This document shows, piece after piece, positions 1 to 52,253 of a stretch of DNA of 52,253 bases. How positions within the stretch are numbered: the first letter of the stretch is position 1; every line of letters begins with the position of its first letter. This stretch comes from a virus (Duplodnaviria; Heunggongvirae; Uroviricota; Caudoviricetes). The stretch lies in the IMG/VR virus record IMGVR_UViG_3300011008_000006. One strand, written 5' to 3'. The notes below the pieces were generated by a model. That model had not been told where the DNA came from. It ran no database searches and worked only from the letters and a program-made list of their open reading frames with translations. Both the position numbers and the translations under genes were made by a program.

Positions 1-15
1 TTTTTTTTATGTACT

Positions 16-41
16 ACTTTAGTGCTTTAGTGTACTAAAGT
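16..41. repeat. 26-bp tripartite motif copy 1 (ACTTTAGT GCTTTAGT GT ACTAAAGT), followed 8 nt later by GGCCGGCC
   Basis: Two direct 8-mers plus one inverted 8-mer; 7 further copies within 1-2,870. Confidence 0.9.
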
Positions 42-111
42 ATTTGCCCGGCCGGCCCGTTTATGATAGATCCGGCCCGCTATATGCCATTCTAAGCCAT
101 TTTTATTTTAT

Positions 112-133
112 CCATCAACTGGCCGGTTGATGG
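112..133. other. Hairpin CCATCAAC-tggccg-GTTGATGG
   Basis: Perfect 8-bp stem, extendable by ATTTTAT/ATAAAAT flanks (~103-146). Confidence 0.7.
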
Positions 134-191
134 GACTAGATAAAATCGGCCACAATTAAAAAGTCAAAGAAAGTCAAACTGGCCGGCCGGC

Positions 192-217
192 GCTTTCGTG
201 CGTTAAAGTGTTAAAGA
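192..217. repeat. Tripartite motif copy 2, reverse orientation (GCTTTCGT GC GTTAAAGT GTTAAAGA), preceded by GGCCGGCCGG at 181-190
   Basis: Reverse complement matches the copy-1 geometry. Confidence 0.8.
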
Positions 218-249
218 AAAATTTTTTTTGAAAAAATTTTCAAAAAGTG

Positions 250-278
250 TTGACAAGTTTGCGGGGGTGTGGTATACT
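250..278 (+). promoter_or_regulatory. sigma70/sigmaA early promoter TTGACA-17-TATACT, extended -10, A/T-tract UP element
   Basis: TTGACA 250-255, TATACT 273-278, TG at 270. Confidence 0.9.
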
Positions 279-333
279 TATATCGTCAAGAGGGGGAAGG
301 AAAACCCCAAATCAAACCAGAAAGGGTAAAGAA

Positions 334-495
334 ATGAAGTATTGGATGAATGAGAAAACTCAAAGAATCGCTATTCTGTCTCATAAGCCCACTGATGAAC
401 CCTGGGCGCGTGTGAGTGGTGAATGGGTAGAAATTACTAAGGACGAATATGATACCATGCTTGTTTATCAGCAGTGCCTTGTAAGTCTTGCTTAA
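334..495 (+). CDS. Small hypothetical early protein (53 aa)
   Basis: ATG 334 after a purine-rich SD (GAAAGGG), TAA stop, downstream of a consensus promoter. Confidence 0.75.
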   Translation: MKYWMNEKTQRIAILSHKPTDEPWARVSGEWVEITKDEYDTMLVYQQCLVSLA

Positions 496-506
496 GAATT
501 AAAGGG

Positions 507-535
507 CTGACAAGTTAAAAAGTCCATGATATAAC
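507..535 (+). promoter_or_regulatory. Probable early promoter CTGACA-17-TATAAC
   Basis: Near-consensus boxes, 17-bp spacer, directly upstream of ORF 564. Confidence 0.6.
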
Positions 536-563
536 AAGAATACAAGAAAGGAAAAAGAAGATC

Positions 564-719
564 ATGAAGACTGTGGAATTGATTAAGTGCGGCAAAGGTT
601 ACTATGTAAACGTTCGCTATAATGGTCGTACAGTAATGAATGAGTACTATAAGACTAATAAAGCGGCAAATGAGCGGATCAAAGTGTTGAAGGGAGAAGG
701 CTATCAGATCAATAAGTAA
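564..719 (+). CDS. Small basic hypothetical early protein (51 aa, MKTVELIKCGKGYYVNVRYNG...), not in the ORF track
   Basis: ATG 564 after AAAGGAAAAAG, TAA 717-719, followed by a hairpin and U-tract. Confidence 0.75.
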   Translation: MKTVELIKCGKGYYVNVRYNGRTVMNEYYKTNKAANERIKVLKGEGYQINK

Positions 720-740
720 GGGCAAAAGTCCCTTATTTTT
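717..740 (+). terminator. Probable intrinsic terminator TAAGGG-caaaagt-CCCTTA-TTTTT
   Basis: Short stem plus T-run after the stop codon. Confidence 0.55.
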
Positions 741-747
741 TATCTAT

Positions 748-773
748 ACTTTAATACTTTAATGTATTAAAGT
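748..773. repeat. Tripartite motif copy 3 (ACTTTAAT ACTTTAAT GT ATTAAAGT), GGCCGGCC at 781-788
   Basis: Same 8+8+2+8 geometry. Confidence 0.9.
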
Positions 774-832
774 GTTGCCTGGCCGGCCAGAGCGAAATGT
801 TAAAAATGGTAGAATATTTACCGAATTCGCGA

Positions 833-861
833 TTGTGTTTTGCCGGTATTTGATATATAAT
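833..861 (+). promoter_or_regulatory. Probable early promoter TTGTGT-17-TATAAT
   Basis: TATAAT 856-861; degenerate -35 at the correct spacing; CCGG in the spacer. Confidence 0.55.
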
Positions 862-892
862 ATAAGTGAAGAAAGGGAAGGGAGAAAAAACA

Positions 893-1069
893 ATGACGAA
901 GAAAATTAACACAAAAGAAGAATACCAGAAAGCTATGGAAGAATTGGAAGTGCGTGAATTTTACGCCAATATGTGCGACGACTACACAGTTACTTGCCGC
1001 GAGATGGAGAAGATCAGAATTGATCGTCACGAGATCACCACGCAAGCGAAAGAAAAAAACTTGCTGTAA
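893..1069 (+). CDS. Small hypothetical early protein (58 aa, helical)
   Basis: ATG 893 after the GGGAAGGGAG SD; TAA stop. Confidence 0.75.
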   Translation: MTKKINTKEEYQKAMEELEVREFYANMCDDYTVTCREMEKIRIDRHEITTQAKEKNLL

Positions 1070-1073
1070 AATA

Positions 1074-1102
1074 TTGACAAAGCCGGTCAAGTGTGCTATA
1101 CC
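1074..1102 (+). promoter_or_regulatory. Promoter TTGACA-17-TATACC with no convincing downstream ORF
   Basis: Consensus -35, TG-extended -10. Confidence 0.7.
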
Positions 1103-1130
1103 GTATATAAAAAGAAGAAAAGAGTCTAAT

Positions 1131-1156
1131 ATTTTAGTGCTTTACTGCACTAAAGT
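1131..1156. repeat. Tripartite motif copy 4 (ATTTTAGT GCTTTACT GC ACTAAAGT), GGCCGGTCC 8 nt later
   Basis: Same geometry. Confidence 0.85.
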
Positions 1157-1256
1157 ATTAATCAGGCCGGTCCGAAGAGAATATGACTGGCCGGCCCGTG
1201 AGTTAGTTATGACTAACTGTCGTAAAAAATTTTTTTTGAAAAATAAAAAAAAGGTG

Positions 1257-1285
1257 TTGACAAATGCTCCGGCATGTACTATAAT
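1257..1285 (+). promoter_or_regulatory. Consensus early promoter TTGACA-17-TATAAT with UP element
   Basis: Perfect boxes; A/T tracts at 1224-1252. Confidence 0.92.
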
Positions 1286-1337
1286 AAGCATGTAAGAAAG
1301 GGAAGGGAAACCCACCAAACCAGAAAGGGCGCCAACA

Positions 1338-1541
1338 ATGAAGAATTACACCACCATCAAGCTCACCGAAACTTGTGCCAATTTTATGGAAGGCCTGACC
1401 GAGACCACCCGCACCATTGTCACCACCGACCGCGATGGATGGCCTACCACCAAGACCGAACGGGTTTACAAGGACGCGGATGGCAAGATCTGGATTGTGC
1501 GGACAGATCGGGATGGCTGGCTTTACAAGTACGAAGCCTAA
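1338..1541 (+). CDS. Small hypothetical early protein (67 aa) with TDRDGW repeated twice
   Basis: SD GAAAGGG, GC3-rich codons, downstream terminator. Confidence 0.85.
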   Translation: MKNYTTIKLTETCANFMEGLTETTRTIVTTDRDGWPTTKTERVYKDADGKIWIVRTDRDGWLYKYEA

Positions 1542-1551
1542 AATCAAAAAC

Positions 1552-1583
1552 AGGGCGGGAGAAATCCCGCCCTAAAATTTTTT
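1552..1583 (+). terminator. Intrinsic terminator AGGGCGGGA-gaaa-TCCCGCCCT
   Basis: Perfect 9-bp stem with GAAA loop, T-run nearby. Confidence 0.85.
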
Positions 1584-1593
1584 CTAAAAAGTA

Positions 1594-1622
1594 TTGACAG
1601 ATACGTGCTGATCTGGTATAAT
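1594..1622 (+). promoter_or_regulatory. Consensus promoter TTGACA-17-TATAAT with no SD-supported ORF
   Basis: Perfect boxes, TG-extended -10. Confidence 0.85.
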
Positions 1623-1667
1623 AAAGATGCTCCGAGAGGCTGGCAGGACAGGGGGAAGTGCGCCCTT

Positions 1668-1703
1668 ATACTTTAATGCATTAAAGTATGAAAGTGCTAA
1701 AAA
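1668..1703. repeat. Tripartite motif copy 5, four half-sites; contains the perfect 22-bp palindrome ATACTTTAATGCATTAAAGTAT (1668-1689)
   Basis: ACTTTAAT GC ATTAAAGT ATGAAAGT GCTAAAAA. Confidence 0.9.
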
Positions 1704-1730
1704 TTTTTTTCACTTTTTCAAAAAAAGAGG

Positions 1731-1759
1731 TTGACAAATTGCCCGGCATCGTTTATAAT
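1731..1759 (+). promoter_or_regulatory. Consensus early promoter TTGACA-17-TATAAT
   Basis: Perfect boxes; upstream A/T tracts. Confidence 0.92.
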
Positions 1760-1816
1760 AAATAATGTCAGGAGGGCAAAGAAAGCCACCGGCAGAAAGA
1801 AGGAGGAAGAAAAAAA

Positions 1817-2038
1817 ATGACTATCCGCGAATATTGGGCCGCCATGGAAGCCGCCGCCACTATCGACGAAGTGGATGCAATCATGGAACACGAAACTAAA
1901 ATCTATGGGTTGTCTCAGATTGATTTCGACGCGTTCTGTGAATGGGCTGACTGTAATGGTATTGACTTAACTGCCTGTGATCCTGATTCTGATATTTCTG
2001 TTCTGATTCTGTGGTCTTGGGACATGTGCGGCGAATAA
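1817..2038 (+). CDS. Small acidic hypothetical early protein (73 aa)
   Basis: SD AAGGAGG; very Asp/Glu-rich. Confidence 0.85.
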   Translation: MTIREYWAAMEAAATIDEVDAIMEHETKIYGLSQIDFDAFCEWADCNGIDLTACDPDSDISVLILWSWDMCGE

Positions 2039-2078
2039 TCACCACACAAAAAAATTTGAAAAAAATCAAAAAAAGGTA

Positions 2079-2107
2079 TTGACAAGCACGCCGGTAAGGT
2101 GTATAAT
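2079..2107 (+). promoter_or_regulatory. Consensus early promoter TTGACA-17-TATAAT
   Basis: Perfect boxes; UP-like A tracts. Confidence 0.92.
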
Positions 2108-2138
2108 AAAGTCACAAAGAACGAAGGAGGCCACCACC

Positions 2139-2594
2139 ATGACGCTGTTCGACCTGATTACCGCTTACGCCGCCTGCACCGCCGCCCATACTTACATCCT
2201 CGGTTTCATCTTCGGCGGCAACCTCTACCGCGTGACCCTGACTTTCGCGGAATTGACCGCCTACGTTCGGCAGGGTCGGACGTCCTCCAAGAAGGGTGCT
2301 GTCCTCCAAGCGCGCATCCGCGTAAACAGCAAGCAAGCCGCCGAACTGGTGGAAAGCGGAAAAGCCCTTTTGATGGGAACCGCCGAAATGCTGGAAGATG
2401 ACAAGCACAACAGGGGCGAAATCTTCGAGAAGATTATCACTGAAACCCTGACCGGGAAAACTTGGAAGAAGGACAGCACCCCGTTTTGGAAAGCTGGTGA
2501 TATCGAACTCAACGGCGAACAAATCCAAATCAAACTAAGCGAAGCAGAACTCACAAATGAGAAAGCAATCACCGCCGCCCTCGCCGCGGCGTGA
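2139..2594 (+). CDS. Hypothetical early protein (151 aa), possible PD-(D/E)xK-like nuclease fold
   Basis: SD AAGGAGG at 2124-2130; motifs NRGEIFE...GDIELNGEQIQIK. Confidence 0.8.
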   Translation: MTLFDLITAYAACTAAHTYILGFIFGGNLYRVTLTFAELTAYVRQGRTSSKKGAVLQARIRVNSKQAAELVESGKALLMGTAEMLEDDKHNRGEIFEKIITETLTGKTWKKDSTPFWKAGDIELNGEQIQIKLSEAELTNEKAITAALAAA

Positions 2595-2653
2595 TTCTTT
2601 TTTTATCCCATTATATTTGATCAAAGGTAATTTTTGCCCAACGTCGGCCTGAT

Positions 2654-2679
2654 GCTTTAACACTTTAGTGTGCTAAAGT
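2654..2679. repeat. Tripartite motif copy 6 (GCTTTAAC ACTTTAGT GT GCTAAAGT)
   Basis: Same geometry. Confidence 0.9.
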
Positions 2680-2728
2680 GGTTGCTACTGTTATATCCCG
2701 CGGTATCAAACAAAGGGCCACCGTCAAG

Positions 2729-2754
2729 ATTTTAATACTTTAATGTGTTAAAGT
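2729..2754. repeat. Tripartite motif copy 7 (ATTTTAAT ACTTTAAT GT GTTAAAGT)
   Basis: Same geometry. Confidence 0.88.
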
Positions 2755-2842
2755 GGGCGGTATTTGAAATAAGGGCACCAGGCCGAAAAAAAACACTTCT
2801 CATCGTTGGGGCGCTTGATTTTTTGAAATAGATACACCCCCC

Positions 2843-2868
2843 ACTTCAACGCTTTAGTGTGCTAAAGT
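2843..2868. repeat. Tripartite motif copy 8 (ACTTCAAC GCTTTAGT GT GCTAAAGT)
   Basis: Same geometry. Confidence 0.85.
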
Positions 2869-3028
2869 CCAGGCTCCCAGCAGGTCCCAGCATTTTTGAC
2901 TACCCCGGGGGTATGATGTAGGATTTGGCCAGGTTATTACCATATATGACATGGGCGCTCCCCAATTCCCACCGACCCAAAATTTTTCAAAAATAATAAA
3001 AAACCGAAAAAATTCCCTATTCTAATAC

Positions 3029-3058
3029 TTGACAAATAGAAGCCTTATGTGTTATAAT
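3029..3058 (+). promoter_or_regulatory. sigmaA-type promoter TTGACA-18-TATAAT heading the packaging/virion operon
   Basis: Perfect boxes, A-tract UP element at ~2980-3013. Confidence 0.8.
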
Positions 3059-3085
3059 AAAATCAGAAGGTCGGAGGTGACCGCA

Positions 3086-4378
3086 TTGAAAAAGAAATAC
3101 TCATTAGACTATGAAATTGAACGCGATATTGACCGCGTTCAAGCAATCAAAGATATACTTGATCAACTTGAAACTGACCCATCTCCGCTTGAATTAGAGT
3201 AGATGGGTTCTTATATTTTATATGGAAAAGACGAAAATGGTTTAAATTCGGTATAGCGTGGCGAAACAACAGATGGTAATAAGAGATATGGTAGCTATAA
3301 AAAAATGGACGACAAATTACTTTCGTTGGATGAAATGTTAGAAAATCCAATGGCAGATTAGCAATCTTTAAAACCAACCTCATAGCGCAGCGCCTATACT
3401 AAAAAGAAACCAGTAATTGCGCGCCCAAAATATGACAAAAAAACTGGCGAAATGATTGACCCAGGCGACAGCGACATTCCCGGCATGACCGAGCTATGGG
3501 AACGTATTGATCATTTAGAGCATATTGTAGCAATAAACGAAGGAAAAATTTCACCCGATGAAAATACAACTCTTCTAAAAGATAGTTATCGTTTATATCA
3601 ATTAAAACATATGTTAATAGATGTGCGCCGTCATCAATATTATCTTAAAGATTCTTACAAACCTACTTTACATTTCCAAGCAGTAGATCATCCTAAGGCC
3701 GCCTTCTATGATTGGACATGCGATTCCTTCTATTGGATTTCGCGCGAAGAATGGTAGTGCCGCATTAATAATACGCTCTTATCTTCCATATCAAAAAATA
3801 TTGAAGATTATGAAGTGCGCGAGGACGGTATGGTAAAATGGATAGTAAGGCGCCATACCTTTAACTGGGAAGACCCGCTTCATGTTCGCGCCCTTATAAA
3901 TAATTATGATTTATTATATGATTAGTTTAAAGAAAAATTAGATACCTACGGTCGCACCCTAATATTTGATTTCGATCGCTATCGCGCGATGGCAAACTTT
4001 ACTGAATTGCGCGATTACATATTAAATTAGAAACTAGCGCGCGTTCAATATGCCGACATCATTAAAAATTTATAGATTAAATATGGCATTAAATATAATG
4101 AAAATCACTTATGTACTATTCTTTCGCGCGAGATACCCGAAAAAATTGCATAGGCCGCGCAAAAATATCATCTTCTATTAGATACACCAGAAGAAAATAA
4201 AAAATTATGTAAAAGTTGCGGCCGCATGCTTCCAATCCATGAACTATTTTTTGTACATAATAGAAATCGCAAAGATGGTTTCTCTGGCACCTGTAAAGAA
4301 TGTGAGAAAAGAAAGAGAATAGAAAAAGGAGGTTAGGGCTTAAATGATAGAAGAACAAAAGAAGCGCAAATGCATTAA
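3086..4378 (+). CDS. Hypothetical protein (430 aa with TAG=Gln), C-terminal CxxC...CxxC Zn finger; possible regulator
   Basis: TTG start after GGAGGTG; frame interrupted only by TAG (first at 3200) until TAA 4376; CKSC...CKEC. Confidence 0.8.
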
Positions 4379-5288
4379 ATGTTAGTAGGAACGTCCAATC
4401 TCATTTTTCGCGCGCACACCTAGTAAATTTTTCCCTGGCCGCAGCCTAATATGTACGCCATGCCTTGAGAAAATGGTGCCGCAAGATAATTTGGGTGAAG
4501 TAGATAGACTTTGCCGCTACCTTGATGTACCATTTGACCTAAATAAATGGACGCAACTTTATAAAGTGCATGGGGAGCATACTTTAACAGCCTATTTTAA
4601 TATGCTTCTGGACGACCACTACGAAGCTCTTCAATGGAGCGATGAAAACGAAAGATGGCGAATAGCTAGAAATGAAGGCACCATTGATGAAGAAATAAAA
4701 GAATTAAATGATGCAAAACTTAAGAGGTTAAAAAAAGAGTGGTCGCCTACTTACGACAAAGATGAACTATTATTCCTTGAAGATTTTTATAATAGTATCG
4801 TCGCATCATAGAACGTTTCTACTCCAATTCTTCAGCACTACGCGCGCGACCTCTGCGAAATTGAATTACGTATTAAGAAGGGGTTGCGTAACGGGGTGGA
4901 TATAAAAAAAGATATGGACGCCCGCGACAATATTATAAAGATAGCCAAATTTGAGGCTTCTAATGCAAAATCCGCGGCGGACTTTGAGTCTGTTGGTGAA
5001 CTTATGGTTTATTATGGTAAAAAAGGATGGCATCCAAAATGGCACATAGAACCTTCCGATTCTATTGATTTCTTAATGCAAAATATTCAAAATTACTTAA
5101 AGCGTTTAGTGCAAAATGAAGGCAACTTTGCTGAATAGGTTGAAAACGCGCGTGAACGCTATAATATGACCGAGCGCCTTGAAGAAATTGAAAATGAAGC
5201 AGTTGAATTTGACGAAACTGCAAACATTGAATATGAAGGTGAGGACGAATTTACTGGCGATTTAGGAAGTGATGACGATGGAGAATGA
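4344..5288 (+). CDS. Putative terminase small subunit-like protein (314 aa, TAG=Gln), N-terminal Zn finger
   Basis: SD AAGGAGG; CIKC...CTPC; acidic tail; immediately upstream of TerL. Confidence 0.6.
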
Positions 5289-7059
5289 ACTTGCCTATCG
5301 TGATAATATTCCTATTGAAAAAGGTGTTGTCCTAACAAAACAATTTTTAGATGATAATAGAGAATTATTTACTACTTATTTAAATCATTGGATATTATAC
5401 CCTGATTTATTTTTAGATGCAATTCAAGACTCTGAAGATGCGAAAAATTTTCATTTATTCCCTTTTTAGCGTATCGCACTTCGCGCTAGTATGCGCTATC
5501 GTCAGCATTTCTGGACGGCAACGCGTGCAACGTCTAAATCATTTACTGCCTATCTCAGCGCGGTTTTGCGTGCGACCTTACTCCCACGCTCTGTCATAAT
5601 GATTGCATCAGAAGTAAAAGGTACAGTTATTAAAATTGCGGAAGCAAAGTTTGAAGAAATTTTTAGGCACTGGCCGCTTTTACGTAATGAATTAAAAACC
5701 CGAGTAGACGATGGTAAAACTGGTATAAAGTCTAGTAGCAACTACTACGAATTATATTTTAAGAATGGTAGCCAAATTACTGTTGTATCAAAAGACACTT
5801 CTCGCGGCTTACGCTCTACCGCGGCTATCCTTGAAGAAGCTGCGCTAATTGAAGAAGTACCATATAATGAAGTTCTACTTCCTCAAATGAACATTAAGCG
5901 TCGTGAAGTAGATGGTACCATAAATCCAGAAGAGCCATCAGCCGCCCAAAACTTTATTACTACCGCGGCAGAAAAAACAGTCTTTATGTATAGTAAAGTT
6001 ATTGAAATTGCAATCAATGCTGTTTTGCGGCCGAAAGAATACTTCTGCTGGGGTCTTTCTTATGAAGTGCCATTACATTATGGTCTTTTAGATAAAGCTA
6101 CAATGTTAGATTAGCGTTATTCTTCTACTATGAGTGAAGAAGCATTTGCTCGTGAAAATTTATCTATCTGGACAGGTAATAATAAAGATGCATGGCTCAA
6201 TAGTAAAAGATTATCAAAAAAACGTACACTTTTAAAATGTGAGCGTAAAGCACAATAGAATCCTGCTAATCCTAAGACATTTTATTTGATAGGAGTTGAT
6301 GTAGCCAGATATTCTGCTAATACGGCGGTGATGGTTATAAAAGTTCTTCCAGGAGTAAATGGATTTAGAAAAAATGTAGTTTATACGGAAGTTATTCATG
6401 GAGCAAATTATATTTCTCAATAGGCACCGCGGCTGAAAAAACTAATTTAGTTATATGAGCCACGCGAAATTGTTATTGATGGTAATGGTCCAGGTATTGG
6501 TTTACTTGACGCGATGGTACTACCATCCTATAATGATATAACGGGTGAACAATTTCCCGCTTATTATACCTTTAATAATGAACATCATTTACCTGTTGAA
6601 ATGAAGGATGAAAAGCCAGAACCACGCCCTGAACTAAATGCAATTATTTATGATATAAAGGCTGGTTCTTCTAATGACGATATTATCCATTCTAACTTTT
6701 TCTCTCAAATAAATAACGGTTCAGTACATTTTCTAGCTCACGAACGCATTGTAAAAGATAAGTTAGTGCTTACTAAAAAAGGTAAGAAAATGGATTTATT
6801 TAGTCGTCGTGAATTTTTATTACCTTATGAAATGACTTCACGTCTTATGGATGAACTTAATAATTTACGCTTAAAGCCGACTGGTATACAAAATTAGTTT
6901 AAGGTAGAACGTATTTCAACCTCTATTGAAAAAGACCGTTTTTCAGCGTTAGAGTATGCTTTATATCGCGTGAAATATTATGAAGATAAAGCAAATAAGA
7001 AAAGTAAAAAACGCGATTTTAGTACTAGTATTCACTTTACTCCAAGGAAAAGGGGGTGA
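5278..7059 (+). CDS. terL: Terminase large subunit (593 aa, TAG=Gln)
   Basis: Q-motif LFPF[TAG]R, Walker A ATRATSKS, Walker B ILEEA, motif C FITTA, nuclease LIGVDVAR and IDGNG. Confidence 0.93.
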
Positions 7060-7064
7060 TATAA

Positions 7065-8618
7065 TTGGAACAAAAAAAGAAATACAACTTTGAAGTATTT
7101 AAAAAACGGATGAAATCTATCGCGCGAGCCCCTATATCTACAAGAACCTATAATAGTCGTTATGGTTGGAAAATAAATGAACCTGTTAGATCTGATTTCA
7201 CTCTAGAAGAAATAAAAGAGATTATTCGTGGTGGAGATATTATTGCTTTACGAGAACTTTCACGTTATTTTTATAGAACTAATAGTGAATATAGAAATAA
7301 TATTGATTTTCTCGCGCATTTACCATTATATGATACTGTTGTTATACCTAATTTTGAAGAAGGTAAGGGTTCTAAAGCATAGATTATAAAAGCATTTTAT
7401 AACGCTTGTAATTTTATAGATAAATTAGATGTTCCAAATACATTCGCTAATATTACTACTGAATGGTTAAAGAATGGTATTTATTTTGGCATTTTAAGAA
7501 TGAATGGTAATAAGCCAGTTATTCAAAGTTTGCCTATTGAATATTGTCGTTCACGTTTTAAAGATTTTAATAATTTAAATATTTTAGAATTTAATTTATT
7601 ATACTTTGAAAGTATTGTTGATAAAGAATATAGAGAGGAAGTAATTGCTTCTTTCCCTGAAATAGTTCAAAAAGCCTGGGCTGAATGGATACGTGCAAAT
7701 AAAAAAATAGACCCTTGGGTTTTAATTCCTGCAGGCGCGGGTGGAATAAGTTTTTTCTTTTAGCATGATTAGACACCTTTATTAATTGCGAGTATTCCTA
7801 CTCTTAAAAAGTTAGATGATGCTATTGGCCGCGAAGAAAAGCGCGATGAAAATGAATTATATAAGCTATTAATTCAGAAAATGCCAATAGATAAAAATGG
7901 TGAACTTGTATTTTAGCTCGAAGAAATTGCAGATATTCATGAGTCTGTTGCCTCTATGCTCCAAGATATTGATACTGTTGATGTATTAACTACATTAGGT
8001 GATACTACTCTTGAAAGTTTACAAGAATCTTCTGCGGCTTCATAGTCTGCGGATAAGATAGAAAAATACAGAAAGAATGCTTGGGATGCATTAGGGCGCG
8101 GCAATATCCTATTCAATCCAGATGGTAGTTCTTCTTTATCATATGCTATTAAAAAAGATGAAGCATTAATGATTGGATATTTGAATATGTATGAAACCTG
8201 GTTAAAATTTCATTTAAATGATAAATTTGCTCGTACTGGGCTTACTTTTGACTTTGAAATAATTCCAACTACTGTATTTAACCGCAAAGATTTACAAGGT
8301 ATTTATTTTAGTGGAGCGCAATATGGATATTCTAAGATGTTTGCTGGCGTTGTAATGGGTATTAAACAAATGAGTTAGTTAAGTCTAATGAATTTTGAAA
8401 ATGATTTCCTTGAAATGTCTATGAAGATGATTCCATTACAATCTTCCTATACTACTCCTGGTGGTGTAGTTGCGGGAGAACAAAAAAATAATTCTTCTGC
8501 ACAAAAAAGTAGTAGTAGCACGGCGAGTGGCAACATAAATAATACAGGAGGGCGTCCATAGCTTCCTGATGAATAGAAATCTGAAAAGACCTAGGCCAAT
8601 ATTGCAGCGGCAGGTTAA
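7065..8618 (+). CDS. Portal protein (517 aa, TAG=Gln)
   Basis: Position after TerL, size, continuous frame from TTG 7065 to TAA 8616. Confidence 0.8.
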
Positions 8619-8629
8619 GGAGAATAATT

Positions 8630-9868
8630 ATGGATAAAAAGATACCAATTTATTTTGATACTATTGTTTTAGATTCTCCACTTCAAGATATTCAGTGTGA
8701 AGATTCCAACGCTTTCCGTCTACATGTTGCTGTTTTTACAAAATATAAGAATCGTAATGGTTCATATATTACTGATGAATATGCTGATTTTTTAATTAAG
8801 TCTGCTACTCGCGGCAACACCCCTGTTGTTGGTTTCTTTGACCCGGAGGAGTAGAATTGGGCTTCTCATACTGGGCCAAAGTTAGCTAATGGTTATGGTT
8901 ATGTAGAAAGTTTTGATGGATGGACTCCATTACAAGATACAGATGGCGTTACTAGAGATTATGCGGTTTTCTCTGTAATTTTATTTACTGATTATTATGA
9001 AGAAGCGCGCAAAATCAAAGGACAGCATCAAAGTATGGAATTAAATCCAGAAACCATTGAAGGCGATTGGGCCGAATTTGATGGAGAATATTATTTTGTT
9101 TATACTAAAGGAAATATGCTTGGTTTCTGTGTGATTGGGGCGCATGAACCTTGCTTTTCAGTATCAACATTCTTTTCAAAGGATGATGATACATATAAAT
9201 CTCAATATGAAAAGTTCTCTTCACTTTTGTCTGGTCTAAAAGAAAAAATTGAAGAGACTGAAAAAAACATAAAGGGAGGAGAACAACCGATGGATGAATT
9301 TGAGAAAAAAGAAGAAGAAGTTGTAAATCCTGCCGAAGAACCTGAAAAAGAAGAAGAACAACCTTCTGAATTTGAGGCAGAGGAAACTGACAAAGAAGAA
9401 GAAAAGGAAGAAGAAATTCCCACTGAAGAAGAAACTCCCGCAGAACCTTCTGAATTTGAAAAACTTCAAGCCAGTTTTGAAGAATTACAAAATTCTTTTA
9501 ATGAACTACAAACTAAATTTAATGAAGCAGAAGCTACTATTACTTCACTAAATCAGGCCGCGGAAGCCTTACGTGAAGAAAATGGTAAACTTCAAGCAAC
9601 TGTCGCTAATTATGAAGCGGTAGAAGCACAACATGAAGTAGATAAGAAAAATGAACTTATTGAAAATTATGAAAAATATTTAAATGAAGAAGAAATTACC
9701 CCAATTAAGAATGGGTTAAATGACTTCTCTTATGACGAACTGGAAGGTAAGTTAGCAATTATTTTTGCTAATAAACAAATGACTGGCAGAGAGGAAACTA
9801 AGAAAGTACCCCTACCAGAACCTGAAAAATCTTCTTTCGCTTTACTTATGGAAAAGTATCGTAAATAA
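8630..9868 (+). CDS. Prohead protease/scaffold fusion (412 aa; single TAG at 8852)
   Basis: N-terminal globular domain with QHQSMEL motif; acidic linker and coiled coil; lies between portal and capsid genes. Confidence 0.7.
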
Positions 9869-9890
9869 TAATTTTAGGAGGGAATAAGTT

Positions 9891-10502
9891 ATGAGCATGA
9901 AAAGATTTCCTTGTGAACAATATGCTAGTCTAGAACTAAATCAAGTAGCATTCCCTAAGACTGGTATGGTTGTTTCTCAAACTCCTCTCGGAGATGCTTT
10001 CACAAAGGACGCTCCTTGTGAAAACGGTATGTGGGTCGTAGCTGATAAGGCTGTTGGCAAAATTAACGCTCCTGCCGCAGTTACTGATGCCCCAATTGGT
10101 ATTGTATATACCACAGAAAAAGAATATGATATTATGCACTATGGTCTAAAGACCTTTGGCCGCAAAGTTGCTGGCGATTATCCTCGTGTTGGTATTTTAG
10201 GTATCGGTGATACTGTAACTACTAATTGCGCTCAATATGATGATAGCGTATTCGCGGCTGTTACTACTGTTGGTAGTGAAAAGACTTCTGATGAAGTACT
10301 AGATGAATATCTATCTGGCGATCTAACCAACACTAATAAGGCTTATGTTGTAATTCCTGCTAGCACTACTCTATCTAAGGCTATTCCTCAGATTGTAAAG
10401 GCTCTACCAAACGGTTATACCGGTGCTTATGGTCGTATTGTAAAATATTACACTGTACCTAATGGCGAAAAAGGCATTAAGTACCAAATGATTAAGGTAT
10501 AA
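9891..10502 (+). CDS. Putative capsid decoration/structural protein (203 aa, no TAG)
   Basis: Strong SD, directly before the MCP, high-expression codon bias (CTA/GCT/GGT). Confidence 0.6.
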   Translation: MSMKRFPCEQYASLELNQVAFPKTGMVVSQTPLGDAFTKDAPCENGMWVVADKAVGKINAPAAVTDAPIGIVYTTEKEYDIMHYGLKTFGRKVAGDYPRVGILGIGDTVTTNCAQYDDSVFAAVTTVGSEKTSDEVLDEYLSGDLTNTNKAYVVIPASTTLSKAIPQIVKALPNGYTGAYGRIVKYYTVPNGEKGIKYQMIKV

Positions 10503-10516
10503 GGAGGTGCGGACTT

Positions 10517-11584
10517 ATGAATAATGATCTAAAAGTTTTAATGAACGGCGTATTTGGGCGTAAAGTTCCTGCTGAGTTCGCGGCCGCCGATTATGATTAT
10601 GAAGCTGCTCTTCGTGATGAATTAAAGAAGTTATTATGTGATGATAGCGGCAAGTTCAACCGTTATAAGTATGAACGCAATAAGATTGACCTATTTGAAC
10701 TATTATCTCAGAATTTAGATGAAGTATTACCACAAAGTCTAACTTCTGCTCTAGATATGTTCACTGAAATTATGCGTGTACCCCAGGGTTCCCGCCCAGA
10801 GTTCCGTGTGACTCGCGGCAAGCAACGTGGTAAGCAATTCGTTACCCGTGCTACCGAATCTGGTAACTACGAAACCTTCCGTCTAGACCGTGATCGTTTT
10901 GACATCCATATCTTCGCTATCGGCGGAGCTGGTGTCGTAGACTTTGAACGCTACCTAGATGGCATTGAAAATATTACTGATATTTATGAAGTAATTAATG
11001 AAGGTATGGTAGACCGCATTTTTGAATTAATTCAAGAAATGTTATTATCTGCTTGGAAGAAGATGCTTCCTGCTAACAAGGTTGTTGGTAGTTCTTTCAG
11101 TCCTACTGCTATGAAGAAACTTTGCAACACTGTTGCTGCTTATGGTTCTCCTGTAATTTACTGCTCTGCTGAATTTGCGGCTGAAATGGTAAATGCTATT
11201 ACCTACAACAATACTACAAAGATTTCTGACCAAGATGTAATTGATATTCGTGAACGTGGTTATGTTGGCAAGTTCCAGGGCGTACCTGTCGTAATTATGC
11301 CACAATCTTTCACTGATGAAACCAATACTAACCTAGTAATGAATCCTTCCTTTGCTTATGTAATTCCTACTGGCAAGGAAAAGATGATTAAGTTAATCTT
11401 TGAAGGTAATTCTTACTTCCGTGAATGGAATGACCATGAAGGAGACAATTCTATTACTCTACAAGCCTACACCAAGGTTGGTCTAGCACTAGTATCTCCT
11501 CTCAACTTCTGGGGCATCTATTATAATAGTTCTCTAGATACTAATACTAACTGGGCTGCTTACAACGCAACTCTAACTGCTTAA
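10517..11584 (+). CDS. Major capsid protein (355 aa, no TAG)
   Basis: Size, position, SD AAGGAGG, HK97-like pattern (GKFQGVPVVIMP), followed by a strong hairpin. Confidence 0.85.
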   Translation: MNNDLKVLMNGVFGRKVPAEFAAADYDYEAALRDELKKLLCDDSGKFNRYKYERNKIDLFELLSQNLDEVLPQSLTSALDMFTEIMRVPQGSRPEFRVTRGKQRGKQFVTRATESGNYETFRLDRDRFDIHIFAIGGAGVVDFERYLDGIENITDIYEVINEGMVDRIFELIQEMLLSAWKKMLPANKVVGSSFSPTAMKKLCNTVAAYGSPVIYCSAEFAAEMVNAITYNNTTKISDQDVIDIRERGYVGKFQGVPVVIMPQSFTDETNTNLVMNPSFAYVIPTGKEKMIKLIFEGNSYFREWNDHEGDNSITLQAYTKVGLALVSPLNFWGIYYNSSLDTNTNWAAYNATLTA

Positions 11585-11591
11585 TATATGC

Positions 11592-11621
11592 GGGCGGGCG
11601 AAATACGCCCGCCCCTTCTTT
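11592..11621 (+). terminator. Hairpin GGGCGGGCG-aaata-CGCCCGCCC after the MCP (partial terminator or stabiliser)
   Basis: Perfect 9-bp GC stem, weak U-tract. Confidence 0.8.
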
Positions 11622-11644
11622 GGAGATAAAAGGAGGATATTATT

Positions 11645-12082
11645 ATGGATAAAATTACTATTAAAAACATTTGCAATGCAACAGTTGCTCTATTTGTGCC
11701 TGATGCAAAACTAAGCCGTGAATTACCTTCTGGCCGTACCATCAATGTAGACAGAGAGACCTATGAAGCTCTTACTTTTGACCAAGGCTTTAATAACCTA
11801 GTAAATCTACATTATCTTCAAGTTATTGGATTAGAAGAAGATGAAGTAAAGGTAGAAGGCGATATCACTACCAAAGAACAAATTGACAGAATGTTAGACA
11901 CACTAGACATTACTGCATTTGCTAAATTTATTCCTAATGCCGCTCCCGCAGAGAAAGAAACTGTAGTTGAACTCGCTGTGGAAAAGAAGATTACTCATTC
12001 TGGCTTTGTAAGTCTAATCAAGAAATATTGCGGCAGAGACGTAATGGATCTTATTAATACAAAGCATCAAGAGGAAGATTAA
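11645..12082 (+). CDS. Hypothetical head/neck-region protein (145 aa, no TAG)
   Basis: SD AAGGAGG; intact ORF. Confidence 0.8.
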   Translation: MDKITIKNICNATVALFVPDAKLSRELPSGRTINVDRETYEALTFDQGFNNLVNLHYLQVIGLEEDEVKVEGDITTKEQIDRMLDTLDITAFAKFIPNAAPAEKETVVELAVEKKITHSGFVSLIKKYCGRDVMDLINTKHQEED

Positions 12083-12084
12083 CA

Positions 12085-12567
12085 ATGGCAACTCCATTTT
12101 TGCGAGTTTATGATGCCTTTTTAGGTCGTATAACTGCAGATGAATGGACTTTAGAAGAAGAACTAGCCATTGTTGAGCGGGATTGGCAAGAACTTCTTCA
12201 AATGGCTATTTTTAGATTTAAGTATCCTCGTGTAAGTTTAGAAATAGAACAATTAGATGAAGAAGAAGGCGAAACCTCGCTTCATAGATACTAGTTTGTT
12301 AGTAATTTAACAAATGATGAAATTCAATTACTTGCGTTATATATGAAGCATGAATGGGTAAAAAGATGTATCGCAAGTTGGGAAAATATCCGTTAGTTGT
12401 ATGCTGATAAAGATTTTTCACAAGCAAATCATTTAGATAAATTAAATAAATTAGAAGCAGCGATTGCTTTAGAAGTTCATAAAGCGGAGGGTATCTACGA
12501 CCGTTCGCGTTCTAAGCGCCCCGCTGATTTATTTAAAAAATTGGCAGGTAAAAAACATGCAAATTGA
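12085..12567 (+). CDS. Putative head-tail connector/adaptor (160 aa, TAG=Gln)
   Basis: Helical protein at the adaptor position; frame open through TAGs to TGA 12565. Confidence 0.6.
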
Positions 12568-12832
12568 TCAAACCTTTGATGGATATAGAAATAAACTAAA
12601 AGGTCGTCTATATGGGTTGCTTTGTGAAAAAGAAAAAAATGGCGAATGGGAAAAATTCTTAGATTCTATTATTATAGAGCTAAGAGGTCTTGGTGCTAAT
12701 TCAATAAATTGGTGGCCGCTGATTGGAAAGCTATCTTCATTACGATATTTATCTTTTGACTATTTTAGAAAAACGATATTTGAATGTATGAATTTAGTTG
12801 GCGGATTAGATATACCAGATGAATTATCTTGA
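12557..12832 (+). CDS. Hypothetical neck-region protein (91 aa)
   Basis: Intact ORF overlapping both neighbours. Confidence 0.75.
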   Translation: MQIDQTFDGYRNKLKGRLYGLLCEKEKNGEWEKFLDSIIIELRGLGANSINWWPLIGKLSSLRYLSFDYFRKTIFECMNLVGGLDIPDELS

Positions 12833-14033
12833 TACTTACTTTTCGCGTATAAACCATTTGGGAGAAACAACGGCGGAGAGAATTAGGAATGGTGGAATAC
12901 GCTCTTTCTTCAAGTGGATGGCGGAATCTCCACATACAGTTAGATAGTTATCTATTGAACGAGGATTATTTTTTGATGCTATTATTTTAACTAGTAAAGA
13001 CAAGGAATATTAGAAAATAATGTTTTTAAATGTAGCAAATAATATTCCTCTTGTTGTAGGAGATATAATGAACTGGCGGCTTAAAGATGGAAGCATTGAA
13101 AAATGGCTTCTATTTTCAGAAGAAAAGAAGGTTAATCCCACATATCGTACATTCTGGATGGTAAGATGTAATTATCTTATTAAATGGATTGATAATGAAG
13201 GACATTTACAATCTTCTTGGAGTTATATTGTTAGTTCCCTTGATTCTAAAATTAAAGGTAATTATAGAACTTGGCACTCATTAATTACGCCATAGCCAAA
13301 TAAATATGCTGAAATTTTAATGCCGCGGCGTCAAATTGACCGTGCGACAAACTTTATAGTTGAAGAAGAATCTTGGCAATTAATAGAATACGATCACACA
13401 AGCGTGCCAGGAACAATGTACTTATCTCTTACTGAAAATAAAATTAACACTATATATGATGATGTTGAAAACGAAATTGCTGATTTAGATAAACGGGCCA
13501 GGTATGAACTTGTTTTGCCACCAACTACTTAGGTATTTCATATTGGAGAAGAAATTAATCCAACTTTTACTATTATGAAAAATGGTGTACCAGTACAAAT
13601 GGAGACAGAATTTATTACACAAGATAAATATGTAGCTCGTATACAAAACGGTGTTTTAACCGCGGTCGGTGAAGGAGAAACTGATATTCGTGTTGTATTG
13701 AAAGATTGCACGGATATTGATCCACAGGACTTATTTATTCATATTGAGGTTGGCGCGGTGGATACTACTTTTTCTTGTTATATTGAAGGAAAAGATAAAA
13801 TTCGTTTAGGACATATAGAAACATATGTAGTATGTAGCACTTCAGGAGAAGTTATAGATGAAGTTATATTCTCTATTGATTATCCTGAATATGCTAATAT
13901 AGTAGAAACAGTAGATAATACTACTTGTAAAATATAGGCTAATTAGAAGAATAAACTTGGTATATTTACTTTAACTGCATAGGTTGGAGCAAATACTTAT
14001 ACAAAAACAATCCAAGTTGTACCAATATGGTGA
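12819..14033 (+). CDS. Putative head-closure/neck protein with C-terminal Ig-like domains (404 aa, TAG=Gln)
   Basis: Three ORF-track fragments joined by TAG; VARIQNGVLTAVGEGETDIRV resembles a Big_2 Ig repeat. Confidence 0.65.
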
Positions 14034-14043
14034 GGTGGTTTGA

Positions 14044-14562
14044 ATGGCTCAAGAGACACAAAGACGCTTTGCCGTAATGGGTGATAATGCTTTTAAATTA
14101 GCAAATAAATTAGTTAGTAATGAAAAATTATGTCGCTTATTAAAATATCAAACAAGAGATCCATTAAAAGAGACTGACCCAATTACTGGGAAAGCTCAAC
14201 CAGATATTGATGGAGTAGATTTACTACATAAACAAATTTTAATTGTCCCTAAAGTATTTGATGATAGTACAGAAAAAATGTCTTATGTAATAGCCGTATT
14301 TCATAGCTTTGTTGTAAATCAAATGAACTCTGAATTTAAGGTTTCAACAATTAGATTTGATATTGCTTGTCCTTATGATGAATGGGTGCTGAATGATGTA
14401 TCTTTGCGTCCTTATCTTATTATGTAGGAAATTGATACTATGTTCAATGAAGCTAAAATGGCTGGGATTGGTACTTTACAATTTTGGCGTGCTGACCCAC
14501 TTGCTTTAACACCTTATATTGGCGGCTATTCTATGTATTATAAGATAAATGAATTTAACTGA
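14044..14562 (+). CDS. Putative tail terminator/completion protein (172 aa, one TAG)
   Basis: Position before the tail tube; TIRFDIACP beta strand typical of terminators. Confidence 0.55.
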
Positions 14563-15331
14563 TAATGAGATTCTTAAATTTCAAAAAGGGTCTCCTATTT
14601 TATTAGATGATATATGTGCTATTTATCCTGCTACTTTAGGGGAAATTGTAGATGAAGGGTATGATAATTTTTAGAAATATTTAGGAATTATTACTGCTAC
14701 AAAACCTATTATAACAGGTAAAGAAAAAGACAATGAATTTGTTTAGTTATTAAAACAATTAACTGATTTTCAATATCTATTAATGACTGCTTCATTTGAT
14801 TAGGAAGTAAATCGTTTATTGAAATTAGCTTTTAAATTTTTTACTCATGAAGATATTTTTATTTCGCCAGAAACCGCGCAAATTATAATAGGTCCTCTGG
14901 CAGAGCGACACATTCTTACTGAAGAAAAATTTTAGGAATTTTAGCAAATTATTAAGCGTATGTATTTTCTTGAAACTGAAGGAGAAGAAATTATTTTAAG
15001 AGATGATGATACTCCATAGGTAAGAAGATTAAAATTACAAATGCTTGAAAACCGCGAAAAAGTACGGCGCGCGAAAGCTAAATAGGCTTAGCAAGAAAAA
15101 AATGACTTAAAATTTTCTGATTATGTTGGTAGTATGACTATCAACAACTGCGGGCTAAATATGGAAAATATTTGGCGCATTACTTATTATGCTTTTCACG
15201 ACCAGCTAAAAAGAATGGGATGGCGTGATTAGTTTAATATAAACAATCAGGCCGCGATGGCTGGTGCAAAAATTAAAAAGTCTCAATTGAAGCATTGGAT
15301 GCGTTCCATTGCAGACTCTAATAAATCATGA
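14549..15331 (+). CDS. Hypothetical tail-region protein, possibly chaperone-like (260 aa, TAG=Gln), absent from the ORF track
   Basis: Open frame apart from TAGs, TGA at 15329. Confidence 0.7.
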
Positions 15332-15354
15332 TTTATTATAGGAGGTAACTAACT

Positions 15355-16332
15355 ATGGCTGTAAATATTTTTGATAAATATGGCATTAAGGAAGTTGCTA
15401 ACGTATACTTTGAAGCTCTCGAAACCGATGAAAAAGCTGGCGTATACGCAGGCGACATCGTTCTATTCCTTGATACTCTAAAGGTTTCTACTATTGAAAC
15501 TACTGCTGAAAATACTGCTGCTCAAGGCGGTTGGGGTAATCCTAAACTAGTACAGTGGGACTATGGTAAGGAAATTAATATTACTCTAGAAGATGCTCTT
15601 ATGTCACTAGAATCACTACGTTTTATGCTTGGTGGTGCTATTAAGAGAACTGTAAGTGCTTCTGAACCTATCATTGTTCGTCATACTGAAGAAGTTGTAT
15701 GCAAAGCTGGCGGTGCATTACCTGTAATTAAGGATCACTTAACTGGTATTGCTCTAACTCCTGTAGCGAAGTTTGGTCATCCAATCCGTCTAATCAACTT
15801 AACTAAGGGTACTCGTACTCAATTAGAACCTGCTAGTGCAGAAGCTGCTGATATTACTCTAGCTGAAAATTCTGTTGTAACTTTCAAGAATCCTAAGATG
15901 ATTGATGGTGAAACTCAAGTAGCAGAAAAAGACGACCACATCCGTATCTTCTGGGAAGAAGTACTAGATGGCGATAGTGACCCTGAAACTGCTGTTGAAG
16001 TAACTATTTCTCCCGATACCTTCCCTGGAACTTATAAGGTTGTAGGCGATACTTTTATGCGCTCTGAAAAGACTGGTAAAGATGAACCATTCCAGTTCAT
16101 TATTAACAAGGCTAAGGTACAGAGCAATGTTACTATTACTCTACAAGCTGAAGGCGATCCTTCTACCTTTGAAATGCAGTTAAACGTACTACGTTCTACC
16201 AACGAACGTGGCGAAAATGAAATGATGAAACTTGTTCGCTACAATGTAACCGGCGATACTACTTCTGGTAGCGGCGATGATAAAGGTTCTGTAGCGGCTA
16301 GTGGAAGCGGCTCTGGCGGTGGCAATCCATAA
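15355..16332 (+). CDS. Major tail (tube) protein (325 aa, no TAG)
   Basis: SD AGGAGG, high-expression codon bias, beta-rich, AQGGWGNPKL and AEGDPSTFEM motifs, downstream terminator. Confidence 0.8.
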   Translation: MAVNIFDKYGIKEVANVYFEALETDEKAGVYAGDIVLFLDTLKVSTIETTAENTAAQGGWGNPKLVQWDYGKEINITLEDALMSLESLRFMLGGAIKRTVSASEPIIVRHTEEVVCKAGGALPVIKDHLTGIALTPVAKFGHPIRLINLTKGTRTQLEPASAEAADITLAENSVVTFKNPKMIDGETQVAEKDDHIRIFWEEVLDGDSDPETAVEVTISPDTFPGTYKVVGDTFMRSEKTGKDEPFQFIINKAKVQSNVTITLQAEGDPSTFEMQLNVLRSTNERGENEMMKLVRYNVTGDTTSGSGDDKGSVAASGSGSGGGNP

Positions 16333-16344
16333 TTTTAATATAAT

Positions 16345-16379
16345 CTAGGGGCAGTAAAACTGCCCCTAGTTCTTTTTTT
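16345..16379 (+). terminator. Intrinsic terminator CTAGGGGCAGT-aaa-ACTGCCCCTAG-T-rich
   Basis: Perfect 11-bp stem plus U-tract. Confidence 0.9.
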
Positions 16380-16398
16380 ATAAAGGCGGTGAGCCGAA

Positions 16399-17286
16399 AT
16401 GATTGACCAATATTTTGGTGTAAAAGAATTATATGAAGTTGTATTGCGTGCGAAAGTACCAATGCAATTTGGCTCTCGTTATATTGAGGAAGGAGAGCCA
16501 GTCTTATATTTTGAAAATGTAAGTATGGCCTTAATTTCTGAAAAATAGTCTCCTATTATGGCCCGCGGTGGTTGGGCAAACTTGCCGCGAGTAATATGGG
16601 AAGATAGGTCAGAAGTTAGTTTTTATATGTCAGAAGGAGTTATGTCTTCTATTAGTATGAGCGTACTTTTAAGTGCGAATGTTGCTAATGAATAGTAGAA
16701 TGATACTCCTCTATTAATTCCTAAACGAGAAGGGCCATTTGAATTAATTGAAAAAGAAATAGATGGTACTATATACCATGTATTATATATAAAAAATAAA
16801 CCAGTATACTATCCTCAAAAAAAGATTTTTATTTTTGAATATACTCGTGATGTAGTATAGAAAAAAGTATATGGTAAATAGTTAGACATAAACGATCCAC
16901 TTGGACGTACTTGTTTAGCAATCTATGAAGATAAAGAATTATAGCATAATGCAGATATTGATAAAGAATACCTAGTGGATTACTACTATGAATATGGAGA
17001 TAAAGCGTTAATATATACTGTGTAGAAAGAACGCTTTAATGGATTATTCACTCTTGAGGGTAAGTTTTACTCCAAGGATGAAAACGAAGGCTTAAATTAT
17101 ACAAATTTAATTTATATGCCGAAAGTGAGAGTTGTAAGTGATATAAACTTACGCTTGGGAGAAAGGGCTGATCCAGCGGTATCAACATTTAATATTATCG
17201 GGCTACCAGAAAATGTAGGCGGTAATAAGAAGAGCTTAATTATGGAAATAACTCGTCTAAATAGTGATGAAGACGGTGATATTTGA
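16399..17286 (+). CDS. Tail-tube paralogue/minor tail protein (295 aa, TAG=Gln), absent from the ORF track
   Basis: FGVKELYEV, ARGGWANLPRVIWED and ADPAVSTFNI parallel the tail-tube motifs. Confidence 0.75.
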
Positions 17287-17323
17287 GCCACTTCCCTCAG
17301 TGTAGGGAGGTGGCTCTTTTTTT
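17285..17323 (+). terminator. Intrinsic terminator GAGCCACTTCCCT-cagtgt-AGGGAGGTGGCTC-TTTTTTT
   Basis: 13-bp stem with one G-U pair, plus U-tract. Confidence 0.88.
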
Positions 17324-17356
17324 ATTTTCGGCGGATAAAGGAGAGAGGTGAAATAA

Positions 17357-20300
17357 ATGAATTAGGGTAGTATTACAATGGATATTAGAGCCAGAATAAC
17401 AGGGTATCAAGAAGCGATAGCAAGAATGAAAGCTGAATTTGCTAAAGTTGATCCAGGCTCTGATATTGGTAAAAAGTTAGCTAGGGGTATTGAAAGTGCG
17501 GAGCAATAGTTAAAATAGTTAGGTAAAAATTTAACTCCTAGAGTAACTAATGAAACATAGATTGATAATGTAGTACAAAAGGTCAATAATTTAGGTGAAT
17601 CTATATAGACTGTTGTAAGAATGATGCAAACAGTTACTGACGCAGATTTAACTAAAGGTGCTTTTGGTAGCGGTATTTAGCAATTTTAGGCTTAGATTTA
17701 GTCATTAGAAGCAGAATTAGAAGGGAAATTAGCAGTAGGTATACGTGAAGCTATATAGAATTTTTATTTATTAAGAAGTACGTTTGAAAACATTCTAAAT
17801 ATAGATATTACGGATAAATCACCTGATGAATTATTATAGATATTATCTGATTCCGCTAAAACTGCTTCTAAAGATTTGGCGAAAGTTAATAAAGGGATAG
17901 AAGATTTAGAAACTAATATAGCTTCAAAAGAAGCCACTAAATAGAAAGATGAAGCAGGTTTATTTGGTACTTTTGCTAGTAGAGATTAGTTAAGATAGTA
18001 GGTTGAATAGTATACTTAGGAATATGAAGCTATTTTTGCAGATTTAAGAGAGCGTTTAACTACTGGTTTAACTGCTAAACTTGGAGATGGGGCTTAGACT
18101 CAAACTTTTATTAATTAGTTTTTTGAAGGTTTAACTCCTGATAATTTAAAAGATAGAATTACTTCTTTGTATAATTCTTTGTCTGGATTAGGCACATATG
18201 CTTAGAATCAAAAACGACAATTTTATAAAGAAATTTTTGGGTTTGATAGTAGAGACATTTTATATTTAATATAGGATATAAATTTAGGTGACCCCGCGCC
18301 AGTAATTGAAAAATTTAGACAATTTTTAGATACTATTGCCTCTGAAATTGGTGGGGGTGAAAAATCAAAAATTGTTGATTTGTTAAATAATTAGGATATT
18401 GATGCTGCCGCGGATTCAACTATTAGAAATATAGATTCTGCTTTTAGAAAAGTTTAGGCAAGAATTTAGAAAGTACAAGATGAGCTTATTGCTTTATTAA
18501 ATTAGAAAACAAATAAAGTAGAAGAGAGACGAGATATCGAAGGTGCTGGTATTTCAATTGAATCCGCAAGAATATAGATAGAAAATGAATTAAAAACTTT
18601 AAGAGAACAAAATGCGGATTTATAGAAATAGATTGATGAATTGAATGCTAAAATAAAAGCAGAAAAGTAGAGTGTTGTTGATACAGTTCATCATAATGTA
18701 GAAGATAGTGGAAGAACAGCCGCTCAATTTGATTTTGATAGAGATGCTGCATAGAAATATAAAAATCAATTGCAGAGTGTAATTGAATCAGAAAAAATGC
18801 TTGGTAAAGTTGAAGGTGTAGCATAGCGTTGGTTTTCTATTTATGCCGCGGTGAGAATGGTTAGTAATGCTATTAAATCTATGATTTCAACCATTAAAGA
18901 ATTAGATAAAACAATTACAGAAATTGCAATTGTAACTAAAATGGATTAGTCACAATTATGGGATTAGATGGGTTAGTATACAGAAATTGCTAGAGAATAT
19001 GCTGCATCAATTTCTGGGGTATATAAAGTTTCACAACTTTATTATCAATAGGGTCTTGAACAAGCAGATGTAATGGCTCTAACAACTGAAACTTTAAAAA
19101 TGGCTCGTATTTCTGGTCTTGATTATGCTGAAGCAACAAATTATATGACAAATGCTATTCGTTCCTTTAAAATGGAAATGGCTGACGCATAGAGAGTTGT
19201 AGATGTATATTCTGCTATCGCCGCGAGTTCCGCTACAAATGTTACTGAATTAGCAAAAGCTATGAGTAAAACTGCTTCTTCTGCAGAAGCCGTAGGTTCA
19301 AGTTTTGAAAATACAACTGCTATGATGGCAGTTATGATTGAAGCTACTCGTGAATCCGCAGAAAATATTGGTTCTGCTTTAAAATCAATTATTTCTCGTT
19401 ATGGTGAAATGAAAGCTGATTCTTCTAAATTAATAGATAGTGAAGGAGAAGCAATGAGTCTTAATAAAGTTGATACCGCGTTATAGACTGTTGGTATTAG
19501 TATTCATGATGCTGCGGGCTAGTTCCGTGATTTTGATGATGTAATCATGGAATTATCTGAAAAGTGGAATACTATTGATAAAAATACTCAAAGATATATT
19601 GCTACTATTATGGCTGGTAACAGACAGCAATCTCGTTTCTTAGCGTTAGTATCTTCTTATGATAGATTAAAAGAGTTAAGTGCAGAAGCTGCAGATAGTG
19701 AAGATGCGGCACAATTATAGTATTTAAAAACATTAGATAATGTTGATGCTAAAATTCAATAGTTATAGACTAGTTTATAGTCATTATATACTGGGACTGG
19801 TATGCAAAATTGGTATAAATGGCTTATAGATGCTGGTAAGTCTATTATAGATAATTTAGTTAATTTACAAACCTTTTTTAAATTACCTATTCCTGCGATT
19901 GCGTCTATTGGCAGTGCGTTTTGGAATATGGTTAATATTGTTAAAACAGGAGTAAAATTTTTAGAATCTGTTTTTAGATTATTAAGAAATAAAATTATCG
20001 CAGAAGCAAAAATAGAAGCAAGTAACCGAATTAATAGTGAAATAAATGCTGAACAAGAAATAATACACAGTTTATAGAATTCACATTCACAACAATTACA
20101 AGAAGAACGAAATTTTTAGTAGTAGCGTATAGGAATAGTACAAGAAACTGCTGAACAAATTTAGGCAATAAATAATGGTATTAGTACATCTTCTTAGACT
20201 CAATAGTTAAATCAAAAAACTGGTTTGTTAGGTGGAAACTTAAAGAAAAATGCTGGTTTAAGTGTTGGGTTAAGTGCTACAAGTTTAGCATTGGCAGGTG

Positions 20301-23300
20301 TTGCTTCAGTAATGCCTGATCGTAAGGCGTAGGGCTGGCTTAATGTTGGTAGTTCTGCTGCTTCTGGCGCGGCAATGCTTTCTATTTTGGGACCTGAGGG
20401 AATGGCCATTGGCGCTGTTGGGGGAGCAATCTTAGGTTTTGTTAATAATCTTACGAATATTTTTGAGTCCGAAGAAGAAAAATTAAAAACTTTAGAGGAA
20501 AATGCAAATAATGCAAATAATGAATATATATAGAAAAAATCTAATACATAGAATTTATTTACTCAAATTGAATAGTTAAAAAAATTAGAAAAGGCAAGAT
20601 ATGATAGTAAAGAAGCGGAAGAAGAATACTATTAGGCTACTAATTAGTTTGCTGATACATATCCGGATTTAATAAAAAATTTAGATAGTGCTGGTAATGC
20701 AATAATTGATTTGAATGCAGCAGAAATAGAATTAAAAAATTCTAGAAAAGAAAGCACTGAGGCAGCTTTAAAGGCGGCATAGGCTAATTATAAAGCAGCG
20801 GAAAAGAGAGAAAGTAATGCTGAAAATGAATGGAATAAATCAAAAGATATTGTAGATAATTAGCTAACATTGCATGAGTTATTTTTAAATTCTTATATTG
20901 ATAAAATATATGATGATAAGAATTTTTCTAGTTTTAATATTGGAAAAGATGTTTTTAAAAGTATTTATGATAATTATTCATTAGGTTTTAAAGACCCAGC
21001 AAGATCAATGGCTATTCATTCATCTATGAAACAAGAAGATATAGAATTATTTTTTGAAGAAATAGAAAAGATTTATAATCAAGAATAGGGATTTATTGAT
21101 GCTATTAATGATAATGAGGACATTGCTCCAATTAGAAATGCATTAAGTAAGAAAAATAATAATGAAAAGGTAAGTAAAGAGATTAATGAAAAATTACCAT
21201 CATTAGAAGAACAATATAATGTTAATGATGTTTTTAATACAAATCCAGCCATTACTACTTATTTAAATTATGTTAAAAATTTAATGGAAGATTCTACTAA
21301 TTAGAAATTGTTGCAAGAGCAAGAACGGACCAGTCAAATTGTACAAGCGGATATCGCAAAAACCATTGGTTCTTCTTTAATAGGAATACAAGATGAATAT
21401 TTAAATGAAATTGTAGATATTACTGGTTTTATGACAGAATAGGCATATTTAGCTTTTTAGAATTTTGAAGGAACTAAAGACGAATTTTTTAAACAAGATA
21501 ATTGGGATAGTTTAATGATAGACTTGCAAATATTTTGGAAAAATTTTTGGAATTCTTTTGATCTTTCTGCAGATAAAATTAAATTTAATAACTTATTAAA
21601 AAATAATCAAAATATAAGTCGAAGTAAAATGGAATAGTATTTACTTACTATTCCTAAATTAGAGGAAGAAGCTCGAAATTCTATCCTTTCATATTATTAT
21701 GATGATACTTATAATTTTGATAAATTTAAAGATAGATATAATAATAATAATAATATTCCTGTCATAACCCCTCTTGATGAAGAAATTAATAAAGATAATG
21801 ATAATATTTTATAGGAATTAGGAAGCAATGAGTTATAGGTAATTAATGCTTTTAATGATGAATTAATGTCCTTTATTCAAAGTAATAATTATGCAGAAGA
21901 TGATGCTAATCTTGTAATGAGCAATTATTTAAATATAATAAAAGCATTAAAAGATGATGAAATTGCTTAGGCAATTTTCTTTGGATGGGATAGAACATTA
22001 AATGGATTATAGGATGTTAAATAGTAGTTAGAAGAATTGGGTTATACTAATCTTGATTTTAGTTATTTAATGCAATTACCAATAAATATTAATACAGAAC
22101 TTAATTCTTACGTTGATTCTCTTGTTTCATAGTTAGAAGATTTTGAAAAAGTATTATCTAAGGTTTCTAAGGGAATGGATATTAAAGATGCTATGGAAAT
22201 AGCTAATAAATTAAATATTTCTATTAGTGAATTTAATTTTAAAGATGGAAAATTTTTCTTTAAAGAGACGGAAAGAATATAGAATGCATATATAAGTTAT
22301 AGCGATGATTTATTTGGAAGAATATCAGAAGAAGCTAATAATAGAATTAAAAAACTAGAAGAACAAGAAAGTTTAACAAGTGATGAACGTAAAGAATTAG
22401 AAAATTTAAAGAAGTAGGTAGCTGACATTAAAGTATTAAAAGATAATTATGTAAAATATCAAACTAATGCATTAAGAATTTAGAATGGATAGATAATAGA
22501 AGTATTAGCGGAAATTGCTGGAAATGATTAGGCAAATACTTTATATACTCAAGCTTTGCAAGGAGATTTTACTAATTTTACAGGAGAATTGTCTTAGTAT
22601 GTCTCAATAATAACAGATACTTTAAAAGATGCAACAGATATTGTTATAGATGCGGCAGTAAGCAGTATAAAAACTGATAAAGGAGTATATATCAAGGCTT
22701 CTGAAGCTAATCAAAATTTGATTTAGTCATTAGTTTATGAAAACCTTGCAATTTATAATGATGAACTTGAACAATATTTGATAACTGTTACAAAAGATAA
22801 TTTTGATGCTTATGTAAAAGCGATTAATGATACTGAAGGTTTAACAGATTTATAGAAAGCAGATTATATAAAGCAAGGTTGGGATGCCACTTATTCTGAT
22901 AATTTAATTAATATTTTTACTTCTTTTACAAGTTCTGCAACAGTAACCCGAGAATCCGCAGATAAATTTGTACTTGCACTTGGTCATACTATTAAAGAAA
23001 CTACTAAATTAATGACGCAATGGGGTTATGAATTAGATGAAAATACTGGAGAATTTAAAGCAACAGGTAAAAGTATACAAGAATTATAGAAACTATTAAA
23101 ATAGTCATTAGAAGAAAATGCTTCTATAGAGCAAATAAATAAAATAAAAGCTCAAATAGATACATTAAGGTCATAGTAGCAATTAGATTTATCATCTGCT
23201 TTAAAGGATGTATTTTCTAATTATAAGTCTATTACAATAGCCTAGAGAGAAGCATTAGCAAATGCCTTAAAAGAAGATTATGGCACAGTTGTACAATATT

Positions 23301-26300
23301 TAATAGATAATGGAAATGGAACTTATTCTTTAAATATTGGAGAATTAAGAAAAGCATTAAAAGAAGGAACAATATAGGTTGGCTCTGCTACTGAAAATTC
23401 TTTAAATGAATTAATTAGTGGAATTATTGATGATTATTTAGATGCAATTTCTTCTGGAATTGGATATACAACTTCTGGTTTAACTAAATAGGCTGATATG
23501 CGTAAGTTTGTTAATGATTTTAATAATAAATTAAAAACAACTTATAATATTAGTGATTTATTTAGTTGGGACACTATTTTAGAAGCGTACACTTTAAAGC
23601 CTGAATATTTATCTCAATATATCGCTAAATAGAGAGAACTTTTAAAAACAGAGTTTGATAATGATGCTGATGTTGATAAATATATTGAAAGTCAATTAAA
23701 ATCTATTACTTAGGCAGTTGATATTTCTAGTTTCTTACAATCTGAGAATATGTAGAATAATAGTCGTTCTCGTAAGGTTCTTGAAAATTAGATGAGAACA
23801 GCATTAAGTATTCAAGCTAACTGGAAGTAGGCCAAAGATTATATAGATGAGGCTATAGATACACTTGCTTTTGGAGCTGGCGGAAATTATGAATTAATTT
23901 ATGAAGAAGCTTGGAAAATAGCTACTGAAGAAGCAAATAAATAGAATGAAAGAATTAATAATGAAATAAATGCAGAAGTAAAAAATGATTTATCTAATTT
24001 TGAAAAAGGCGGCAAAGCCGCGGTTGAAATACTTAAAAAGTATGCTGGCGATCGTGAATTAACTGCTGAAGAAATTGAAGCTGCATACCGTATTCGTTTA
24101 AATAATCTTTCTCAAGCATTTGAATCTATTGCTACATTGCAACGTGGAAATATAGTTGATTAGAATACTCGCACTATTTTAAATAATATAAATGGCTTTT
24201 TTGTAGATATGAATGGAGTTGTACTTGCTGTAGGAAATATGGTTGATGCTTATAGAGAAATTTATGAGCAAATGAAAGATACTTCTATAGCAACAACTTC
24301 TGAATTAAATAGTGCTTATGCTCAATTATTAACTGCACAAGAACAAGATGAAATAAATGCTATTGAAACTCTTGGAAATGCTATGGGTATGACATATGAG
24401 ACATTAGGTCAATTACTTAATCAATATAATATGTCACTTGAAGCAGTTATTAATAATAAAGATAAATTTGGTATTGAACAACTTGGAACTGGTAAAATTC
24501 GTATTAATGATTTCAAAAAATTTGCCACGCAAATGGGTTGGAATCCTAATAGTGAAGAATATTGGAGTGCATTTAAGACTTATAATGATTCTTTAATTGA
24601 GTTAAATAAAAACACTAAAACAGCTATTGAAGATGAAGTTAAATCTTTAAAAGATGTTAAAGGCGGAGATTAGATTAATTTAACTAGTCTTTGGAGAGGA
24701 CTTAGTAAAGTAATTCAAAAAGAATTAGAAGAAGTAGCTAATAATTTTTAGTTATATGGTTATGAAGGATTGGCTACAGAATCATTATTTACTAAATTAT
24801 CAGAATTTGGAGCATCTTTTACAAATGGAATATTAACTTTAGATACTAATGCCAATATTATTTAGGTTACAAAAATATTAATTGATTATGCAGAACAGGC
24901 TGGAATTGCAATAACAGAAGAAATACAAGATACTCTTTAGAGTATAATAAAAGCATATTCTGATGCAATTATTAAAGGTATTCAAGGTGAAATGACTAAT
25001 GTTGAAGCCGCAGATTTATAGAATAAAGCTTTATCATTAGGTATTTCTAAAATTGATTTTACTACAACAACAGATGGGTTAAAATTATCTTAGTAGTCTG
25101 CTATTGAATTATATTATGCTTTAAGTAATATTGATAGTTTATAGGCACAATTAGTTTTTAAAGAATTAAATGAATCATTAAAAGAAAGTAATGAACATTA
25201 TCAAACTATGGGTTCTTTAATGATCCATATCAAAGAATTATAGGATGCTATTAATAATGCTGATTCTTAGACCAATTCTGCTCGTATACAACAATATAAG
25301 TAGGAATTAGAATTGGCTAAAGATATTGCAAAAGTTCGTCTTACAACAGAAGATTCTTCATTTGATTTTATGTCTGCTGATTTAAATGATGCTTTAAATA
25401 ATGCTCCTAAATATTATGAAGCTTGGGCTAAGGCAACAAAATCTGTAACTGAGGCGGCAGAAAATGGTTATATTGGTTGGGAAGATTATGCTAGAATGAT
25501 AAATGAAATTTAGAATTTAGCTGTTCAAACTGGCCATGATATGTTATTTATGGGTTAGACAATAAAATCGGATGGTACTTCTGCCGCGAAACTTATTGAA
25601 GATGGATATAAAGCATTAGATATTGATATAGAATCGGGAACTGCGGTATTAAATTTAGATACCCTATTAACAACAACTGGACTAGATTTTAAGCAAGGTG
25701 CAGAAGGTTTCAGTACGACAATAGATGATGGAATTAAAGAATTTGCTTAGGGACAAGTAAAAATGTTAGATGGCATGATTCAACTTCTTGAAACTATTGT
25801 TGCAATGGAATAGCTTGGAGATATTGATGCCGATACATTTAGTTTTTTTGATGGGGAAGATTTTTCTAAAAATTATTAGAATTTTATTAATTATGCTACA
25901 AAAAGTATTTCTGATGGAAATACTGATTTAGAAAAAGCATTTAATAATACTAAAATTAATGGGAAAACATTAACTGAATTAATAGGAATGTCTCCTGATG
26001 AATTAAGGAAGTATGATAATGATTTCTAGAAAGCTTATGCTAATGTATTAATAGCATTAAATAAAGCTGCTCAATCTGGAGATTGGGATACTGCCTGGAA
26101 TGCTATTAAAGAATAGCTTGCTGCTAGTGGAGTAAATGGATTAGAAATAGACTTAGATAATGTACATTATGTCTTTAAAAATGGCATAATGTTAGAAGAA
26201 AATGAAAAAGGATTTATTTATAATGGGAAAACTTATAATACTAGTGATGAAGCTTGGTTAGCAATAGTAACTGGTAATATTACTGCTCTTCAAGGTATGG

Positions 26301-29300
26301 AAGTCGTAGCTAATGATGGTCATACAATTAAATATGTTGGTGATTATGAAATTGAAATTGCTTATAATGAAGCGAATATGACATATATAGCTACTACTAA
26401 AGATGGTACAGTATTAACAAGTAGTACTAAAGAAGGTTTAGATTACGCTATTCTTGCTTGGGAAAAAGTTAATAATAAAGAATCTCAAGAAAATTCTGAA
26501 ATTACTGATGAACCAATTACTTTTGCTATTAAAAAAGACGCAGAAATTCTTGTTAATATTTCAATAGATAAAGAAGGAGAACTTGTTAAAAATGATAAAA
26601 ATGAACAAGTAATTAATGATGCTTATGCTTCTGCTATTGATGAATTATAGGAAGAAATAAGACAAAAGACTACTGGCACAACTATTCCATTAGAAACAAC
26701 GGCTAATACTTAGGTTTCTAATACTATTTATATAAATGTAAATTAGTTAAAACTTAAAGGTAAAGATGCTGATATTGGGTTTGCGGAAGGAGAAGAACCA
26801 ACTAAGCCGGCGAGTTTAGAAAATGCAGATGCTAAGCCTAAAAAAGTTAGTCTTTTAGAAAGTGGTTCACTTGCATTGTCTGATGCATTTAAGCAATAGG
26901 TAGCAAATAAAGATTTTGATTTTGAAGAAGGTAAAGGTCATTTTAGTAGTGCAAAAGTAGGATTTTTTCAAAATGGTGGAGCTTTAAATCATGCACCTAA
27001 TGGGTCAATAAATACTTCTGACGCATTAAGTACTATGAAAGCATTAGCAGATGCTAAACTTGCAGCATCTACTTTAGGAACGGCTGAAAGTCAATATTCA
27101 GATGGTCATGCTACATTACCAGAAGATGCTAATGTTACTAATGATACACCAGAGATAATTGAAAGTAAAGTTCCTAAAAATTATAGTTTAGGTCAGGCAC
27201 TAGCTACATTTGCATAGTTAATGGTTGGGTTACCTAATAATAAATTTTATGGAAGTGGAGATCCTCAATCTGGCGGTGGAAAAGTTTTTGATACCCATAA
27301 AATAACTGAGGCTTTGAATACTTATAAAACTTCTTTAGGTACTCCTTCAGAAAATGGGGCATTACAGGCTTTGTTTTCTGCATTAGGAATTGATATGAGT
27401 ACAAAAGAGGGTACTCCAAAAGGCAATTTAGCTGCGTTTTTAGCCAGCAGAGAAATTACACCTGAGCAACAACAATTATTTTGTAATTTTGCTTCTTTAA
27501 TGGTTGACCTTTTAAAGGATTCATAGGGTTAGCCTACTGTTAAAGGTGTGAAAGATATTGAAACATTTATACAGACATGTCTTGCAACTGAATTAAGTGG
27601 AGAAGAAATTGATGTTTTAATAGGTATTATTCATGCTGCTTTAGAATCTGGTGCGCCACTTGATGGATCAAATGCAATAATATCAGGAGTAAGAAATAGA
27701 TTAGCTAATCTTGGTCTTGAGGAAGAAGCAATTAATGCAATAATTAAATATATTTAGGCTAACACAAATAACGATACTTCATTAAGTGGAAATATTACTG
27801 ATATAAATTCATTACGAGAAGAAATAATTACATTACTTGGTGGAGAAAATAAAAGTATTACAATTGGCACAATTGATGCAATTATTGCTGGATATAATCT
27901 TATTACTGATTCTAAAAATAATCCTAAATACTATGATGAAAAAGGAATATTTAAAAATATTGAATATGAAGAAGATATTGAAGTAAATAGAAAAATTTGG
28001 GAAGATTATTTAAATGACGTATTTTCAACTGGAAATATTAAGAATTTAGAATTAGCAATTTCTATGATTGATTTACTAGCTGGATTCGGTGCTGTAGATG
28101 AGGATGGTAAGTTTATTTTTGGCCCACAAGCTGGTCAAGCAACTCTTAGTGCATTAGGGTTACGTTGGGAAAATGGAAAGCTTACTACTACTTTTAATGG
28201 TGATACAGTTATTGATTTAGGCACTCAAGAAGGTAAAGTATAGTTATCAAAGCTTTCAGCAGAAGGCGCCCAAATAGAAGGTGTTGAATTAAAAGAAATG
28301 ACACTGGATGATGGGCAAGTATTACGAGTAGCAGATATTTCTATTGTAGACGATGCTGGTAATAAATATGTAGCTAGAGTAGATGCAGAAGCTTTTATTA
28401 ATGGTATTGGTGGAGATAATTATGATCCAAAAACCCAAAAATATAAGTTAGACAATTTAACTATTGATGCATTAATTAATTTATTAGATTTAGGAGAAGG
28501 CGCTTGGAATGATTGGGTTGATAAGAATATTCATTCTATTCAAGTTACTCCTGAATTATAGTCTTTCCCTTCCGCTGAAGAGGCTTGGGATGCTTATATT
28601 CAAGCACACTCTGATTTAGGTACTGCTGAAGTTCCAGAAACTACAGAAGGGGGAAAATGGACTACTCGTTATTTAGAAGCTATACACGAGGCATTTATAG
28701 AAGCATATAATACTGATCCTGTAGGTACTGTAAATCGGGTGAATCATCCGGATATGTTTACTGATAGTTCTTCAAATTATCTTTGGTTTTTTGATTCAGG
28801 AATTAATGAGTAGTTTATAAAGGAACTAGATCAAATTAAAGCTGATGCAGAAGCATTATAGCTACAAGAAGCTATTATTTCTACAGAGCAACAGTATATT
28901 AATAATCCATATGTACCTAATAATAAAAATAAATATTTTACATTTGTTACTAATGGTAATATGGATTATTCCTCTACTCTTTCTGAAATTTGGGGCTAGA
29001 AAGGTTTATATACTGCATTAGATAGTCTTGATGATTTATTTAATTATTTAAATGGAGATACAGAACAGTTACGCAATTTTGTTAGCAGTGAATTATTACA
29101 AGAGCTGGCACAAGCATTAAAAAATGCAGATTTTTCTCATCGTATAGAAGAAATTTTATCTGAATTTCTTCCAAATGAAGACAATAAAGAAATTAATTAT
29201 TCTACAGAAGGAACTCCAGTTGAAAGTCCTCTAGAGGGGCATGATGAAGAAGTTCCTATGCATGATACAGAGCGTGCTAGATATGAACAAATTATAAATT

Positions 29301-32104
29301 CTTTACAAGATAACAATGGAGATTTAACTGCAACATTAAATAAGTTCTCAATGTCTTTAGAAAACTTTATTTCTTTATACGCTCAATTTAACGATTTAGG
29401 TGGGGAAGTTACTCCTGCAACAGTTGTAGAGGACCTCGAAAAAAAATTATCTAAGCCATTAATAGTTGGCTTTAATGTAGATACAGATAACGCTGACTCT
29501 CAAATTAATAATTTTCGACAAACTATTCGTGATAATCCTGAAACTCTTACAATAAATGCTAAAATAAATACTAGTGAGACCGGTACTGTTGGCGCTAAAG
29601 GCAATGTCGCCCTTGCCAGAGGAACTCTTATGGGTGAACTTGGTCCAGAACTTTATGTTACTGGCGGTCGCTATTATGTTGCTGGTTAGAATGGCGCAGA
29701 AATGGTTAATTTACCAGATGATGCAATTGTATTTAATCATTTACAAACTAAACAACTACTTACTCATGGTAGTACAGGCCGTGGAAAACCCACTACAAAT
29801 GAAAAGAATGCAGTTTCATTTGCAAAAGGTGGCCCCGCGCAAGCAAGTGCATCTTCTGTTTTATCTACCTTAAAACATCTTCGCGCGCAATGGCAAGCAA
29901 TTGCTAATATGAGTGTTGCTGATCTTGCTGGAAAAGGCGGAAGTGGAGGTGGAGGAGGCGGCGATAAAGAAGATATTGCTGGCTTCATCCGAGATGTAGA
30001 GCGTTGGTATAATTGGCTACAAAAAATTGCTGACCTTGAAAAATAGATTAATTATGAAGAAACATTAAGAAGTAAAATTCAATCTGATATGGTTTCTAAT
30101 GGTAAAGCATATTATGCAAGTTAGAAACGTCAATTAGATTAGTTACGTGATTCAACAATTACAAGTTCTTCTTTATATTTATCTTAGCTAGATTATTTTA
30201 ATCAAAGACGCGAACAATTAAATAATAATTCTCCATTAAGTAAATTATATACATTTGATACTACGGGTCAATTACATTATCAGCCTGGCTCTTATCAATG
30301 GTTAGCATAGTTATTTAAAACTAATGATTATGGACAACTTGAATTAACTCCTCAATAGCAATATGAAATGATTATGAAGCGTAATCCTCAATTTGCTCAA
30401 TATATGAAATATAATAGCGAAGGTAAGGAAATTAAAGCTTCTGATTATGAAGATTAGGCTCAATATTATCTTGATATGGTAAAAGCTTTCTCTGATAGAA
30501 TGGATTCTGAGAAAGAAGAAATGTAGAGTCTATTTGATTCTATTAATGAATAGGGTAATGCCGTTAATGAAAAATTATAGAAGCAAAATGAACTTATTCA
30601 AGCTATGAGAGATAATTAGAAAGAAGTTGAAGAATCAGTATTAAATGCTATTGTAGAATCTCGTGAAAAAGAAATTAAAGAAATTCAAGATACAAAAGAT
30701 GCATTACAAAAATCTAATGAAGATTTTATTAATGGATTAAGTGATTAGTTAGAGAAAGAAAGAAAATTATATGATAATAATAAAAATGATGAAGAATTAA
30801 ATCGTAATCGTAGATAGCTTGCAATACTTCAACGTTCTGGTGGTTCCGCCGCGCAAATTGCTTCTTTACAAAAGCAAATTGAAGAACAATCTAGAGATTA
30901 GTATTTTGATAAATAGCAAGAACAAATTGATGCTGTAAAAGAAGCTTCTAATTTATAGATTGAGAAGATGGATAAGCAAATTGAATTAATGAATGAAACA
31001 TTAGAATATCAAAAAGCTAATGGATTACTTTGGGGTCAAGTTTATGAAGTAATGGCTGGTACTCCATAGTAGATTTCAGATTTCATTATGCAAAATAGTG
31101 CGGCTGAATGGGCCAAATCTCCATTATCTTCTACTGAAGCTGCGAATGATTGGATATTTAAGACTGAACAATGGGTGTCTTTTAGAGATGATATTGAAGG
31201 TATTTATGATGCTTTGACGGCAACTTGGAATTTATTTGATAAAGAAATGGAAGATATGTTTGGCGATATTTGGACTGATGCTGATTAGGAAACAATTAAA
31301 AAGATTTTTAATGCTAAGTATGCTGAAACTGGAGATTACAATGCTGCGACTTAGGCAGTAATGGAATCTAATATATATAAAGACATGAAAACAAAAGCAG
31401 ACGCAGCCGCAGCAAAAGGTTTATACTCTAATTCAGGTAAGTTAAATGGGCAAGGTTCTGTTTCTGGTAAAAATACTTACTATAGTGTTGTTGGGCCAAA
31501 CGAAGAATTATTAGCAGAAGATTTTACTAGTTGGGAAAGTGCAGATGCAAAAAGAACAGAATTATTAGCTAATTAGTTGGCGGCTCTTGAATAGTCATTG
31601 TAGAATTCTATACAAAGAGCAGAAGAATACGCTAATGTAAAAAATATTGATTCTTCTTTTAATCCAATATATGAAAAAGAAAGATAGCAACAAATAAAAA
31701 TTAAATCAGAAATAGAAAAAATTAAAAGCTAGTATAAGATTTATCAATATCAATATGCTAATGGTGGTCTCATTAACTATACTGGTCCCGCTTGGGTTGA
31801 TGGTACAAAACAAAGACCTGAATCAATTTGGGATGCCGAAACAACTAAGTTAATGAAAGATAACTTACTTAATTCTCGTAATTTAAATCTATTAGGTACT
31901 TTCTGGGATACCTTACAAGATTATCAAACTGCAACAAATCATTCATATTCCAACAACTCTGAATCTCTTATAATAGAGAATGCAACAGTAAATATGAATG
32001 TAGCTTCTATTGCTAATGATTATGATGCACGTCGCGCAGGCGAACAAGCAATGGAAGAAATGCTTAAAATTGCTAGAAAAACAAAAGTTTCTAGTTTTTC
32101 ATAA
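17357..32104 (+). CDS. Giant tape measure protein (~4,915 aa, TAG=Gln)
   Basis: All ORF-track fragments from 19262 to 31853 share one frame; sampled fragment ends are TAG; TP901-type TMP core at ~18,900-19,750 (AMSKTASSA...ESAENIGSALKSIISR); TAA at 32102. Sampled lines had no TAA/TGA, but not every codon was checked. Confidence 0.85.
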
Positions 32105-32120
32105 GGAGGTAAAATGAGTT

Positions 32121-33905
32121 ATGGATTATGGAGATATAAGACATACAAATTCTCAAGGGAAAGAAAAGATCATTTTAAGTAATGGATATTATTATAATGG
32201 TCAAGTAAATCCAGTTGAAGAAAGATAGTATACACCAAATAGAAGAGATTAGAAAAAATATACTTAGGTATATCAAGCAACTCATAAAGGGGAGAATTAT
32301 CTCCCCTTTATGAACCGCTCTTTTATTAGTTTTTCCTTTGGCGGGAAAAATATAGAAGATTTTAATTTATTAGCTTCAATTTCTGGTGATAGACTTCAAA
32401 GACAAGGTTATTCAAGCTTTGAAGATTTAACATCTAATTATACAGTAATGGATGGGCATTTTTATTGGGGCACTCATTATACTAATCATGAATTGGATTT
32501 TGATTTAGCTACTGATGCTATTACATAGAATGAATTAGATAGTTTTTTGAAATGGTTTTCCGCTGGAAAAGTACGAGAATTAATTTTAGCAGAGCATCCA
32601 AATCGTGCTATTTAGGCGCGTGTAAAATAGGCGCCAGAACTACATCTTTTACCATTTGAATAGAAAACTACAAAGAAAATTGCCGGGCAAGAATATATCA
32701 CTAGTACAACATTATATAAAGGTGAAATTTCATTATCATTTACAATGGATGAACCTTATTGGTATTCAAAAATTAATATCTTTGGGTATTTAAATGAGAA
32801 TGATGGTATATATTATGATGTATGGACAGATGCAAATGGTCAAGAAAAGAATATTTTTAATGACCCTGATGCAATAAAAATTGCGCTTGAAGATAATATC
32901 CCTATCGGTAGTATGATTCAAGACTCAATGTTACTTGGCGATAATAATTATGCAAATGCTAATTTAACTAATGGAGCACAAACTGCAAAATTAGAAAATT
33001 ATACTGAAACTATTATTAATGAAGAAGTTGAAGTTGAAGAAATAAGTGAATTATCAGATAATGCTAGAATTGCCTGGTAGGATAATGGAGAGTGGCTTGG
33101 TGCTTTAATCGCTGGTACTGTTATGAGTACAAGTACTGGTATAGAGAGTTTTGCCGCGAATACTAATTAGTATTTTTATTATGCTGGTAATGCGCCTGCA
33201 AAACCAACAATTGAATTTGTATTAACTCCTATTATTAATGAAAATGGATATATTTCAAATCCAAAAAATAGTTATACTTCACTCAATACTCCATATAATG
33301 TATTTTCTTTTGAAAGCCTTACTAAAAAAGAATTACAATTTACTACTCCAGGTATTTATACTGGATATAATCAAGTAATTCAAATCTTTAAAGAAATGAA
33401 AGTAAATGATGCTTGGACAGATATAAGAAAATATGTTCGTGATTAGGTTAATCATGCGGCCGCGCGTGCATGGGCGAATAAAGTAATAGATAGTTTTGAT
33501 AGTATAAAAGTACAAAATGGCGATATTGATCTTGCTATAAATCGTATGAAATATTTTATTACTGATATATAGTCAGAAAATTTATTAAGCTCTTCCTTTA
33601 TTATTAATAGTAAAACGGGTTAGGCAACTGCTTCTATTCAATATCGTATTCCTGGGACAACTGTTCCCGCGGCAAATGCTTGGTCTAGTTGGGGAAGTAT
33701 AGTTGAAATTGAAGAAGATGTTGGAGATATGATACGTTCTAATTACTTAATTATAGAAGATTAGAATTAGCCTACCGATGATGGACATATTATTGCGTGG
33801 GAAAATACTAATAAAACTACAAGATTACATTCTTATGTCATTTAGCATAATGTAGAAAATGGACTTAAAAATGTATATATTAAATATTAGAATATGTATC
33901 TATAA
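32121..33905 (+). CDS. Distal tail protein (Dit), evolved form with insertion (594 aa, TAG=Gln)
   Basis: Follows the TMP; SFSFGGKNIEDF...DGHFYWG...LDFDL Dit-like N-terminus. Confidence 0.7.
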
Positions 33906-33930
33906 TGAGTAAAAAGGAGGAGGAACTATA

Positions 33931-36900
33931 ATGATTGTGAGATTAAAGCGTCATTATGAAGTTTCTATTTGGACACTTTAGGATAGTTTTATAACTGTCC
34001 TAAAGTGGTTCAATTTAGAAAACAAAGGACAAATTTAGAATCCTAAAATGTCTTTAAATACAGATGGAACACAAGACTTTTCTTTTACTATTCCTATGTA
34101 TATAAATGAAGGCGCTGAGAGAAAAGAAAATCCTATCTGGTATAATGCGATTAATGGTAATTTAGCTATTAATATGCGTAAAATTAAAGTAATTTTTAAT
34201 AAGAAAAAAATAAACGAAAGAGTATTTGAATTTCTTATTACAAAAGTTACTGAAAAACATAAAAATGGTGAATTAATGTGTGAAGTTTCTTGTGAAGGAC
34301 TTGCCTTTCATGAATTGGGGAAAGTAGGTTATAAAATTTCTTTATAGCAAGAAGATTTTGAAAATGATTATGCAGAATGGGCAGAATCTAATAATAATGA
34401 AGAAGAACCAATTGCTAATATTTAGTATTGGTTAAATAAATTTTTAACTGCGCGACCAGAAGGAAAATTAATTAAAAATAAATGGTACTATGAAATTAGT
34501 ATGGATTGGAGTTCTTTTTCATACGCAGACTAGCGTGATTCTTCTAAAATTTATGAAGAAGAGTATGTCTCTTCTTGGAGCCTTTCTAATAATGAATTAG
34601 TACCAGGTGCTGTAGAAGCATTTCGTGAAAAAGCTAGAATGGTGGATTTGACAGAAAGTAATATTTATAATCTTACTTAGGAATTGGCAGAAAAATTTGG
34701 AGTGTTTTGCCGCTATGATTATTTATATGATGATACTTATCACATAATTGGCAGAATAATTGTATTTTATAATAATTTTATAGCTGAACAAAATGGTGTT
34801 ATAGATATTACTTATCCCTATGATACCAGCGCGATCACAAGAGAAATGGATGGCACTGAATTGACAACAAAATTGTTTATTAAAAGTGTAGATAGTGAAA
34901 ATTCTCCATCTGGATAGATTTCTATTATAGATGTTGATGCAAATAAAACAAGAGAAGATTATTTATTAAATTTTGATTATATGTATTTAAAAGGTATTAT
35001 TTCAGAAGAGCAATATTAGGGTATAAAAGAATTTGAAAATAATATTGCTACAATAAATAATTTAATAATTCTATTAGTTGATGAGATTATTAATTTATCA
35101 GGTTAGCTTCCTGAATTATACGCGGATAGAACAATTTTAGAGAATGCTATTCCTTTAGATTAGGAATAGGAAAAATCAGCAGAAGATTTATTAAACGCTT
35201 TAACAGATGGAACTAGTATTATCATAAGAGATAATACTAATCCCGTTTAGGGTGTTTTATTTTCTGAAAATAATTTATATTCTATAAGAATCCGCGAACT
35301 TGGTGTTATGAAAGGTAGCATCAAAATATATAAAACCTATGATACTAGAAATAATATTTTAAATAATGAAATTGCATTAGATACTGCAACCTTTGTTTAT
35401 GATGAAGCAGGCAATTTGGAAAAGATAATTAATATTAATTCTAGTAGCGGTGGTGTAGTCTATTTAACTTTTTCTTACCGTCCTGCAACTTAGTATGACA
35501 ATATTAAGATATTGTGGGGCAAGAAAAAATTACAAGATGAAAGTAATTTAAATAATTTAAATGAATAGATTACAGATATTGAAAATAAATTAGAAGAAGC
35601 TAAAGAATTATATGATAATAAATTATTAGAAAAACAATAGTTAATCAAAGAATTTGAAGAAATGATGGGGCCCGCGCTAAGAGAAGGTTATTGGCAAGCA
35701 GATGATTATACTAATAATTACGAAGAAAAACATTCTATAACTTTTACTAGTAGTAATATTAATACTGGCGTTTCTGGGGATTAGATAGATTTTATTTGGG
35801 ATACTATTCCTTTAAGAGAAGAACAATTAGGATATTATACCTATTCTATCTTGGAAGAACAAATTAATTATCCTTATCTTATATTATCTAGTAAATTTTT
35901 TTCTAATGGGCACTCTATTTCAGATTTCTTTAACTAGGGTTTAAGTTTAATTTTTAATAGAAATGGTACGACTATTAATTTTTCTAATCCTTTAAATGTA
36001 ACTGATTTAGGAGAGTTAAATACTTTTGTAGATATTTTAGCTTTAAAGTCAGGATGTCAATTAGCATTTAAAATGATAAATAATGTAGCTACGCCAATTT
36101 TATTATTAACTGGGTTAGAAACAATTGAATTGGGCCAGAATGCGTTTGCTACTAATTCATTTATTTTAGGTACGACTACTTTAAATGCAAATGATAAAAT
36201 AGTTATTGATAATTCTTGGAGCTGTACAGCAAGTGATATTGAAAAAAATAGTGATGGTATACTAGTATATCCACGTATAAAAATAAAATCCGCTAAAATG
36301 AAAAATGATTCTAGTAGTTTATTTTTATCATATAATAATGTTTTATTAGAAACCGCGAAAGATTATATTTCATTATTTAATATTCATAATGACAATGAAA
36401 ATTTAGCTTATTTTATTACTTTACAGCCTGAGACACTTTTATCTAATGGTTACGATGGCTCTTATAAAATTTTAAATGTCAAATATGCTTTATCAACAGA
36501 AGATATAGCAATTTATTTAGATGCGTAGCAAGTATTAAAAGAAAATGCTTTCCCAAAAGTATCATATACAGTAACGCCAAATATATTTAATGAAGAATTA
36601 ATAGAAACACTATATAATAAATTAAATACTATTGTTCATATTAATGATGTAGATTTAAAGTTTGAAAATGTTTTGGGTTATATATCTAAAGTAGATTTAG
36701 ACCTAGATTAGCCAGATAATGATAGTATTGAAATTAAAAATTATAAAACTAAATTTGAAGATTTATTTTCAACTATTGTTGCACAAACTGAGTAGATGAA
36801 GAAAAATGAAGCAACTATAAGCGCGGCTGCAAAAGCTTTTTCTACATCAGGCACAATTGCTCCAGATGTTATTAAAGATTCATTATATAGAGTAGATTTA

Positions 36901-38688
36901 GATTATGCTTTTAATAATGGCTCTTTAACTATTGATAATGAAAATGGTATTTGGGCAACTAGTGATAGTGGTGTAGTGGCTATGCGTGGTGGAGGCATAT
37001 TTACTGCAACAGAATAGGATGCTAATGGTAAGTGGTTGTGGAATACTGGTATTGTTCCTTCTGGTATTAATGCTGACCTAATTACTACTGGTTAGTTAGA
37101 TACTAATTTAATAAAAATCTTTTCCGGTGACAGAATACGTTTCCAGTGGAACGGAGATGGATTATTTGCTTATAAAGATAACATTTAGACAAATGCTTCT
37201 ACTTTAGACGATAATGTAGATAAAAATAATTATGTAAAATTATGTGAAGATGGATTATTTTTACATAAATATATTACTACATTAGATGAGAATTAGAATG
37301 AAACAGTTGCTGTAGATACAGATAGAGTTTCTATTAGCTGGGATGGATTAATTTTAAAAAATGATGAAGGCACGGAGGTATTTTATGCTGACCCAGATAC
37401 AGGAAATTTAATATTAACTGGTACTATTACTGCTGCGGCAGGTAATATTGGTGGTTGGCAGATTAATACCAATCAATTAAATTCTGGTTCAACCAATACT
37501 TATGTTGCGCTAAATTCAGATTCTACTAATAATTATGCGATTTGGGCAGGAGCGGCAGATGCGGAAGTTACAACAAATAATGTAGTAACTTATGCTCCTT
37601 TTAGTGTAACTAAAACTGGACAGTTAAGAGCTATGAATGCAATAGTTTCTGGTGATATTGTTGCTACTTCATTTAAGCTAGGAAATGATGGCCATGCTTT
37701 ATCCGCCGCGGATATTAGTGATTTTGACACTGCTGTAACTAATGTTACAGGTAATTCTTTTTCTATTAATGGCATTTCTTCTAATTATAATTGGAACGGT
37801 AATACATATACCGTAGCTTTGACTTCTACAGATAGTTTATTAATTGGAGCAAATAATACAAATGGAGGCGGCATTATAATTACTAAAAATGCTAATACCG
37901 CAGCTGTAGTAATTGATAAAACTGGAATTAATTTTGAGGTAGATACTAATACATTTATTCATATGAGTTCTACTGGTGTATAGGTAAAAGGTAGTAAAAT
38001 TTAGATGAGTGATTTAAATGGAGAATGGAAAGATATTTGGAGCCATGATAATATTGTTATAATGAGTAGTTATAATAGTAGTAACCCAAATTGGAATTAG
38101 AAGTAGGAATGGGTTGAATATGCGATGCGCGCTAAGACAGATTGGATTTTAATTAAACCATATTATAATGCAGAAATTATTTATACCCCTACCACTACTA
38201 ATGCAATTTATGCTAATACTGGTACAATGACTTTGCATTAGTATGATGGGGGGCAAAATGAATTTGGTACTTCTACTTATAATTATATTCTAGAATTTGA
38301 TGCAGTTTTTAGTTATGCTACAACTGGAAATTTTGTTTTCTTTACAGGAACTATATAGGATACAACTAGTGGAGCTAATGCGTTAATTTTTTAGATGCAA
38401 AATCAAAATGATGGAGCTATATATGTATATCCTATTAGTAGCGGTACATCTGCTCATTTTGAAGCAAATATAATTAATTCAACTATTAATATATGTCAAG
38501 CAAATCACGTGATTACTGCTAATATTTAGGCCGATTCTGGTGAAACTATTCGTATTAGTAATTTAACTTTAACTTGTACTACTGATGCTACAACTTCTCG
38601 TGTGCCTTGTACTACATATTATTATCCAAATACACAAACTTCTTTGCCACGTCCTGATGATTATGATCAAGGATGGCCAAATTGGTAA
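33931..38688 (+). CDS. Tail tip/Tal-like minor structural protein fused to host-recognition regions (1,585 aa, TAG=Gln)
   Basis: Follows Dit; NTDGTQDFSFTIP N-terminus; GINADLITTG motif; beta-rich C-terminus. Confidence 0.7.
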
Positions 38689-38730
38689 AAAAAATAAAGC
38701 CCCTCTTTTCAGAGGGGCTCTTTTTTTATT
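38687..38730. terminator. Bidirectional terminator AGCCCCTCT-tttc-AGAGGGGCT between convergent operons
   Basis: Perfect 9-bp stem, A-tract before and T-tract after. Confidence 0.92.
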
Positions 38731-39109
38731 CTTCGATAAGAGGCATTAGGAGGGTCATTTCGGTAGGAGTAAAGTCTAAATCTTCAATCGCGGCTAAACT
38801 AATCTTTTCACAATTAATTTCAACCTCAGTATTAAGTAATTCAGTAATTTCGGTGTTAAACTCATTAAGTTTATCTTCCTTTAGTTTAACATTACCATTT
38901 TCATCTTGTACAAGTTCACCATTTTCATCGGTTTCGCTATACTTCTTAATGATTTCTACACGAGTTGTATTGAAGAAAGTAAGTTCATCTTCAAGTCTCT
39001 TTAGTAGCTTAGAAATTTGGAAAGCGGTTTTGCCACGAAGAGATTTGCCAGCAAGTTTTCTTAGCACATCAGTGCTTTCAATAATATCTTTTAATTGTAC
39101 ATTAATCAT
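38726..39109 (-). CDS. Hypothetical protein, DUF1617-like (127 aa)
   Basis: ATG 39109 after a GGGGAG SD; KTAFQISKLLKRLEDEL pattern. Confidence 0.7.
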   Translation of the reverse strand: MINVQLKDIIESTDVLRKLAGKSLRGKTAFQISKLLKRLEDELTFFNTTRVEIIKKYSETDENGELVQDENGNVKLKEDKLNEFNTEITELLNTEVEINCEKISLAAIEDLDFTPTEMTLLMPLIEE

Positions 39110-39858
39110 TCTATATCTTCTCCCCAAGTTGATTTATTATTTTTTAATAGGTGGGAAAAATATTTCCCAATACAAATTGCATCTGCTTCATCCTAGGTAC
39201 AAGTCTAATTATACCAAATTTTTACTTTATCTTGTGCCAACTTTTTCTTATTTTCTCTATGCTGGTCGCCTTCATTTATTCCACAATATTTACGCCATTC
39301 AGATGCATACACTAAATCATGGTCAATGCTAGCTTCAAATATAGTATCAATTAAAACTCCTTGTAAATTAGCAAGTACCTAAAATGTTTTTACCTACATC
39401 TATGATGCGCTAGGCCCAAATTTTTGTAGTTGTATATTTTCTAATCCTACAAAATCTGGTTCCCATTCTTTTAACGCGGCTTGAAGCCATTTTTTTACGC
39501 TATTAATGCGTTCATCAGTGGGTAAAGAAGCATCTACTTTAAAGGTTCCATAGCTAACCAATACGCGGTTATCATATATTGAATAGCCCGTGATGCCTGT
39601 AGCGGCATCAAGTGCTAGAACTCTCTATGTGTCAATCTTTTTGATTGGCACTTTATTTTTTTTGATTTTAAATGGGTCGCCTGCCATACATTTATCACAT
39701 TGTGGATGTTTACGCCAATTACCATATGTTTGAAATTGACGATGACCGGCAGGACATTCCATTTCTAATTCTGTATTTAGATTTTTATATGTATTACTAA
39801 TCAATTTCCAGCCCTCTTCGGTTAAATGATTAGCAACACTATAAATATTAATTGTCAT
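39106..39858 (-). CDS. ruvC: RuvC-like Holliday junction resolvase with N-terminal Zn-ribbon domain (250 aa, TAG=Gln)
   Basis: VLALDAATGITG, VGLENIQ and DEADAICIG RuvC motifs appear after TAG read-through at 39625; CPAGH...CDKC. Confidence 0.85.
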
Positions 39859-40667
39859 TACTTACCTGAACTACCAAAGCCACCTTCACCGCGTTCAGTT
39901 TCATCTAGGGTATCAACAGGAACAGCTTTGAAGTGATAACTTGGCATTACAATTAGTTGAGCGATGCGGTCACCCGCGTTAATGGTATAATCAGAATCAG
40001 AAATGTTATCATATAAAACACCAAGTGGTCCGCGATATCCAGAATCAATAACGCCAACACTGTTGCTTAAACGTAATGGAGTTTTTGCTCCGATGCTTGA
40101 ACGAGGAACAATATATGCTACCCATCTTTCTGGTAGAGCAATATGTACGCCTGTGCGAATCATATTTCCAATAGAATGTGCTGGGACAACTACTGTATCA
40201 GCCGCATATAGATCAGCCGCGGCATCAGACTCGTGAGCGTAAGTTGGAAGTTGCGTACCTTCTTCTAAAAATACAGAAAGTTTAATATCATATTTATTAT
40301 AACGTTCAAGAACTTCATCAAAAATACTATAGAAGTTATTAAATACACCATTTAATAATTGACGCTTCTTATTAGAAGGCTTTAATTCTTCAATTAATTC
40401 TTCTAGGCTATTTTTTGCTTCATTAAGTTGATTTTGTACATTATTAAATGTATATCCTTGTGTATCATAACTCTTTATTGCTTCTTGAATAATATTTTCT
40501 TTAATAGCAGTTGTGAGTGAACCATCAATCGCGCCGATAATACTCTCAACAACGGTATCTGTTAAACTATCATCTGGAATTTCCATGATATAAGTAATCA
40601 TATCCATAAAAGGTTTTAAATCTTCATTATTTTCAATTAAATCATTAAACTTTTCTAATTCAGACAT
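39858..40667 (-). CDS. dut: Trimeric dUTPase with ~130-aa N-terminal helical extension (269 aa, no TAG)
   Basis: PRSSIG, GVIDSGYRG, GDRIAQL and RGEGGFGSSG motifs. Confidence 0.93.
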   Translation of the reverse strand: MSELEKFNDLIENNEDLKPFMDMITYIMEIPDDSLTDTVVESIIGAIDGSLTTAIKENIIQEAIKSYDTQGYTFNNVQNQLNEAKNSLEELIEELKPSNKKRQLLNGVFNNFYSIFDEVLERYNKYDIKLSVFLEEGTQLPTYAHESDAAADLYAADTVVVPAHSIGNMIRTGVHIALPERWVAYIVPRSSIGAKTPLRLSNSVGVIDSGYRGPLGVLYDNISDSDYTINAGDRIAQLIVMPSYHFKAVPVDTLDETERGEGGFGSSGK

Positions 40668-40677
40668 TTTTATTACC

Positions 40678-40878
40678 TCACTCATTAAAAGTCTTTTCAA
40701 GAGTTACAACAGCCCAACTATCAATAATTTCGCCCTTAGATTTCTTATTTTTTAATACATAGCCAGATTTTGTTAAAGTATAACCTTCTGCAATCTGGTC
40801 ATTTTTATATCGTTCAATCATTTGAACGGCTTCTTCTTCATTATTCACTCTATGTACTTCCGTATTCTTCATCAACAT
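40678..40878 (-). CDS. Small hypothetical protein (66 aa)
   Basis: SD AAGGAG ~10 nt upstream of ATG 40878. Confidence 0.7.
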   Translation of the reverse strand: MLMKNTEVHRVNNEEEAVQMIERYKNDQIAEGYTLTKSGYVLKNKKSKGEIIDSWAVVTLEKTFNE

Positions 40879-41233
40879 AGTTCTCATTCTCCTTTTCTTC
40901 ATTTAGTTTTCTTAATTTTTGAATTAAATCAATATAATTTAATCTTTTAGTAGTTTCTGCAATATTATCTTGAGCTAATTTGTTAAGACCTTTATTTTTA
41001 GTTTTCTTAGCAAGTGCTCTACGCTGTGCCCTATTAAGTGGCGGTATATTTTTATTTATTTTTTCTATCGTGAATTTTTTGATATTTTCTAATATCTAAT
41101 CATCGGTTTCTGCGCCAATAAGATTAGTTGCTTCTTCAATTGAGATACCATTTGCTTTTGCAAATCGCGCAATTAAATCAGGTTTTTCATTTGTTTCAGT
41201 AGTTGGTTCTTTTACTTCATTTATTTCACTCAT
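40841..41233 (-). CDS. Hypothetical protein (130 aa, TAG=Gln), absent from the ORF track
   Basis: SD GGAG; PPLNRAQRRALAK motif; in-frame TAGs at 41096 and 40850. Confidence 0.7.
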
Positions 41234-41292
41234 AAAATACACTCCAATATTTTTACAATATGATCAAATTCATCTTTATCTTTTTCTTCCAT
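41230..41292 (-). CDS. 20-aa mini-ORF MEEKDKDEFDHIVKILECIL
   Basis: Start overlaps the upstream TGA (TGATG); stop overlaps the downstream ATG (ATGA). Confidence 0.5.
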   Translation of the reverse strand: MEEKDKDEFDHIVKILECIL

Positions 41293-42266
41293 CAGCCACC
41301 ACCGCCCGAATTTTTATTATATCCAAATTCTTGTGTCTTAAAAAACTCTATATAATATTTTTCTAAATCGTTTAATTCGTCTTTATCGCAATAAATAATT
41401 GGCTCAATAGTCCAGTTCCAAAATCCTGATTTCCAGATTTCATGGTGCACAGCTTGGTCGGCTATTGTTTTTATTCCAATACTTGATTTGAAATGATCTG
41501 CTATACGCTTCTTTATATTGGTACTTTTACCAATATAACTTTTACCACTTTCTAAATTTGTTATTTTATAAATACCAGGTTCGTCTTTTATATTTGCCCG
41601 TTTGAATGTTTCATCAATATAAGGTTTTACGTATTCCGACCAGACAAGTTTATTGATAATATCAGGATGTTGTACTTTCTATGAAACAGTGGTTACTAAG
41701 AAATTAATATCTTCTTTATATTCATCAGGTACTTGTATAGTATAAAATAAACGCTCTTGTTTATCTTTTTCATATTGCTAAATAGGTTCTAATAAACCTT
41801 CATAGCGTTTTAACTATCTACTTGTTTCTTCTGTAATGTCAGCCTATGTTTTTTTCCACTATTCAATTATTTCTTTCGCATTGGCTTCCGCTGCGTTTAT
41901 TCGTTCTTGTGCCTAATTAGTAAAGTTCTGTATTCGTAGGTCTAATGCTTCTTTTCGCTATTCTTCCTACTAAGCAAAATCATCATCTAAAATAAGCTAC
42001 CGTCGTACTTTTTGCTAATTGAAATAATTTTCTAATTCTTCTGTTCTATCTCTTACAGAATTATTATATCTTTCAATTGCTTGGTCGGATAAAGACTATA
42101 ATTCATTTATATCTTCTGCTAAATTATTACGCTATTGTATTAATAAAGCAACTTCTGTATCTAATTTATTTCTTTCACTAACATCTAAGGCTTGTTTTTC
42201 CTTATATTTTAGGAATAAATAAACAATAATTATTACTAATATTATAGAAACTACCCAACCACCCAT
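41292..42266 (-). CDS. Membrane-anchored coiled-coil GIY-YIG nuclease (324 aa, 13 TAG=Gln), absent from the ORF track
   Basis: N-terminal hydrophobic helix WVVSIILVIIIVYLFL; heptad coil; GIYKITN...KSYIGKSTNIKKRI...LE...GYN. Confidence 0.85.
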
Positions 42267-42304
42267 TTTATCACATCCTGATTTTTCTCCTTTCTTTATA
42301 CTCT

Positions 42305-42333
42305 ATTATAACATAACTTTTATAAAAAGTCAA
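42305..42333 (-). promoter_or_regulatory. Promoter TTGACT-17-TATAAT (extended -10) for the GIY-YIG...RuvC block
   Basis: -35 at 42333-42328, -10 at 42310-42305. Confidence 0.85.
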
Positions 42334-42337
42334 ATAT

Positions 42338-42892
42338 TTACTTTAATTTCTGTGAACTAAAAATTATTCCACCAAAGATATTACCAATAATAGTAGCAAG
42401 TAGAGTATAAGTAAAAGTAAGGCCGGCAGACATATAATAAAAATCTGCTATACAGTGATTCATACCAGCAAGGATAAAAGTAGCAACTCCTAATACTGTG
42501 GCCCAGAGAGGAGTATCTTTATTTGTAGCAAAAGACATCAGCATACCGCAACCAACACCCTTTATAAAAGCAGTAAGAAATGGTTGGGTACTTTTTATCA
42601 TAGCGATTGCCGCGGCTGCATCGTGTATTTGGCTATAAGATATTGCTGCTATAAGTGCAGCACCAATAAAGTTGCCGAGTAGAATGAGCGGATAATAATA
42701 CCAAGGATTTTCATTTGTAATCATATATTGGATTTTACCAGTGAATAGGTGTAATCCATAAATTCTTACAGTTAATAATCCACAAGAAAATAATACTGCT
42801 CCAACAATTGGGCTAGGAGCCATGAGATACGCCCAACCACCTAGCCCAATAGCAAGTCCTGCAATAATTGATTTTAAAAACTTATTTAGCAT
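42338..42892 (-). CDS. Formate/nitrite transporter (FNT/FocA family), short form (184 aa, no TAG)
   Basis: ~6 hydrophobic segments; SIIAGLAIGLGG, LFTG, LILLGNFIGA, NHCIADF and TIIGNIFGG FNT-like motifs. Confidence 0.82.
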   Translation of the reverse strand: MLNKFLKSIIAGLAIGLGGWAYLMAPSPIVGAVLFSCGLLTVRIYGLHLFTGKIQYMITNENPWYYYPLILLGNFIGAALIAAISYSQIHDAAAAIAMIKSTQPFLTAFIKGVGCGMLMSFATNKDTPLWATVLGVATFILAGMNHCIADFYYMSAGLTFTYTLLATIIGNIFGGIIFSSQKLK

Positions 42893-43382
42893 TTCTCATA
42901 GCTCCTAAATTTATAATTCGTTGATTTGATGAACCACGTAGAGGAAGTGTTGTATCACGCTTATCTTGCTCATAACGACCATCAATTAAAGTATCTACTT
43001 GTTCTAAAATACTTCCTAAAAGAGGTTCATTTTTTTCTCTCTCTAAAAGTTCTTCATAAGTATATCCAGTCCAAAGATAAATTATAGTATCTGGATAAAT
43101 AAAATTTATAGCGGTAATTAATAGATTTACATCATATAAGTTTTCTTCACACAATGGTTCGCCGCCAAGAATACTTAATCGTCTTTCAACGCCATTTTTG
43201 CATAATTTATTAAGAATTTCTCGTATTTTATCTGATGTAAAATCTTCACCATAATTAAAATCCCATGCTTCTGGATTCTAACAACCGGGGCAATGGAAGT
43301 GGCATCCAGAAAAATAAACCGATAGGGAGATACCGGGCGCAGCCGCGGTATCATCCCAATAAATACCAGCAATTTTACTCAT
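42882..43382 (-). CDS. nrdG: Anaerobic RNR activase, radical SAM (166 aa; one TAG at 43278)
   Basis: SGCHFHCPGC[TAG]NPEAWDF, LGGEPL, IDGRYE, LRGSSNQR. Confidence 0.93.
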
Positions 43383-45724
43383 TAATGTATATGTTGAACT
43401 CTTTGTTCTGTTTCTTTTTGTTTGCCCCAATTAAATGCATCTTTATATGAACCAGTTAGGTATCCAGTAACGCGGCGTAGTCTGGAAATATTGGTACTAC
43501 CACATTGAGGACACTTTTCACCAATTTCATCTTCATAGCCACAATCATTACAACTATCAAGGGGAATATTTAATGCAAAATATGGAATGTCATGATCCAT
43601 AGCATAATTTACAATAGTTTCAAGAGCATCTATATTATTCTTTACACCAGAAGGAACTTCAACATAAGTAATACATCCAGCACTAGAATATCCCGTTAAT
43701 TGACTTTCAATATCAATTTTATCAAATACTGAAATTTCATGCCATACTGGAACATGCATACTATTTGTAAAATATTCACGGTCAGATACATTTGGAATTT
43801 CACCATATTTTGCTTTAAATTTCTTCATAGCAGTATAACAAAGATTTTCGGCGGGAGTATAATATACACCAAAGTTTAGACTATATTCTTTCTTAAATTC
43901 AGCACATCTATCCTTAAATAATTGTTCAATTCGTTTAGCTAATTCCATACCTTTTTCTGTTGTATGGTCACAACCAATTAGAATTTGTAATGTCTCAGCT
44001 AATCCTAATTGACCAATTACCAATGTTCCATGTTTTAATGCTGAACGGATGCCTTCTTCTGGATGATAGCCAAGCATTGTATGATTTTCATACATGAACT
44101 TTGCGGCAGAAGCATCTTGACTACAAATCCAATCAAAGCGTTCTAAAAGCATATCTTTGGCTTCGTGGATTTTTTTATCAAGTAAGTTTAAGAAAGCATC
44201 TTCAACTGAACGAGTACCTAAAACACAACTATCAGCCTCTGTTAGTTTTTCTTTATTAAAATTAATATTTACTTTTTGATATGCTTCTTTTGCTTCCATA
44301 GCAAGAGTAGGCATTATAATAGTTACTGGGCAAATGTTCCCGCGGCCATCCTTCATTTGAGGATTGACGCCAGGTTCTGCATTTATATCAGAAAGGTTCG
44401 CTGTTCTACAACCCATTGTAGAGAAATAAGTGCGTGGGTCATTTACATCATATCCAGCCGCGTTAGTCCAATCTACATTAGCATAATTAGGATAAATTCT
44501 ACGGGCAGTTGATTCAAGAGCAAGACGGAACATATCATAATTTGGATCGCCAGGTTCTCTATTTACACCTTTCATACATTGGAAAATACCACAGGGGAAA
44601 ATAGGTGTTTTATGGAATTTACCTACTCCTTTAATTGAACCTTCAAGTAAGGCTTTAATTACCATACGACCTTCAGGTAAAGTACAAGTTCCATAATTAA
44701 TAGAAGTGAAAGGTAATTGATTACCACTACGACTTTGTAAAGTATTAAGATTGTGATACATACCTTCAACTGCTTGTTTTAATTCACGTTTAGTCATTTC
44801 CATAGCACTATCATATATAGAAGAAGGAAAACATCCATATATATCTAAATCATCTATGCTAATATCTTCTGGTTTTTTCTCTTTAGTTTGTATTTCAAAT
44901 ATTTCAGGAAGAGTTTTTTCATGTAATAATTTTATATTCCACCAACCTCTATCAGTATTCTATATAATTTTACAAACTTCTTGTAAATGTTTATAAAAAC
45001 TTTTCCTCACATAAGGTACCATAGTCCAATCTAAATGCGTCGCGGCAACACCACCAAATTGCATTAGTGATTGTAATTGGAAAATAACAGCAACAAGTTG
45101 GAAAGCAGTATTTATACTGTTAGCTGGCCGCACATCTGTTTGACGAGTATTAAATCCATTAGCTAGTAAATCATCAAACGGAATTGATAAACAATTATGG
45201 TCGCCAAGAGCATAATGGTCTAAATCGTGAATATATATTTTATTATTTAGATGATTATTACGCGCCATTGGAGAAAGTAAAAAATCTAAAGCATATTGTT
45301 TAGTAAGAACGCCAGAAGCCTCACCTAAGCGACCACCAAATGAATGTTCATCAACATTAGCATTTTGATTTACTACATTTGAAGCACTTAATTTTTCACT
45401 AATTGCTCTGATAAATTCAGTGGAGCAGGAACGCATTACACCTCGTTTATATCTATATTTTACATATGCTTTACCAACAATATGGTCATAGTCGGTTAAA
45501 TAATCTTCTACTAATTCTTGAATATCTTCTACCCCAAGTGGCTCATCATATTCATTAGCAACTTCTTGAATTTCATCTGCTATTGTTTGAGCCACTTTTT
45601 CACCATAAGATAAATTATATTCATCATTATATATATCTTTATATGCTTTATTTATAGCACTTTCAATTTTACTTTTATCAAAAGGTACTAACTCACCAGT
45701 GCGTTTTCTAATTTGTAATTTCAT
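43382..45724 (-). CDS. nrdD: Class III anaerobic ribonucleotide reductase with ATP cone (780 aa; one TAG at 44960)
   Basis: IRKRTGELVPFD ATP cone, IYIHDLD, HNC, MGCRT, TPAEN, CxxC...CxxC and RVTGYL glycyl loop; two ORF-track fragments in frame across a TAG. Confidence 0.95.
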
Positions 45725-45729
45725 AACTA

Positions 45730-45939
45730 TCACTCTCCTAATTGCTTTCCGCAATAGGGACAATGACCATTTTTAGGTTCCCAATTAAATTTATCTGATT
45801 GATGCGGACAAGCCTTTTGATTTTCATCTATTTTTTCTTTTATCTATTTTATCTTATCTGATTTTTCCATTGTAGATAGAGCTTGTTTTAATTCATTTTC
45901 CAATAGCTCATGATAAGAAATGATTTGTTCTATTGTCAT
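45730..45939 (-). CDS. Small protein with coiled coil and CPH...CPYC Zn-ribbon-like end (69 aa, one TAG)
   Basis: ATG overlaps the upstream TGA; TAG at 45844; TGA at 45730. Confidence 0.7.
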
Positions 45940-47015
45940 ACTCTCCAAAACCCCCTATTTGATAATGTGGTATATGTTTGATTAAATAAATCTTTTACAT
46001 TAGGGTATTTTTCTAGTATTAAATCTCTTTCTTTTCTCGCGGGAGTAGGTCTGCCGCTAGCACAAATAAGTGTGCGTTCAGCAAGAGATTTAGTTTTTTT
46101 CGTGGCCCCACAAGACCAAGTTTCTACTAATCTTGAAATATTTGGTAACGGGTCTATAAAACCTAATTTTGGTTGTAAGTATTTTATTTTAATTGGAATA
46201 TCACAACTCCAAAAAGAATATAATAAATTTAATTTATAAATAAAATTTTCAAAATATTGTATTGAATAACGAAAATCTCCTCCTAATGTAAGATATACAT
46301 TAGAAGAAGTCATAACGTCAGCTAAAAATTTATTTTTATAATGCTTTAACATATAATAAACTTCTGATAATGGGATATTTAAATCTAAAATAAGTTCATT
46401 TTGACGACTAACTTTAGCTTTATTTCTAATACCGAAATATTGTGTTAGCGTATTACAAATAATGGGATGAATAGTTACAATAGAAGCAGGATTACGTTCT
46501 ATTATATTATCAATAATATCTTCCCAGTAAGGATTAAAAAAATCTTTATCAAATATAAAAAATCTTTTCTTTGGCCGCACTGGTGGAATTGGAAGTTTAT
46601 TCTTTCCAGCTACCATCCTATAATAGCTATCATCTAATGTGTGAGAAATGATTTGAGATTTTACACCGTCTTGATATTTTCTTTTCAATATCTCCTTGTA
46701 AATGGCAGGCCGTGGAATAGTATAATCAATGAGTTCTTCTTCAAAAGGAATATATTTATTAGTAAAATTTGTTCCTCCAAAGATTATATTATTTACCTTT
46801 AAGAAGGCCGGTGGTATTTTAATCTATTTCTCACTTTCACTAAAAAAATATATTTTATCATAACAAGTTAATTCAGTTTCATCTAAATCTATTAAACGAC
46901 AAAAGGTATTTTTTTCATTTCTATAATAAGTAGCTAATTTCATAATTTCAATGTTAGGGATAAGGGAAGTGGTAGAAGTAGAAGAATAAAAATCATAATC
47001 TACTAAACCAATCAT
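45936..47015 (-). CDS. Hypothetical protein (359 aa, one TAG at 46824), N-terminus like phage radical-SAM-associated IGLxDxD...PNxxxMKL family
   Basis: Two ORF-track fragments in frame across a TAG; start coupled to the DnaE stop (TAATG). Confidence 0.75.
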
Positions 47016-50000
47016 TATTCTTCTACCTCCACACGTTCATATTGGAAATCTAAATGCTCATCTTCAATATTTGTTATTTTAGAGATTACTGGAAATACAG
47101 AATCTTTGCGTTTCTTTGGGATGAAGTTATCGCCGCGACGAATACCTTGAATCATAAGCATTGTGCCGCGAGAGAACCAACTTTTTTCTAAAACATGCTT
47201 CTTACCATCCTCGCCCTTTTGTGAAATTTGCTTATCATATAATGAATATTGATTTTTATAAATTTTAACTTGAACAACACCAGTCGGTGTTAATAATGAA
47301 ATTGTATTCTTTAACTTATTCTTATCAATTACAGTTCCAACAATTCTTCTTAACTTAAATACTTTTACTTCTTGTCCATTACTACCTATAAAACTATAAT
47401 CAATTTCTGGTTCTTCAGGGAGTGAAAAGAAATCATCATATGATTTTCTGACACTTTCTAACTCGTGGTCGTGATAATAGAAAGAAATACTTTCCATTTC
47501 CCATTTTGAAATTGAACCTTGCCCATATTTACCAGCAACATCATTGTACAATGATTCATTTAATGCATTTAACATTTCTGTTGTATGTGATTTTAAATAT
47601 AGGCGCATTGGTTCCATTGCTTTTTTATATACATTATCCCATTTCTTTTGAGAGATAAGATTGCCATTATCTATTAAGTCTGCGTCGAAATTTGTAGAAA
47701 TAAAATCTACTGCTGCATTAGTTAATTCATAATCTAATCCTGTTTTATAAGATTTTAAAAACTTATTAAACAAGAATAATTTTGCATAGAAATTCATTTC
47801 TTCTGGAATTAACTCTTTGTTAATTAACATTTGCATATTCTGCAAAGTTAATCTTTGTTTTTTATCTGCAATACTATTAAGATAATTTTTCATTATATCT
47901 TCGCGCGGAATACCTTCAATTTCATCAAAGGCGCCAGACTTAATAAGATTTACTGTTGGAAGTTTTGTTGTATGATTTTTTTCCATAAAATCATTAAATG
48001 ATGAATATGGACGATTCTTCATTATCAATTTAATAATATCGTTTGAAACACGAGTAATGCCGCGAAGACCATATGTAATACTATTCTGTTCTACATTTGG
48101 AGTGAATGTAAAACTAGATGTATTTACGTTTGGAGGAAGAATATTAATTCCATAAGAACGGAAACGTCCAATGGCACGAGCAATTTTACCATAAGATACA
48201 GTTTTCTTTGCTCTCTTCACCTTTTCCTTAGTTTTTACTTCCTCTTCATCCTCATTTTCATCTTCGTCATCATCATCTTCTTCTTCAACTATACCATTAT
48301 TTTCCGCCGCTTCGTCTTGGTCAATATCTGCGGCATCTTCTTCTTCATCTATACCAGCACTATCAACAATCAAGTTTGCTGTATTCCAAAATATTGTTGG
48401 ATAATTACAAGCTAAATTCATATTCTGCAAACCAACAAGACTATATGCTAATGTATGAGATAAGTTGAATGAATAACCGCGTTGTGTATTGACAAGAACA
48501 TGCCAGAAATAATCACACAAATTTATATCTAAATTCTTTTCTTTTACTGTATCATAATATTTTTTAGATAATTCTTCATAAAGAGCTGGGTCCTTTTTCG
48601 CGATTGACTTTCTTAACATATCGCTATCTTTTAAGCTCCAACCACCAAGTCGAGGATTTTGAATCATGGACATAATATCTTCCTGTGAAGCACAAATACC
48701 ATACTCATAATCCAGATAACTATGAAGAATATTCTTTTGTTCTTCTGTTAAATTATATTTATCCATTTCTCTATCCCATAGAGAAGGATTATTTTTAAAT
48801 CGTGCATATTTTTCAAGGGGTTGTTCTGCGCCTTTTTCACTAGCCATTAGACGCATAATTGAATTTAATGCTGCCATTTCTTCGACAGAAGTTGGTTTTG
48901 CTAATGAAATGCCTTGAATACCTTGTGGTGTATCAAACTGGAATACGCTCAAAATTTCATTTTTTGCCAATCTATCCCACATTTCAGGATTATTACGATT
49001 TAGTTTATATACACCAATTGCGGCTTCATATGTTTCTCGCAAAGTTGGCTTACTTTCTATATATCCATATTGAACTAATAAATCTAAACAAGTTCTCATA
49101 CGAGTTAGATTTAATGTAGCCAATAAGTCAATTTTTACATTACTTACTTCTTCACTTTCATGTAAGTCCCATGCAGTTACCCATTCACCGCTATTTAGCT
49201 TGATTAATGAGTTAGTTTCTGTAATATCTTCATCAACAATAACAACGCCACCAGCGTGACAACCACAACCACATTGAAGTCCTTCAATTTTCTGTGCTAC
49301 TGCCCATAAGTCTGGATGTTTCCGCATTTCTTCTTGGAAAGTTTTATTTGGAGGAATATCGTTTTCTTCATCACCATAATATGTAACTTTTAAAGAACGT
49401 TGAATACCTCTATCACTTTCAATTAATCCTGCGATAGCCTGTGCTGTATCTACATCTATATTTAAACCGCGTGCCGCAGTTAAAATTGCTGATTTTGATG
49501 CTTCTGTTCTTTCTGTACCAACACGAACTACACGAAGTTCACCATAATGATTTTGAAGAGCTTCAATTACTTTATTACGACGATTACTTTGAACGTCACT
49601 ATCAATATCAAGAATACTCGCGCGCTCAGGATTTAAGAAACGCCAATAGAAAAGAGGAACCTTCTCAACCATTGGGTCAATTTGAATAATATCTAATAGA
49701 TAATTGAGGTAAAAACCTACACCAGAACCACGTCCTGGTCCGACTAATGTATCACCTTCATCCCAGGCAATTTTAATATAATCCGCAACCTGTAAGAAAT
49801 ACTTAGACCATTTTAAATTTTGTTTTTCTGATGCGTTCCATACTACTTCAAGTTCTGTATTCATTCGTTTAATACGCTCTTCTGTCCAATAATAACTTGG
49901 ATTTGTTTCACATTTATCAATAATTCTTCTAATGAATACTCTATCCGCGGGTTCTTCTGATACTAAAAATTTACACCATATTGGTGCAAGTTTATTAGTT

Positions 50001-50995
50001 ACAATATAACTTTCATTTGCCTTTTTAATATCTGCTGTGGAAGGAAGATAAGGAAGTTTAAATGGTTTTCTTAAATCATATTGTTTTACTCTTTCACCGA
50101 TTAGTTTAGTGTTATTCATAAACATTTCAACTAAATCAGCGCTATTATATTTGTCCATATAAGAATGAATTTCTTCTGGCCGCATCATATATGTAGTCGC
50201 GTAAAACTCATCTACCTCGCGGTCGCCATCTTTTGAATTTAGATATGCTTTATGCAAGCCTCTATCTTCTTTTGTTAAATAATGGCTATCTGTTGTGATA
50301 ATCGCGGGAATGCCTAATTTTTCTGAAAAGTTTATTAACCATTGATTTACATAAATTTGTTCCTGATTATCAGAAGGTTGAAGTTCAAAAAAGAAATTAC
50401 CTTCTCCAAAAATACTTTGTAGATATTTACACCATTGTTCTAATTTATTAATTTCTTCTTCAAATGCTTGTGGCATAATTCTTTCAAGCTTACTATTTTT
50501 TAACATTGACTTTCCAAAATATCCGCCGATACAAGCTGTACTACCTACCACATGACCTGGATTACTTCCGATAATTTCTTCTAAATCACTATAATAGGTT
50601 GGCACACGGCGCATTTTACTTTTCATAAAACTTTGCCCGTATGCTCTGGTAGATAATTGTCTAATTTGTTTATGGCCTTCTTCGTCAAGAGCAAGAAGAA
50701 TGAAATGATAAAAACTATCTTTTTTACTATCGTAATTTTCGGAATTTAATCCATTACGACAAAGATAAATTTCATTACCAAGAATAAGTTTAAAATTATT
50801 CCATCTTTCATCTTCTTTACGTTTTTTATCTACATATTTAATTGCTTTGATATGACTATTAACTGTTTCATGTTCTGTTAATGCTATACCTTCTAATCTA
50901 ATATCAAACGCATATTGAATTAAATCTTCAATAATATTTATAGAATCTACGAGTCTTGCATTACTAGCACAAGTATGATTATGTAAACTATACAT
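47015..50995 (-). CDS. dnaE: DNA polymerase III alpha subunit (family C, 1,326 aa, no TAG)
   Basis: PHP domain LHNHT/ALTEH/TTDSHY; GPGRGSGVG, FLNPER, LDIDSD, CHAGGVV, KIDLL and GYSFNLSH. Confidence 0.96.
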   Translation of the reverse strand: MYSLHNHTCASNARLVDSINIIEDLIQYAFDIRLEGIALTEHETVNSHIKAIKYVDKKRKEDERWNNFKLILGNEIYLCRNGLNSENYDSKKDSFYHFILLALDEEGHKQIRQLSTRAYGQSFMKSKMRRVPTYYSDLEEIIGSNPGHVVGSTACIGGYFGKSMLKNSKLERIMPQAFEEEINKLEQWCKYLQSIFGEGNFFFELQPSDNQEQIYVNQWLINFSEKLGIPAIITTDSHYLTKEDRGLHKAYLNSKDGDREVDEFYATTYMMRPEEIHSYMDKYNSADLVEMFMNNTKLIGERVKQYDLRKPFKLPYLPSTADIKKANESYIVTNKLAPIWCKFLVSEEPADRVFIRRIIDKCETNPSYYWTEERIKRMNTELEVVWNASEKQNLKWSKYFLQVADYIKIAWDEGDTLVGPGRGSGVGFYLNYLLDIIQIDPMVEKVPLFYWRFLNPERASILDIDSDVQSNRRNKVIEALQNHYGELRVVRVGTERTEASKSAILTAARGLNIDVDTAQAIAGLIESDRGIQRSLKVTYYGDEENDIPPNKTFQEEMRKHPDLWAVAQKIEGLQCGCGCHAGGVVIVDEDITETNSLIKLNSGEWVTAWDLHESEEVSNVKIDLLATLNLTRMRTCLDLLVQYGYIESKPTLRETYEAAIGVYKLNRNNPEMWDRLAKNEILSVFQFDTPQGIQGISLAKPTSVEEMAALNSIMRLMASEKGAEQPLEKYARFKNNPSLWDREMDKYNLTEEQKNILHSYLDYEYGICASQEDIMSMIQNPRLGGWSLKDSDMLRKSIAKKDPALYEELSKKYYDTVKEKNLDINLCDYFWHVLVNTQRGYSFNLSHTLAYSLVGLQNMNLACNYPTIFWNTANLIVDSAGIDEEEDAADIDQDEAAENNGIVEEEDDDDEDENEDEEEVKTKEKVKRAKKTVSYGKIARAIGRFRSYGINILPPNVNTSSFTFTPNVEQNSITYGLRGITRVSNDIIKLIMKNRPYSSFNDFMEKNHTTKLPTVNLIKSGAFDEIEGIPREDIMKNYLNSIADKKQRLTLQNMQMLINKELIPEEMNFYAKLFLFNKFLKSYKTGLDYELTNAAVDFISTNFDADLIDNGNLISQKKWDNVYKKAMEPMRLYLKSHTTEMLNALNESLYNDVAGKYGQGSISKWEMESISFYYHDHELESVRKSYDDFFSLPEEPEIDYSFIGSNGQEVKVFKLRRIVGTVIDKNKLKNTISLLTPTGVVQVKIYKNQYSLYDKQISQKGEDGKKHVLEKSWFSRGTMLMIQGIRRGDNFIPKKRKDSVFPVISKITNIEDEHLDFQYERVEVEE

Positions 50996-51020
50996 TATAT
51001 CACTCTCCTATTCTATAATT

Positions 51021-51049
51021 ATTGTAACATATTTTTAATATTTTGTCAA
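51021..51049 (-). promoter_or_regulatory. Promoter TTGACA-17-TACAAT (extended -10) upstream of dnaE
   Basis: -35 at 51049-51044, -10 at 51026-51021; SD AGGAGAG follows. Confidence 0.85.
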
Positions 51050-51058
51050 GTATAAAGT

Positions 51059-51196
51059 CTAATTAACTTGTTCTTCATATTCATCTATATCCTTTTCTTT
51101 TTGAATTGTTAAGCAAGCAGCATTATGTTCGTGCCACTGTACAGGGCAGTTATCTTCATATTTACATTCTTCACAGTCTAAAATTTTAGAATTCAT
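51059..51196 (-). CDS. Small Cys-rich acidic protein (45 aa to TAG; 53 aa to TAA 51035 if TAG is read)
   Basis: CEEC...CP...C pattern; start overlaps the RecJ 3' end. Confidence 0.6.
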   Translation of the reverse strand: MNSKILDCEECKYEDNCPVQWHEHNAACLTIQKEKDIDEYEEQVN

Positions 51197-52253
51197 ATTT
51201 ACTCAAATCCTTTTCAAAATCATAATCATCGCAGAATACTTGAACTGATGTGCGGCCAGCAAAAGTATTTAAGTTTGCTCGTCCGTAAATAGTTAATGTT
51301 TTTGTTCTATTAGTCATTACTTCTTCTACAAAATTTATATCTTTGAAGCGAATATAATCTATACCATTATAAGAAATCTTCATACTATCTTTATTTGCTC
51401 CCATCGCCATAATATTAGCTAAGGAGATATTTTTGATTACAAACCTAATTTCTTCAATATGATTGCCAAAATATTCTGGATGTTCAGCTAAACTATATAA
51501 TAATGGACTAATATTTTGTTTAGCATCTAATATATAATCTACAAGATAACAATTTTCAAAATCCTCTGCATTTAGTTTTGTATTTGCGTATTTAAATAAA
51601 TCATCAATTTTATTACCATTGATACCAAATCCTGCTGCGCCATCATGTCCCGCAACATAAGTTACTAATGCACTATCTTCTAAAAACTTTTTAAAACTTG
51701 GTAATCCAGCAAAATTATTATCACTTCTAATACTACCTTGAATTTCATTCTTACTATTGCGGCGACCTATCATACATGGTTTGTGGTATTTAGATACGGC
51801 TGCCATTGCGACAAGACCGGTTAATTCTTGTGGAATATCATCGGATGATTCAAGTTCAACTAAAATAATATTATTATCTAATAAACCATTTTTTTGAATT
51901 TTAAAATCAACTAAGTCTACTGCCTTTTCTTTTAGTTTATCTTGCCTTGCTTTTGCATTTTTACCTACTCGGGCGGTTTGTTCTGCGGCAGTTTCTATTT
52001 CTCCTTGCTTTGCTCCACGTTTTGTGCTTTGCATTGGCCTATCAGGTTCAATGAAACAATAAAACATTGCTTCTTTTTCTATACGAGAACCAACACGAGT
52101 TATAGCGTTAATAAGTGGAGCGATATAAAAAGCAATGTCAATAGAAGTAAGACCAGGCCAAGGATAAGATGCTTTTTCTTTTAGTGTAAATGATTGTGAC
52201 TCTAAAAGCACTTGAAATCCTTTATTATTTATTGAGGATAAACCATTAGTAAT
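51186..52253 (-). CDS. recJ: RecJ-like ssDNA exonuclease, 5' part outside the window (no TAG in 356 codons)
   Basis: FYIAPLINAITRVG, GLVA...KYHKPC, GSIRS and AGHDGAAG DHHA1 motifs; frame open to the window edge. Confidence 0.88.
   Translation of the reverse strand: MTNGLSSINNKGFQVLLESQSFTLKEKASYPWPGLTSIDIAFYIAPLINAITRVGSRIEKEAMFYCFIEPDRPMQSTKRGAKQGEIETAAEQTARVGKNAKARQDKLKEKAVDLVDFKIQKNGLLDNNIILVELESSDDIPQELTGLVAMAAVSKYHKPCMIGRRNSKNEIQGSIRSDNNFAGLPSFKKFLEDSALVTYVAGHDGAAGFGINGNKIDDLFKYANTKLNAEDFENCYLVDYILDAKQNISPLLYSLAEHPEYFGNHIEEIRFVIKNISLANIMAMGANKDSMKISYNGIDYIRFKDINFVEEVMTNRTKTLTIYGRANLNTFAGRTSVQVFCDDYDFEKDLSKYEF

Follow-up and report, generated by a model that had tools for sequence, protein, structure and literature searches.

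The early region of the virus IMGVR_UViG_3300011008_000006 carries a repeated tripartite motif, which raises the questions of what recognizes it and what purpose so many copies serve. The motif was studied in a window – the whole stretch of 52,253 nucleotides that was analyzed – which is part of an 83,939-base record that is 44% complete. A preliminary description of the window reported eight copies with an 8+8+2+8 bp layout, in which two direct half-sites are followed by a 2-bp spacer and an inverted half-site. The layout is upheld, and all eight copies were re-found with the core pattern CTTTA-RYRYRY-TAAAG, which occurs eight times between positions 25 and 2867 (0.44 expected). With at most one mismatch, CTTTANYRYRNTAAAG matches at core starts 25, 193, 757, 1140, 1671, 2663, 2738 and 2852, and also, with one mismatch, at an unrelated position, 41381; none of 100 shuffles reaches this total of nine (expectation from shuffling, 0.44). 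By itself, the half-site RCTTTARY shows no window-wide enrichment (39 seen, 31 expected), and the signal thus resides in the composite.

Beyond position 2,870, where no copy had been reported, the window holds nothing but chance-level matches, but the start of the window is not a boundary of the array, since copies lie upstream of it: three further perfect cores are located 722, 2245 and 2357 b before window position 1, as is one degenerate copy in the oppositely transcribed early arm. The total for the record is therefore 11 good copies plus a degenerate one, all within approximately 5 kb of the early region, while the rest of it yields one-mismatch matches only, at the level of chance, and a reversed-pattern control finds no matches in the record. 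Relatives retain clusters of the motif between the p151 gene and a sigma-factor-like gene. Neither of the outcomes that would have refuted the preliminary description, a background rate of matches or a lack of positional conservation in relatives, is therefore observed.

Each copy contains a 20-bp palindrome unit (Y-R-CTTTA-RYRYRY-TAAAG-Y-R) with one or more extra half-sites in 8-bp register, and in all but one of the 11 copies the third half-site scores 7-8 of 8. The inner six bases follow a strict R-Y-R-Y-R-Y alternation and the central pair is GC or GT/AC, with AT in just 3 of 215 sites (113 loci). Across phage loci we count 236 oriented tripartite sites, and small phages stack up to eight half-sites. 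A dyad of 5-7 pairs could also form a hairpin in RNA or single-stranded DNA – as part of a terminator, a small RNA, or an N4-type hairpin promoter – and two copies that follow gene-less promoter-like sites could be transcribed. However, pair statistics over the 215 sites are independent or anti-correlated (for pair 6-11, AT 60, GC 45, AC 45, GT 65; p = 0.78), a C-A mismatch is the most frequent state of pair 7-10, and CTTTA/TAAAG is the sole part able to pair. Most copies are placed after terminators, no Rfam family is matched above its threshold, and a hairpin has only the slightest chance of being the functional form. The lack of base-pair covariation argues instead for a protein site on double-stranded DNA and, together with the presence of the tripartite site at bacterial chromosomal operator positions, bears out the earlier proposal that an oligomeric protein binds here.

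That proposal did not recognize the motif from any described system, yet it does belong to one. HisR is the TrpR-family histidine repressor of Firmicutes, and its published operator consensus, cacTTTAnnnnnnTAAAgtg (PMC9413887), agrees with the 11 phage sites at 11-14 of 14 fixed positions, two of the sites matching at all 14. Window positions 2736-2755 are identical at 19 of 20 positions to the published Clostridium sp. JCC hisXYZ* site. The 20-bp palindrome cacTTTA-N6-TAAAgtg is common to the phage sites and the Firmicutes HisR operators, and so is the tripartite form, which is found at chromosomal hisZ, hisD, hisR, yuiF-like, and hisX-like promoters, although Ashniev et al. (BMC Genomics, 2022) describe the palindrome only, with no 8-bp tandem half-sites and no mention of phages (PMC9413887).

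The full 24-base tripartite pattern is present in 103 bacterial genome contig stretches, mostly from Clostridia, where by our own arithmetic only a few would be expected by chance. Sixteen of these occurrences lie 0-20 b past the -10 of a TTGACA/TATAAT promoter, and the pattern directly precedes genes for HisZ-like (PF13393), HisD (PF00815) and Trp_repressor (PF01371) proteins, a Na_H_antiporter-family permease (yuiF-like), and a family-3 solute-binding protein (hisX-like). These targets agree with the published HisR regulon, and the his-gene promoters bearing the 8+8+2+8 pattern are of the sigma70 type, on Clostridia and Planococcus chromosomes.

The phage motif, as judged from its sequence, fits the HisR operator in the tandem form typical of the TrpR family. 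Members of this family are known for tandem dimer binding; TrpR itself is a small helix-turn-helix dimer with an amino-acid co-repressor, and its repeated half-sites stack dimers in an 8-bp register, tandem operator binding by the E. coli protein having reportedly been described by Lawson and Carey in Nature in 1993. The half-sites that flank the phage palindrome in 8-bp register are this same feature of TrpR-type tandem operators. By analogy, the phage site and E. coli TrpR would have the family, the amino-acid co-repressor and the half-site repeats in common, with the half-sites differing (GNACT for TrpR, CTTTA here). The known TrpR sites are all promoter-proximal, and we know of no phage arrays of them.

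The individual copies in the window differ in orientation, in agreement with the consensus, and in surroundings. The first (16-41), a forward copy of the form half-site, half-site, GT, inverted half-site, scores 11/14 over the 20-mer at 23-42, and sits directly past the terminator of the preceding cassette. It is followed by a GC box, GCCCGGCCGGCCCG (46-59), of the GGCCGG type. Such boxes neighbour most motif copies (others start at 181, 781, 1165 and 1189), and of 35 GGCCGG sites across the 84-kb record, 32 fall in the early region. At 192-217 is a reversed copy (12/14; core 193-208 and an extra inverted half-site at 210-217) that abuts an A/T-rich upstream element; a -35 hexamer at 250 follows 57 b after the start of the core. 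Two forward copies follow, one at 748-773 (13/14), immediately past a terminator (714-738), and one at 1131-1156 (11/14, with C at inner position 6 of the core). The copy at 1670-1703 has four half-sites, as first noted, but is of the reversed type, with a core at 1671-1686 (12/14) and two degenerate inverted half-sites; it is downstream of a gene-less promoter (1594-1622), and a -35 at 1731 follows 60 b after the start of its core. Forward copies at 2654-2679 (20-mer CACTTTAGTGTGCTAAAGTG, 14/14), 2729-2754 (13/14) and 2843-2868 (12/14, the last copy) occupy the spacer between p151 (2139-2594, plus strand), with which the early genes of the rightward arm end, and the sigma-factor-like gene (3086-4378, plus strand), which encodes a C-terminal zinc ribbon and is the first TAG-recoded gene. 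From the start of the last copy's core it is 177 b downstream to the -35 of this gene's sigma70-type consensus promoter (3029-3058, plus strand). As originally described, the copies are found behind terminators, ahead of promoters, or in non-coding DNA (2595-3028).

The phages themselves lack a gene for such a repressor, with no match to Trp_repressor (PF01371) in the 44%-complete record, in three relatives that are 94-100% complete, or in any phage locus, including the complete phi29-like genomes that carry the motif. This points to the host, and the binder is most likely host HisR with histidine, the host being presumed to possess hisR. HisR of R. gnavus binds its site in vitro only if L-histidine is present, as shown for a single site (PMC9413887).

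It is improbable that the binder is instead a phage-encoded protein of another fold, a case in which the likeness to the HisR operator would be mimicry or coincidence and the sites, with the GC boxes and AGTTAG dyads, would make up an array peculiar to the phage, of regulatory or architectural function. The GC boxes and AGTTAG-N6-CTAACT dyads that accompany the motif do have no counterpart in five host genomes, so that part of the module is phage-specific, and candidate proteins include many family-less small early proteins – among them p151, with a confident structure model but no solved relative – and three paralogues that look winged-helix, judged from sequence. However, the large phages and the phi29-like podophages have no common protein at a tblastn E of 1e-4, yet bear the same site; the complete podophage genomes, at 12-15 kb, have few spare genes; and both the fixed positions of the host operator and its 8-bp tandem format are matched, a convergence that would need a reason.

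The placement of the phage sites bears on their use. The bacterial HisR operators – one or two strict cores per genome – are on or just past histidine-gene promoters, in genomes that have hisR, whereas 5 kb of phage DNA hold about a dozen such sites, none of them coincides with a promoter, and the phage has neither histidine genes nearby nor hisR. Among the 236 oriented phage sites, none has a strict-pattern promoter within 30 b upstream of it or overlaps a promoter or start by that same strict pattern, and a classical early-gene repressor array, one of the functions first suggested, is thus unlikely. Operator sequences are therefore used here outside the regulon to which they belong. Identity with the operator, absence of a phage HisR gene, and non-operator placement are direct observations; the purpose of these host-regulator sites is probably either to soak up HisR or to sense histidine.

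On balance we lean towards the first of these, that the array is chiefly a sink de-repressing the host histidine genes. During infection of a Clostridia cell, the host's HisR, carrying L-histidine, would bind the phage sites as tandem dimers, and each incoming and then each replicated genome would draw HisR off the one or two strict operator cores of the host chromosome. Histidine synthesis and uptake by the host would then be de-repressed, serving phage protein production. The density of sites is consistent with this, with nine strict cores in 5.2 kb of phage DNA against one or two per 3.3-4.2 Mb host genome, and the absence of sites over any phage promoter or start, together with stacks of up to seven units in some close relatives, argues that the array is mainly a sink. 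Variation in copy number from one to nine among relatives also speaks for a sink, although one complete relative has a single strict site, which speaks against it. Also against it, autoregulation of HisR, seen in about half of the genomes studied (PMC9413887), would buffer titration, and de-repression would be pointless if the phage shuts off host transcription. Some of the placement also looks non-random, which is superfluous for a pure sink.

This non-random placement takes several forms. All three reversed copies in the record, two of which are in the window, begin 48-60 b upstream of a -35 hexamer; among relatives, this type is over-represented at distances of 40-150 b before promoters (40 of about 170 reversed copies). 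In close relatives a HisR-type cluster is always present 140-650 b upstream of the sigma-like gene. Complete phi29-like genomes have the motif in their terminal repeats; in ten small phage contigs with inverted terminal repeats (ITRs) the site is mostly 4-94 b from both ends, and the tandem half-sites point inward without exception. Two gene-less promoter-like sites, 1074-1102 and 1594-1622, read into motif copies that begin 28 and 47 b past their -10, and a roadblock role is thus possible at these copies; the former was read by eye, was missed by both promoter scans, and is outside the count of 236.

These features together support the main rival to the sink, a histidine-gated local control in which host HisR couples phage development to amino-acid supply. 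Such control could modulate the adjacent early promoters and the sigma-like switch gene and, in the phi29-like phages, could aid or block protein-primed initiation at the genome ends; parallels are Spo0A in phi29, and NFI and Oct-1 in the terminal repeats of adenovirus. We regard local control as the principal function as possible but doubtful. No site overlaps a -35, -10 or start, where TrpR-family repressors act, and an upstream copy is present at only 3 of about 35 early promoters. Neither the number of sites ahead of the sigma-like gene (3, 6, 7 and 1) nor their spacing is conserved, and the common orientation in small phages may be mere inheritance. A role as activator, moreover, is not known for the TrpR family, all characterised TrpR-site functions being repressive (PMC13762905). 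With the array acting chiefly as a HisR sink, the three reversed copies and the cluster before the sigma-like gene could still add a histidine-dependent local effect.

The organization of the region had also suggested sites for recombination or mobility, by which the early cassettes would be shuffled. Copies are at cassette boundaries, relatives differ in cassette content, and an inverted p151 paralogue starts the leftward arm, so that the two p151-type genes bracket and flank the motif-bearing region; two direct elements, a short spacer, and an inverted element also recall FRT and hix/invertase sites. This reading is nonetheless very unlikely, as no recombinase is recognizable among approximately 30 neighbouring proteins of the 44%-complete record (Pfam, PHROGs), 5-8 half-sites stacked in tandem do not resemble crossover sites, and the copies at chromosomal his-gene promoters, which have a different and established meaning, are left unexplained. 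Origin iterons, likewise raised at first, are unlikely: within 5.2 kb the copies are dispersed among cassettes with no adjoining replication gene, and relatives have from one to nine. Some close relatives stack units into arrays of 6-7.

Host-regulator sites are not new in phages, with Spo0A boxes and parS in phi29 and LexA boxes in GIL01. As there, the sites are for a host DNA-binding protein whose gene the phage lacks, and through them the phage may read the state of its host; the regulator here would sense an amino acid, the sites are far more numerous, and they avoid promoters, fitting titration at least as well as sensing. The array may be likened to the E. coli datA locus, a chromosomal titration locus for DnaA that acts on the cell's own initiator, in that a cluster of high-affinity sites would hold a regulator off its targets. 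In the literature searched we found no description of a phage-borne sink for a metabolic repressor.

A second host-type element accompanies the array. The sequence AGTCAAAGAAAGTCAAA (162-178, plus strand) resembles a CtsR operator, whose consensus is the direct heptad repeat RGTCAAA-N3-RGTCAAA upstream of ctsR and clp genes, and this 17-mer has that repeat. It is present in two copies in the phage, the second approximately 2.1 kb upstream of the window, and three Clostridium genomes contain the 17-mer without any change. Among the host genomes searched, two have the CtsR-type pattern directly before ctsR (PF05848), and a third has it directly before a Clp-type AAA+ gene. The two look-alikes share the intergenic modules of the HisR-type sites, and were counted in favour of the sink. 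Tentatively, phages of gut and rumen Clostridia may reprogram host regulons by repressor-operator sponges that require no dedicated protein and were acquired independently by unrelated lineages; HisR sites would then free the supply of histidine, and CtsR sites would release the Clp and chaperone regulon. Some of the phi29-like relatives also carry a perfect parS-like sequence, TGTTTCACGTGAAACA.

The window corresponds to bases 16,856-69,108, on the reverse strand, of an 83,939-b IMG/VR virus record that is ~44% complete by CheckV estimate. The core pattern CTTTANYRYRNTAAAG (one mismatch or fewer) occurs in it at positions 25, 193, 757, 1140, 1671, 2663, 2738 and 2852, with one further, unrelated match at 41381, as against the 0.44 matches expected per shuffled window. 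The bare half-site is not enriched across the window as a whole, so the signal lies in the composite motif, as the preliminary description had held, and the array it reported is confirmed. The array extends past position 1 of the window: three perfect cores are found 722, 2245 and 2357 b farther upstream, and the other early arm of the record has a degenerate copy. Eight copies have the order half-site, half-site, NN, inverted half-site, and three – that 722 b upstream and those at 193 and 1671 – are reversed. Among sequencing data sets, the stretch is listed only for contigs of the probable source sample and for no RNA data set, and a tRNA scan of the window and its flanks found none.

Pair statistics were compiled for 215 sites from 113 loci, among the matches listed. 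The inner six bases are R-Y-R-Y-R-Y in all of these, and the bases on either side of the dyad change independently of each other: the pair 6-11 is AT in 60 sites, GC in 45, AC in 45 and GT in 65 (p = 0.78), and the commonest state of the pair 7-10 is a C-A mismatch. A hairpin is rejected for this lack of covariation across the dyad. An Rfam scan of window 1-3200 (E up to 1) returned only sub-threshold chance matches, and the two results together argue that a protein recognises the motif in double-stranded form, bearing out this part of the initial proposal.

HisR is the TrpR-family histidine repressor of Firmicutes. Its operator is a 20-bp palindrome, cacTTTAnnnnnnTAAAgtg, described in Firmicutes, Actinobacteria and Synergistetes (Ashniev et al., PMC9413887), and R. 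gnavus HisR binds its site in vitro only with L-histidine (PMC9413887). The comparison used this consensus together with individual sites from the literature. Of the 14 fixed positions in the consensus, each of 11 phage sites matches 11-14 (all 14 in two sites), and only one base separates window 2736-2755 from the published hisXYZ* site of Clostridium sp. JCC. The motif had initially not been recognised from any described system, but it fits this known operator. Its symmetric form, CTTTA...TAAAG, is the Clostridia type, Bacillaceae sites mostly having ATTAG on the left.

The 24-base tripartite pattern, with 15 fixed and nine two-fold positions, is expected by chance about twice in 596 Gb (our own arithmetic; a few times more in A/T-rich DNA), and was found in 103 stretches of GTDB genome contigs, mostly from Clostridia, with some from Planococcus, Sporosarcina and others. 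In true chromosomal contexts the site starts 8-12 b past a consensus promoter's -10, with a gene directly after it. These genes encode a HisZ-like protein (PF13393), histidinol dehydrogenase (PF00815), a 100-aa Trp_repressor-family protein (PF01371), a Na_H_antiporter-family permease (yuiF-like) and family-3 solute-binding proteins (hisX-like), and are those of the HisR regulon reconstructed by Ashniev et al. (PMC9413887). At the Trp_repressor-family gene, a second core lies between -35 and -10 in two cases. Identification of the motif as a HisR operator is well supported by these sequence comparisons. The extra half-sites here stand in an 8-bp register and resemble the tandem dimer binding of TrpR reportedly described by Lawson and Carey in 1993; a dimer shifted by 8 b would meet one good half-site and, within the R-Y tract, a partial one, which may be why that tract is constrained. 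Bacteroidota lie outside the published HisR survey (PMC9413887). Three Segatella copri contigs (L132, L155 and L161) share one conserved tripartite site, TCTTTAGT-ACTTTAGC-AT-ACTAAAGA, at what is seemingly the same locus, and four more (L183, L193, L210 and L219) match the tripartite pattern by scan alone.

Exact-pattern scans of IMG/VR matched more than 116 contigs, and two phage groups stand out among the matches listed, one of large phages and one of small podophages. In the large phages the motif adjoins a sigma-like gene (window 3086-4378, +; identity down to 22%), phrog_3314, TerL and portal at ~50 loci identified by tblastn, and the same loci carry the early genes p151 and p103 and those for a HAD-like 148-aa protein and a 229-aa protein. 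Close relatives have 1-7 cores located 140-650 b upstream of the sigma-like gene, with seven motif units in ~215 b in relative L295 and six in L305, and both numbers and spacings vary among them. Whole records of large relatives contain 1-9 strict cores, always clustered, and 0 matches to a reversed-pattern control. A genome-end or packaging site is rejected for the large phages, because most loci that seem to start at the motif are internal pieces of longer contigs, and because the sole strict site in one complete relative, whose terminal repeats are direct, is at 100 kb.

The small podophages (11-15 kb) encode a protein-primed-type DNA polymerase, an encapsidation ATPase, a major head protein and an upper collar connector, and have no protein in common with the phage studied here at a tblastn E of 1e-4. 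Ten phi29-like podophage contigs from IMG/VR (L232, L243, L244, L260, L282, L284, L286, L312, L102 and L303) are bounded by inverted terminal repeats 98-559 b long. Every repeat has a HisR-type core, mostly 4-94 b from both ends and with 1-8 further half-sites stacked inward. Host-factor sites occur in the terminal repeats of adenovirus and Spo0A sites in phi29, and the podophage sites parallel both.

No Trp_repressor-family gene (PF01371) was found in the phage record or in three relatives that are 94-100% complete (181, 176 and 181 kb), and an HMM built from five chromosomal HisR proteins matched nothing in any phage locus, complete podophage genomes included. A phage-encoded HisR is rejected on these grounds, there being no recognisable homologue in the phage DNA examined; a binder of another kind is still compatible with this result, and a phage protein of a different fold is possible. 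With no phage repressor gene found, and with the site shared by two phage groups that have no protein in common at a tblastn E of 1e-4, host HisR is the simplest reading, and the binder is probably host HisR loaded with histidine. The Clostridia-type motif offers a clue that the host is a HisR-bearing Firmicute, whether the sites act as a sink or as a sensor.

The sites are placed differently in phages and chromosomes. Bacterial loci contain 16 oriented sites with a strict-pattern promoter ending 0-20 b upstream, whereas 0 of 236 oriented sites in phage loci have such a promoter within 30 b. Host genomes have 1-2 strict cores per 3.3-4.2 Mb, and the phage has nine (11 relaxed) within 5.2 kb. 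Each phage genome would bring several times more HisR sites than a whole host chromosome possesses, and replication would multiply them; given binding by HisR, titration would be a physical consequence of the excess. The array would then serve as a sink, relieving repression of histidine synthesis and uptake in the host, and we favour this role because of the contrast in placement, the excess of sites over the host chromosome, and their variable number and spacing. Histidine-gated local control is the main rival, since four features of placement speak against a pure sink: the three reversed copies have a regular position upstream of a -35 hexamer (48-60 b downstream of the start of each copy, 3/3), a conserved cluster of sites lies ahead of the sigma-like gene, the sites at podophage ends have a fixed geometry, and promoter-like sites without a gene at window 1074-1102 and 1594-1622 read into the motif. 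These last two are strong, have no plausible gene, and are followed by a HisR-type site 28 b and 47 b past the -10, respectively; that at 1074-1102 was read by eye and returned by neither promoter scan. They could give rise to short RNAs or to histidine-gated read-through into the next cassette. The favoured sink and the sensor role are compatible and non-exclusive.

The motif is already described, and its arrays in phage genomes are a new use of a known operator; phage arrays of HisR sites are absent from PMC9413887 (in which 'phage' appears 0 times) and from the literature searched. The contrast between phage and chromosomal placement is new here, as are the absence of a repressor gene from complete phage relatives, the copies in the terminal repeats of phi29-like phages, the adjoining CtsR look-alikes, and the tandem operator format, which is also seen at bona fide host operators and widens the published operator from a simple palindrome to a TrpR-like arrangement. 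An anonymous repeat becomes a directly testable link between host and phage, with a host metabolic repressor its most likely binder. If the array is a sink, it would be a protein-free viral means of turning on host amino-acid supply, and a new class of non-coding auxiliary element to seek in viromes; if it is a sensor, phage development would be coupled to the histidine supply of gut and rumen Clostridia.

Sites for other host regulators may also be present. The 17-mer AGTCAAAGAAAGTCAAA is located at window 162-178, with a second copy ~2.1 kb upstream (record ~71,200), and is found identically in three Clostridium genomes. In two of the host genomes searched, RGTCAAA-N3-RGTCAAA immediately precedes ctsR (PF05848 and PF17727), and in a third it immediately precedes a Clp-type AAA+ gene; since AGTCAAAGAAAGTCAAA fits the CtsR operator pattern, it is a look-alike of a second host-repressor site beside the HisR sites. 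Relatives also have CGAACATATGTTCG, which is LexA/Cheo-box-like by consensus, and TGTTTCACGTGAAACA, which is parS-like. These sequences and the CtsR look-alike fit the idea that such phages collect host-regulator sites. Perfect copies of TGTTTCACGTGAAACA occur in the phi29-like contig L245 (~215-230) and the large-phage locus L115 (~2,130), and CGAACATATGTTCG recurs beside HisR-type sites in L040 and L115.

Genes from 3086 onward need TAG as a sense codon, and encode the sigma-factor-like protein, terminase, portal and further virion proteins, with one frame of 4,915 aa. They are preceded by a region of ~16 kb in which two divergent arms comprise ~35 very small cassettes in the standard code. 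Every cassette has a consensus promoter (TTGACA-17-TATAAT) and a leader that the cassettes share; judged by their sequences, the early promoters and Shine-Dalgarno sites are of Firmicute type. This early region contains 32 of the 35 GGCCGG sites in the 84-kb record, mostly adjoining a hairpin-like dyad or a motif copy. GC boxes of this type, often CGGGCCGGCCCG, are located at window 46-59, 181-192, 781-788, 1165-1172 and 1189-1196, with ~25 more in the leftward arm (locus L005, which reaches upstream of the window), where a variable hairpin-like dyad precedes each box and the next -35 comes 20-39 b after it.

A further dyad, AGTTAG-N6-CTAACT, has the 5+6+5 layout of the HisR core and is present at window 1201-1218 and in nine copies upstream of the window (L005), all 10 in the early region; some phi29-like contigs (L245 and L270) have it as well, 12-35 b from their ends. 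As a second host operator it is rejected, the one match in five host genomes equalling the reversed control, with no enrichment. Between the early arms, TTGTAAYA is repeated about a dozen times, with a period of 11 b, in a non-coding divergent region ~2,470-2,650 b upstream of the window (L005 ~2,560-2,770). Single copies stand between GC box and -35 in many leftward cassettes, and in the phi29-like L260 an early promoter is preceded by the similar GTTACAAAATTGTAAC.

The spacer between p151, the last early gene of the rightward arm, and the sigma-like gene has a fixed order in close relatives – terminator, TATATTTGATCAAA(G/T), HisR array, a CCCAGCAG...CCCCGGGG stretch, and promoter – with these elements at window 2603-2622 and 2870-2990, L295 3560-3990 and L305 (reverse) 4390-4800. 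For the conserved CCCAGCAG...CCCCGGGG stretch, a small RNA is one possible reading and a site related to packaging, adjoining the terminase genes, is another. Nearly all early proteins are without a match in Pfam and PHROGs. For the very confident AlphaFold model of p151 (pLDDT 95.9), the best Foldseek E in the PDB was 0.12 and the best VIA-align Z was 3.6; no solved structure matches, so that no fold is assignable, nor is a new one implied. Homologues of p151, a conserved early protein, occur in ~30 loci; it has the invariant residues N-x-G-E, K-D, G-D and Q-x-K, and two inverted p151 paralogues (window 2139-2594 and L005 2828-3289) flank the motif-bearing region.

Follow-up and report, generated by a model that had tools for sequence, protein, structure and literature searches.

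Phages that read TAG as glutamine (genetic code 15) have been studied with the emphasis on the timing of lysis and late gene expression (Borges et al., bioRxiv 10.1101/2021.08.26.457843; Peters et al., PMC9523058; the Phass-1 paper, PMC10607447). The tests in these three papers addressed TAG-enriched families (lysis genes and a crAss tail tube family) and integrase depletion; avoidance of TAG in abundant virion proteins was not among them, and a TAG-free capsid gene is implied, without comment, in the Phass-1 paper. In a crAss-like phage of Segatella copri, the major capsid gene has been described as free of alternative codon use, which was attributed to pressure for efficient translation (bioRxiv 10.64898/2026.08.21.746148). 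In Blastocrithidia, in-frame reassigned stop codons are distributed non-randomly, becoming scarce where expression is high and following the codon adaptation index, a pattern that the authors interpret as translational burden (mBio 2025, PMC12153298).

We analyzed a 52,253-nt stretch of DNA (hereafter, the window) from the IMG/VR record IMGVR_UViG_3300011008_000006. The phage is an SPbeta-like siphophage the late operon of which reads TAG as Gln (code 15). Under translation table 11, TerL, portal, the tape measure and other genes are broken by in-frame TAG codons; when TAG is read as Gln, the ORFs become intact and PHROG matches run across them. In standard-code relatives, the alignment columns occupied by TAG in the window contain Q in 93 cases, E in 14 and K in 14, and among the columns that are at least 90% conserved, Q in 14 and E in 1. 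As in the code-15 gut phages described in the three studies cited above, structural genes contain TAG=Gln codons, early genes use the standard code, some close relatives are standard-coded, and a suppressor tRNA(CUA) is encoded by relatives. No tRNA genes were found in the 84-kb record, which is 44% complete; one CUA suppressor tRNA gene, and no release factor gene, was found in each of the 4 recoded relatives examined for these genes (three complete, one about 93%). For comparison, we used a family set in which 25 representatives have the standard code, 45 read TAG as Gln (five of these use TAG little) and 3 appear to read it as Glu; the per-gene family TAG counts below come from 40 dereplicated TAG=Gln relatives, or 43 recoded representatives when the three TAG=Glu phages are included.

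Table 1. Features of the late operon; TAG use is given as TAG/(TAG+CAA+CAG).
Feature	Coordinates	Strand	TAG/Gln codons	Remarks
TerL and portal	5179..8618	+	7/20 and 9/21	comparators
Protease/scaffold-like protein, 412 aa	8630..9868	+	1/16	acidic coiled-coil C-terminal half; TAG at codon 75
203-aa head-module protein	9891..10502	+	0/6	just 5' of capsid gene
Major capsid protein, SPbeta YonB type, 355 aa	10517..11584	+	0/10	
GC-rich hairpin, 9 G-C pairs	11592..11614	+		immediately 3' of capsid gene; consensus scan only
145-aa protein	11645..12082	+	0/4	codon-biased; ORF missed in the first-pass annotation
Neck and head-completion genes	12085..15331	+	2/7, 1/4, 8/17, 1/8, 9/19	interleaved comparators
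Tail tube protein, SPbeta YomU type, 325 aa	15355..16332	+	0/8	PHROG 2729
Terminator-like hairpin followed by T-run	16345..16369	+		3' of tube gene; consensus scan
Tube paralogue	16399..17286	+	7/10	PHROG 2729, like tube; without codon bias
Giant tape-measure-like gene, 4915 aa	17357..32104	+	148/314	PF10145 domain at residues 546-751

Among the TAG-free late genes, only the capsid and the tube are identified by homology. The capsid gene yields tblastn matches to the capsid genes of Kirov, Sundance, SPbeta-like phages and Phass-1, and is assigned to PF27364 (YonB) by the ESM Atlas (0.98), with no match in the PDB profile search; the tube is assigned to PF27173 (YomU_Tube; 0.97) and shows weak PDB profile matches to tail tube proteins (E=0.0045). 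The AlphaFold2 models of these two proteins, built from shallow alignments, were too poor for searching (pLDDT 43 and 45). In a direct search of a Pfam copy, no model matched the protease/scaffold, the capsid or the tube, and neither the 203-aa nor the 145-aa protein had a match in Pfam, PHROG or the PDB profile search. Thus, the names capsid and tube given in the first-pass annotation are borne out by homology, whereas its 'decoration protein' is guessed from the position of the gene, by which the 203-aa protein could be a decoration or a scaffold protein.

The four late genes without TAG (those for the 203-aa protein, the capsid, the 145-aa protein and the tube) contain none among 28 Gln codons, versus 257 of 547 (47%) in the thirteen other late genes, which include two genes located 3' of the tape measure (16/30 and 32/57). 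These counts agree with what had been read from the sequence in the first pass, namely, the coordinates and lengths of the 203-aa, capsid and tube genes, the absence of TAG from all three, the single TAG in the protease/scaffold and the TAG load of the neighbors. One could suspect that, with so few Gln codons, the zeros carry no weight, and individually the genes are indeed marginal (binomial probability at 47%: 0.022 for the 203-aa protein, 0.0018 for the capsid, 0.079 for the 145-aa protein and 0.006 for the tube). Jointly, however, the probability is 1.9e-8, and the Fisher test gives 3.6e-8 for the four genes against all TAG-using late genes and 1.3e-6 against the head and neck neighbors only. 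Together with the family-wide counts, which refute it, this reduces the probability of a chance origin to a negligible level. Off-frame TAG is as common in the TAG-free genes as elsewhere (12-16 per kb), so the avoidance is frame-specific, which rules out a restriction-site or trinucleotide cause. The TAG-rich tube paralogue, without codon bias, provides a natural control for the tube (7/10 versus 0/8). For the single TAG of the scaffold gene, we considered an internal start 3' of this codon, similar to lambda C/Nu3; there is no convincing ribosome-binding site, and the relatives carry TAGs in both halves of the gene, which counts against this idea.

The avoidance is conserved across the family. 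In the 40 TAG=Gln relatives, which, being related, are only partly independent of one another, TAG accounts for 1 of the 531 Gln codons in the capsid, 1 of 255 in the 203-aa head protein, 3 of 217 in the tube, 6 of 121 in the 145-aa protein, an intermediate 61 of 682 (8.9%) in the scaffold, and 2004 of 5101 in the other late genes. A separate pooled test within the family gives 2/170 versus 404/956 (p=4e-33). Capsid homologues of recoded relatives therefore do not carry TAG freely, a possibility that the first-pass annotation had raised against its own reading along with low Gln counts. The avoidance is graded, with the capsid and head protein followed by the tube, the scaffold and the rest, which is the order of expected copy number, against which that annotation had proposed to set per-gene TAG use. 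Phass-1, from a distant genus, shows the same pattern (capsid 0/15, scaffold 0/28 and tube-like gene 0/14, versus 30-45% elsewhere). So do the three relatives in which TAG appears to encode glutamate: in two with TAG aligned to Glu, TAG use in the four genes is 0/72 and 1/84, versus 112/306 and 48/265. The avoidance is thus independent of the amino acid that TAG encodes. At conserved-Gln positions of the capsid, 8 of 8 columns are CAA/CAG polymorphic and none of the 141 codons is TAG; CAG, one transition away from TAG, is the commonest codon, so the mutational opportunity for TAG existed. In portal and TerL, 10-11 of the 12 conserved-Gln columns carry TAG.

Avoidance of TAG is linked to general codon bias. 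In a principal component analysis of synonymous codon usage with Gln excluded, PC1 (30% of the variance) places the four TAG-free genes at the top, the 203-aa protein being the highest, and the scaffold fifth; among the late genes, this bias correlates with TAG use (rho -0.72, p=3e-4). Taken alone, the fraction of pyrimidine-ending codons predicts TAG use poorly, since C-richness is shared by two TAG-rich upstream genes. Classical translational selection in low-GC bacteria and their phages causes bulk proteins to avoid NCG, ATA, AGG/CGA and GGG and to favor NNC, CGT and T-ending four-fold codons. In the TAG-free genes, CGA is the most avoided codon (0/232 versus 111/1183) and TAG, with the pooled counts given above, the second; CTG, NCG, ATA, GGG and TTG are avoided as well, and CAG, CTA, AAG, NNC and CGT are preferred, 'optimal' codons being defined here only internally, from phage genes. 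The tRNA-Leu(UAG) and tRNA-Arg(ACG) encoded by relatives match the preferred CTA and CGT; the relatives also carry tRNAs for AGA and ATA, both avoided codons. The bias is kept in orthologues across lineages despite synonymous turnover, including standard-code and TAG=Glu relatives, and because standard-code relatives show the AAG and NNC bias in their own capsid, head-protein and tube orthologues, it must be older than the recoding. Shine-Dalgarno strength does not separate the TAG-free and TAG-using classes.

Probably, then, the TAG-free genes are explained by translational (codon-usage) selection acting on the reassigned stop codon. This is in accord with the first-pass suggestion of selection against TAG in abundant virion proteins, which gains from both the codon-bias link and the family-wide counts. 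Judging from YonB/YomU homology and gene order, the TAG-free genes appear to be the most highly expressed late genes; in the case of the 203-aa and 145-aa proteins, the argument for abundance draws in part on codon bias itself, which is circular. In low-copy late genes, TAG would be a nearly neutral synonym drifting to parity with CAA, whereas in genes translated in bulk, purifying selection would purge it along with the other poor codons. TAG would be a poor codon if one phage suppressor tRNA(CUA) alone decodes it and has to beat the host RF1; each TAG would then risk slow decoding or a truncated subunit, and the cost would grow with the number of copies made. Such, we infer, is the nature of the cost, and competition with RF1 is plausible as its specific form. 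Two sequence tests for such competition were negative: the base following TAG does not differ from that following CAA/CAG (+4 context test, p=0.28), and outside the tape-measure gene TAG shows no excess near the starts of genes.

Timing could also be invoked, with the TAG-free late genes translated before the suppressor tRNA builds up or required to work without it. Indeed, early genes carry little or no TAG (DNA polymerase has 0/46 and NrdD 1/29), and the hairpins 3' of the capsid and tube genes could mark off separate transcripts. These early genes, however, show no codon bias, whereas the TAG-free late genes are the most biased in the window, in keeping with the first-pass claim that this is not an early/late split. 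Furthermore, the TAG-free genes lie among TAG-rich ones, separated by 11-60 nt, and a consensus scan found no strong promoter-like site before them; the gene layout suggests that the late genes are transcribed together, and the hairpin behind the capsid gene may act as a partial terminator or stabilize the 3' end of the mRNA. The TAG-rich portal is required for prohead assembly, and across the family the scaffold and the 145-aa gene bear some TAG, so that the pattern is graded rather than on/off. All this makes timing quite an unlikely cause.

A sharp difference in TAG use between high-copy and low-copy genes, and a family order (capsid < tube < scaffold < rest) that tracks expected copy number, would also fit dosage control, in which the TAG count of each gene is tuned and incomplete suppression throttles low-copy proteins and sets virion stoichiometry. 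Under such tuning, one would hardly expect the uniform TAG fraction seen over the 13 TAG-using genes (chi-square 13.1, df 12, p=0.36), which span the non-virion TerL, the 12-copy portal and few-copy tail-tip proteins, or the TAG:CAA:CAG ratio of 257:267:23, the parity expected of neutral codons with equal G+C content. The sites themselves vary freely, the portal TAG count ranging from 2 to 16 among relatives and nearly all conserved-Gln columns being TAG/CAR polymorphic. Hence, the first-pass idea that TAG load sets subunit stoichiometry is unsupported, and dosage tuning is very unlikely. A looser version, in which the single, structurally odd suppressor tRNA is limiting and the phage uses TAG decoding as a throttle, a dosage role beyond timing, would tie low-copy assembly, packaging and tail-tip proteins to suppressor supply and exempt the bulk lattice proteins; we consider it unlikely.

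The mixture of standard-code, TAG=Gln and TAG=Glu phages in the family raises the possibility that TAG-free modules are swapped with standard-code relatives, such that imports keep resetting these genes to a TAG-free state. Some exchange is apparent in the trees: the head-protein genes of the window and its relative L001 are sister to that of the standard-code phage L005 (support 95/97), the capsid of the TAG=Glu phage L006 falls inside a TAG=Gln clade (100/99), and both trees conflict with the portal tree. As the cause of the avoidance, recombination is nevertheless highly improbable given that practically every one of the 43 recoded representatives, and Phass-1 as well, shows avoidance, and that capsid Gln codons turned over between CAA and CAG inside recoded lineages, never to TAG. 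Neither the general codon bias nor the swapping of high-copy genes alone would be explained.

Most likely, the pattern is real and conserved, yet reflects ordinary codon-usage selection; no new mechanism is revealed, and the principle has already appeared in print for Blastocrithidia, with a mention in a paper on one crAss-like phage. What the pattern indicates is that a reassigned stop does not become the full equal of a sense codon in phages, its cost being visible to selection in the most translated genes, which qualifies the timing-only view of phage recoding. For annotation, the practical rule is that in a recoded phage the capsid and tube genes resemble standard-coded ones and can lead code prediction astray; a further prediction is that TAG-free structural genes would be able to move between phages of different codes.

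Compared with classical translational selection, the distinction is that the most conspicuous avoided codon is a reassigned stop, such that failure may be termination, not just slow decoding. In Blastocrithidia, a eukaryote, the code change is genome-wide and comes with a mutated eRF1 and cognate tRNAs, whereas this phage recodes late genes only, in a standard-code host with a presumably intact RF1. The Segatella copri case comes from a single genome of an unrelated, podovirus-like lineage, presented without statistics, cross-relative comparison or a link to general codon bias. The model of Borges et al. treats recoded codons as a gate on the whole class of late genes and places their strongest enrichment in lysis genes, none of which was identified in the window; the bulk late genes described here, being TAG-free, would not be gated by TAG recoding.

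Under code table 11, the plus-strand block at 3029-39506 is shattered; with TAG taken as a sense codon, it resolves into a contiguous late operon. In the minus-strand replication and nucleotide metabolism genes, TAG is nearly absent. The capsid protein is of the SPbeta YonB type, with tblastn matches to the Kirov, Sundance, SPbeta-like phage and Phass-1 capsid genes, and PF27364 is carried by the matching ESM Atlas clusters; the tail tube is of the YomU type, with weak PDB tube matches. PHROG, Pfam and PDB profile searches yielded no family or PDB match for the 203-aa and 145-aa proteins, so the label "decoration protein" previously attached to the former is only a positional guess. A perfect extended sigma-70 consensus (TTGACA, 18 nt, TG, TATAAT) falls exactly where the first ORF of the late operon is predicted to start, so the true start of this gene probably lies further downstream. 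In the 4915-aa ORF, the tape-measure domain spans residues 546-751, and the TAG share is highest in the first third (60%), dropping to 33%; if the whole length measures the tail, the tail would be extremely long. Within the otherwise TAG-free early arm, a GIY-YIG homing-endonuclease-like gene and a RuvC-like resolvase carry TAG, resembling the recoded homing endonuclease of Borges et al. (bioRxiv 10.1101/2021.08.26.457843).

Features of the window and suppressor tRNA genes of relatives (L-numbers denote IMG/VR loci or genomes)
Feature	Location	Strand	Remark
Sigma-70 consensus	3029-3058		
Sigma/HNH-like gene		+	first in late operon
TerL	5179-7059	+	
Portal	7065-8618	+	
Protease/scaffold-like gene	8630-9868	+	
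203-aa protein	9891-10502	+	
Capsid	10517-11584	+	
145-aa protein	11645-12082	+	
Neck genes	12085-15331	+	
Tail tube	15355-16332	+	
Tube paralogue	16399-17286	+	
4915-aa tape-measure-like gene	17357-32104	+	148 TAGs
Two large distal tail genes		+	after tape-measure-like gene
RuvC-like resolvase	39106-39858	-	6/15 TAG
Replication and nucleotide metabolism genes	39858 onward	-	dUTPase, NrdD/NrdG, 1326-aa DNA polymerase, RecJ
GIY-YIG homing-endonuclease-like gene	41292-42266	-	13/25 TAG
CUA suppressor tRNA, TAG=Glu type	L048:846-920		
CUA suppressor tRNA, TAG=Glu type	L049:6071-6144		
Suppressor tRNA, TAG=Gln type	L050:8570-8659		L014 genome
Suppressor tRNA, TAG=Gln type	L052:6911-7179		L015 genome

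We translated TAG as X, aligned 12 late-gene orthologue sets and read the residues of four standard-code relatives at the window's TAG columns. The result (Q 93, E 14, K 14; Q 14, E 1 in columns at least 90% conserved) shows that TAG encodes Gln in this phage, which makes TAG/(TAG+CAA+CAG) the right measure of TAG use. No tRNA gene was found in the 84-kb record, a fragment 44% complete.

By this measure, none of the 28 Gln codons in the 203-aa, capsid, 145-aa and tube genes is TAG, and only 1 of 16 is in the protease/scaffold gene, versus 257 of 547 (47%) in the 13 other late genes. These counts agree with the first-pass annotation, in which the 203-aa, capsid and tube genes were described as TAG-free, the protease/scaffold gene as having a single TAG and their late neighbours as TAG-rich. 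Taken gene by gene, the absence of TAG is of marginal significance (p from 0.002 to 0.08), and the combined probability for the four genes is 1.9e-8. Off-frame TAG is equally frequent in the four genes and elsewhere, so it is the codon, not the trinucleotide, that is avoided.

Two IMG/VR searches with the capsid yielded 85 loci (capsid identity 64-94%), dereplicated to 73 representatives. Of these, 25 use the standard code, 45 are TAG=Gln (40 clearly so, the other 5 with little TAG) and 3 have TAG aligned with Glu. Among the 40, TAG accounts for 1/531 Gln codons in the capsid, 1/255 in the 203-aa protein, 3/217 in the tube, 6/121 in the 145-aa protein and 61/682 in the scaffold, compared with 2004/5101 in the other late orthologues. 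Phass-1, a published recoded phage of a different genus (capsid identity 33%), has no TAG in the capsid (0/15), scaffold (0/28) and tube-like proteins (0/14 and 0/15), and 30-45% TAG among the Gln codons of its other structural genes. Free use of TAG by capsid homologues elsewhere is decisively contradicted by the capsid counts in the family and in Phass-1.

Three close relatives, L004 (IMGVR_UViG_3300021399_000108), L006 (IMGVR_UViG_3300031994_000011) and L081, with capsids 79-90% identical to that of the window, apparently read TAG as glutamate. The conserved TAG columns hold E 14, D 1, Q 0 in L004 and E 32, D 2, Q 0 in L006, and these two genomes encode a different CUA tRNA, whose acceptor end is Glu-like (GGC start, A73). 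The literature searched yielded no description of phages that read TAG as Glu. With Glu denominators, much larger than the Gln ones for the four genes, TAG makes up 0/72 in these genes versus 112/306 elsewhere in L004 (p=6e-13) and 1/84 versus 48/265 in L006 (p=2e-5). Because the avoidance holds also where TAG aligns with Glu, the cost attaches to the TAG codon, not to Gln. The TAG=Gln suppressors are unusual: that of L014 is 90 nt long, with a long variable arm that forms a hairpin whose loop resembles a Gln (CUG) anticodon loop, and that of L015 escapes detection unless the search permits a 177-nt intron.

A single family with capsids at least 64% identical mixes standard-code (25), TAG=Gln (45) and TAG=Glu (3) representatives, and on gene trees these code types are intermingled, which implies repeated, recent code changes or suppressor tRNA swapping; the five low-TAG representatives may be cases of incipient recoding. 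The head genes (9891-11584) are mosaic across codes, the 203-aa and capsid trees conflicting with the portal tree: the 203-aa genes of the window and of L001 group as sister to that of standard-code L005, and the L006 capsid nests inside a TAG=Gln clade. Judging from these trees, TAG-free genes can evidently cross code boundaries. It is very unlikely that they lack TAG because they were swapped with standard-code relatives, since gene exchange cannot account for a family-wide pattern tied to codon bias.

Selection on codon usage is the probable cause of the avoidance. In a principal component analysis of relative synonymous codon usage with Gln codons excluded, the 203-aa, tube, capsid and 145-aa genes lie at the extreme of PC1 (30% of variance), with the scaffold next, and PC1 and the TAG fraction are correlated across the late genes (rho=-0.72, p=3e-4). 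In the high-copy genes of seven TAG=Gln genomes taken together, CGA (0/232 versus 111/1183 in low-copy genes) and TAG (2/170 versus 404/956) are avoided, as are CTG, TCG, ACG, ATA, GGG and TTG, and the preferred codons are CAG, CTA, AAG, TTC, ATC and CGT. TAG thus ranks among the worst codons of an ordinary avoidance spectrum. The bulk virion genes (9891-11584, 15355-16332) strongly favour CTA, a Leu codon that is usually rare (213/439 versus 239/2017 in low-copy genes); relatives encode tRNA-Leu(UAG). In standard-code relatives, the orthologues of the capsid, head protein and tube share the AAG and NNC preference, so the bias predates recoding. Early genes lack TAG yet show no PC1-type bias; TAG is thus missing for two separate reasons. 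Slow protein evolution is ruled out as the cause: at each of the 8 capsid columns with conserved Gln, recoded genomes vary between CAA and CAG, with CAG, one transition from TAG, the commonest and TAG at 0/141 codons. In portal and TerL, TAG occurs in some genome at 10-11 of 12 such columns.

As one of two possibilities, the first-pass annotation proposed that TAG load sets subunit stoichiometry, which did not hold up and is very unlikely: the TAG fraction is homogeneous over the 13 TAG-using genes (chi-square 13.1, df 12, p=0.36) although their copy numbers differ greatly, TAG is about as frequent as CAA, a codon of equal G+C content (TAG:CAA:CAG = 257:267:23), and TAG counts and sites differ among close relatives (2 to 16 in portal). 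The pattern looks like drift in low-copy genes combined with purging in high-copy genes. Separate timing of translation of the TAG-free late genes is very unlikely, given that they are interleaved with TAG-rich genes at short spacing and that no strong promoter-like site was found ahead of them; GC-rich hairpins lie 3' of the genes for the capsid, the tube and the tube paralogue, which would suit a boost of bulk genes at the transcript level and is no proof of separate timing. The cost behind the purging may lie in slow decoding or in truncated, assembly-poisoning subunits. Each of four relatives, of which three are complete and the fourth about 93% complete, encodes one CUA suppressor, and no release-factor gene was found in them. 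Competition with RF1 is plausible but unsupported by sequence, as the base following TAG does not differ from that following CAA/CAG (p=0.28) and no shift of TAG toward gene starts is seen outside the tape-measure gene.

TAG avoidance in abundant virion genes is real and well supported, and the principle is already known from other systems. Borges et al. examined protein families for TAG enrichment and integrases for TAG depletion, and noted that, depending on the family, recoded codons may be enriched or depleted by selection. A TAG-free capsid is implied in the Phass-1 paper (PMC10607447), and a preprint from 2026 (bioRxiv 10.64898/2026.08.21.746148) mentions that the capsid gene of a crAss-like phage has no TAG, with pressure on translation as the proposed reason. 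The same principle that is apparent in the window phage is backed by expression data in Blastocrithidia (PMC12153298).
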